Positions 1 through 29,419 of a DNA stretch of 29,419 bases are shown here, piece after piece (positions within the stretch are counted from its first letter, which is position 1; every line of letters starts with the position of its first letter). The stretch lies in NCBI GenBank assembly GCA_964463405.1, contig CAYXCX010000001.1, positions 1 through 29,419 of the forward strand, in the 5' to 3' direction. The translations under genes were made by a program, and so were the position numbers. Under the pieces are notes generated by a model. The model was not told the origin of the DNA. It worked only from the letters and a program-made list of their open reading frames with translations, and did no database searches. Origin of the DNA: an uncultured Clostridia bacterium. Lineage in GTDB: Bacteria; Acidobacteriota; Aminicenantia; UBA2199.

Positions 1-2
1 GC

Positions 3-1235
3 ATCCCCACCAAGGCCATCCTGCACTCGGTCAAGGCCGTCAAGCAGATCCAGGATTTCGCCAAGATCGGGGTGCGTGTGGAGAAGTTCCACGTTTCGCC
101 CGAGGAGATCAGCCGCCGCAAGGAGCGGATCGTGGCCAAGCAGACGCGCGGCATCGAGCTGCTGTTCAAGGGACACGGCATCCAGCTCATCCGCGGGCGG
201 GCGCAAGTGGCCGGCGCCGGCCGCGTTCTCATCGACGGCCGGAAAGAGGTCACGGCCCGCCACATCGTGGCCGCCAGCGGCTCGCTCCCGGCTGACCTGC
301 CCTTCCTCAAGGTGGACGGCGAGCGGGTGGTCGGATCCGACCATCTGCTGCGCCTGGAGCGCATCCCCGACACCATGCTGGTCGTCGGCGCCGGCGCCGT
401 CGGCCTGGAATGGGCCCTGATCTATAACTACCTGGGGACGCGGGTCACCGTGGTCGAGATCATGGACACCGTGCTGCCGGGCACCGACCCCGAGATCGCC
501 CAGGTGCTGAGAAACGAGCTGATCAAGCAGGGGCTCACCCTGCACACCGCCACCGCCGTCTCCGACCCCGGGGTGGCGGAAAAGGTCGCCCTGACCTTCC
601 GCAAAGGCGGAAAGGAGTGGCGCGAGGAATTCTCCCAGGTGCTGCTGGCGGTCGGCCGCCTGCCCAACACCGCCGGGCTGTTCGCCGCCGAACTGGGCTT
701 CGCCCTCGACGCCAAGGGGTTCATCCCGGTTTCGCCGAACCTGGAAACGGCCATCCCCGGGGTCTTCGCCTGCGGCGACGCCGTCGGTCCGCCGCTGCTG
801 GCCCACAAGGCCTCGCATCAGGCCATGGCCGTGGTCGAGCACATCGCCGCGGGCCGGCCGGTTCCCCATCATCCCCTGCCGGCCGCCATCTTCACCTTCC
901 CCGAAGTGGCCACGGTGGGCTTGAGCGAGCCGCAGGCGCTGCAGGCCGGGCTGCGGGTGCGCGTCGGCCGCTTCCCCTACGCCGCCGGCTCGCGGGCCAA
1001 CGCCATCGACGAGAAGGCGGGGCTGGTCAAGGTGGTCACCGCCGAGGACAACACCATCCTCGGCGCCCACATCGTCGGCGCCGAGGCCGGCGACCGCCTG
1101 CCGCTGCTGACCTACGCCGTGCAGCGGCGGCTGCAGGCCGGAGAATTCCGCGAACTGGTCCTCGTCCATCCCACGCTGGGCGAAAGCGTCTGGGAGGCGC
1201 TAGGCGAGGTCGCCGGCTTCGCGATCCACCTCTGA
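3..1235 (+). CDS. lpdA: Dihydrolipoamide dehydrogenase (E3), 5'-truncated by the window edge
   Basis: The frame is open from base 3 and reads (C)IPTKAILHS, the second half of the redox CxxxxC motif. It also has the NAD-binding GAGAVGLE, GDAVG and the C-terminal HPTLGE catalytic His-Glu motif. The ORF-track start at 72 is internal. Confidence 0.93.
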   Translation: MPTKAILHSVKAVKQIQDFAKIGVRVEKFHVSPEEISRRKERIVAKQTRGIELLFKGHGIQLIRGRAQVAGAGRVLIDGRKEVTARHIVAASGSLPADLPFLKVDGERVVGSDHLLRLERIPDTMLVVGAGAVGLEWALIYNYLGTRVTVVEIMDTVLPGTDPEIAQVLRNELIKQGLTLHTATAVSDPGVAEKVALTFRKGGKEWREEFSQVLLAVGRLPNTAGLFAAELGFALDAKGFIPVSPNLETAIPGVFACGDAVGPPLLAHKASHQAMAVVEHIAAGRPVPHHPLPAAIFTFPEVATVGLSEPQALQAGLRVRVGRFPYAAGSRANAIDEKAGLVKVVTAEDNTILGAHIVGAEAGDRLPLLTYAVQRRLQAGEFRELVLVHPTLGESVWEALGEVAGFAIHL

Positions 1236-1255
1236 GGCGGAGCCGCCGCGGCGGG

Positions 1256-1284
1256 TTGATTTTTCGCTCCTCTTCTCCTATAAT
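1256..1284 (+). promoter_or_regulatory. Sigma70-type promoter for nfeD (TTGATT-N17-TATAAT)
   Basis: TTGATT at 1256-1261 and a perfect TATAAT at 1279-1284, 17 nt apart. The ATG is 9 nt downstream with no SD. Confidence 0.7.
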
Positions 1285-1293
1285 TTTTGCATC

Positions 1294-2568
1294 ATGAAAA
1301 AAGCCCTGGCCCTGCTGCTGCTGGCCTTCCCTATCTGGCTGGGCGGCGAGATCTACACCCTGCGCTGCGACGGGCCGGTGGACCCGCTGCTGGAGGAGTA
1401 CGCCGTGACCTCGCTGGCCGAGATCGGGCGCAAGGGCGACGCCCGGTTGGTGGTCATCGCCATTGACACGCCGGGGGGATTCGACACCTCAATGCGCGCC
1501 ATCATCAAGGCCATGCTGAATTCGCGCGTACCGGTGGCCGTCCACGTCTCCCCCCAGGGGGCCCGCGCCGCCTCGGCCGGCTTCTTCATCCTGCTGGCGG
1601 CCGACATCGCCGCCATGTCCCCTGGGACCAACACCGGCGCCGCCCACCCGGTGTCGGTCACCGGCAGCGACATCGAGAAGACGATGCGCGAGAAGGTGAC
1701 CAATGACGCCGCCTCCTACATCAAGACCCTGGCCCGCAACCACGGCCGCAACGAGGCGATGGCCGAGAAGGCGGTGCGCGAGAGCAGCTCCTACACGGCG
1801 GAGGAGTGCCTGAAGGGCGGGCTGATCGACCTGCTGGCCGGCGACATGGACGAACTGATCGAGCGCCTGCACGGCCGGACCGTCGCCCTGGCCGGCGGCG
1901 GCGAAACGACGCTGGACCTGCGCGGCCAGCCCCGCGTGGCCGTGACGATGAGCGACCGGCAGAAGTTCCTGCGCACGATCACCAATCCCAACCTGGCCTA
2001 CTTCCTGCTCATCTTCGGCCTGCTCGGCCTGTACCTTGAGTTCAGCCACCCGGGAGTGGCCCTTCCCGGCATCCTGGGCGGCGTCTCCCTGCTGCTGGCC
2101 TTCCTGGCGTTCCAGATCCTGCCCATCAACTACGTCGGGCTTTTCCTCATCCTCCTGTCGATCGGCTTTTTCGTCGCCGAGATCAAGGTGCAGGGATTCG
2201 GCCTGCTGGGCGTCGGGGGGATCGTTTCGTTCGTCCTGGGATCGATCATGCTGATCAAGTCGCCCATCCCGGAAATGAGGCCGGCCATGCCCATCATCCT
2301 GACCTTTGCCGTCTGCTTCGGCTGCATCCTGCTGTTCCTGACCTGGAAAGTCTTCCAGGCCATGAAGCGCAAGACCGCCACCGGCCTGGAGGGGCTGCTC
2401 GGCGAGACCGGCATGGCCCGCAGCGACATCGACGCGAGCCGGGGCAAGGTTTTCGTCCACGGCGAATGGTGGAACGCGGTCAGCGACGAGCCGATCGCCG
2501 CCGGCAGCGCCGTCGAGGTCGTGGCGGTCGAGAACCTGCTGCTGAAAGTAAAAAAGTCAGGAGGGTAA
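1294..2568 (+). CDS. nfeD: NfeD-family membrane-bound ClpP-class serine protease (long NfeD)
   Basis: Signal peptide; IDTPGG and [28 protein letters not shown] protease motifs; 4-5 TM block; C-terminal OB-fold ([12 protein letters not shown]); adjacent to an SPFH gene. Confidence 0.92.
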
Positions 2569-2569
2569 C

Positions 2570-3325
2570 ATGACGATACTGTCCAATCCGTTGCTGGTGG
2601 CGGCGATCGTCGCCGTCTTCTTTATCCTGAACTGGATCAAGGTGCTCAAGGAGTACGAACGCGGCGTGGTCTTCCGCCTGGGCCGCGTCCTGGGCCAGGT
2701 CAAGGGGCCCGGGCTGATCCTGGTCCTCTCGCCCATCGACAAGCTCGTGCGCATCAGCCTGCGCACCATCGTCCTTGACGTGCCGCCGCAGGACATCATC
2801 TCCCGCGACAACGTCTCGGTCAAGGTCAACGCCGTGGTCTACTTCCGCGTCCTCGACCCCAAAAAGGCGGTCATCGAGGTCCAGGACTACCTCTACGCCA
2901 CCTCGCAGATCTCGCAGACGACGCTGCGTTCGGTCCTCGGCCAGGTGGAGCTGGACGAGCTGCTTTCGGAGCGGGACAAGCTGAACTCGCGCCTGCAGTC
3001 GATCATCGACGAGCACACCGATCCCTGGGGCATCAAGGTCTCCATGGTCGAGATCAAGCACGTCGACCTGCCGCAGGAGATGCAGCGGGCCATGGCCAAG
3101 CAGGCCGAGGCCGAACGCGAGCGCCGGGCCAAGGTCATCCACGCCGAAGGCGAGAACCAGGCGTCGGCCAAGCTGCTCGAGGCGGCCAACACCCTGTCGC
3201 AGAACCAGGCCACCCTGCAGCTGCGCTATCTGCAGACGCTGGTGGAAATCGGCTCGGCCAACGCCACCACCATCGTCTTTCCAATGCCCATCGACCTGCT
3301 GAAAGGGCTGTACGAAAAGAAGTAA
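2570..3325 (+). CDS. SPFH/band-7 (stomatin/slipin) family protein
   Basis: N-terminal TM; [43 protein letters not shown] and [22 protein letters not shown], which are classic stomatin motifs. Confidence 0.95.
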
Positions 3326-3904
3326 ATGGAAAAAACCTATTTCGAATTCAAGATCACCTTCCTGCACATCGTCATCTTCCTGGTGGCGGTCATCGCCATC
3401 GGCGTTTTTTTGTTCTACATGGGCTACCAGTCCGGGCAGCGCCGCTCCGATCCGCGCACGCTGCTGGCCAACCAGCAGGGTGAAGAGGAGGGCGTCGGCG
3501 AGCTGGAGGTGGTCGACGAGACGCCGCCGCCGGCCCCGAAGGCGGCGGCCGCCGGGCGCTCGATCACGGCCGAGATGAAGCTGCATGAGGAGCAGCCGGC
3601 CCAGGGCGCGGCGGCGCCGGCCGGTACGCCGGCCAAGGAAAGCAGTCCGCCGCCGGCGGCGAAACCGGCCGCCGAGGCGAACTACACCATCCAGGTAGGC
3701 GCCTTCGCCGACTTCGCCAATGCCCAAAAGTGCAGCCTGCGCTTCACCGGCCTGGGCTATCCGACCGCGATCGTCACCGACAACCAGAAAAAGCTGCACA
3801 CCGTCCAGGTGGGGAGCTTCGCTGCCTTGGAAGAAGCCCAGAAGGAAAAAGCGGCGCTGGAAAACCGGGAAAAGGCGAAATTCACCGTCAAGAAATCGCG
3901 GTGA
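3326..3904 (+). CDS. Bitopic SPOR-domain protein (FtsN/DedD-like architecture)
   Basis: Short N-tail, one TM (IVIFLVAVIAIGVFLFYMGY), Pro/Ala-rich linker, C-terminal SPOR (YTIQVGAFADFANA...TVQVGSF). Confidence 0.82.
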   Translation: MEKTYFEFKITFLHIVIFLVAVIAIGVFLFYMGYQSGQRRSDPRTLLANQQGEEEGVGELEVVDETPPPAPKAAAAGRSITAEMKLHEEQPAQGAAAPAGTPAKESSPPPAAKPAAEANYTIQVGAFADFANAQKCSLRFTGLGYPTAIVTDNQKKLHTVQVGSFAALEEAQKEKAALENREKAKFTVKKSR

Positions 3905-5466
3905 AGTCGCCGCCGCGCTTTCCCCTGTGGCTGGCCGCCGCCCTGGCCTATGGCCTGGCTTTTCCCAGCCCGCAGCTGGCGCCGCTGGGATTCCTGTTCC
4001 TGGTGCCGCTGCTGCTGGATGCGGAGAAGCGCAGGCCGGCGGCGGCCTTCGCCCGCTTCTTCCTCTTTGCGTTGGTGGCTCACCTGATCCTCCTGTACTG
4101 GATTCCGCGCGTGATGGTCCGCTACGGCGGCACCCCCTGGCCCCTGGGCGTGGTGGGGCTGGCTTGCCTTGCCGCATTCCTGTCCTTGTTTACCGGACTG
4201 GCCGGCATGCTGATCGCCCGGGCCCTCGGCCGCGGCGGCATCGCGGCCATTTTCTGCATCCCGGCGGCGTGGGTGGCCAAGGACCTGGCGGTGGAAAAGG
4301 TCCTCGGCGGTTTTCCCTGGTGCCTGGCCGGCTACACCCAGTACCGAAACATTCCCTTTCTGCAGTGGGCCGAGCTGGGCGGCATCCACCTCCTCTCCTT
4401 CCTGTTGGTCGCCGCCAACGTCCTCCTCTACGTGTTCCTCAAGCGCCGGGACAAGAGGACGGCCGCGGCGCTGGCGGCGTTCCTGGCCGTCGTCCATGCC
4501 GGCGGCCTGGGCCTGCTGCGCGCCCACGAAGCCCGCGCCGCCGCCGCGCCGCGCCACCGCGCCGGCATCGTCCAGCCCAACAGCAATCACGACCAGGCTT
4601 TTGACTTTGCGCGGGTGCAGGAAACCCTGGACCGGCTGTTTCGCGTCTCGGCCGGACTGGCCGGCCGCGGTGCCGAGTTCGTGGTCTGGCCCGAGTTCAC
4701 CGTACCCATCTACCCGCGCCAGGCCCCGTACTACAAGGAGCAGTTTCTGGCCTTCAGCCGCGCCCATGCCCCGCTGCTGGCCGGATTCACCGATCCGCGC
4801 GGCTCGGCCGGGACGTTCAACTCGGTGCTGCTGTTCGCGCAAGGCGGCATTGCCGCCTACGACAAGGTGCACCTCACCCCTTTCGGCGAATTCGTGCCCT
4901 TTCGCCGCCTGCTGTTTTTCGTGCGCAAGATCACCGACGAGATCGGCGATTTTTCCCCGGGAGCCCGCCTGCACAACCTGGAGCTGGCCGGGCGCAAGCT
5001 GGCGACGCCCGTCTGCTACGAGGTCATCTTCCCCGGGCTGGTCCGCAGCCTGGTCGCCGGCGGCGGCCAGGCGATCGTGACCCTTTCCAACGACTCCTGG
5101 TTCGGAAACACCTCGGCGCCGCGCCAGCACCTGGCCATGGCCGCCTGCCGCAGCGTCGAGAACCGGCGCTGGCTGCTGCGCTCGACCTCCAACGGCATCT
5201 CGGCGCTCGTCGATCCGGCCGGCCGCATCGTGCGCCGCTCGCCCATGGGCCGCGCCGACGCATTCCTGGCCGAGTTCCAGTATCTGTCGCGGTTGACGAT
5301 CTTCAGCCGCTGGGGATACCGCTTCCCCTACGCCTGCCTGCTCCTGGCCCTGGCGTTGCTGGCGCGTGCGCCGGCCCGTCGCCGCGGCCCGCCTACCAGC
5401 CCTGAAGTTGGTAGAGGAAATCGCCGCACGAGCCGATCAGCTCAACGCGCTCCCGGGGCGGCGTGA
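3901..5466 (+). CDS. lnt: Apolipoprotein N-acyltransferase
   Basis: GTG start overlaps the SPOR stop (GTGA). Multi-TM N-terminus with GGFPW; nitrilase-fold triad motifs VVWPE, YDKVHLTPFGE and VCYE; also SNDSWFG and RSTSNGIS. Confidence 0.93.
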   Translation: MKSPPRFPLWLAAALAYGLAFPSPQLAPLGFLFLVPLLLDAEKRRPAAAFARFFLFALVAHLILLYWIPRVMVRYGGTPWPLGVVGLACLAAFLSLFTGLAGMLIARALGRGGIAAIFCIPAAWVAKDLAVEKVLGGFPWCLAGYTQYRNIPFLQWAELGGIHLLSFLLVAANVLLYVFLKRRDKRTAAALAAFLAVVHAGGLGLLRAHEARAAAAPRHRAGIVQPNSNHDQAFDFARVQETLDRLFRVSAGLAGRGAEFVVWPEFTVPIYPRQAPYYKEQFLAFSRAHAPLLAGFTDPRGSAGTFNSVLLFAQGGIAAYDKVHLTPFGEFVPFRRLLFFVRKITDEIGDFSPGARLHNLELAGRKLATPVCYEVIFPGLVRSLVAGGGQAIVTLSNDSWFGNTSAPRQHLAMAACRSVENRRWLLRSTSNGISALVDPAGRIVRRSPMGRADAFLAEFQYLSRLTIFSRWGYRFPYACLLLALALLARAPARRRGPPTSPEVGRGNRRTSRSAQRAPGAA

Positions 5467-6874
5467 GCGTCCGCCTCACTCCCATGTAGCAGTCCAAGTT
5501 GTAGAGGGGGATGAACGGCAGGTCGCGGCGCCACAATTCGTGGGCGCGTTCGTACGCCGTCCGCCGCTTCTTGTCGTCCATTTGCCGCAGCCCGGCTTCC
5601 AGCGCGTCGTCCATCTCCCGGCAGGAGTAGCCGGCATAATTGAAATAGCCGCCCGAGGAGAGGACGTCCCTCAGGTTCCAGTCGAGGTCGAGGAGGAACG
5701 ACGAGACGGCCAGGTCGAACTCCCCCCGCTTCAGGCGCTGCAGGAAAATCTGGTACTCGAGGAACTCCGGCTTCAGGTCGACCCCCTCAGCCTTCATTTC
5801 CTGGCACAGGAAGAGAACGAGCTCCCGGCGCACGCTGGACTCGCTGTTGGTCAGGATGCGCAAACGGCGGCGCGCGGCCGGCGCCGTCACCGGCAGGCGG
5901 CGCGGCTTCTTCTCCGCGCCGAACAGCAGGAAGGGCGAATACACGCGGTCACCGCGCCCCTGCAGGAACTCGGCGAGAAAGGACGTGGCGTGCAGCCGGT
6001 TGTGAAAGCGGCGGCGCAGGTTCAGGTCGAGGCCGGGCTGGCGCAGGTTGAAGGCCAGGTAGGAGTAGCCGAATTTCTTGAATGGCAGCAGGCGGAAGGC
6101 GCGGCGCCAGGATTTCAGCCGCGGGTAGGCGGCGGCGTCGTCGCCGTGGATTTCGGCCGCGTCCAGTTCCCGGTTCAGCAGCTTGAGCGGCGCCTGGCGC
6201 GGCTCGCCGAGAACGGCGTAGCGGATCCGGGAGAAGGGCAGTTCGCCCGGCCAGTGGGGGTTCGCCTCCAGCTCGAAGCCCCAGGGAGAGTCGATCGCGG
6301 CCAGGCGGTAGGGACCGCTGCCCAGCGGCACGCTGCCGCGGAACGTCTCCGGGTCGGCGCCGCCAATCTGGCCGGCGCTCAGGATCTTGAATGTCAGGTA
6401 GCTTTTCCAGGGGGCGTACCGCTCGCGCAGGCGCAGGCGGAGTTCCAGCGGCCCCACTGCCTCGGCCGCGGCCAGGAAATCAAGGTCGGAGGCATAGGGA
6501 TACTGGAAGCGCGAGTCGCGCAGCAGGCCGATGGTCGCCGCCACGTCGCGGCTGGCGAGAGGCGCGCCGTCGGCGAAGCGCGCCCCCGGCCTGAGCGCCA
6601 GCCGGATCACGGTGCCGTCTTCGCTCAGTGAATGGGAGGCGGCCAGCTCGGGAACGGGCCGTCCTCGGCCGTCGAAGCGGAACAGGGACTGGTACCCCTT
6701 GTTGGCCACCGCCTGGGCCGTCTCGCCGGTGGCATAGACCGGGTTGAACGAGGCGGGGAAATCATAGCAGGCCAGGCGCAGCTCCGGTTTTGCCGAGGCG
6801 GCGCCGGCCAGCAGCGGCAGCAGCAGCAGCCAGCGGAGGAAGCGGGAACGGCCGGAGGGCGGCAAAGGGGGCAT
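5393..6874 (-). CDS. ABC transporter family 5 (peptide/nickel-type) substrate-binding protein
   Basis: Signal peptide; PASFNPV, SLFRFD, LRPGARFADG..LASRDV and PLGSGPYRL motifs; C-terminal DLPFIPLY. Confidence 0.85.
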   Translation of the reverse strand: MPPLPPSGRSRFLRWLLLLPLLAGAASAKPELRLACYDFPASFNPVYATGETAQAVANKGYQSLFRFDGRGRPVPELAASHSLSEDGTVIRLALRPGARFADGAPLASRDVAATIGLLRDSRFQYPYASDLDFLAAAEAVGPLELRLRLRERYAPWKSYLTFKILSAGQIGGADPETFRGSVPLGSGPYRLAAIDSPWGFELEANPHWPGELPFSRIRYAVLGEPRQAPLKLLNRELDAAEIHGDDAAAYPRLKSWRRAFRLLPFKKFGYSYLAFNLRQPGLDLNLRRRFHNRLHATSFLAEFLQGRGDRVYSPFLLFGAEKKPRRLPVTAPAARRRLRILTNSESSVRRELVLFLCQEMKAEGVDLKPEFLEYQIFLQRLKRGEFDLAVSSFLLDLDWNLRDVLSSGGYFNYAGYSCREMDDALEAGLRQMDDKKRRTAYERAHELWRRDLPFIPLYNLDCYMGVRRTLTPPRERVELIGSCGDFLYQLQGW

Positions 6875-7108
6875 TTACTTGACCAGGCGCACCTCGGAGA
6901 TCTCGGGGATCTCCTTTTTCATCACCTGCTCGACGTAGCCCTTGATGGTGTACATGCTCATGGGGCAGCCGAAGCAGTGGCCCTTGAGCCGGACCAGCAC
7001 CGCTTTTTCGTCGGCCAGCACGTCGACCAGCTCGATGTCGCCTCCGTCTCCCTGCAGCGCCGGCCGCACCTGCTCGATGACGGCGGCTACCTTTTCCTTC
7101 AGTTCCAT
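6875..7108 (-). CDS. NifU C-terminal (Nfu) domain Fe-S carrier protein
   Basis: VRPALQGDGGDIELV...LKGHCFGCPMS: Nfu signature with CxxC; 77 aa stand-alone domain. Confidence 0.92.
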   Translation of the reverse strand: MELKEKVAAVIEQVRPALQGDGGDIELVDVLADEKAVLVRLKGHCFGCPMSMYTIKGYVEQVMKKEIPEISEVRLVK

Positions 7109-7117
7109 GTCGTCTCC

Positions 7118-8032
7118 TTATCCGTACTGCAGCATCGCCCGCAGGGCGCGGCCGGCGGGGCCGGCCACGGCGGGGTCGATCTCGATCTCGTAGCGGTCCA
7201 GGAGCAGGGCGTCGCGCACGTCGCGCAGGGCCGTGCGCTTCATGTTGCTGCAGACTTTCTCGGCGCCGGCGGGGATGAAGCGCTTGCCCGGGTTCTCGCG
7301 CGCCAGCCGCTCGAGCAGCCCCTGTTCGGTGGCCACGATAAACTCCTGCGCCTGCGCCGCCGCGGCGTAGCGCAGCATGCCGCCGGTGGAGAGGACTTCG
7401 TCGGCAAGGGCGGCGACCTCGGCCCGCGCCTCGGGATGGACCAGGACCACGGCCCGCGGATGGCGGGCACGCATGGCCTCGATCTCCTGGGGCTTGATGC
7501 GGTCGTGGACGTAGCAATAGCCTTCGAAAAGGTGCAGCGTCTTCTCCGGGACCAGGCGCTGCACGTAGCCTCCCAGGTTGCGGTCGGGCACGAAGATGAT
7601 CTCGGCGGCGGGAATGCCGCGCACCACCTGGGCGGCGTTGGCCGAGGTGCAGCAGGCGTCGCTTTCGGCCTTGATCTCGGCCGAGGAGTTCACGTAGGCG
7701 ACGACCGCCGCCTTGGGATGCCCGGCCTTCAGCCGGCGCAGTTCCTCGACGGTGATCATGTCGGCCATGGGACAGCCGGCGTCAAGGCGCGGCAGCAGGA
7801 CGCGCTTTTCCGGGGCCAGGATCTTGGCCGTCTCGGCCATGAACTTGACCCCGGCGAAGACGATCACGCCCTGGCTGAGGGAGGCGGCCCGGCGGCTGAG
7901 ATCGAGGGAGTCGCCGAGAAAATCGGCGGCCAGCTGCACCTCCGCCACCTGGTAGTTGTGGGCCAGGAGGACGGCCCCGCGCCGCCGCTTCAGCTCCTCG
8001 ACTTGTTGCCGCAGATTCTCTTGTTTCGTCAT
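7118..8032 (-). CDS. nadA: Quinolinate synthase A ([4Fe-4S])
   Basis: LAHNYQ, AGCPMAD, YVNSSA..KA..D.CCTSANA, PDRNLG, GYCYVH, VHPE, STGGM and CSNMK, covering the three cluster-ligating Cys motifs. Confidence 0.96.
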   Translation of the reverse strand: MTKQENLRQQVEELKRRRGAVLLAHNYQVAEVQLAADFLGDSLDLSRRAASLSQGVIVFAGVKFMAETAKILAPEKRVLLPRLDAGCPMADMITVEELRRLKAGHPKAAVVAYVNSSAEIKAESDACCTSANAAQVVRGIPAAEIIFVPDRNLGGYVQRLVPEKTLHLFEGYCYVHDRIKPQEIEAMRARHPRAVVLVHPEARAEVAALADEVLSTGGMLRYAAAAQAQEFIVATEQGLLERLARENPGKRFIPAGAEKVCSNMKRTALRDVRDALLLDRYEIEIDPAVAGPAGRALRAMLQYG

Positions 8033-8047
8033 GCTTCGTCCTTGGCC

Positions 8048-8076
8048 ATTGTAGCCGGTCGCGCTCGAGCCGTCAA
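8048..8076 (-). promoter_or_regulatory. Sigma70-type promoter for nadA (TTGACG-N17-TACAAT)
   Basis: Minus strand: TTGACG at 8076-8071, a 17-nt spacer, TACAAT at 8053-8048; 15 nt upstream of the ATG. Confidence 0.7.
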
Positions 8077-8183
8077 CCGGCCGGGATCCGAAACGGGCAG
8101 GAGCATCCCCAAGGCTAGTGTTGGCCAGCGCGATGAATGTTTTTTATGGCAGCCAAGCATTCCACAATTTGAATTCGATTCAA

Positions 8184-8212
8184 TGGCCATGTTCGCAAAA
8201 ACGGTGTATAAT
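8184..8212 (+). promoter_or_regulatory. Sigma70-type promoter for the TPAT operon (TGGCCA-N17-TATAAT)
   Basis: Perfect TATAAT at 8207-8212; weak -35 (4/6) at 8184-8189 with a 17-nt spacer. Confidence 0.55.
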
Positions 8213-8239
8213 TATCCCGCGATCCCGGAGATGCAGCCG

Positions 8240-9199
8240 ATGAAAAAAACAGCTTTCCCCGCCGGCCTCTTTTTGCTCTCAGCCCTGGTCCTGTCCCCGG
8301 CCTGTTCGTTGCGCAGGCTGGCGCTGAACGGCGTGGCCAATGCCCTGACCGGCAGCTCCCAGGGCACCGTGTTCACCGGCGACAACGACCCCGAGCTCGT
8401 CGGCGACGCCCTGCCCTTCGCCATCAAGATGTACGAATCGCTGCTGGCGGCCAACCCCCGCCACCAGGGACTGCGGCTGACGACCGGCAGCCTGTACGTC
8501 ATGTACGCCAATGCCTTTCTGCAGACCCCGGCCTCGATGCTTCCCGAGGCGGAATACCTGGCCCAGGAATTCACTTACCAGAGGGCCAAAAACCTCTACC
8601 TGCGCGGCCGCGACATCATCCTCGACCTGCTGGAGATGAAGTATCCCGGCTTCCGCTCCAGGCTGGAGCGCAAGGACTACGCCGCTGCCCTGGCCGCCGC
8701 CCGGCGCCGCGACGCCCCGCTCCTCTACTGGGCGGGGGCTGGCTGGCTTGGCGGCTACGCCATCGATCCCTTCGACATGGACCTGGGGATGACCCTGCCG
8801 GCGGCCGCCGCCCTGATCGAGCGGGCCTACGAGCTCGATCCCGACTATGCGGCCGGCGCGCTGCACGAGTTCTACATCCTCTATTACGGCTCGCTGCCGG
8901 AGTACATGGGCGGCAGCCTGAAAAAGGCGCGCGAGCACTTCGCCAAGGCGCTGGCGGCGTCGGGCGGACGTTCGGCCACCCCCTACATCTCCCTGGCCAC
9001 GGCAGTGACCGTCAAAGAGCAGAACCTGGCCGAGTTCCGCGAGCTGCTGGGCAAGGCGCTGGCCATCGACCCCGACGCGGTCCCGGAAACCCGGCTCGTC
9101 GGAGCGCTGAACCGGCGCAAGGCACGGTGGCTTCTTGAGCACGCCAGTGACTTCTTCGTCGAGGCCGAGGATGCCGAGGGGGATAGCGAGGAGAAATGA
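8240..9199 (+). CDS. tatT: TRAP-T-associated TPR-like lipoprotein TatT
   Basis: GGAG 9 nt before ATG 8240 (alternative ATG 8231). Lipobox LSPA-C; DNDPELVGDALPFAIKMYESLL, LYVMYANAF and GGSLKKAREHFAKA motifs; sits directly upstream of a DctP gene. This is the real 3' part of the 6632..9199 ORF. Confidence 0.85.
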   Translation: MKKTAFPAGLFLLSALVLSPACSLRRLALNGVANALTGSSQGTVFTGDNDPELVGDALPFAIKMYESLLAANPRHQGLRLTTGSLYVMYANAFLQTPASMLPEAEYLAQEFTYQRAKNLYLRGRDIILDLLEMKYPGFRSRLERKDYAAALAAARRRDAPLLYWAGAGWLGGYAIDPFDMDLGMTLPAAAALIERAYELDPDYAAGALHEFYILYYGSLPEYMGGSLKKAREHFAKALAASGGRSATPYISLATAVTVKEQNLAEFRELLGKALAIDPDAVPETRLVGALNRRKARWLLEHASDFFVEAEDAEGDSEEK

Positions 9200-10188
9200 A
9201 CATGAAAAAATGCGCTTGGGCCTCATTCCTGCTGCTGGCGGCGCTCGCGCTGCCGGCGCAGGTGATCAAGATCGGCAGCATGGCCCCCGACCGCTCGCCA
9301 TGGGACGACGCCCTCAAGGAGATCGCCCGCGAATGGGAGAAGATCACACAGGGCCAGGTAAAGCTGAAGATCTACCCCGGCGGCATCGCCGGCGGCGAGG
9401 AGGACACGATCCGCAAGATGAAGGTCGGGACTCTGGGCGGCGCCGTCCTGACCAACATCGGCCTGACCAAGGTCAATCCCGACGCCTTTGTCCTCAGCAC
9501 CCCGTTCCTGTTCCACTCGGAGCAGGAGATGGCCTACGTCATGGAGCGGCTCACCCCGGTCTTCGAGAAGCAGATCGAGGAGAAAGGATTCAAGGTGGTC
9601 ATCTGGACCATGAGCGGCTGGGTGAATTTTTTCTCCAAGGCTCCGGTCCTCTATCCCCGCGACCTGAAGCCCCAGAAGCTGGCCATCAGCACCGGCGAGC
9701 CGGAGATGGAGCAGGCCTGGAAAAAATCGGGGTACCACATCGTGCCCAACGAGCTGAAGGACCTGATGATGGCGCTGCAGAGCGGCATGGTCGACGCCTT
9801 CTACCTGCCGCCATTGGTAGCCGGCTCTGGGCAGTACTTCGGCCTGGCTCGCCACATGAACTCGCTGAAAATCGCCCCGCTGGTCGGCGGGCTGGTGATC
9901 GTGGACCGCATCTGGAAGCGGATCCCCGACGTCCACAAGCCGGCCATGCAGGCCGTGGTGCAGCGCGTCTCCCGCAAGCTGGGCGGCGAAACCGATGCCC
10001 TGGAGCGGAAGGCCTTGGAATCGATGAAGAAGAACGGCCTTGTCATCCATGAACCCCCGGCCGACAGCCTGGCCCTGTGGAAGGAGACCGCCGAGCAGGG
10101 GATGGACGAACTGGTGGGCAAGGTCTTCAGCCGCGAGATCTATGACAGGCTGCTGGCCCTGCTCCAAGAATACAGGCAGAAAAAATGA
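9196..10188 (+). CDS. tatP: TRAP substrate-binding protein (DctP/TatP)
   Basis: Signal peptide then IKIGSMAPDRSPW; LKIYPGGIAGGE, PFLF and ALQSGMVDA motifs. ATGA overlap with tatT; ATG 9202 has better SD spacing. Confidence 0.9.
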   Translation: MNMKKCAWASFLLLAALALPAQVIKIGSMAPDRSPWDDALKEIAREWEKITQGQVKLKIYPGGIAGGEEDTIRKMKVGTLGGAVLTNIGLTKVNPDAFVLSTPFLFHSEQEMAYVMERLTPVFEKQIEEKGFKVVIWTMSGWVNFFSKAPVLYPRDLKPQKLAISTGEPEMEQAWKKSGYHIVPNELKDLMMALQSGMVDAFYLPPLVAGSGQYFGLARHMNSLKIAPLVGGLVIVDRIWKRIPDVHKPAMQAVVQRVSRKLGGETDALERKALESMKKNGLVIHEPPADSLALWKETAEQGMDELVGKVFSREIYDRLLALLQEYRQKK

Positions 10189-12053
10189 GCCTGGCCGGGT
10201 TCCGCAAAAATGCGCGCTGGCTGGAATCGCTCCTGGCCTTTCTCGCCATATTCCTGCTAGCGCTGTTCCCCAACCTGGAGGTGATCGCCCGAAAGTTTTT
10301 CCACACCGGGGTGCGCAATTCGACCGAGTTCACCCACCAGCTGGTCCTGGTGCTGGCTTTCATCGGCGCGGCCATCACCAGCCGGGAAAACCGCCACCTC
10401 TCCCTGACGCTGAACTTGAAGATGAAGCCTTCCCTGCTGTCGCGGGTGCAGGTCCTGAACGCCCTCGTCAGCACGGCCTTCGCCGCCGCCTTTGCCTGGT
10501 CGGCCCTCTCGTTCACCCTCAACGCCTTCGACCCGGGCGATGTGCTCTGGCTCATTCCCAAGCGCTGGATCGCCGCCGTCATGCCCCTGGGCTACGGCGT
10601 GGTGGCCTACCGCTTCGCCCGCCAGGCCCCGCGCGCCTGGGGCAAGGCCATCGCCGCCAGCGGTTTTTTGTTCGGCACGCTCCTGGCCCTGGAGCCGGCG
10701 GCCAACAGCGCGGCCGTCCTGGCGCCGGCGGCCGAGGGGCTGCTCCGGCCCCTGCTGCCGGCCTTCGCCTGGATCGGCGCCCACCTCTCCACGCCGATCA
10801 TCCTGCTGCTGCTGTTCGGCGCGGTCACCGGCCTGCCGATCTTCATCGTCCTGGGCGGCATCGGCTTCATGCTGTTCGCCCACGCCGCCCAGCCGCTGGA
10901 GGTGATCGCCAACGAGGCCTATTCCCTGCTGACCAGCCACTCGCTTCCGGCCATACCCCTTTTCACCTTCACCGGCTTTCTCCTCTCCGAGAGCAAGGCC
11001 GGCGAGCGCATCGTCCGCCTCTTCCAGGCGTTCTTCTCCTGGTTCCCGGGCGGACTGGCCCTGGTGGCCATCCTGGTCTGCACTTTTTTCACCACCTTCA
11101 CCGGCGCCTCCGGGGTCACGATCCTGGCCGTGGGCGGCCTCCTCTCCTACGTCCTGGTCCGCGGCGGATACGGGAAAAAATTCAGCTCCGGGCTGCTGAC
11201 CGCCGTGGGCAGCATCGGCCTGCTTTTCCCGCCCAGCTTGCCGGTCATCATCTACGGCGTGACGGCGCAGGTCAGCATCAAGGACATGTTCGTGGGCGGC
11301 ATCGTGCCCGGGATCGTCATGGTGCTGGCCATGGCCCTGCTCGGCATCCTGTACGCCAAGAAGCGGAAAGTCCCCCGCGAGCGCTTCGCCCCGCATGCGG
11401 CGCTGGCGTCGGCCGGCAGCGCCTTCTGGGAGATCCTGCTGCCGGTCATTATCGTCTGGGGGTATTTCGGCGGCATCACCACCCTGGTGGAGAGCGGCGC
11501 CGTAGCCGTCATCTACACGCTGGTGGTCGAGGTCTTGATCCACCGCGACATCAAGCCCCGCGACCTGGCGAACGTCATGCTCAAGTGCATGCCCATCATC
11601 GGCGGCGTGCTGGCCATCCTGGCCCTGGCCAAGGGCCTCTCCTATTATATCGTCGACGCCGAGATCCCCATGCAGCTCACCGCCTGGGTTCAGGGTGCCA
11701 TCCATTCCAAGTACGTGTTCCTGCTGCTGCTCAACCTGGCGCTGCTGGTCACCGGCTGCTTCATGGACATCTTCTCGGCGATCATGGTCGTCGTGCCGCT
11801 GATGATCCCCCTGGGCGACCTGTTCGGCATCCACCCCGTGCATCTGGGGATCATCTTTTTGGCCAACATGGAATTGGGCTACCTGACGCCGCCGGTGGGG
11901 ATGAACCTCTATCTGGCCGCCTACACGTTCAACGAGCCGATCGGCAAGATATACAAGGACGTGTTTCCCTTCCTCATGATCCAGCTGGCGGCGGTCCTGC
12001 TCATCACCTACGTCCCCTTCTTCGCGACCGGGCTGCTGGGCCTTGTAAAATAA
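10185..12053 (+). CDS. dctM: Fused TRAP small+large permease (DctQ-DctM)
   Basis: N-terminal 4-TM DctQ-like part (EVIARKFF...AFIGAA...RHLSL) followed by DctM motifs (AIPLF, GLLFPPSLP, GYLTPPVGMNL); 622 aa. Confidence 0.9.
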   Translation: MSLAGFRKNARWLESLLAFLAIFLLALFPNLEVIARKFFHTGVRNSTEFTHQLVLVLAFIGAAITSRENRHLSLTLNLKMKPSLLSRVQVLNALVSTAFAAAFAWSALSFTLNAFDPGDVLWLIPKRWIAAVMPLGYGVVAYRFARQAPRAWGKAIAASGFLFGTLLALEPAANSAAVLAPAAEGLLRPLLPAFAWIGAHLSTPIILLLLFGAVTGLPIFIVLGGIGFMLFAHAAQPLEVIANEAYSLLTSHSLPAIPLFTFTGFLLSESKAGERIVRLFQAFFSWFPGGLALVAILVCTFFTTFTGASGVTILAVGGLLSYVLVRGGYGKKFSSGLLTAVGSIGLLFPPSLPVIIYGVTAQVSIKDMFVGGIVPGIVMVLAMALLGILYAKKRKVPRERFAPHAALASAGSAFWEILLPVIIVWGYFGGITTLVESGAVAVIYTLVVEVLIHRDIKPRDLANVMLKCMPIIGGVLAILALAKGLSYYIVDAEIPMQLTAWVQGAIHSKYVFLLLLNLALLVTGCFMDIFSAIMVVVPLMIPLGDLFGIHPVHLGIIFLANMELGYLTPPVGMNLYLAAYTFNEPIGKIYKDVFPFLMIQLAAVLLITYVPFFATGLLGLVK

Positions 12054-12107
12054 GCAACTGGCGCAACATCAAACTGTAATCAAAGAACCTCTAAAAGAAA
12101 CGATCTC

Positions 12108-12139
12108 TTAGTGATAGTGATAGTGTTAGTGATAGTAGC
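12108..12139 (+). repeat. Hexamer array copy A, (W)TAGTG x5
   Basis: ttagtg atagtg atagtg ttagtg atagta at 12108-12137, in an AT-rich gap between convergent genes. Confidence 0.85.
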
Positions 12140-12183
12140 GAGCACTGGAACGATCTCTAAAAATATTCGCTAACTGAGTTCGC

Positions 12184-12217
12184 TGATTGCTGTTCCTAAC
12201 ACTAACATTATCACTAT
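12184..12217 (-). repeat. Hexamer array copy B (inverted) with ACAGCAATCA tail
   Basis: The reverse complement reads atagtg ataatg ttagtg ttagga acagcaatca. It is complementary to copy A at 20/22 positions and 29/34 identical to copy C. Confidence 0.85.
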
Positions 12218-12225
12218 TCTTCTGC

Positions 12226-13527
12226 CTATTCGAACTCGGGCGATTCGCCGACCAGCACCGCAATGACCTCGGGCTTGTCGTCGCTCTGCAGGATGAAGCT
12301 GCCCTCGATTCCCGCGATGCGGACGATCGGCGCGCCCTTGGCCGTGTGCGAAAGCCGGACCTCGGGGTACTGCAGGCGCATCTGGTCGAGGGTGCTGCCG
12401 ATGCCGATGCCATCCGCCGTCCGCAAGAGCGGGCTGACGACGGTGATGCCGCAGGCCAGCCCCCCCTTCTCGTACACGTAGAACAGCGGATCGCCGGCCG
12501 GATCGGTGATCTTGAATACGTCGCGGTAGGATTCGCCGACCAGCACTTTGCGCCGCAGGGCGCGCTGGGACTGCGGCAGCTTGCCGGCGATGCTGGCGAC
12601 CGGCGTGTCCAGCGCGACGGCGCCGACCCCGCGGGTGGAAATCAGCAGCCCGGCCTCGACGGGCTTGCCCCAAGGGCGCAGCGGCAGCAGCTGGCCGCGG
12701 AGGATGTTCTGGCCGGAAGGGGCCGGAAGCAGCTTGAATTCGAGGCCGGCGGCCTGCACTTCGGCCAGAACGCCCGCCAAGTCGGCCTTCTGCAACTCCT
12801 GCAGGACGCGGTCAACCGTCCTGATCATCCGTTTTTGCGGGGTAATGACCAAGACCTCGGCTTGGGTTACGGCTCCCTTCTCCAGCTTTTCCAGGGCGGT
12901 CACGCGAAACCCGCGGAATTCGCCTTTCGCCGTCCGCGCCGCCTGCCCGCCGCGGGCCGTCGTCTGCGCGCCGTTCAGGATGCGCACGCGGATGGCCAGC
13001 GCTTCGGCCAGGGCCGCCAGCTGCGGGTCGGCTTCCGGGGCCAGAAGCGGACCCGCCGGCCGCACGGCCAGCGGAACCTCGCCGGCGAAGGGCTCGGCAG
13101 TCAGCACCTGCTGCTCAAAACGCTTCTGGATGAGCGCCTTGCTGCGGGCGACGGCTGCCGCATAGCCATTCGGTTCGCCCGCTTGCTCCTCGGCTTCGGG
13201 CAACGGGCTTGCGGGCCGGACCGGCTCCTCCTTGCCCCCCCCCGAAGTGGCGACGATGACCAGCACCAGCAGCAAGCCCGCGACAGCGGCGATCATCCCC
13301 CAGACGCTCGCCGGCACAGGAGTCCGGGCCGGCCGCGCCGCGTAGGGGCGGTAGGTCGGCTGCGGCCGCGCCGCCGGCTCAGGCCGCCGGGATTGGCCGT
13401 CGTAGATGGTGGCGGGAGCCGGGCGGGTCTCCGCCACCATGGCCTCGGGGGGAAGGTTCAGCGGCGTCTCCGGCGGAGCCGGGGGCGCGCTCGGGTGATT
13501 GGGATCGGGAGGGGTGTTTTCTGCCAT
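12226..13527 (-). CDS. Hypothetical bitopic membrane protein (Pro-rich cytoplasmic N-tail, single TM, two extracytoplasmic domains)
   Basis: GGAG 6 nt before ATG 13527 (alternative 13533). GC-rich coding-like codon use; TM VWGMIAAVAGLLLVLVIVA; C-terminal RTADGIGIGSTL..Y motif. No family recognised. Confidence 0.75.
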   Translation of the reverse strand: MAENTPPDPNHPSAPPAPPETPLNLPPEAMVAETRPAPATIYDGQSRRPEPAARPQPTYRPYAARPARTPVPASVWGMIAAVAGLLLVLVIVATSGGGKEEPVRPASPLPEAEEQAGEPNGYAAAVARSKALIQKRFEQQVLTAEPFAGEVPLAVRPAGPLLAPEADPQLAALAEALAIRVRILNGAQTTARGGQAARTAKGEFRGFRVTALEKLEKGAVTQAEVLVITPQKRMIRTVDRVLQELQKADLAGVLAEVQAAGLEFKLLPAPSGQNILRGQLLPLRPWGKPVEAGLLISTRGVGAVALDTPVASIAGKLPQSQRALRRKVLVGESYRDVFKITDPAGDPLFYVYEKGGLACGITVVSPLLRTADGIGIGSTLDQMRLQYPEVRLSHTAKGAPIVRIAGIEGSFILQSDDKPEVIAVLVGESPEFE

Positions 13528-13543
13528 GCTCATCTCCGGCGAT

Positions 13544-13572
13544 AAAATAGTCCAGCGAGTATTTTTTGTCAA
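13544..13572 (-). promoter_or_regulatory. Sigma70-type promoter for the orphan gene (TTGACA-N17-TATTTT)
   Basis: Perfect TTGACA at 13572-13567, a 17-nt spacer, TAnnnT at 13549-13544. Confidence 0.65.
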
Positions 13573-13598
13573 CGCATAATGGGAGACAAAAAGAAACA

Positions 13599-13636
13599 AG
13601 TGATAGCGATAGTGGTAGTGGTAGTAACAGCAATCA
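13599..13636 (+). repeat. Hexamer array copy C with ACAGCAATCA tail
   Basis: agtg atagcg atagtg gtagtg gtagta acagcaatca; 26/30 identical to copy A (direct orientation) and inverted relative to copy B. Confidence 0.85.
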
Positions 13637-13649
13637 AAGAGCTTGTTCA

Positions 13650-13670
13650 ATAAAACCCTTGGCAAGGGCC
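13650..13670 (-). terminator. Putative intrinsic terminator of the glgA-trx-amrS operon
   Basis: Minus strand GGCCCTT-GCC-AAGGGTT followed by TTATT; about 80 nt downstream of the amrS stop. Confidence 0.45.
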
Positions 13671-13705
13671 TTTCACTTATACCTTTTTACTTTTGCCTTA
13701 TGCCT
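13671..13705. repeat. Degenerate heptamer tandem array (TWTRCCT-like x5)
   Basis: tttcact tatacct ttttact tttgcct tatgcct. Confidence 0.7.
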
Positions 13706-13747
13706 TGAGCGCGGAGCGCGCCTCTGGTTACGCGATACGCTGGCCCA

Positions 13748-14755
13748 TTATTGCCATACCCCGGCCACATGCGCCCCGCAGGCGGAGCAGGCCCCCGCGC
13801 TCAGCCCGGAGGCCGTCACCCGGTAGCCGCGGCGCTCGACCAGCGTTTTCCGGCAGCGCGGGCAACGGGTTTGGCTCCAGCGGTCATCGTCGAAATTACC
13901 CCCGTAAACAAAGCGAAGCCCACGCTGCTCCGCCCTTTCCAGGCAGCGGCGGATGGCTGCGGCCTCGGTCGGCGGCAGGCCGGCCATCTGGTGGCAGGGG
14001 AAAAAGCGCGAAACGTGCCAGGGGACATCGCCGCCCAGGCCGAACAGGAACCCGATCAAGTCCTCTATTTCGGCCGGATCGTCGTTCAGGCCCGGTATCA
14101 GCAGGGTGGTGACCTCGATCCAGATCCCCGCCGCCTTCATGGCGGCGATGGTCTCCAGGACCGGGCCGAGACGGGCGGAGCAATAGCGCTTGTAAAATTC
14201 GTCGCGAAAAGCCTTCAGGTCGATGTTGGCCCCGTCCAAAAACGGGGCGAGCAGCGCCAGGGCCTCGGGACCCAGGTAGCCGTTGCTGACCAGCACGTTG
14301 CGCAAGCCGGCCGCGCGGGCCTGTTGCGCCGTTTCCGCGACCAGTTCAAAAAACACCGTCGGCTCGGTATAAGTATAGGAGATCGAGCGGCAGCCGCCCT
14401 CCCGGGCCAGGGCCACCAGGCGCGCCGGGGTGAGGGCTTCGCCCTTGATGTCCTCTTCCTGCCGAACAACCGACAGGGAGTGGTTCTGGCAGAAGCGGCA
14501 GGAGAAGTTGCAGCCCATGGCGGCGACGGAGAAGGATCGCGATCCGGGCAGGAAATGATAGAGCGGCTTTTTTTCGATGGGATCTATGTTGGCGGCGGCG
14601 ACGCGGCCGGCGTTGAGCGAGATTAGCTGGCCGGCCGCGTTCTTCCTTACCCCGCACAGCCCCCGCTTGCCGGGGGCGATCCGGCATTGGTGGGCGCAGA
14701 GGCGGCAGCGCACCCAGCCGTCGCCCAATTTTTCGCCGAGAACCGCCTGGATCAT
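13748..14755 (-). CDS. amrS: AmmeMemoRadiSam-system radical SAM enzyme (PflA-like)
   Basis: N-terminal CxxCxxxC (CRLCAHQC) plus GLCGVR; DPIEKKPLYHFLPG; radical SAM GCNFSCRFCQN; SYTYTEPT; C-terminal CPRC and CSAC knuckles. Confidence 0.92.
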   Translation of the reverse strand: MIQAVLGEKLGDGWVRCRLCAHQCRIAPGKRGLCGVRKNAAGQLISLNAGRVAAANIDPIEKKPLYHFLPGSRSFSVAAMGCNFSCRFCQNHSLSVVRQEEDIKGEALTPARLVALAREGGCRSISYTYTEPTVFFELVAETAQQARAAGLRNVLVSNGYLGPEALALLAPFLDGANIDLKAFRDEFYKRYCSARLGPVLETIAAMKAAGIWIEVTTLLIPGLNDDPAEIEDLIGFLFGLGGDVPWHVSRFFPCHQMAGLPPTEAAAIRRCLERAEQRGLRFVYGGNFDDDRWSQTRCPRCRKTLVERRGYRVTASGLSAGACSACGAHVAGVWQ

Positions 14756-14813
14756 CGGTCGCGGATGCCGTCAGGGCCGATTGCCGGTCTCATGTCCCTG
14801 CCACTTGGCGCGC

Positions 14814-15740
14814 TCAGTCCAGGGAAGAGAGGTACTCCTCGCAGCTGAGCGCGGCCTGCACGCCCATGCCGGTCGAGATGGCGACCTGGCGGCGGTTGCC
14901 GCGAATGACTTCTCCCGAAACGAACAGCCCCGGGGCTTCGGTTCGCAGCGTGAAGTCGGTCACGACATAGCCGTTCTCGTCGAGCTTCACCAGCCCCTGG
15001 AGCAGCCCGGTGTTGGGGAGGGTGCCGATGGCCAGGAAGGCCCCGTCGCAGGCCATGTCCGCGACGACTCCGGTTTTGATGTTGCGCACCTCGAGGGCCT
15101 CGAGCTTCTGCCCGCCCTTGAAGCGCAGCACTTGCGAATCCCAGACCGGCCTGATTTTTTCGTTGCGGAACACGCGGTCCTGCAGGATCCTCTCGGCGCG
15201 GAACTGGTCGCGGCGATGGATCAGCGCGACCTCGGCGGCGAACTTGGCCAAATGCAGGGCCTCGTAAAGGGCCGTGTCGCCTCCGCCCAGGACGGCGACC
15301 TTCTTGTTCTGGAAAAACGGGGCGTCGCAGGTGGCGCAGACCGACACCCCGCGGCCCAGCAGTTCGTTCTCTCCGGGGACGCCCAGATGGCGGTGCGAGG
15401 AGCCGGCGGCATACAGGATGGCCTTGGCCGTGAAATGGTCCTGGTAGACGTCGATTTGCCAGCCGCCTTCCTCCCGCCTCAGGCCCAGGACCTCGTCGTT
15501 TTCCAGCACAACTCCGTAGCGCTCGGCCTGCTTGGCCATCTGCTCCATCAGGTCGGCGGGAACGATCGGCTCGGCGAAGCCGGGATAATTCTCAATGATA
15601 TCGGAAAAGACGATCTGGCCGCCGAAGACCTTCTTCTCCAGCACCAGGGTCTTGCGCCTGGCGCGGCCGCAATAGATCGCCGCCGCCAGCCCGGCCGGCC
15701 CGCCGCCGACGATGATCACGTCCCAGTTCTTATCCATCAT
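14814..15740 (-). CDS. trxB: Thioredoxin-disulfide reductase
   Basis: GGGPAG FAD motif, IENYPGF, GRGVSVCATCD active site, GGGDTA and HRRDQFRA NADPH motifs. Confidence 0.95.
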   Translation of the reverse strand: MMDKNWDVIIVGGGPAGLAAAIYCGRARRKTLVLEKKVFGGQIVFSDIIENYPGFAEPIVPADLMEQMAKQAERYGVVLENDEVLGLRREEGGWQIDVYQDHFTAKAILYAAGSSHRHLGVPGENELLGRGVSVCATCDAPFFQNKKVAVLGGGDTALYEALHLAKFAAEVALIHRRDQFRAERILQDRVFRNEKIRPVWDSQVLRFKGGQKLEALEVRNIKTGVVADMACDGAFLAIGTLPNTGLLQGLVKLDENGYVVTDFTLRTEAPGLFVSGEVIRGNRRQVAISTGMGVQAALSCEEYLSSLD

Positions 15741-16057
15741 CCCACTTCCCGCAGGGTTTTCTCGATCTGCCCCGGGTTCACGGCGCCGACGATCTGCGTC
15801 TTCACCTGCCCGTCCTTGATGAACAGCAGGGTGGGGAGGGTGCGGACGAAATAGCGGGAAGAGGTCCTGGGATTTTCGTTCACGTTGACCTTCACGACCT
15901 TGACCCGCTGCGCATGGCTGGCGGCGATCTTTTCCAAGCCCGGCTCCATCAGCCGGCAGGGCACGCAGGTCGGGGCCCAGAAATCGACGATGACCATCGG
16001 GCTGCCCTTGATCTGGCTCTCGAAATCGCCGTCGTTGGCCGTGATGATTTCAGACAT
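15737..16057 (-). CDS. trxA: Thioredoxin (atypical TCVPC active site)
   Basis: GGAGG SD before ATG 16057; VDFWAPTCVPC, VKVNVNE and PTLLFIKDG motifs; 106 aa; ATGA overlap with trxB. Confidence 0.9.
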   Translation of the reverse strand: MSEIITANDGDFESQIKGSPMVIVDFWAPTCVPCRLMEPGLEKIAASHAQRVKVVKVNVNENPRTSSRYFVRTLPTLLFIKDGQVKTQIVGAVNPGQIEKTLREVG

Positions 16058-17504
16058 GCTGAGTATCCTCCAGTAAGATATTTTTATACAATTGCAAGTA
16101 GGCGGGAACAACCCGTTCCCAGGAAAAATCCTTTGCCATGCCGTTTTCCTGGACCTTGCGCCACCGGCGCCGATCAGCGAACAACTCCAGGGCGGAGCGC
16201 ATGGCGGCCAGGGGGGCGTCAACGCCGTTGCCCTGGAACTTGAACCCCGTCCCTTTCCCGCTGGCCGGGTCGAAGGCCTCCACCGAATCATCAAGGCCTC
16301 CGGTGGCGCGCACGACCGGGACCGTGCCGTAGCGCAGGGCATAAATCTGGTTCAAGCCGCACGGCTCGTAGTGGGAAGGCATGAAGAGGAGATCTCCGGC
16401 GGCCTGCAGCCGGTGGGCCATCCTTTCGTCGAAGCCGTTCAGGAACCTCATCCGCTCGGGGAAGCGCCCGGCCAGCGCCGAAATCTCGCCGGTCAGCAAG
16501 CGGTCGCCCGTCCCCAGCAGGACAAAAAAGACTCCCTCCTGGAACAGGGCGGGAAGAAGCCGCGGCAGCAGGTCCACCCCCTTCTGCTGCGAGATCCGCG
16601 AGATCATGACCACCAGGGGGGAATTGGGCTCGCCGGCAAACTCAAGCTCGCTGAAAAGCGATTCCTTGTTCGCGGTTTTATCGGCCAGCGAGGCCGAAGA
16701 ATACTTGCGGGCGATGAACGGATCGTGGATCGGGTCCCACTGGCCGTAATCGACGCCATTGAGGATTCCGCTCAGCTTGGGGGAAAATTTGGCCAGCAGC
16801 CCATCCAGTCCGAACCCCTGCTCCGGGGCGACGATCTCCCGGGCATAGGTCGGGCTGACGGTGAGCAGCCGGTCGCAAAAGATGATGCCGGCCTTGAGGC
16901 AGTTCAGGTCGCCGTAGAACTCAAGGTATTCGGGAGAAAACAGGTGGCTGGGAAGGCCTGTTTCGGTGAAGGCGGCCGCGGGGAATATCCCCTGGAAGCC
17001 GAGGTTGTGAATGGTGAAGACCGATCGCGACCTGGCGAAATGCCCGGCATAGCCTTCGCTCCTGGCCAGAAGCGGAATGAAAGCCGTTTGCCAGTCGTTG
17101 CAATGGAGGATATCGGCCTGCAGGCCGCTGCGGCTGGCGTATTCCAGGGCCGCTTTTTGAAAAAACAGGAAGCGGGCGAAGTTGTCGGGATAATCCCCGG
17201 AGTCGTCGCCGTACAGGCCGCTGCGGCCGAAAAAATGCTCGTTGTGGATGAAGCAGGCGGAAAACCGGGGCGAAACAGCGAATTTTCTCACGACCGCCGC
17301 GTAGGTCCGGGTCCCCACAGGCAGGGTGAACTCGTCGACAACCGCGGCCTGGGAGAGGCGGATGGCCTCGGTCTTGTATCCGGGCATCAGCAGCACGACC
17401 GTTTCGCTTGCGGCCAGGGCGCGCGGCAGTGATCCAGCCACGTCTCCCAGGCCGCCGGTCTTGGCAAACGGCACCGCCTCGGAAGACATATACAGGATCG
17501 TCAC
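16050..17504 (-). CDS. glgA: Glycogen synthase (ADP-glucose, GT5)
   Basis: GTG start with GGAGGGG SD; SEAVPFAKTGGLGDV, HCNDWQ, FTIHNL, GILNG.DY, SRISQQKG and PSHYEPCGLNQ...GGLDDSV motifs. Confidence 0.96.
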   Translation of the reverse strand: MTILYMSSEAVPFAKTGGLGDVAGSLPRALAASETVVLLMPGYKTEAIRLSQAAVVDEFTLPVGTRTYAAVVRKFAVSPRFSACFIHNEHFFGRSGLYGDDSGDYPDNFARFLFFQKAALEYASRSGLQADILHCNDWQTAFIPLLARSEGYAGHFARSRSVFTIHNLGFQGIFPAAAFTETGLPSHLFSPEYLEFYGDLNCLKAGIIFCDRLLTVSPTYAREIVAPEQGFGLDGLLAKFSPKLSGILNGVDYGQWDPIHDPFIARKYSSASLADKTANKESLFSELEFAGEPNSPLVVMISRISQQKGVDLLPRLLPALFQEGVFFVLLGTGDRLLTGEISALAGRFPERMRFLNGFDERMAHRLQAAGDLLFMPSHYEPCGLNQIYALRYGTVPVVRATGGLDDSVEAFDPASGKGTGFKFQGNGVDAPLAAMRSALELFADRRRWRKVQENGMAKDFSWERVVPAYLQLYKNILLEDTQHV

Positions 17505-17546
17505 GGCTGTCCCCTCCAACTCCTCATTTATGACCGGCAACTGTGC

Positions 17547-17574
17547 ATATTACCTGAAAAACGCTAAATGTCAA
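17547..17574 (-). promoter_or_regulatory. Sigma70-type promoter for glgA (TTGACA-N16-TAATAT)
   Basis: Perfect TTGACA at 17574-17569 and TAATAT at 17552-17547 in an AT-rich gap. Confidence 0.65.
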
Positions 17575-17588
17575 TATTGTTTTTTTTT

Positions 17589-17621
17589 AAACACAAAATA
17601 TAGCGTGGGAGAGAACGCTAT
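17589..17621 (-). terminator. Putative intrinsic terminator after the J-domain gene
   Basis: 7-bp stem ATAGCGT/ACGCTAT (17600-17621) followed by ATTTTGTGTTT on the minus strand; overlaps the stop codon. Confidence 0.55.
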
Positions 17622-19054
17622 TTTTTCTTGCTGAACATGGAAAAAACCGACGATTTCTTGTCGCCGCCCAGCATTTCGGCCAGCCGTTTCCTGGCCAGCT
17701 CATGCTCGGGATCTATGGCCAGCGCCTTGCGGAAGAAGTTCTCGGCGCGCTTATCCATTTTTTCAGACTGGAACAACAATCCCAGGGCGGCATAGGGCTC
17801 GGCGTTCCACGGCTCCATTTCGACGACCTTCTGGAAGCTCTTCTCGGCCAGGCGCCGCAGATTGGGGATGTTGGACTGGGCCAGGCCGAGAAGGAGAAAA
17901 TAGGCGGCCTTGCTGGCGTCGTTGCGGATTGACTCCTCCATCAGGCTGGCCGCCTCCCTGAACCGCTGCTGGTTGTAGAGGGTCTTTGCCTTGCGGTAAT
18001 AAAGATTCGCCTTTTCCGTCAGGTTTTCGCTCGATTTTTCGTCTTTCTGGATCTCCTTGTACCCTTTCATGTCGTATTCCCGCCGCTTTTCCTCGTTGCC
18101 AAGAACTTCAAAGGCCTTGTTGATCTTGGCGAAGACGAAATTGGCCTTTTCCCGCAGTTCGGGAGTCGCGCCCTCGCCCATGCGGTCGGGATGGTATTTT
18201 TTCGCGAAACGGAAATAAATCTCCTTGATCTCGTTGAAGGTCGCGCTGTTGGTCAGCCCGAACAGCTCATAATAATCGAGATCCCTGGCTTTCATGCTTT
18301 CGTGCAGGGCCAGGAGCTCCTCTTGATCCTTGCTGGGAGGCTGCGCGGATTCTGCCGCCGGCAGGGAGAAATCCACGATGCCCAGCAGGAAGAACAGGGC
18401 CAGCTTCGGCCACAGGAGTTCGTCGGCGAGGCCCATGTCCTTGGCGGCCGCCTCGGCCGCCATTCCGCTCCGCGAGCTCAGCTCCTTGTACAGCGCCAGC
18501 TCCTCCTGCTTGAGGAAGCTGCCGACCTCTTCCGAGATGGGCCTGAATCCCAGCCGCCGCTTGGAGAAGCTGTTGCGAAAAAGGGGCAGGCTCTTGAAGC
18601 GCGGCACGCCCTCGCTGAAGATCGTCGGCAGCTCGATCTGGAAGCGCGAATCTTCGGGGATCTCTGGGAGGGCGGCGGAAAACTCCCACTCGCCGCTGGT
18701 CAGGGAAAACGTGGAGAGGGCGATCAGGCGCACTTGGTGGATCAGCCCGAAGAACAGGTCCTTCTGGCTGATGACCTGGTTGTTCACCAGGATTCGGCCG
18801 ATTCGCTCCTTCTGTCCCGAGATCAGCTTATGAATGTTCCAAAACTGGGTCTTGTCTATCTTGCCGACCTTGAACAGCACTTCGCCCAGTCGCTCATGCA
18901 GGACGTTGGTGGTGGCGTAGCAAAGGTGGCCCTGCGTGAAGCACAGGCTCTTTTCAAAGTTCTCGCCGCGGACCGCCAGTTCGCCCGTGATCTTCTCGAT
19001 AAAGACCTTGCGCAGCACGAACGGCACGGGCGACTCAATGACGCGCTTTCCCAT
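17618..19054 (-). CDS. DUF4388 (PatA-N-like) - DnaJ J-domain - TPR protein
   Basis: N-terminal TGEL.V...KSLCF..G.L.YA.TN...ERLGEVL pattern; J-domain DYYELFGL...AKKYHPDR with an intact HPD; C-terminal TPR helices (A..YFLLGLA, EPYAALG). Confidence 0.82.
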   Translation of the reverse strand: MGKRVIESPVPFVLRKVFIEKITGELAVRGENFEKSLCFTQGHLCYATTNVLHERLGEVLFKVGKIDKTQFWNIHKLISGQKERIGRILVNNQVISQKDLFFGLIHQVRLIALSTFSLTSGEWEFSAALPEIPEDSRFQIELPTIFSEGVPRFKSLPLFRNSFSKRRLGFRPISEEVGSFLKQEELALYKELSSRSGMAAEAAAKDMGLADELLWPKLALFFLLGIVDFSLPAAESAQPPSKDQEELLALHESMKARDLDYYELFGLTNSATFNEIKEIYFRFAKKYHPDRMGEGATPELREKANFVFAKINKAFEVLGNEEKRREYDMKGYKEIQKDEKSSENLTEKANLYYRKAKTLYNQQRFREAASLMEESIRNDASKAAYFLLLGLAQSNIPNLRRLAEKSFQKVVEMEPWNAEPYAALGLLFQSEKMDKRAENFFRKALAIDPEHELARKRLAEMLGGDKKSSVFSMFSKKK

Positions 19055-19080
19055 CTGGTTCCCTTTGTCTCTTGGCCATG

Positions 19081-19109
19081 GTTTTACATCATCGGCGCCG
19101 GCTTGTCAA
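19081..19109 (-). promoter_or_regulatory. Internal sigma70-type promoter for the J-domain gene (TTGACA-N17-TAAAAC)
   Basis: Perfect TTGACA at 19109-19104 inside the 3' end of the radical SAM gene; the -10 at 19086-19081 lacks the final T. Confidence 0.45.
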
Positions 19110-20007
19110 TGCCGAGCCGCCAGCCCTGGTTATGGCCCTGCTGCCGCAGGCGGCAGCGGATGGCCTCGAGCACCTCGGCCTTGCGCTGCGCCCAGAGCGG
19201 GGCGACATACAGGTCTCCTTCGCGGTCGGCCGTGAGACGGTGGACCGCGATGGCGGGGTCCAGGCGCTCCAGAAGGTCGCAAGCGATTTCGACGTACTCG
19301 TCCCGCTCCAGTAGGGGCAGCCGGCCCGCGGCGTGCAGCCGTTCGAGCTCGGTGCCGCGCAGCACGTGCAGCGGATGAAGCTTGATGCCGGCCGGCTGCA
19401 GCCGGTTCAGCGCCGCAATGGTGGCCCGCATATCGTCGCGCGTCTCGCCGGGAATGCCGACGATGAGGTGGACGACCACGTCGATGCCCTGCCGGCGCAA
19501 GGCGGCGAATCCCTCCAGGAAGCTGGCGTAGGTGTGGCGCCTGCGCAGCCAGGCCAGGCTGCGTTCGTGCACCGACTGCAGCCCGAGCTCCACGCACAGG
19601 TAGATGCGCCGGCCCGTCTCGGCCAGCAGGGCCAGCACCGGGCCGGGCAGGGCGTCGGGACGGGTGCCGACGAAAAGTCCCGCGATTTCGGGATAGCGGA
19701 ACACGACCTCGTATTTGCGCCGCAGCTCGGCCAGCGGGCCGTGGGTATTGCAATGGGCCTGGTAATAGGCGAGAAAGCGCCTGCCGGGAAAGCGGGCGAT
19801 GCGTTCCTCGATCTGGCTCTCAATGGAGCGGCCCCTGGCGGCCGCGGGGCCGGCGCCGTACGGGTCGCAGAAGATGCAGCCGTCTCCGGCCAGCGTGCCG
19901 TCGCGGTTGGGGCAGGACAGCCCGGCGTCAATGGCGATCTTGCGCAGCGGGCCGCCGGGCAGGCGGCGCCTCAGGAAGGAAGCGAACGAGTGGAAGGGCT
20001 CATCCAT
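19084..20007 (-). CDS. TIGR01212/YhcC-family radical SAM protein
   Basis: Start MDEPFHSF overlaps the receiver-gene stop. CPNRDGTLAGDGCIFC cluster motif; YYQAHCNT, GTRPDAL, ELGLQS, H.IVG.PGE, GIKLHPLH and HRLTAD motifs. Confidence 0.9.
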   Translation of the reverse strand: MDEPFHSFASFLRRRLPGGPLRKIAIDAGLSCPNRDGTLAGDGCIFCDPYGAGPAAARGRSIESQIEERIARFPGRRFLAYYQAHCNTHGPLAELRRKYEVVFRYPEIAGLFVGTRPDALPGPVLALLAETGRRIYLCVELGLQSVHERSLAWLRRRHTYASFLEGFAALRRQGIDVVVHLIVGIPGETRDDMRATIAALNRLQPAGIKLHPLHVLRGTELERLHAAGRLPLLERDEYVEIACDLLERLDPAIAVHRLTADREGDLYVAPLWAQRKAEVLEAIRCRLRQQGHNQGWRLGIDKPAPMM

Positions 20008-20368
20008 TGAGGATGGCGCGGACGCAGGCCAGGACTCCCTCAAGGTCCAGCGGCTTTTCGAAATAGCCGTCGATGAACACGTCGCCGACCTGCCCGGCCA
20101 CCTCTTCCTTGCGGTAGACCCCCGACATGGCGATGATCGGCAGGAAGAACTGGTCCTTGATGGCCTGCATCACCTCGATTCCGTGCTCCTTGGGCAGCAG
20201 CAGGTCGGTGATGACCAGATCGGGGCGGCGCTCTCCGGCTAACTGCAACGCCTGCTGCCCGTCCTCGGCAACCAGCACGGCATAGCCTTTGCCCTCCAGG
20301 AACTCCTGCAGCATCTGGCGGATTTCTTTCTCGTCGTCAACGATCAGGATGGTTTGCTTGCTTGCCAT
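20000..20368 (-). CDS. Single-domain response regulator (receiver)
   Basis: ILIVDDE, PDLVITDLLLP (phosphoacceptor Asp), AMSG (Ser switch) and FEKP; 122 aa with no output domain. Confidence 0.92.
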   Translation of the reverse strand: MASKQTILIVDDEKEIRQMLQEFLEGKGYAVLVAEDGQQALQLAGERRPDLVITDLLLPKEHGIEVMQAIKDQFFLPIIAMSGVYRKEEVAGQVGDVFIDGYFEKPLDLEGVLACVRAILNG

Positions 20369-20909
20369 TTTTCTCCCGCACGTAAACCAAAAAATAAGAC
20401 AGCCAGGACCAGAGCAGGAATGAGAAGGTCAGGGCGATCAGGAACTGCTTGACGGCGACCAGCTCGATCCGTTCATGCAGATCCACGATGAAGACGAAGA
20501 TCAACAGGCTCAACAGGGCGAAGGTGATCTTGCCCACCACCAGCGAGGGCTTGACGATGCGCTTGCCGCGGTAGAGCAGGATGCTTGCCCACAGGATCAG
20601 GAGATCGCGCAGGATGATGAACGCCGCCAGCCAAAGGGGAAAACCGAAGCGGGCCGTCAACGTGATCAGGATCGCCAGGACCAGGACCTTGTCGGCCAGG
20701 GGGTCGATGATCCTGCCCAGCTCGGTTTCCTGGGAGAACTTCCTGGCGAAATACCCGTCCAGGAAATCGAGGGAAACGGTGAAGACGTAGGTGAACAGCA
20801 GGCAGGGAAACAGAGAGTCGCTGACATGGAGCATCATCACGACGATGAGCGGGATCATCAGCAGGCGCAGCAGGCTGAGGACATTGGGCAGCGTGAAGAC
20901 CTTCGCCAT
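20337..20909 (-). CDS. CDP-alcohol phosphatidyltransferase (PgsA/cardiolipin-synthase type)
   Basis: TLPNVLSLLR and the signature DFLDGYFARKFSQETELGRIIDPLADK; multi-TM. Start at 20909 or 20921. Confidence 0.9.
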   Translation of the reverse strand: MAKVFTLPNVLSLLRLLMIPLIVVMMLHVSDSLFPCLLFTYVFTVSLDFLDGYFARKFSQETELGRIIDPLADKVLVLAILITLTARFGFPLWLAAFIILRDLLILWASILLYRGKRIVKPSLVVGKITFALLSLLIFVFIVDLHERIELVAVKQFLIALTFSFLLWSWLSYFLVYVREKNGKQANHPDR

Positions 20910-20916
20910 GGATTCA

Positions 20917-20945
20917 TTCATAACCCAACGGCGGGGAAAAATCAA
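20917..20945 (-). promoter_or_regulatory. Possible sigma70 promoter (TTGATT-N17-TATGAA)
   Basis: Same GTTGATTTTTC -35 context as the nfeD promoter; imperfect -10; ATG 20909 lies 7 nt downstream. Confidence 0.35.
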
Positions 20946-20948
20946 CGG

Positions 20949-22205
20949 TCAACCGCCGGCGCTGACCTTCACGTCGCCATAGACGTTGCGCACGCGGATT
21001 TCAGGCTTGCCCCCGTCGCGGTTGGCGAACGACTCCTCCTTTTCCTCGTAGCTCTCCAAGCCCAGGCCCGGCGGGACGCGGATGCGGCCGTGGACCGCCT
21101 GAATGCTGAACGTCGGATCGACCAGGGCCGCGAAGGACAGGTCAAGGTCGGCGTGGCTGCCGCTGATGTTGACCCGCTCGTCAATCCGGTCGGCCAGCAG
21201 GGCCAGCCTGCCGTTTTTCAGCGCCACGTCGAGGCTGGCGCCGGCAAAGCCGGAAATGGCCACGTCGGCGTAGGAATTCTCGACCATTACCGCACGGGCG
21301 GACAGGCGGCGCAGCTCGATGCGCCCCGAGCGGCAGGAAACGCTCACGTCTCCGGCGGCGTCTTCCAGGATGACCGGCGCATAGTGGCTGGTCACCACGG
21401 CTCCGGCGCCAAGGTGGGCGGCCCGGATTTGCCCATGCCGCGCCTTGGCTTCCAGCCGCTCGGCGCCGTCCAGCTCCAGCTTGCCGTAGGCCAACTCGAC
21501 GGCGGCGCGGCCGGCGACGCCGCGGACGACGAAGTCGCTGTGCCGGCCGTCGAGCCGGACGGCCGCGACGTCCTGCACGAAAACCTTAGCCCGCATGGCT
21601 CGGATTTCGGCTTCGCCGGCCACCCCCTTGATCCGGGCTGTGCCGTTGCTCAGCCGCAGCCTGGCACCGGCAGAAGCGTTCTCCAGCACCAGGTCGCCGT
21701 TTTTCAGCTCGACCTCCAGGGCCCCGCCCGCGTCGCGCAGGATGACGTCCCCCTCCTGGTTGGCGACGGCCAGGGGGATGCCGGGGGGAACCTCCAACCG
21801 CAGCAGGACGCGCAGGCGCCGGTAGGGAAACGGCGAGGGCGCCCCGACCGACACCTGCAAGGTGCCGTCGACCATCCGCCCCTGCGCCTGGACCTCAGGC
21901 TCCAGGCGAGCCGGGGCCTCCTTTCCCGCATGGTAGACGCGAACCCAGGAGGATAAGTGCACTTGGCCGTCGGCGGACGCGCCGACCAGGACTTCACCGG
22001 CGGGGTTGACGACGGCGATGCGGCTCACCCCGGAAAAGCCTTGCTGGAGACCGGGAAACTCGCTGAACCGGGTCCCCTGCGGCCGCCGGTCGCCGGCATA
22101 AAAGGAGAAATCCCTGGCCATGCGCTCCCGCCCCTTTTCCACCGCCTGATAGAGAAGGCCGAAGGCGATCAGGGCCAGGACCAGGAAAATTTCCTTGCGT
22201 TTCAT
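20949..22205 (-). CDS. DUF4097-like (toast-rack/LiaG-YvlB-like) membrane-anchored protein
   Basis: N-terminal TM (IFLVLALIAFGLLY) and repeated short beta motifs (NPAGEV, NQEGDV, KNGDL, SNGTA, AYGKL, RHGQI, RSGRI, NVYGDV); ATGA overlap with the upstream gene. Confidence 0.8.
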   Translation of the reverse strand: MKRKEIFLVLALIAFGLLYQAVEKGRERMARDFSFYAGDRRPQGTRFSEFPGLQQGFSGVSRIAVVNPAGEVLVGASADGQVHLSSWVRVYHAGKEAPARLEPEVQAQGRMVDGTLQVSVGAPSPFPYRRLRVLLRLEVPPGIPLAVANQEGDVILRDAGGALEVELKNGDLVLENASAGARLRLSNGTARIKGVAGEAEIRAMRAKVFVQDVAAVRLDGRHSDFVVRGVAGRAAVELAYGKLELDGAERLEAKARHGQIRAAHLGAGAVVTSHYAPVILEDAAGDVSVSCRSGRIELRRLSARAVMVENSYADVAISGFAGASLDVALKNGRLALLADRIDERVNISGSHADLDLSFAALVDPTFSIQAVHGRIRVPPGLGLESYEEKEESFANRDGGKPEIRVRNVYGDVKVSAGG

Positions 22206-22387
22206 GATTTCTTCTTGGCGAATAGATAGATGTTCTTCAGGCCGATGAAGATCAGGATCATGGGCCAATACTTGCCCAGCAGCCGCCAGACATTGACCTC
22301 CAGCCCGAAATTCTTCAGCAGGAAGAGCATGCCCAGCGCCAGAATGATCAAGCCCCAGGCCAGGGATTCCTTTTTATTGCTTGCCAT
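22202..22387 (-). CDS. Small LiaI/LiaF-like TM protein (DUF5668)
   Basis: 61 aa, two TMs, WGLIILALGMLFLL...YWPMILIFIG pattern; overlaps both neighbours. Confidence 0.8.
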   Translation of the reverse strand: MASNKKESLAWGLIILALGMLFLLKNFGLEVNVWRLLGKYWPMILIFIGLKNIYLFAKKKS

Positions 22388-22856
22388 GGCCGCCCTCCTC
22401 GCGTTTGTAATAGTCGAAAACGATCTTGATCCCGAAGGCGATGAGCGCCAGGGGCCAGAGCCGCGTGACCTGGCGGAACGAAAACAGGCCGAAGTTGACC
22501 AGTTGGAAAAGAACCCCGATCACCAGCACGGCCACGGCCGAGAACAGGGAGAGTTCCTCCCCTGGCGCCGGCGATTTCTCGGCCTGCCCCGCCCGGTTCA
22601 GGGCGTTGGCCTCGTTGTAGCTGTCGATGATCTGGTAGATGTAGAAGCCGGCGATCATAAGCCCAAACACGGCCGAATCGGCGCCATCGGCATTGCTGGT
22701 CAGGACGATCAGGACGGCGAAAACCAGCATGAAAGTGAGCCCCTTGACAAAATTGCCGTTGTAGACGGCTCCCATTCCAGGAAAGATCGCCAGAAACGCG
22801 GCCAAAGAGGAGTTTTTCTCCCGCGGCCCCCTGCTGGATTCGGTGCTGCTAGCCAT
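22374..22856 (-). CDS. TM2-like + LiaF-like (DUF5668) membrane protein
   Basis: AAGGAGG SD before ATG 22856; AFLAIFPGMGAVYNG...KG TM2-like motif; C-terminal LWPLALIAFG. Confidence 0.75.
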   Translation of the reverse strand: MASSTESSRGPREKNSSLAAFLAIFPGMGAVYNGNFVKGLTFMLVFAVLIVLTSNADGADSAVFGLMIAGFYIYQIIDSYNEANALNRAGQAEKSPAPGEELSLFSAVAVLVIGVLFQLVNFGLFSFRQVTRLWPLALIAFGIKIVFDYYKREEGGHGKQ

Positions 22857-23382
22857 TTCTTCCTCCTTGGTCAAAACCGTCGCTTTTCCACTTCTCTTCC
22901 TGGTCGTTTTCCTGAATTTGCAGCGATTTTTTTCCGAAAAAAGTGAAAAATATCAATTCTTTCGATTCCTTGAATTGCTCCAGCCAGCCGCCGGTCCTGA
23001 CCGCGAATCGTTCGACCGACGAGACCAGCGAATGCATCTGGCGGTTGGCGGCCGGGAAGACATTGGTGAAATAGAACAAATTCAGGAACAGCACCACCGT
23101 GCCGACCGCCGCCGCCAGCCAGGAGGGGAAATAGCGGCGCCGGGCCGCGACTTCTTTCTCGACGGCATCCGGGATGTTGTATAGGCGGTTCTTGAGAAAG
23201 AACGGCACCTCCTCCTGAAGCTCGGCGAGGCTGCCGAGAAGATCCTCCATCCTTTCTTTTTTCGCCTGGCAGGCAGCGCAGCCGCGCAGATGCGTTTCGA
23301 GGTCGGCGGCGGCGTCCCCGGGCAGCTCGTTTTCCAGATAGGCCGAGAGCCGGGACTCGAATTCCCTGCACTTGCTGCTCAT
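22849..23382 (-). CDS. Zinc-binding anti-sigma factor (zf-HC2/ZAS) with TM
   Basis: CREFESRLSAYL...HLRGCAAC (HxxxCxxC), followed by a TM segment; directly downstream of the ECF sigma. Confidence 0.9.
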   Translation of the reverse strand: MSSKCREFESRLSAYLENELPGDAAADLETHLRGCAACQAKKERMEDLLGSLAELQEEVPFFLKNRLYNIPDAVEKEVAARRRYFPSWLAAAVGTVVLFLNLFYFTNVFPAANRQMHSLVSSVERFAVRTGGWLEQFKESKELIFFTFFGKKSLQIQENDQEEKWKSDGFDQGGRNG

Positions 23383-23918
23383 GTCCCCTCCCGCAAGTAC
23401 GATTCAGCCAGCTTCAGCCGGGCGCGGTTGATCCGCGACTTGACCGTCCCTTCGGGGATCGAGAATTTCTCGGCGATCTCCTGGTAGGACATGTCGTTGA
23501 TGTCGCGCATGATGAGGATGACCCGCAAATCGGGGTCCAGTTTGGCGATTTTTTTCCTCAGCAGTTCAAATTCCGACTCCCTGGCCAGCTTCTCCTCTGG
23601 AGTTGGCGCGCCGCTGCCGATATTTTCATCCAATTCCTGGGAATTTTCCAGGTGTTTACGGTTTTTTCGCCAATAATCGATGCAATAATTGCGCGAAACC
23701 GCGAAAACCCAGGAGGTAAAACTCTTCTCCTCCTTGAATTTGTCCAGATTGTGGTAGAGTTTGATGAAGATCTCCTGGGTGACGTCAGAAGCGATGTCCC
23801 GCTCGGCAAAGAAGTTCAGCGCGATGTTGTAGACCGACTTGGAATAGGCGTTAATCAGCATGTTCCACGCCTCCCTGTCGTTCTCGCGGCACCGGGACAA
23901 GACATCGGTTATTTCCAT
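23379..23918 (-). CDS. ECF sigma factor (SigW/RpoE-like)
   Basis: Region 2 (ASDVTQEIFIKLY, FTSW...SRNYCIDYWRK) and region 4 (MSYQEIAE...GTVKSRINRARLKL). Confidence 0.94.
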   Translation of the reverse strand: MEITDVLSRCRENDREAWNMLINAYSKSVYNIALNFFAERDIASDVTQEIFIKLYHNLDKFKEEKSFTSWVFAVSRNYCIDYWRKNRKHLENSQELDENIGSGAPTPEEKLARESEFELLRKKIAKLDPDLRVILIMRDINDMSYQEIAEKFSIPEGTVKSRINRARLKLAESYLREGT

Positions 23919-23927
23919 ACACACCAA

Positions 23928-23954
23928 TAAACGGCGGCCGCCGGGAAAAGTTCC
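23928..23954 (-). promoter_or_regulatory. ECF-type autoregulatory promoter (GGAAC-N16-CGTT)
   Basis: Minus strand GGAACT at 23954-23949 and CGTTTA at 23933-23928, giving AAC-N16-CGT spacing as in the B. subtilis SigW consensus. Confidence 0.65.
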
Positions 23955-23982
23955 CCGCCAGCAGCTCCCCTGGCCGCCCGCG

Positions 23983-25101
23983 TCACGTCACCACCCGGGG
24001 AATCAGGGGGTTGATGCGCGACAACACTTCATAATTGATGGTCCCGGCCCATTCGGCCAGCATGTCCGCGTCGATCCGCTCCTGGCCCTCGTTCCCCAGC
24101 AGGGTAACCGGGTCTCCGGCCTTCACTCCGGGCACGTGGCTGACGTCAGCCATGAACATGTCCATGCAGACCCTGCCGCGCACCGGCGCCTTGACGCCGT
24201 GGACCAGGATTTGGGAGGCGTTGGACAGCTTGCGGTCGTAGCCGTCGTAATAGCCCACCGGGATCACGACGATCCTGGACTTGGCGAAGGCCTTGTAGGT
24301 CAGGCCATAGCCGATCGCCGCCCCCTTGGCCACGGTCTTGACCTGGGCCACCTTGGCGTGCCAGCTCAGCACCGGCTTCAGGGCGATGCCCTGCTTGTGC
24401 TTTTCCAAGTACAGGGCGTGGGTCTGCCGCGAAGGCCAGTAGCCATAGGCCGATATCCCCACCCGGGCCATGTCGAAATGGGTCTCGGGAAAGAGCAGGG
24501 TCGACGCCGAGCTGGAGAAATGGCGGCAGGCACCGCCCCCCTTCAGCCGCCGTAATAGGCCGCGGAACAGCTTGAGCTGGCCCTGGGCGAAGGCCGGGTC
24601 GGTCGTGTCCTCGATGTTGGCGAAATGGGAATAGACGCCGCAAAGCTCGACCCGCTCCGGGTTCAGCCGCTGCAGCAGGGCGACGGCCCTGCCGGGATCG
24701 ATGCCCAGGCGGTTGGTCCCGGTCTCGATCTTGAGATGGACCCGGGCCCTGCGCCCGACCCGCGTCGCGGCGGCCAGCAGCCAGCGCAGGTGCTCCTCGG
24801 AGGGGACGACCGCCTCGAACCCCCGCCGCAGCAGCTCGTCCAGTTCATCCCGGTCGCTCCAGCCGAGGATCAGCACCGGCTTGTCGGCAACCAGTTCGCG
24901 GACCGCCAGCGCTTCGGCCAGCGAATCGACGGCATAGCGCCCGACAGCGGTTGAGCGGCGGGCGATCTCCACCACCGGGCGCAAGCCGTGGCCGTAGGCG
25001 TTGGCCTTGACCACGAACATCAGCGGCGCCCGGGTCAGGCGCTGGAACTGCCTGAGGTTGTGGAGCAGGTTGGCGGCGTTCAGGGCGACGTGGGTCTTCA
25101 T
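23983..25101 (-). CDS. alr: Alanine racemase
   Basis: VVKANAYGHG (PLP lysine), VHLKIETG.NRLG, YSHFA, RVG...YG, IGYG.TY, GYYDG, GRVCMD and GTINYE motifs. Confidence 0.96.
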   Translation of the reverse strand: MKTHVALNAANLLHNLRQFQRLTRAPLMFVVKANAYGHGLRPVVEIARRSTAVGRYAVDSLAEALAVRELVADKPVLILGWSDRDELDELLRRGFEAVVPSEEHLRWLLAAATRVGRRARVHLKIETGTNRLGIDPGRAVALLQRLNPERVELCGVYSHFANIEDTTDPAFAQGQLKLFRGLLRRLKGGGACRHFSSSASTLLFPETHFDMARVGISAYGYWPSRQTHALYLEKHKQGIALKPVLSWHAKVAQVKTVAKGAAIGYGLTYKAFAKSRIVVIPVGYYDGYDRKLSNASQILVHGVKAPVRGRVCMDMFMADVSHVPGVKAGDPVTLLGNEGQERIDADMLAEWAGTINYEVLSRINPLIPRVVT

Positions 25102-25175
25102 GTTCGCGGCGGCGACGGCTGGCTTTTGCGCTTCATTGTGGGCCTCGATTTGATTCCGGCGTTCTTAAGATATTC

Positions 25176-25181
25176 TATAAT
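25176..25181 (+). promoter_or_regulatory. -10 box (TATAAT) upstream of the barrel-PKD operon
   Basis: Perfect TATAAT in a very AT-rich divergent gap; no -35 at canonical spacing (TTGATT is 20 nt upstream). Confidence 0.4.
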
Positions 25182-25227
25182 AAAATTAATAATTGAGATA
25201 CAAGCCGTTGCAAAGCTATTTTCAAGT

Positions 25228-27168
25228 ATGGTATTTTCGGCCCACAGGGAGTTGAACAGGGCAAAAACAACAGCGTGGAGCGCCGTACTCTGTTTGCTGG
25301 CCTTCTCGGCTGCGGCCCAATCGCCGGTGCGGATGAACACCCTGCCCCGCGTCGAGCGCCTGCCCGACCAGGTCGTCATCCGCATCAGCCCGCGGCCCGA
25401 GCACGGGGCCTATTTCCTCCACTACCGCACCGAGGGCATGACCGGCTACCAGGTGCGCAAGATGCAGCAAGAGGCCTCGGGGGCGTTCAGCTGCCGCATC
25501 GCCATTGCCAACCTCTACGGCAAGGACATCGAATTTCGCGTGGTCGAAAAGAAGGGTTCCGGAGAAGCCGCCGTTTCGCTCAGCCACACGGTGGCCGGCT
25601 TTACCCGCCAGGAGTCGCCGGAGATCTATTTCCAGGAGGCCGGCGACGCCGCCGCCCCCGCGCGCCGCTGGCAGCCGCCGCTGAACGTCAACGCCTCGCT
25701 GTCGACGGCGACCAAGCTGGACGAGAACAACGACAGCGGCTATTACCAGCAGAACTACACGGCCAACGGCAACCTGCGCATCTACAAGAACATCGCCAAG
25801 AATGACACCCAGATCGATTTCGACACCAACTTCAACCACCTGGACCCCTGGAACGAAGAGACCGAGAACCGCGTCAACCTGTCCAGCATGATGGTGCGCT
25901 TCAAAAAGGGCGCCATGCAGATCGAGGCGGGCGACGTGGCGGTCAACGCCACCGAGTTCACCACTTCCTACCTGAACCGCCGCGGCTTGCGCTTCGAATA
26001 CGCCGGCAAGAGCCTGTACTTGAACTCCTTCTACACGAATTCCCAGCAGAAGACCGGCTTTGACGGCTACGGCATCCCCGATTCCAAGGCCGGCATCTTC
26101 GGCGCCGTGGCCGGATTCAACCTGAAGAACACCCTGACGGTGCGCGGCCTGGTCATGACCGGCCGCGACAACCTGGTCAGCAAGACCGTCTACAGCGCCG
26201 ACGAGTACCGCAAGGGCAGCATGTTCTCCCTCTGGAGCGAACTGAGCCTGCTGCGCAACAGCCTGCAGGTCACCGGCGAGATTTCCTCCAGCACCTACGG
26301 CGCCGCCGCCAGCCAGGAGGAGATCGAGACGGCCAACGACACCGCCTGGAAGGCGGGGCTGCGCTTCCAGCGCGGCATCCTCTCCTTCTCCGCCGACTAC
26401 GAGGATATCGGCGACCACTTCCAGTCGATCGCCAACCTCTTCCTGCAGAACGACCGCGAAGGCCTCAGCACCAACCTGGGGCTCAGCATCAAGTCCTTCT
26501 CCTGGAACCTCAGCTATGTCGACAAGAAGAACTACATGAACAACCCGCTGCAGGACATGCTGCACCAGCGCCGGGCCGGCACCACGCTGAACTGGGGCCT
26601 GGGCCGCCACTTCCGCGTCGGCGCCGACGTGTCCCGCGACAACCTCGACTACGACTCCTCGACCGGGCTGCAGACGTCAACCTCGGACATGAACACCTAC
26701 AATTACAGCGCCTCGCTGGGCTACATGGCCGGAGCGACCGGCGTCAATCTCAACGTGGGCCGGACCGAATCGGTGAATTTCAGCTCCAACCTCACCGCCT
26801 CGCTCTCGCTGAACCTGCGCTTCGGCAAAGTGGTCACCCTGAACCCAACGCTCAGCTTCCAAGAGAATGAAGCCTTAAGCGACGGCAGCAAATCGACCGT
26901 GTACAACGCCTTCGTCAGCTCCGAGATCACCTTCATCCCCCAGTACCTCACCCTGACCGTCTCCTCCTCCTACATGAGCAACGAAGGCGCCTTGAGCAAG
27001 AGCGCCAGCTGGACGGCGGGCTGCAACCTGAACTTTTTCGCCGCCAAGCTCTTCAAGGACAAGGTCCGTCCCTCGCTCTCCCTTAAATCGATGTTCCAGG
27101 GGGCCAAAACCGGGGACATCAAAACCGATTCGTCCATCTTTCATCTCCAGGCAGATATCGCTTTCTAA
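25228..27168 (+). CDS. Predicted large outer-membrane beta-barrel protein with an N-terminal soluble domain, function unknown
   Basis: Signal peptide ending AAA-Q; about 100-aa soluble domain; about 500 aa of amphipathic strands rich in N/S/T/Y/G; C-terminal beta-signal-like FHLQADIAF. Start uncertain (ATG 25228 or TTG 25252). Confidence 0.75.
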   Translation: MVFSAHRELNRAKTTAWSAVLCLLAFSAAAQSPVRMNTLPRVERLPDQVVIRISPRPEHGAYFLHYRTEGMTGYQVRKMQQEASGAFSCRIAIANLYGKDIEFRVVEKKGSGEAAVSLSHTVAGFTRQESPEIYFQEAGDAAAPARRWQPPLNVNASLSTATKLDENNDSGYYQQNYTANGNLRIYKNIAKNDTQIDFDTNFNHLDPWNEETENRVNLSSMMVRFKKGAMQIEAGDVAVNATEFTTSYLNRRGLRFEYAGKSLYLNSFYTNSQQKTGFDGYGIPDSKAGIFGAVAGFNLKNTLTVRGLVMTGRDNLVSKTVYSADEYRKGSMFSLWSELSLLRNSLQVTGEISSSTYGAAASQEEIETANDTAWKAGLRFQRGILSFSADYEDIGDHFQSIANLFLQNDREGLSTNLGLSIKSFSWNLSYVDKKNYMNNPLQDMLHQRRAGTTLNWGLGRHFRVGADVSRDNLDYDSSTGLQTSTSDMNTYNYSASLGYMAGATGVNLNVGRTESVNFSSNLTASLSLNLRFGKVVTLNPTLSFQENEALSDGSKSTVYNAFVSSEITFIPQYLTLTVSSSYMSNEGALSKSASWTAGCNLNFFAAKLFKDKVRPSLSLKSMFQGAKTGDIKTDSSIFHLQADIAF

Positions 27169-27180
27169 ATGAGGATGAAC

Positions 27181-29238
27181 ATGAAAAAAATCACATGTCT
27201 TCTCATGATTTTAATGGGGCCGGCCGCATTCCTCGCGGCCATCACCATAACTCCATCATCGGCAACGATCAATGTTGCCGGACAGATCACCGCCACGCTT
27301 TCCTGCGTGTACGGCCTTTCCGGCACCATGGACTGGGGCGACGGCAGCGCCCTTTGGAGCGGACTCGATTCCTCATTCAATTATCCGACCCCTCAAACCC
27401 ACACCTACCGAAACCCCGGCACATTCACCCTGCATTTCCATCGCCTTTCTATTTCCGGCTGCCCGCAGGACGAGTACGCGACGCTAAGGGTGCTGGAGAA
27501 CCGGAGCGTGAGCGTGTCGCCGCTGAGCCCCTCCGTGGGGCAGACGGCGACGTTCACGGCGGTCAACTTCCAGACCCCGGACAACATCACCTGGAACATG
27601 GGCGACAACACGGTATACGCCAACCGCGGCACGACGATCACCCACACCTTCGCCAAGAGCGGCCAGTACCTGGTACGGGCCTTCGACTGGAACGGCAACA
27701 CCAAGACGACGCCGGTCAGCCTGACCGTGACCGTCAATGATGCGCAGCCCATGATCCTCTATTCGCCGGCCGCGCCGCGCGTCGATCAGGAGGTCGCCAT
27801 CCAGGCGCTGAACATGAACAGCGACTCGGTCAAGTGGAATTTCGGCGACGGCTCCCAGCCCCAGGTCCTTTCGCCGGCGGTCGCCCATCGCTACCAGAAG
27901 GAGGGGACGTTCACCATCACCGCCCGCGCCGGCGAGCAGCCAACCGTGTCCCGGCCGATCACCATCCTCCCCGAGAACCGTTCGCTGGCGGTCTCTGCCA
28001 GCGAGGCCAGGGCCGACGAGCCCGTGACCGTGACCGCCGTCAACTTCCGCGGCCCCCAGGTGCTGTGGGACTTCGGCGACGGCAGCACGGCGGCCACCGC
28101 TCCGGCCGCCACGGCCGCCGCGCGCATCGGCGCCTTTCCCGGCCCGTTCTCCGTCAGCCACGCCTACAAGATCCCCGGCACCTACACCGTCACCGCCCGC
28201 GACGAGAACGGCGCCAGCGCCAAGAGGTTCACGGTTCCCGTGCGCATCCTGGGCATCAGCGACCAGGTGAACCTGGAGCTGGCGGAGCTCACCCTGGACA
28301 ACGGCAAGTACTACAAGGTCGTGCCCAGGAATTCCAAGTCCATCCGCGCCCGGCTGCGGATGAAAATGCGCGGCACCGGAATCGTCTCGGGCTACTGGAT
28401 CGTGAACGGCCATCCCGCATATTTCTTCAGCGAGACCGTCTACCAGGGGCAGATCAAGGCCATCCTCACCCCCGAGGTTCCCGGACTGCCGGCGTTCGAC
28501 CCCGGCTTGAACACCATCACCGTGCAGCTGACCAGGCCGGCGAACGGGGGGGCGGTCTTCCCCACCCTGCGCTATTACGTCCTGCCCTACGAGAACGTGA
28601 TCGCCGTTCTTGCCCCCAAGGACGGCGCCATCCTCAAGGAGGACGAAGAGGCGGTCTTCTCCTGGGAGCGGGCCCTGGGCGGGTCGCGCTACCAGATCGC
28701 CTTCGCCGCCCTGTTCCCGCTGCTGCGCAACGAGGAAGGCGTCGCCTGGCGCGAGTGCCCCGAAAGCCTCCGCTACACGGCCGATGCCGAAACCTGGGCG
28801 GCGATCCCGCGCAACAGCTGGACCTACTGGAAAGTGCGGGCCCTCGACGGCGCCGGCAACACCGTGGCCGAAAGCGAGGTGCAGGAGATGAAAGTGATCG
28901 TCCCCGGCGCCCAGGTGGGCATCGAGAAGATCACCGACTTGGACGGCCGGCCGGCCGCGGTCGGCCCCGGCTATGCCGCGGCCCGGGCAGAGCGATTGCT
29001 GGTCCACGGCCTCCTCACCTATCCGGCCGAGGCCGAATACCTGGTCCTGCGCGTCTATGCCGGCGGGGAGCTGATCGACCAGCTCCTGTTCCGCGACGTG
29101 GCCCGCGGCGTGCCGCGGCCGTTCGAAACGTCGGTGCCCAACCCGGGCGGCGAGACGCTGGTGACCTTCCAGGTGCTGAAATCCTCCTCGCCGTCGGTCC
29201 TGGTCGGGTACCAAGAGCTGCGGCTGAAAAAGGACTGA
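27181..29238 (+). CDS. Secreted multi-PKD/Ig-like domain protein
   Basis: Signal peptide MKKITCLL...AFLA; four PKD cores (WGDGS near 27331, WNMGDN near 27592, WNFGDGS near 27835, WDFGDGS near 28066), each followed by an H.Y/F...G.Y/F motif; FN3-like YWKVRALDGAG. Alternative starts at 27169 and 27175. Confidence 0.85.
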   Translation: MKKITCLLMILMGPAAFLAAITITPSSATINVAGQITATLSCVYGLSGTMDWGDGSALWSGLDSSFNYPTPQTHTYRNPGTFTLHFHRLSISGCPQDEYATLRVLENRSVSVSPLSPSVGQTATFTAVNFQTPDNITWNMGDNTVYANRGTTITHTFAKSGQYLVRAFDWNGNTKTTPVSLTVTVNDAQPMILYSPAAPRVDQEVAIQALNMNSDSVKWNFGDGSQPQVLSPAVAHRYQKEGTFTITARAGEQPTVSRPITILPENRSLAVSASEARADEPVTVTAVNFRGPQVLWDFGDGSTAATAPAATAAARIGAFPGPFSVSHAYKIPGTYTVTARDENGASAKRFTVPVRILGISDQVNLELAELTLDNGKYYKVVPRNSKSIRARLRMKMRGTGIVSGYWIVNGHPAYFFSETVYQGQIKAILTPEVPGLPAFDPGLNTITVQLTRPANGGAVFPTLRYYVLPYENVIAVLAPKDGAILKEDEEAVFSWERALGGSRYQIAFAALFPLLRNEEGVAWRECPESLRYTADAETWAAIPRNSWTYWKVRALDGAGNTVAESEVQEMKVIVPGAQVGIEKITDLDGRPAAVGPGYAAARAERLLVHGLLTYPAEAEYLVLRVYAGGELIDQLLFRDVARGVPRPFETSVPNPGGETLVTFQVLKSSSPSVLVGYQELRLKKD

Positions 29239-29242
29239 GCGG

Positions 29243-29419
29243 TCAGGCCGTCCGCTTCAGCTGCCCCAGGAGCAGGAACAGGAAGAACGGCGCACCCAGC
29301 AGCGACGTGACGATGCCCACCGGAATCTCCAGCGGCGGCAGGAGCGAGCGGGCCAGGAAATCGGCCGCGACCAGCAGCCCGCCGCCGAGCAGCGTCGTGA
29401 AGGCGACCGTCGGCCGGTA
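29243..29419 (-). CDS. FecCD/BtuC-family iron-siderophore/cobalamin ABC permease, 3' end only
   Basis: My translation of the minus strand is [58 protein letters not shown], the canonical AD..AR...P.E.PVG.VT.L.GAPFF terminus. Absent from the ORF track. Confidence 0.9.

Follow-up and report, generated by a model that had tools for sequence, protein, structure and literature searches.

Short repeats that occupy the spacers between bacterial genes have been described in several forms. REP, BIME and REPIN elements (PMC3116915, PMC3733652) are RAYT-associated extragenic units of 30-40 nt that occur in dozens of copies per genome, mostly as inverted doublets with a spacer and a predicted hairpin; the REP unit itself is an imperfect palindrome with an unpaired GTAG or CGTC tag, REPIN copies are near-identical, and the hosts of REP are Proteobacteria. 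The cyanobacterial STRRs and the contiguous heptamer repeats of Nostoc and Beggiatoaceae (PMC2670836; bioRxiv 10.1101/2022.06.06.494920) are hairpin-capable arrays of 3-8 short tandem repeats, usually of 7 bp, that are scattered over intergenic sites near promoters, near start codons or between genes, and for which a function in transcript stability or regulation has been suggested. Non-coding intergenic units of ~100-290 nt, with inverted arms of ~25-35 nt and long hairpins, are represented by MITEs with sub-repeated TIRs (Correia/NEMIS, ERIC; PMC3184786), and short inverted repeats around a promoter-bearing segment are the hallmark of invertible switches (fim, hin, shufflon).

The locus considered here lies within the window, i.e., the whole 29,419-nt stretch of DNA that was analysed, in which two hexamer arrays in inverted orientation (B and C, Table 1) bracket a single gene and its promoter. 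With a probability of roughly 0.78, these arrays belong separately to a high-copy, lineage-specific family of short repeats in intergenic DNA, and no mobile or invertible cassette is present.

Table 1. Features of the locus, in coordinates of the window.
Feature	Position	Strand	Description
dctQM, fused TRAP transporter permease	10185-12053	+	Pfam DctQ+DctM; NCBIfam dctM
Tail-like remnant AACTGTAATCAAAGAAC	12072-12088	+	14/17 identical to C tail, 13/17 to B tail (partial inverted repeat)
Array A between 10-bp direct repeats AACGATCTCT	12099-12158	+	copies at 12099-12108 and 12149-12158
Array A	12108-12137	+	TTAGTG ATAGTG ATAGTG TTAGTG ATAGTA, then degenerate GCGAGC; left arm of hairpin doublet
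A/B hairpin doublet	12108-12217	.	tails-inward arrays between stop codons of convergent dctQM and enclosed gene
Array B with tail	12184-12217	-	ATAGTG ATAATG TTAGTG TTAGGA ACAGCA ATCA
Enclosed gene	12226-13527	-	433 aa; Pro-rich N-terminus, one predicted helix, beta-rich C-terminal domains
Sigma-70-type promoter, TTGACA-17-TATTTT	13544-13572	-	belongs to gene, not repeat
Array C with tail	13597-13636	+	CAAGTG ATAGCG ATAGTG GTAGTG GTAGTA ACAGCA ATCA
Modular composite	13597-13740	+	~145 nt; fills spacer between amrS stop codon and gene promoter
Composite part: hexamer array	13597-13632	+	then tail
Composite part: small hairpin CCCTTGGCAAGGG	13656-13668		
Composite part: six CTTNTNC heptamers	13669-13710		
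Composite part: GC hairpin	~13707-13724		
Composite part: two xxTACGC heptamers	13727-13740		
amrS (AmmeMemoRadiSam system radical SAM enzyme)	13748-14755	-	NCBIfam TIGR04337, 329 bits vs cut-off 220; Pfam Radical_SAM

Much of what the preliminary description had reported for this region was borne out: B and C (13603-13636 for the shared part of C) form a 34-bp inverted pair with outward-facing tails, identical at 29 of 34 positions and separated by 1385 nt; a sigma70 promoter lies inside the pair; the flanks are AT-rich (GC 0.47 and 0.52) relative to the genes (0.65-0.76); and the whole window contains neither the transposase gene that had been found missing nor a recombinase gene. In a repeat comparison within the window the pair reaches 41 nt, with 80% identity. 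In both arrays hexamer units are followed by ACAGCAATCA (exact matches at 12184-12193, minus, and 13627-13636, plus), and the window holds nine matches to TAGTGNTAGTG at up to one mismatch, against 0.13 expected, all of them in arrays A, B and C. The earlier inventory, sound for B and C, had omitted array A (period 6 and 4.7 copies by TRF), the natural partner of B, and had taken C for a 34-bp unit, whereas C is the head of the ~145-nt composite. A tail-only copy claimed at 12072-12088 retains its 14/17 identity but not its statistical standing, as ACAGCAATCA at up to two mismatches occurs in the window 13 times against 15.5 expected, i.e., not above chance; this weakly supported remnant is part of a 29-nt direct-repeat match at 72% identity. 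Target-site duplication had likewise been reported as absent, and none is systematic among 93 arrays, whose flanking direct repeats are distributed as in a permuted control. The AACGATCTCT pair around array A, the only flanking direct repeat of at least 10 nt in that set (0.35 expected), is the one qualification: because the motif also stands 5' or 3' of arrays on other contigs (pieces 12093-12135 and 12108-12164), the pair may represent either a one-off target duplication or an element-internal motif.

On the upstream side of the enclosed gene, composite C borders at its outer end on the amrS stop codon, and an nhmmer search with this composite minus its hexamers recovered copies at the orthologous spacers of two relatives (L002 and L003) as well as a paralogue at a different locus of an Aminicenantes MAG (L055, E 5e-6). 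Downstream, the head of array B lies 8 nt past the stop codon of the gene; its orthologue in relatives heads a downstream composite, with the same position and tail in L001, L002, L003, L236 and L238. As close inverted pairs of the family are always tails-inward, A and B together are the natural unit in the window. The gap between them measures 56 nt (62 when a shorter B core is scored), their arms are 91% complementary over 22 nt, and the predicted folds of the two strands reach -43.2 and -44.8 kcal/mol, with z scores of -3.0 and -2.2; the doublet is typical of the 20 family doublets examined.

The arrays belong to a high-copy intergenic family found mainly in Aminicenantes-type bacteria, a label that rests on the distribution of the repeats and on the composite match in L055, a tblastn comparison of the window with the labelled loci having given no genes in common. 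A genome scan with the array placed 36 of 107 loci in ~14 MAGs labelled Aminicenantes or Acidobacteria, often on several contigs per MAG, with dozens of copies per genome. Across 346 kb, 95 arrays were collected, 86% of them intergenic although only 12% of that DNA is non-coding; the non-intergenic cases that were checked, including C in the window, are over-extended ORF calls. A position-frequency matrix shows the arrays to be polar, with a first unit xAAGTG, three to five xTAGTG units and a decaying cap TAGYA-RSAGCAA; array length is 4-6 NNAGTG units, three to five AGTG units being present in 89 of the 95, and the cap ACAGCAA(T) is shared. The AGTG/TAG core is invariant, one variable base is tolerated and the 6-nt period is strict, with variant arrays carrying CAG in place of TAG. 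GTAG is present only within GTAGTG units. Conserved master sequences (A-A-T-T and G-A-G-G subfamilies) were considered and rejected, 77 arrays having given almost 77 patterns.

These arrays appear as tails-inward inverted doublets with hairpins of ~23 bp, as same-strand clusters and as heads of longer mosaics that also contain tandem arrays of other kinds, with units of 7-8 nt, and small GC hairpins; period-7 arrays adjoin the hexamer arrays, modules are common to different loci and genomes, and several 6-8-nt array types coexist in the same spacers. Among pairs within 300 nt, 20 are +/- (tails inward) and none is -/+ (p = 2e-6). All 20 doublets, with inverted arms of 18-36 nt and interiors of 40-237 nt, fold (median 23 arm pairs, z -3.3 to -11), whereas single arrays with 12 nt added fold weakly (median -3.0 kcal/mol). 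Selection for, or a recent origin of, arm complementarity was also rejected, doublet arms being 58% alike against 57 +/- 4% for arms of unrelated doublets; this gives no evidence that whole doublets were recently copied and pasted, and the arrays are heterogeneous besides. The family occupies dozens of unrelated intergenic sites in every gene-orientation class and shows no strand bias relative to the transcription of flanking genes (four same, eight opposite). Of 37 independent loci of 8 kb or less, 10 contain more than one separate site, so that a distance of 1.4 kb between two sites is ordinary for this family. Rfam returned zero matches for the window, L002 and L003 when gathering thresholds were applied, and zero at E <= 1 in 11950-13850. 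A scan of viral contigs with the hexamer pattern gave at least 119 matches, of which ~30 of the 80 listed were giant-virus MAGs, and was taken as uninformative for the family.

The enclosed gene, described earlier as an orphan, has 17 homologues with identities down to 43%, and in every relative inspected it sits between amrS and dctQM, the latter being convergent with it, outside any repeat element and in the same position in all relatives. The protein has zero Pfam or NCBIfam matches; its single predicted helix is likely a membrane anchor, and in an AlphaFold2 model (pLDDT 66.8) the last domain resembles E. coli YfeY (Foldseek 2qzb_A, E 2.9e-4, TM 0.63). The supposed orphan may be regarded as a conserved putative envelope protein of the lineage. 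Six relatives at 45-66% identity (L112-L116 and L237) carry the gene at the same site within repeat-free spacers of 17-73 nt, and do not show the empty site joining dctQM to amrS for which the preliminary description had suggested looking. The same TTGACA-17-TATTTT promoter precedes the gene in L112, L116, L237 and L001, the relatives whose promoter region was inspected. By sequence comparison, gene and promoter are best read as ancestral, conserved and vertically inherited, not as cargo.

Within one sub-lineage the spacers are filled in varying ways. In L002 and L003 the gene stands between inverted composites that are longer still (115-200 nt); in L001 a copy is present downstream only, the upstream spacer being empty where that of its sister L003 is filled; and the upstream element of L236 is devoid of hexamers and has its heptamers reversed in orientation. 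The distance from array to -35 box is about 24 nt in the window, 27 nt in L002 and 39 nt in L003, and the downstream arrays of all three lie 7-10 nt past the stop codon. Arrays flank the gene in every sub-lineage member, bar the upstream side of L001, and the arrangement is kept where the protein has diverged to ~75% identity; as far as sequence can tell, this flanking is explained by inheritance from a single ancestor, and a local function could also be involved. Comparison of filled and empty spacers gave no clean pair with exact boundaries.

Behaviour in natural populations was followed in eight metagenomes, compared by contigs and not by raw reads, a level at which rare inversions would escape. 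Summed contig depth over array A was about 21-64x the locus baseline, the excess stemming from other contigs of similar depth, and a 57-nt A-type unit (pieces 12108-12164) recurred elsewhere in the same metagenomes at ~96% identity. Array B exists in three unit-number alleles (+TATCAC after 12208, +CTAACA after 12195), a change between strains that looks like slippage. Contigs spanning the region, available in five of the eight metagenomes, are colinear, and the contigs of all eight contain zero strand-changing joints and zero excision joints with long sides, so that the inversion of 12217-13603 envisaged in the preliminary description finds no counterpart in them. Joints between arrays that skip ~1460-1540 nt were considered as gene deletions and rejected as cross-matches from other loci, with sides of 20-27 nt followed by unlike sequence. 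Many contigs end at arrays. In metatranscriptomes only a few 151-nt contigs were recovered, inside dctM, the enclosed gene and amrS, and zero on the repeats.

Set against these data, the proposal of a single mobile or invertible cassette with B and C as its ends, transposing or flipping with the gene and promoter via the 34-bp repeats, is scarcely credible. The inverted pair does enclose exactly one gene with its promoter, as do the longer composites of L002 and L003; yet gene and site are the same in the repeat-free relatives, L001 has one copy only, the L236 element differs in content and orientation, no recombinase or transposase gene is at hand in the window, the contigs are colinear with an inversion joint in 0/8 metagenomes, and tails-outward close pairs are never seen in the family (0 vs 20). 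The preliminary description had placed two observations against a cassette, of which the syntenic gene without repeats was found, which refutes the cassette, and the repeats are usually hairpin doublets or clusters and not the genome-wide singletons it had in mind. Very improbable, too, is a set of gene-specific operator arrays, in which a regulator would bind near the promoter and past the stop codon and loop or insulate the gene. In the window, L002 and L003 the arrays lie close to the -35 box and to the stop codon, an arrangement that persists in the sub-lineage at ~75% protein identity and speaks for such a regulator, but the same arrays stand at dozens of unrelated sites in all gene-orientation classes, the repeat-free relatives retain the same promoter, and L001 and L236 are without the upstream array and the upstream hexamers, respectively. 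DNA geometry is a further objection, as a 6-bp period sets successive sites on different faces of the duplex.

Two further readings concern the family as a whole. It is unlikely, although compatible with mobility, that the repeats are genome-wide binding arrays for an oligomeric protein, either a DNA-bound nucleoid or architectural protein or a TRAP/HutP-type ring that binds RNA and reads UAG triplets set at a constant distance. An invariant core with one variable base, a strict period and 4-6 units is what a multi-subunit reader would impose, and TRAP and HutP read (G/U)AG repeats with 2-4-nt spacers. On the other hand, no candidate protein was found, variants carry CAG instead of TAG, and an RNA-strand-specific role is disfavoured because the arrays are without strand bias relative to flanking transcription. 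Quite unlikely is the absence of any transposition, with microsatellite-like arrays born locally by slippage or recombination in AT-rich spacers and alike through convergence or gene conversion. Slippage-driven growth could account for part of the family pattern, and the unit-number alleles between near-identical strains, the near uniqueness of arrays at the variable base, the absence of target duplications, the doublet arms no more alike than random arms and the many other 6-8-nt arrays in the same spacers all sit well with local birth. Against it stand the polarity of the arrays, which start and end with defined units and have a cap in common, the narrow unit number, the exclusively tails-inward doublets, the recurrence of non-repetitive composite parts at another locus of another genome (L055) and that of the 57-nt A-type unit.

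Under the preferred reading of independent family members, both spacers flanking the gene (12226-13527) would have been colonised within one sub-lineage. One composite, with B as its head, would have landed just past the stop codon of the gene, where the later addition of array A would have turned the site into a hairpin doublet; the other, C, would have entered the spacer that separates the amrS stop codon from the promoter. The bracketing appearance of B and C would then come solely from the presence of two family members in adjacent spacers, in opposite orientation. Spread would presumably depend on a trans-acting function encoded outside the window, which most plausibly acts on single-stranded hairpins, as in REPINs, with local slippage and recombination following. 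The main effect at the locus would be structural: the A/B doublet may form a hairpin at which transcripts arriving from either of the two convergent genes end, and composite C may space or insulate the enclosed gene's own promoter from amrS.

The result for the locus is deflationary, in that no hidden mobile or phase-variable gene cassette emerges from it. As a by-product, a defined and apparently undescribed repeat family is added for an uncultured phylum often encountered in anaerobic digesters. Assemblies are fragmented by it, and because unit number varies between strains, the arrays could be used as a typing marker. A more speculative proposal, doubtful on present evidence, is that the hexamer arrays and the neighbouring 7-8-nt arrays constitute an undescribed modular class of short tandem arrays in Aminicenantes, parallel to an (ATAGTG)n hairpin family in some Chloroflexota MAGs, in which polarity, unit count and tails-inward pairing would be imposed by an oligomeric nucleic-acid-binding or mobilising protein, and which would be neither RAYT/REP nor DDE MITE. 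If true, this would represent a new way to build and spread intergenic hairpins.

Of the systems outlined at the outset, invertible switches are the most remote, as the window has no recombinase gene, the contigs of the eight metagenomes show one orientation only, and a flipping segment would switch nothing because the promoter drives a gene inside that segment. The repeats resemble the MITEs in unit size, inverted arms and long hairpins, but differ in the lack of target-site duplications, in loops that vary between copies and in heterogeneous arms. In slices of 8 kb or less of the relevant genomes, no cognate IS with the same ends was seen. The suggestion of independent insertions of an undescribed REP-like family, made in the preliminary description, was essentially right, the family being genome-wide and lineage-wide in intergenic DNA. 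With REP, BIME and REPIN elements it shares unit length, copy number, spaced inverted doublets and predicted hairpins, together with a frequent location between convergent and unidirectional genes, the lack of target duplications, vertical persistence at orthologous sites and the GTAG inside many units (GTAGTG). The arrays nevertheless fall outside REP in the strict sense, a single array being a run of direct hexamer repeats and not a palindrome; moreover, copies are highly heterogeneous, with arms no more alike than random, and the host is Aminicenantes-type. For RAYT, the Y1 HUH transposase whose single-copy gene is flanked by the repeats in REP systems, a low-power search of the sampled loci gave no match (phmmer with an approximate IS200 TnpA query, zero matches in 2661 ORFs). 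The STRRs and heptamer repeats offer a likeness of another kind, in short tandem units, hairpin-capable and scattered over comparable intergenic sites, with several kinds of heptamer array beside the hexamers here; they differ in phylum and in unit, which is here 6 nt with one variable position, and the arrays of the present family are polar and capped, pair strictly tails-inward and are assembled into ordered multi-module mosaics. After cyanobacterial STRRs and proteobacterial REPINs, the family thus represents another independent example of spacers filled with hairpin-forming short repeats, and a comparison of the three systems could tell if repeats of this kind are selfish, structural or a mixture of the two.

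The inverted repeat pair bracketing the enclosed gene, at 12226-13527(-) of the window, was confirmed at 29/34 identity between copies B and C, each of which ends in an exact match to ACAGCAATCA, and the repeat finder extended it to 41 nt at 80%, with arms 1385 nt apart. The AT-rich flanks were also borne out (GC 0.47 and 0.52 in the two spacers vs 0.65-0.76 in genes), as was the sigma70 promoter of the gene. With at most one mismatch, TAGTGNTAGTG occurs nine times in the window, against 0.13 expected, and is confined to 12109-12137(+), 12200-12216(-), and 13604-13626(+). The first of these intervals lies in a third hexamer array, A, which the preliminary description had missed; the supposed tail-only copy at 12072-12088 is, by itself, no more than expected by chance. 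Arrays A and B are 91% complementary over 22 nt (repeat finder), and the doublet that they form, placed between the stop codons of convergent dctQM and the enclosed gene, is predicted to adopt, on each strand, a long hairpin with imperfect pairing (-43.2 and -44.8 kcal/mol, z -3.0 and -2.2). When used as a query without its hexamers, the composite headed by C matches, on either side of the gene, the orthologous spacers of two relatives (L002 and L003); it also matches a paralogue in an Aminicenantes MAG, at a locus unrelated to this one (L055, E 5e-6). Arrays and spacers have no match in Rfam.

Repeat features of the window and adjoining genes (copies B and C from sequence reading), with array loci of Thermoflexales/Chloroflexota-labelled MAGs
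Feature	Positions	Strand	Details
dctQM, fused TRAP permease	10185-12053	+	
A/B doublet	12108-12217		tails inward, 56-nt gap between arrays as listed (62 by pair-scoring script)
Array A	12108-12137	+	
Copy B	12217 to 12184	-	ATAGTGATAATGTTAGTGTTAGGAACAGCAATCA
Promoter of enclosed gene	13572-13544	-	TTGACA-17-TATTTT
Composite C	13597-13740	+	fills space from amrS stop codon (13748-13750) to promoter
Copy C	13603-13636	+	ATAGCGATAGTGGTAGTGGTAGTAACAGCAATCA
Composite C, first modules			six hexamer-type units, then tail
Composite C, small hairpin	13656-13668		CCCTTGGCAAGGG
Composite C, heptamers	13669-13710		six CTTNTNC
Composite C, last modules			GC hairpin, two xxTACGC heptamers
amrS	13748-14755	-	TIGR04337, 329 bits
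Array locus L007	5094-5178		
Array locus L010	4394-4449		
Array locus L050	92-		
Array locus L066	65-109		
Array locus L083	1651-1770		

Whether B, the gene, its promoter, and C constitute a single mobile or invertible cassette is decided by comparison with relatives. Gene order is constant in every homologue-bearing contig (glgA-like, thioredoxin, thioredoxin reductase-like, amrS, enclosed gene, convergent dctQM-dctP-TAtT), including those of six relatives that carry no array in ~8-21 kb of DNA each: L112/L113 and L116 (53% identity), L114/L115 (45%), and L237 (66%). Their spacers are short, 52-73 nt on the upstream and 17-36 nt on the downstream side, and the TTGACA...TATTTT promoter also precedes the gene in L112, L116, and L237, the three whose promoter regions were inspected. 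Because array-free relatives keep the gene in place with the same promoter, both are ancestral, and the repeats arrived afterwards. The cassette is thus ruled out by the very outcome named in advance as refuting it, a syntenic gene without repeats. Within the repeat-bearing sub-lineage, which comprises the window, L236 (84%), L001-L004 (75-77%), and L238 (68%), the downstream array always begins 7-10 nt past the stop codon and is followed by an ACAGCAA-TCAgaGAACTC-type tail in the window, L003, L236, and L238; the tail is reduced to ACAGCAC in L001, and L002 continues differently. The downstream array is one old insertion with window copy B as its head. The upstream spacer varies much more. 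In L001 it is empty save for a short, ancestral-looking GC palindrome, and in L003, the sister of L001, it is filled; it takes a long form in L003 and a short one in the window, holds only heptamer modules in L236 (no hexamers, opposite orientation), and in L002 (9493-9933) contains a ~223-nt composite twice in tandem. The L002 unit consists of a GC hairpin, AAAAGGC heptamers, a ~90-nt internal module absent from window C, and hexamers, its copies being near-identical by eye.

Metagenomic contigs likewise speak against mobility of the segment. The window locus was found at about 99% identity in eight sludge or wastewater metagenomes, in whose contigs neither a strand-changing joint, as proposed for an invertible segment, nor an excision joint with long matching sides was present; joints skipping ~1500 nt were rejected as gene excisions, their sides of only 20-27 nt being cross-matches from other copies. 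Relative to the flanking baseline, contig depth summed at array A is raised about 27-64-fold (21 to 64 over all eight metagenomes; in X7, for example, 3501 vs 71). This excess derives from other, similarly deep contigs whose matches span only about 40-57 nt, and therefore points to dozens of array copies per genome; the 57-nt A-type unit (12108-12164) recurs elsewhere in metagenome contigs at about 96% identity. Near-identical strains differ in array B (12195-12208) by whole units, namely an added TATCAC after 12208 in five metagenomes (X1-X4, X8) and CTAACA after 12195 in X7 only, alleles that are compatible with slippage. As previously described, no transposase, nor any recombinase, is found among the window ORFs, and no Y1 transposase was detected in a low-power search of the sampled loci, which cover a small part of any genome. 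The reported lack of target-site duplication also holds, with nothing systematic around the 93 arrays tested; the sole case, a 10-bp direct repeat, AACGATCTCT, flanking array A at 12099-12108 and 12149-12158, could have arisen as a target duplication when ~40 nt were inserted, or could belong to the element as one of its motifs. The variable-base pattern is unique in nearly every array, and doublet arms are no more alike (58%) than unrelated arms (57 +/- 4%), which gives no support to recent copy-paste of doublets.

A scan with AGTGATAGTGNTAGTGNTAG of one genome per species returned at least 107 loci. Among the matches listed, 36 of the 107 belong to ~14 MAGs labelled Candidatus Aminicenantes/Aminicenantia or Acidobacteria, which often give several contigs each, while most others are scattered single matches in low-GC taxa and some are several contigs of one high-GC MAG (e.g., JBIIIA01, JAKSDA01). 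The window and these loci together (346 kb) hold 95 arrays, 82 of which (86%) lie outside crude ORF calls, vs 12% of the DNA; the in-ORF exceptions that were checked, window C included, fall in ORFs over-extended upstream. The arrays are polar, often opening with an xAAGTG unit followed by ATAGTG, TTAGTG, or GTAGTG units (TCAGTG/ACAGTG in a variant type) and capped by NTAG(C/T)A and then (A/G)(C/G)AGCAA, with 3-5 perfect AGTG units in 89 of the 95. Pairs at most 300 nt apart are +/- in 20 cases, same-strand in 20, and -/+ in none (binomial p = 2e-6), and all 20 doublets folded with their arms paired (median 23 pairs, loops 40-237 nt, z -3.3 to -11); window A/B is a typical doublet of this family. 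The tails-outward orientation of B and C is absent from the close pairs of the 346-kb set and recurs at kilobase distance once among other loci, around two unrelated genes (L019). Since 10 of 37 independent loci hold at least two separate array sites, two sites 1.4 kb apart are ordinary. Convergent, tandem, and divergent spacers all harbour array sites, which show no strand bias relative to transcription and often lie inside mosaics of other 6-8-nt tandem arrays. In the Aminicenantes MAG UBA6072 (L061 6394-7547), a 1.2-kb spacer consists almost wholly of short tandem arrays in succession (hexamers TCAGTG/GTAGTG; heptamers CGCATAA, CGGTGGA/CGGTTTA, AAGGCAA, GGCGAGG, TCCAAAT, and TTGGTGC) laid out as a large inverted structure with a ~400-nt core. 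An AAATTCC/TCCAAAT-rich dispersed module (…aaattccaaatcccaagcaccaaattccaa…) adjoins arrays in L023, L024, L028, L061 (e.g., 7208-7272), and L075. Thermoflexales/Chloroflexota-labelled MAGs carry inverted pairs of (ATAGTG)n arrays with very short loops; unless these bins bear wrong labels, such pairs represent a parallel family of hexamer hairpins beyond Aminicenantes. L012, labelled Patescibacteria, contains a doublet of Aminicenantes style.

The enclosed gene is no orphan, having 17 homologues at 43-84% identity, with conservation limited to the window's lineage. Its 433-aa product matches nothing in Pfam or NCBIfam. In an AlphaFold2 model built from the homologue alignment (pLDDT 66.8), the N-terminus is Pro-rich and disordered, residues 74-94 form a single long helix that likely anchors the protein in a membrane, and the domains are rich in beta structure, the C-terminal one resembling the uncharacterised E. 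coli protein YfeY (2qzb_A, E 2.9e-4, target TM 0.63); on this model, it is probably an envelope protein. Elsewhere in the window, the TAtT domain occupies residues 584-842 of an 855-aa ORF (6632-9199(+)) that is probably over-extended; relatives have a TAtT protein of 319-382 aa and, on the opposite strand, a nadA-like gene, whose place in the window is taken by a high-GC3 ORF (7118-8143(-)). A 737-aa ORF at 24955-27168(+) has gene-like codon usage and no Pfam match.

Most likely, the arrays belong to a family of small intergenic repeats that form hairpins and occur throughout the lineage, and the bracket made by B and C arises simply from two members occupying adjacent spacers. Both spacers around the ancestral gene would have been colonised by family members, B being the old downstream copy that A later joined to complete the doublet, and C heading a modular composite of its own. 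By analogy with RAYT/REPINs (PMC3116915), the arrays may spread through a function encoded elsewhere, plus slippage. Their local effect would be structural, with A/B as a putative transcript-end hairpin for the convergent genes and C putatively spacing or insulating the gene's own promoter from amrS; REPs (PMC3733652) and STRRs (PMC2670836) have been suggested to play roles of these types.

No description of such repeats was found in the Aminicenantes literature. As they lack target duplications, the hexamer arrays do not qualify as MITEs in the strict sense. The suggested REP-like character holds in part: like REPINs, the arrays form extragenic inverted doublets that fold into hairpins, but they have neither palindromic single units with a GTAG or CGTC tag nor near-identical copies. 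Classical REP-like units, GTAG followed by a GC-rich palindrome (e.g., GTAGGGGAGGGTCTCAGACCCTCCC and TGTAGGGGCGGTTCGCGAACCGCCCCTACA), do adjoin hexamer arrays in L020 (~7200), L028 (~4500), and L108 (6380-6440), and these genomes may thus also possess a GTAG-REP/RAYT system. With cyanobacterial STRRs and the heptamer repeats of Nostoc and Beggiatoaceae, the hexamer arrays share a dispersed, short-tandem, hairpin-capable organisation, from which they are set apart by unit length, polar caps, strict doublet polarity, and phylum.

Follow-up and report, generated by a model that had tools for sequence, protein, structure and literature searches.

Ushers, the barrels of chaperone-usher pilus systems, pass Ig-fold proteins through their pore in folded form, and the lumen of the 26-strand class of barrels is likewise wide enough for folded Ig-like domains. 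MtrB of the Mtr complex (PDB 6r2q) is a barrel that sheathes a partner protein, LptE plugs LptD, and SlpA and OmpM join the outer membrane to the peptidoglycan. Here, we describe a two-gene unit within a 29,419-nt stretch of DNA (the window) from an uncultured wastewater bacterium of Candidatus Aminicenantes. It encodes an outer-membrane barrel protein and a secreted partner, which probably form an undescribed complex that displays an Ig-like chain on the cell surface.

Both open reading frames lie on the forward strand (Table 1), and the initial annotation had described them as a unit with zero gap behind its own AT-rich promoter region. As open reading frames they indeed adjoin, with the TAA of gene 1 (27166-27168) directly contacting the ATG at 27169-27171. 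Instead of a literal zero gap, a 12-nt spacer with a ribosome-binding site most likely separates the genes, because in the loci examined the gene 2 orthologues open with MKK 9 nt past the stop codon of the barrel gene, a GAGGA sequence precedes a second ATG in the window, and a database entry 99% identical to gene 2 is 685 amino acids long. The partner would thus most likely start at ATG 27181. Even with a spacer of 9-12 nt bearing a Shine-Dalgarno sequence the two genes are tightly linked, and neither a promoter nor a terminator was found between them. A convergent gene lies 5 nt past the stop codon of the partner, and further neighbours in the window are alr, an ECF sigma/anti-sigma pair (zf-HC2 anti-sigma) and a FecCD permease.

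The promoter region was confirmed. A scan of positions 24900-29419 gave only two sigma70-like matches, both in this region, and when 12 orthologous upstream regions are aligned, its blocks show no or almost no variation. This points to a sigma70-like promoter of the unit's own, conserved in 12 genomes. Transcript coverage is minimal (a few 151-nt contigs, depth 2). ATG 25228 falls within the conserved extended -10 element; in 11/11 barrel orthologues the start ATG is placed 6 nt past a GGGAG Shine-Dalgarno sequence, a position that corresponds to 25258-25260. The window reads AGG at these letters, and four independent public assemblies carry a T at 25259, which gives ATG. Judged by this alignment, the conserved barrel start is the ATG at 25258.

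Table 1. Features of the barrel-partner unit, in window coordinates
Feature	Position	Strand	Basis or remark
Promoter region, AT-rich, conserved	25176..25237	+	sigma70-like scan and upstream alignment
Promoter block TATAAT-AAA	25176-25184	+	
Promoter block TTGAGATA	25193-25200	+	
-35-like element TTGCAA	25208-25213	+	
Extended -10 element TGgTATTTT	25229-25237	+	18-nt spacer from the -35-like element
Gene 1, outer-membrane barrel protein	25228..27168	+	open reading frame 24988/25228..27168; 646 aa from ATG 25228, 636 aa from 25258
Barrel Shine-Dalgarno GGGAG (25247-25251) and canonical start position (25258-25260)	25247..25260	+	12-region alignment
Sec-type signal peptide, ..AWSAVLCLLAFSAAA followed by QS	25228..25317	+	read from sequence
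N-terminal beta-sandwich (Ig-like) domain, about 85 aa, residues 38-125	25339..25602	+	AlphaFold2 model
Linker with conserved ESPEIYFQ motif, about 28 aa, residues 126-152	25603..25683	+	low pLDDT
26-stranded beta-barrel, residues 153-646, ending ..LQADIAF (beta-signal)	25684..27165	+	DSSP on model
Loop L4, residues 271-288, NSQQKTGFDGYGIPDSKA	26038..26091	+	one of the two most conserved segments
Loop L7, residues 395-409, GDHFQSIANLFLQND	26410..26454	+	the other most conserved segment, conservation 0.85
Gene 2, secreted partner	27169..29238	+	689 aa from ATG 27169, 685 aa from the likelier ATG 27181
Gene 2 Shine-Dalgarno GAGGA (27171-27175) and probable true start ATG (27181-27183)	27171..27183	+	
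Four PKD domains, residues 25-360	27241..28248	+	Pfam PKD and PKD_4
C1 domain (beta-sandwich), residues 362-478	28252..28602	+	model, pLDDT about 90
C2 (residues 480-582) and C3 (residues 583-688) beta-sandwiches	28606..29232	+	model, pTM 0.75

The AlphaFold2 model of the barrel protein agrees with the earlier reading of a Sec signal, a soluble N-terminal domain, a strand-rich barrel and a terminal Phe. The signal peptide is modelled as an N-terminal helix (residues 2-29) and has no lipobox. The following domain, modelled as a beta-sandwich at residues 41-123, comprises eight strands (pLDDT 77-88) and is presumed to reside in the periplasm; in remote relatives, PKD or Big_13 domains occupy its position. 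Within the linker, P131 and F135 are invariant and Y134 is nearly invariant in the family alignment. DSSP assigns 26 transmembrane strands to residues 153-645 at moderate model confidence (pLDDT 72, pTM 0.51), and the chain stops at the last strand with no C-terminal domains. The C-terminal Phe is conserved in at least 90% of the family. The claim that a TonB-type plug, POTRA repeats and an autotransporter passenger are missing also stands: the model contains no inserted plug domain (no insert between strands exceeds 18 aa), and gene 1 matches no Pfam family at E<=1, hence no Plug, POTRA, Usher or Autotransporter model. It equally matches no NCBIfam family, and the profile of the barrel family finds no PDB sequence. 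Homologues number at least 166, with lengths near 635 aa, and all of them are named hypothetical and come from Aminicenantes-type MAGs; the wider superfamily amounts to 320 representative clusters.

The most conserved segments of the barrel are long loops predicted to face outward. The mean top-residue fraction reaches 0.85 in L4, a loop predicted to lie outside the cell or to fold into the lumen, in contrast to 0.45 in L1, L2 and L6. The L4 motif SQQxxGFxGxGxP is retained throughout the remote superfamily and the L7 motif SIGxxxFxxDRxG in remote relatives; window residues 271-284 and 400-412 fit the motifs SQQxxGFxGxGxP and SI(A/G)xxFxxDRxG, and 30 close and 48 remote sequences retain these motifs. 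Such strong conservation of outward loops is unusual for diffusion porins. As the same motifs occur in remote relatives with differing partners, the loops may be needed for a function of the barrel itself and not for binding the partner. The conserved loops are also the least confident parts of the model, which leaves uncertainty about how open the lumen is and where the N-terminal domain sits; this domain could itself act as a plug.

The product of gene 2 consists of a Sec signal, four PKD domains (Pfam PKD, E 2.8e-28; four W-x-x-G-D-G/N motifs are visible in the sequence) and three beta-sandwich domains, C1-C3, modelled at a pLDDT of 90. These add up to seven Ig-like domains, in line with the roughly seven domains without recognisable anchor noted before. 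The protein ends with ..LRLKKD, which contains no anchor motif, has no lipobox and matches no anchor-type family model in Pfam and NCBIfam scans. The C1-C3 module has no match among Pfam, NCBIfam and PDB sequences, and Foldseek returned only generic Ig/FN3/macroglobulin arrays for it. At least 180 partner orthologues of 662-939 aa were found at E<=1e-30. C1 is the hallmark of the partner proteins throughout the barrel superfamily; the partner is a conserved family in its own right, defined by C1, and not arbitrary cargo. In one remote partner, a subtilisin (Peptidase_S8) domain follows PKD-C1, and PKD arrays as well as subtilases are typically extracellular.

The two families strictly co-occur. 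A partner gene lies immediately 3' of the barrel gene in 30/30 family loci (those with downstream DNA), and this linkage persists where barrel identity drops to 42% and where the genomic surroundings change: clade A units adjoin alr and an ECF sigma operon, and the neighbours differ elsewhere. Clade B has a three-gene layout, partner-barrel-partner, and a UBA2190 MAG contains two barrel genes (L004 and L010), each with its own partner beside it. Among nine remote loci of the superfamily, with E-values from 1e-13 to 1e-102, C1 accompanies the barrel in seven: six encode a protein with C1 5-100 nt downstream, and the seventh has C1 fused into the barrel protein. The C1 HMM matches the downstream gene in remote loci L039-L045 as well as the fused segment in L037, where PKD-C1 is N-terminal to the barrel; this fusion is a single case on a short Logan contig and may be an assembly artefact. 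Of the remaining two loci, one is cut off by the contig end inside the PKD-coding portion of the gene that follows, and the other has no gene of the same orientation downstream. The pairing is far above chance. Of the three refuting conditions set out with the initial annotation, two were checked and the hypothesis survived both, as the neighbour gene is conserved and gene 1 gave no sequence match to porins, TonB-dependent receptors, ushers, TpsB/Omp85, LptD, MtrB or autotransporters. This supports the view of an undescribed barrel/partner pair, and we propose barrel and PKD-C1 partner as a new family. It is defined by a barrel of about 500 aa that carries both loop motifs and follows an Ig-like domain, and by a co-directional adjoining gene for a signal peptide-PKD-C1 protein; the window contains both.

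Barrel and C1-C3 module diverge at nearly equal rates (identities of 83/79, 73/72, 60/62 and 45/50% in successive comparisons), whereas the PKD part diverges faster (65, 56, 46 and 38% in the same comparisons). Within the partner, the PKD region shows 34-65% identity versus 48-79% for the C-terminal module, and the number of PKD repeats changes between relatives.

We favor, at a probability of roughly 0.45, a complex of barrel and cognate partner in which the PKD array is anchored and probably also exported. Both proteins would cross the inner membrane through Sec, and BAM would insert the barrel protein into the outer membrane via its C-terminal Phe beta-signal. The result would be a wide, plug-less, 26-stranded barrel whose Ig-like N-terminal domain remains periplasmic and whose outer mouth or lumen is lined by five strongly conserved loops (L3, L4, L5, L7 and L9). 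The conserved C1-C3 module of the partner may dock on or in the barrel, so that the faster-evolving PKD array with its variable repeat number would form a stalk for binding or adhesion that extends from the cell. The barrel would serve as anchor and most likely also as the outer-membrane route for the folded Ig-like domains; no energy source or export chaperone is apparent. In this proposal, we infer that the two proteins interact physically and that the partner is translocated and exposed on the surface.

An unlikely alternative is a nutrient-uptake complex, in which the barrel would be a large TonB-independent oligomer channel and the PKD protein, together with the upstream paralogue of clade B, a substrate-capturing accessory. 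Binding of polysaccharide or protein substrates is common among PKD domains, specific channels also typically have conserved inward-folding loops, and generic porin models (Porin_4, maltoporin, chitoporin) are among the weak matches. In locus L002, two alpha-amylase genes immediately precede the unit, and one of them weakly matches SusG_C. This glycan-gene context is not conserved, however, as seen from clade A with its alr and sigma neighbours, and the partner in the window contains neither a CBM nor an enzyme domain. Uptake would resemble SusC/D/E/F in its logic, but the barrel pair has no plug and no lipid anchors. Since the partner lacks a lipid anchor, uptake would still require the barrel as its anchor and therefore overlaps with the anchoring complex favored here.

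It is rather more doubtful that the PKD/C1-C3 protein stays in the periplasm as an envelope-structural element, acting either as a plug of the barrel or as its tether to the cell wall or the inner membrane; LptE in LptD and the linkers SlpA and OmpM provide analogies. An even-stranded barrel places both termini, and with them the Ig-like N-terminal domain, on the periplasmic side; the sole fused variant would likewise hold PKD-C1 there unless it is threaded through, and a plug-less 26-strand pore requires a seal. Deinococcus SlpA barrels are present in the Foldseek results, and remote members weakly match Pfam SlpA_C. Yet the peptidoglycan-binding domains SLH, OmpA_C and LysM are absent from both proteins in Pfam and NCBIfam scans, a subtilase-bearing partner would be odd in the periplasm, and the variation in PKD repeats and their faster divergence are easier to reconcile with surface exposure than with a strut in the periplasm.

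Cell-surface signalling, with the N-terminal domain of the barrel reporting partner or ligand occupancy to the zf-HC2 anti-sigma and ECF sigma factors as in FecA-FecR-FecI, appears very unlikely. Every clade A locus, L024 and 3/9 remote loci have an ECF sigma gene, with or without anti-sigma, next to the unit, and the sigma factors of the remote loci share only 25-30% identity. On the other hand, the sigma operon of the window is divergent from the unit with alr in between, sigma genes are missing from most clade B loci and from the second UBA2190 paralogue, and STN and FecR domains are absent. Moreover, the unit has a conserved promoter of sigma70-like and not of ECF-like type, and the anti-sigma operon has DUF4097/LiaF-type sensors of its own. 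It is highly improbable that the unit belongs, as a divergent variant, to one of two known machines, chaperone-usher pilus systems or MtrCAB-type electron conduits; the membership tests essentially refute this, even though FimD and PapC lead the Foldseek results by E-value and MtrB combines the best TM-score with an equal strand count.

Compared with known systems, the barrel shares with the ushers FimD and PapC (PF00577) its large size, a periplasmic N-terminal domain and a gene encoded alongside that specifies an Ig-fold protein. The usher-like analogy drawn initially is nevertheless weak: the Foldseek E-value is 1.8e-7, but the TM-scores are 0.31-0.37, and ushers have 24 strands, an inserted plug and two C-terminal domains, none of which occurs here. 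They also need a PapD-like chaperone, single-domain pilins and donor-strand exchange, in contrast to the 689-aa, seven-domain PKD partner. No Pfam Usher match, PDB sequence match or adjoining chaperone or pilin gene was found. Membership in the TonB-dependent receptors was rejected as well, with no PF07715 or PF00593 match, an 85-aa beta-sandwich as N-terminal domain and 26 instead of 22 strands; these receptors score below MtrB in TM-score against the model.

Two-partner secretion (TpsB/FhaC with TpsA) likewise places a transporter barrel gene before a single cognate secreted partner, and classical or inverse autotransporters (type V) recall the one relative in which the partner core is fused N-terminal to the barrel. 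However, TpsB has 16 strands and POTRA domains and exports cargo with a TPS domain, and autotransporter barrels have 12 strands, unlike the 26-strand barrel. In Pfam and NCBIfam, gene 1 matches no POTRA, Bac_surface_Ag or ShlB model and gene 2 no TPS/haemagglutination domain. LptD-LptE shares 26 strands, a beta-rich periplasmic N-terminal domain and a co-functioning partner, which in LptD sits in the lumen and may do so here, but LptE is a small lipoprotein encoded elsewhere and the pair functions in LPS insertion; LptD was rejected, as OstA (PF03968) and PF04453 gave no match in Pfam and NCBIfam and the TM-score is 0.32-0.34. Type IX secretion cargo is comparable in that variable payloads (PKD arrays, one subtilase) are joined to a conserved beta-sandwich module tied to an outer-membrane barrel. 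C1-C3 matches no NCBIfam model, scans of gene 2 and of C1-C3 alone against NCBIfam gave no T9SS sorting domain, and the window contains no T9SS genes. The T9SS sorting domain is C-terminal and C1 is sometimes internal, as in the subtilase partner; T9SS cargo uses one shared translocon, while here each barrel has its own partner.

The nearest PDB fold by TM-score is MtrB (6r2q_B, 0.49/0.49; PF11854), which agrees in its 26 strands and in length (649 versus 646 aa). One remote relative has a sub-threshold MtrB_PioB match (E 0.006), whereas the window protein has none and carries an additional Ig-like N-terminal domain. Mtr partners are multihaem cytochromes, but CXXCH motifs are absent from genes 1 and 2 and the partners here are all-beta Ig-like chains; MtrC is a lipoprotein, which none of the barrel partners is. 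Clade B, with its barrel gene between two related partner genes, recalls mtrC-mtrA-mtrB, and as MtrB holds its co-encoded partner in or on the lumen, the barrel described here may, by analogy, do the same for an Ig-like chain.

The products of the barrel gene (gene 1) and of the partner gene that follows it (gene 2) lie outside what curated family models cover, which applies to the barrel and to the three C-terminal domains of the partner (C1 to C3). For gene 1, no Pfam family was found at E ≤ 1, NCBIfam gave no meaningful match, and a profile of 30 homologues returned only noise from the PDB sequences. The AlphaFold2 model (30-sequence alignment, pLDDT 72, pTM 0.51) contains a signal helix, with cleavage predicted at AAA|Q, an eight-stranded β-sandwich (residues 41 to 123, pLDDT about 80–88), a 28 amino acid low-confidence linker and 26 antiparallel strands (residues 153 to 645), which end with the C-terminus ..LQADIAF. 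The linker (25603-25683) carries a strongly conserved (K)ESPEIYFQ motif, in which P131 and F135 are invariant, and model confidence is very low there. As the longest inter-strand insert has at most 18 residues, an usher-type plug is absent from the model, and no C-terminal domains follow the barrel. These searches and the model agree with the initial annotation, which had described a large barrel with no TonB-type plug motif, POTRA pattern or autotransporter passenger.

A Foldseek search of the PDB with this model retrieved only large barrels. The best TM-score was obtained for MtrB (6r2q_B, 649 amino acids; 0.49/0.49), with lower values for TonB-dependent receptors (about 0.36), LptD (0.32-0.34) and SlpA (about 0.28); the FimD/PapC ushers had TM-scores of 0.31-0.37 and the lowest E-values (1.8e-7). 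When conservation was mapped on the model, the loops after odd-numbered strands were the most conserved parts of the protein. Because both termini are predicted to be periplasmic, these loops would point outward or fold into the lumen. The fraction of the most frequent residue is 0.70-0.85 in loops L3, L4, L5, L7 and L9, in contrast to about 0.45 in L1, L2, L6 and L12. The same five loops have the lowest pLDDT of the barrel model, and the prediction is only moderately confident at the parts that count.

The gene 2 protein combines a Sec signal with four PKD domains (Pfam PKD, E 2.8e-28), which contain four WxxGD(G/N) motifs. Neither Pfam and NCBIfam nor the PDB sequences gave a match for its 329 amino acid C-terminal region, which was modelled confidently from a 43-sequence alignment (pLDDT 90, pTM 0.75) as three β-sandwich domains, for which Foldseek found only generic tandem Ig/FN3/macroglobulin arrays. 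The earlier description of about seven Ig-like domains with no recognisable anchor therefore holds, as four PKD domains and C1 to C3 are present and a lipobox is missing. A lipobox is likewise missing from the downstream and upstream partner proteins, and a lipoprotein partner of the MtrC, LptE or SusD type was rejected on this ground. The N-terminal domain of the barrel was also considered as a paralogue of the docking module, which was rejected because hhalign found no similarity to C1, C2 or C3. Within gene 2, local GC reaches 0.72-0.74 at 27850-28150, where an Ala/Thr-rich insertion, STAATAPAATAAARIGAFPGP, is encoded; it belongs to a loop of PKD domain four and is absent from the orthologue at locus L001.

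At least 166 close barrel homologues of about 635 amino acids each were found, every one annotated as hypothetical. Scanning one genome per species yielded 33 loci, all in Aminicenantes-type MAGs. By tblastn and domain HMMs, all 30 loci with enough downstream DNA have a partner with PKD repeats and C1-C2-C3 on that side of the barrel, directly after it in 29 of them and separated by one extra gene in the remaining one; five further contigs stop too early to show it. The pairing spans two clades, with 60-83% and 42-49% barrel identity, in unrelated genomic contexts, and two barrel genes of a single MAG (L004 and L010) each have their own partner. In the more distant clade, an upstream paralogue with PKD repeats and C1-C2 is present in addition at most loci, which results in a partner-barrel-partner trio. 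Identities to the window run closely parallel for the barrel and for C1-C3, conservation is lower in the PKD part, and a variable number of PKD repeats accompanies partner lengths of 662-939 amino acids. Single loci show further features. The intervening gene of L015 (9950-12109) encodes a secreted-looking protein of 720 amino acids. In L031, a second complete PKD-C1-C2-C3 partner (13606-15462) is located 2.4 kb past the first, with no second barrel detectable. In L001/L021 (contig_133880), a frameshift splits the partner orthologue (11927-13940) and the alanine racemase gene alr (8722-9842) is in three pieces; these breaks look like long-read assembly indel errors rather than pseudogenes.

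An exhaustive profile search extended the family to 320 representative clusters at E ≤ 1e-3, of which 182 reach E ≤ 1e-10; most have lengths of 620-770 amino acids. These remote members match no known barrel family, also in an NCBIfam scan, and their N-terminal domains are other Ig-like types, PKD or Big_13. The loop motifs GLGRRG, SQQxxGFxGxGxP, GKDDP, SIGxxxFxxDRxG and DNVxxDP are kept. Nine remote genomic contexts were sampled singly; in eight of them a co-directional gene follows the barrel at close distance, and in six a C1 HMM detects a C1-like domain in its product. These six partners are PKD-repeat proteins, two shorter proteins whose PKD match is weak or single (the contig end truncates one of the two) and a subtilase protein of 825 amino acids (L041, 2535-5012), in which PKD, a C1/C2-like C1 domain and a subtilisin Peptidase_S8 domain follow each other. 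In the remote protein P0274 (L037, 2226-4541), PKD (residues 36 to 93) and a C1-like domain (residues 118 to 221) are fused N-terminally to the barrel. This fusion may be natural or a short-contig artefact, and it carries little weight because it is unique among 149 representatives and its contig is short. Since C1 recurs in the six remote partners and in P0274, it is the diagnostic feature of the partner in the superfamily as a whole.

In the window, the two genes are predicted to form an autonomous transcription unit. Between 24900 and 29419, two sigma70-like matches were found versus 0.4 expected, both within the AT-rich stretch upstream of gene 1 that had been proposed as the unit's own promoter region, and no terminator was detected between the genes. 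An alignment of 166 nt upstream from the window and 11 orthologous loci contains several conserved blocks in this region, and transcription is predicted to start near 25244. RNA runs yielded, over both genes, only a few contigs of 151 nt at depth 2, which is too weak to demonstrate co-transcription.

Positions of features in the window and in the two encoded proteins
Feature	Position	Strand	Basis or remark
DUF4097 protein	20949-22268	-	upstream neighbour
zf-HC2 anti-sigma	22849-23382	-	upstream neighbour
ECF sigma factor	23379-23927	-	upstream neighbour
Alanine racemase (alr)	23983-25101	-	upstream neighbour
Conserved block TATAAYAAA	25176-25184	+	upstream alignment
Conserved block TTGAGATA	25193-25200	+	upstream alignment
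-35-like TTGAAA (TTGCAA in window)	25208-25213	+	upstream alignment
Gene 1 ORF	25228..27168	+	ORF call
Extended -10 TGnTATTTT	25229-25237	+	upstream alignment; 18 nt past -35-like block
GGGAG	25247-25251	+	upstream alignment
Gene 2 ORF	27169..29238	+	ORF call
FecCD-type permease	stop ~5 nt past gene 2 stop	- (convergent)	downstream neighbour
Barrel loop L3	residues 239-249		conserved
Barrel loop L4, NSQQKTGFDGYGIP	residues 271-288		conserved
Barrel loop L5	residues 316-326		conserved
Barrel loop L7, SIANLFLQND	residues 395-409		conserved
Barrel loop L9	residues 476-487		conserved
Partner C1 β-sandwich	residues 362-478		model
Partner C2 β-sandwich	residues 480-582		model
Partner C3 β-sandwich	residues 583-688		model

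The assigned starts of both genes need revision. The ATG at 25228, initially taken as the start of gene 1, sits within the conserved -10 element. All 11 orthologues have an ATG 6 nt past GGGAG, at a position where the window reads AGG (25258-25260), and contigs of four independent public runs have T at 25259, which restores the ATG. For these reasons, 25258 is the canonical start. The G at 25259 reflects an assembly error or else a private/strain variant that forces the use of ATG 25228; a second private difference is found at 25268 (C in the window, A elsewhere). Owing to the in-frame upstream ATG, the ORF can still be called, and either start leaves the signal peptide whole. The zero gap claimed between the genes exists in the DNA, where TAA (27166-27168) immediately adjoins ATG (27169-27171). 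However, gene 2 orthologues in the loci checked begin with MKK, 9 nt past the barrel stop, the equivalent ATG at 27181 is preceded by GAGGA (27171-27175), and a database entry 99% identical to the gene 2 product has 685 amino acids, which makes a 12-nt spacer more likely.

The neighbouring alr, ECF sigma, anti-sigma, DUF4097 and FecCD permease genes are outside this unit. The alr/ECF sigma/anti-sigma block is syntenic with it in all loci of the closer clade (clade A) and in L024, and unrelated ECF sigma genes (25-30% identity) flank the remote barrels of L037, L041 and L043; the ECF sigma-barrel association is thus recurrent, not universal. In L037, an ECF sigma gene, an anti-sigma gene and two small ORFs precede the P0274 gene, and in L041 the sigma/anti-sigma pair comes after the subtilase-bearing partner. 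Farther away in the window are an ordinary NfeD-type membrane protease and SPFH/Band 7 gene pair (1294-3325), followed by a SPOR-domain protein (3326-3904), and two ORFs with no Pfam match (5366-6631, + strand, 421 amino acids; 12226-13665, - strand, 478 amino acids). The former lies between an apolipoprotein N-acyltransferase gene and the gene for an 855 amino acid TAtT-domain protein, which is the first of a TRAP transporter cluster (6632-12053). By the names of its homologues, the window belongs to Candidatus Aminicenantes (Acidobacteriota), and near-identical DNA is present in wastewater and sludge metagenomes.

We favour, at a probability of roughly 0.45, a cognate barrel-partner complex in which the PKD array would be surface-exposed. 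Several findings argue for the complex: the two genes are strictly linked in a single predicted operon, the barrel and C1-C3 have diverged to about the same extent, the barrel is very large, lacks a plug and is closest in structure to a barrel that sheathes a partner protein, its outward loops are conserved, and the partner has no other means of attachment. Surface exposure is suggested by the variability of the PKD stalk, by the relative that carries a subtilase and by the usually extracellular location of PKD proteins, and the barrel would then be the anchor and probably the conduit. Going further, the 26-strand barrel, which has no plug but an Ig-like domain on the periplasmic side, might recognise its co-encoded partner via C1, thread it and then retain it, with PKD arrays or a subtilase as exchangeable payload. 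That the pair is the first example of an undescribed modular export/display route, widespread in Aminicenantes and related uncultured lineages (the 320 clusters), has in our view a real chance, but one well below even. A substrate-uptake channel with a capturing partner, as the amylase genes adjoining one locus could indicate, is unlikely, and a partner that acts as a periplasmic plug or tether is quite unlikely given the features that point to surface exposure. A link of the pair to ECF signalling, for which the recurrent but not universal sigma genes might speak, seems highly improbable.

Literature searches that covered Aminicenantes, PKD proteins, 26-stranded barrels, the outer membrane and secretion systems retrieved no study of this family. 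Anaerobic digesters and sediments contain Aminicenantes in abundance, and we know of no cultured representative. To our knowledge, the surface placement of non-lipidated proteins in diderms outside Proteobacteria and Bacteroidota is largely unknown. With its strict conservation, its predicted autonomy, a defined docking-type domain (C1) and a very large barrel, the two-gene module is a compact, testable candidate for a new display or export route. Its two genes lend themselves to heterologous co-expression, and for complex prediction, sequence pairs exist from at least 30 genomes and from many additional metagenome contigs.

An outer-membrane barrel encoded together with its own secreted partner follows a logic known from ushers, two-partner secretion, FapF and MtrAB, and the pair described here shows the defining features of none of them. 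An usher-type pilus or an Mtr-type electron conduit deserves next to no weight: unlike ushers, the barrel lacks the plug and C-terminal domains, and neither protein contains a CXXCH haem motif, for which reason an electron conduit was rejected. The closest fold by TM-score is that of MtrB, which sheathes its partner protein, and if the barrel is merely an anchor for the partner or is plugged by it, the pair would represent a non-cytochrome example of this MtrAB-like architecture.
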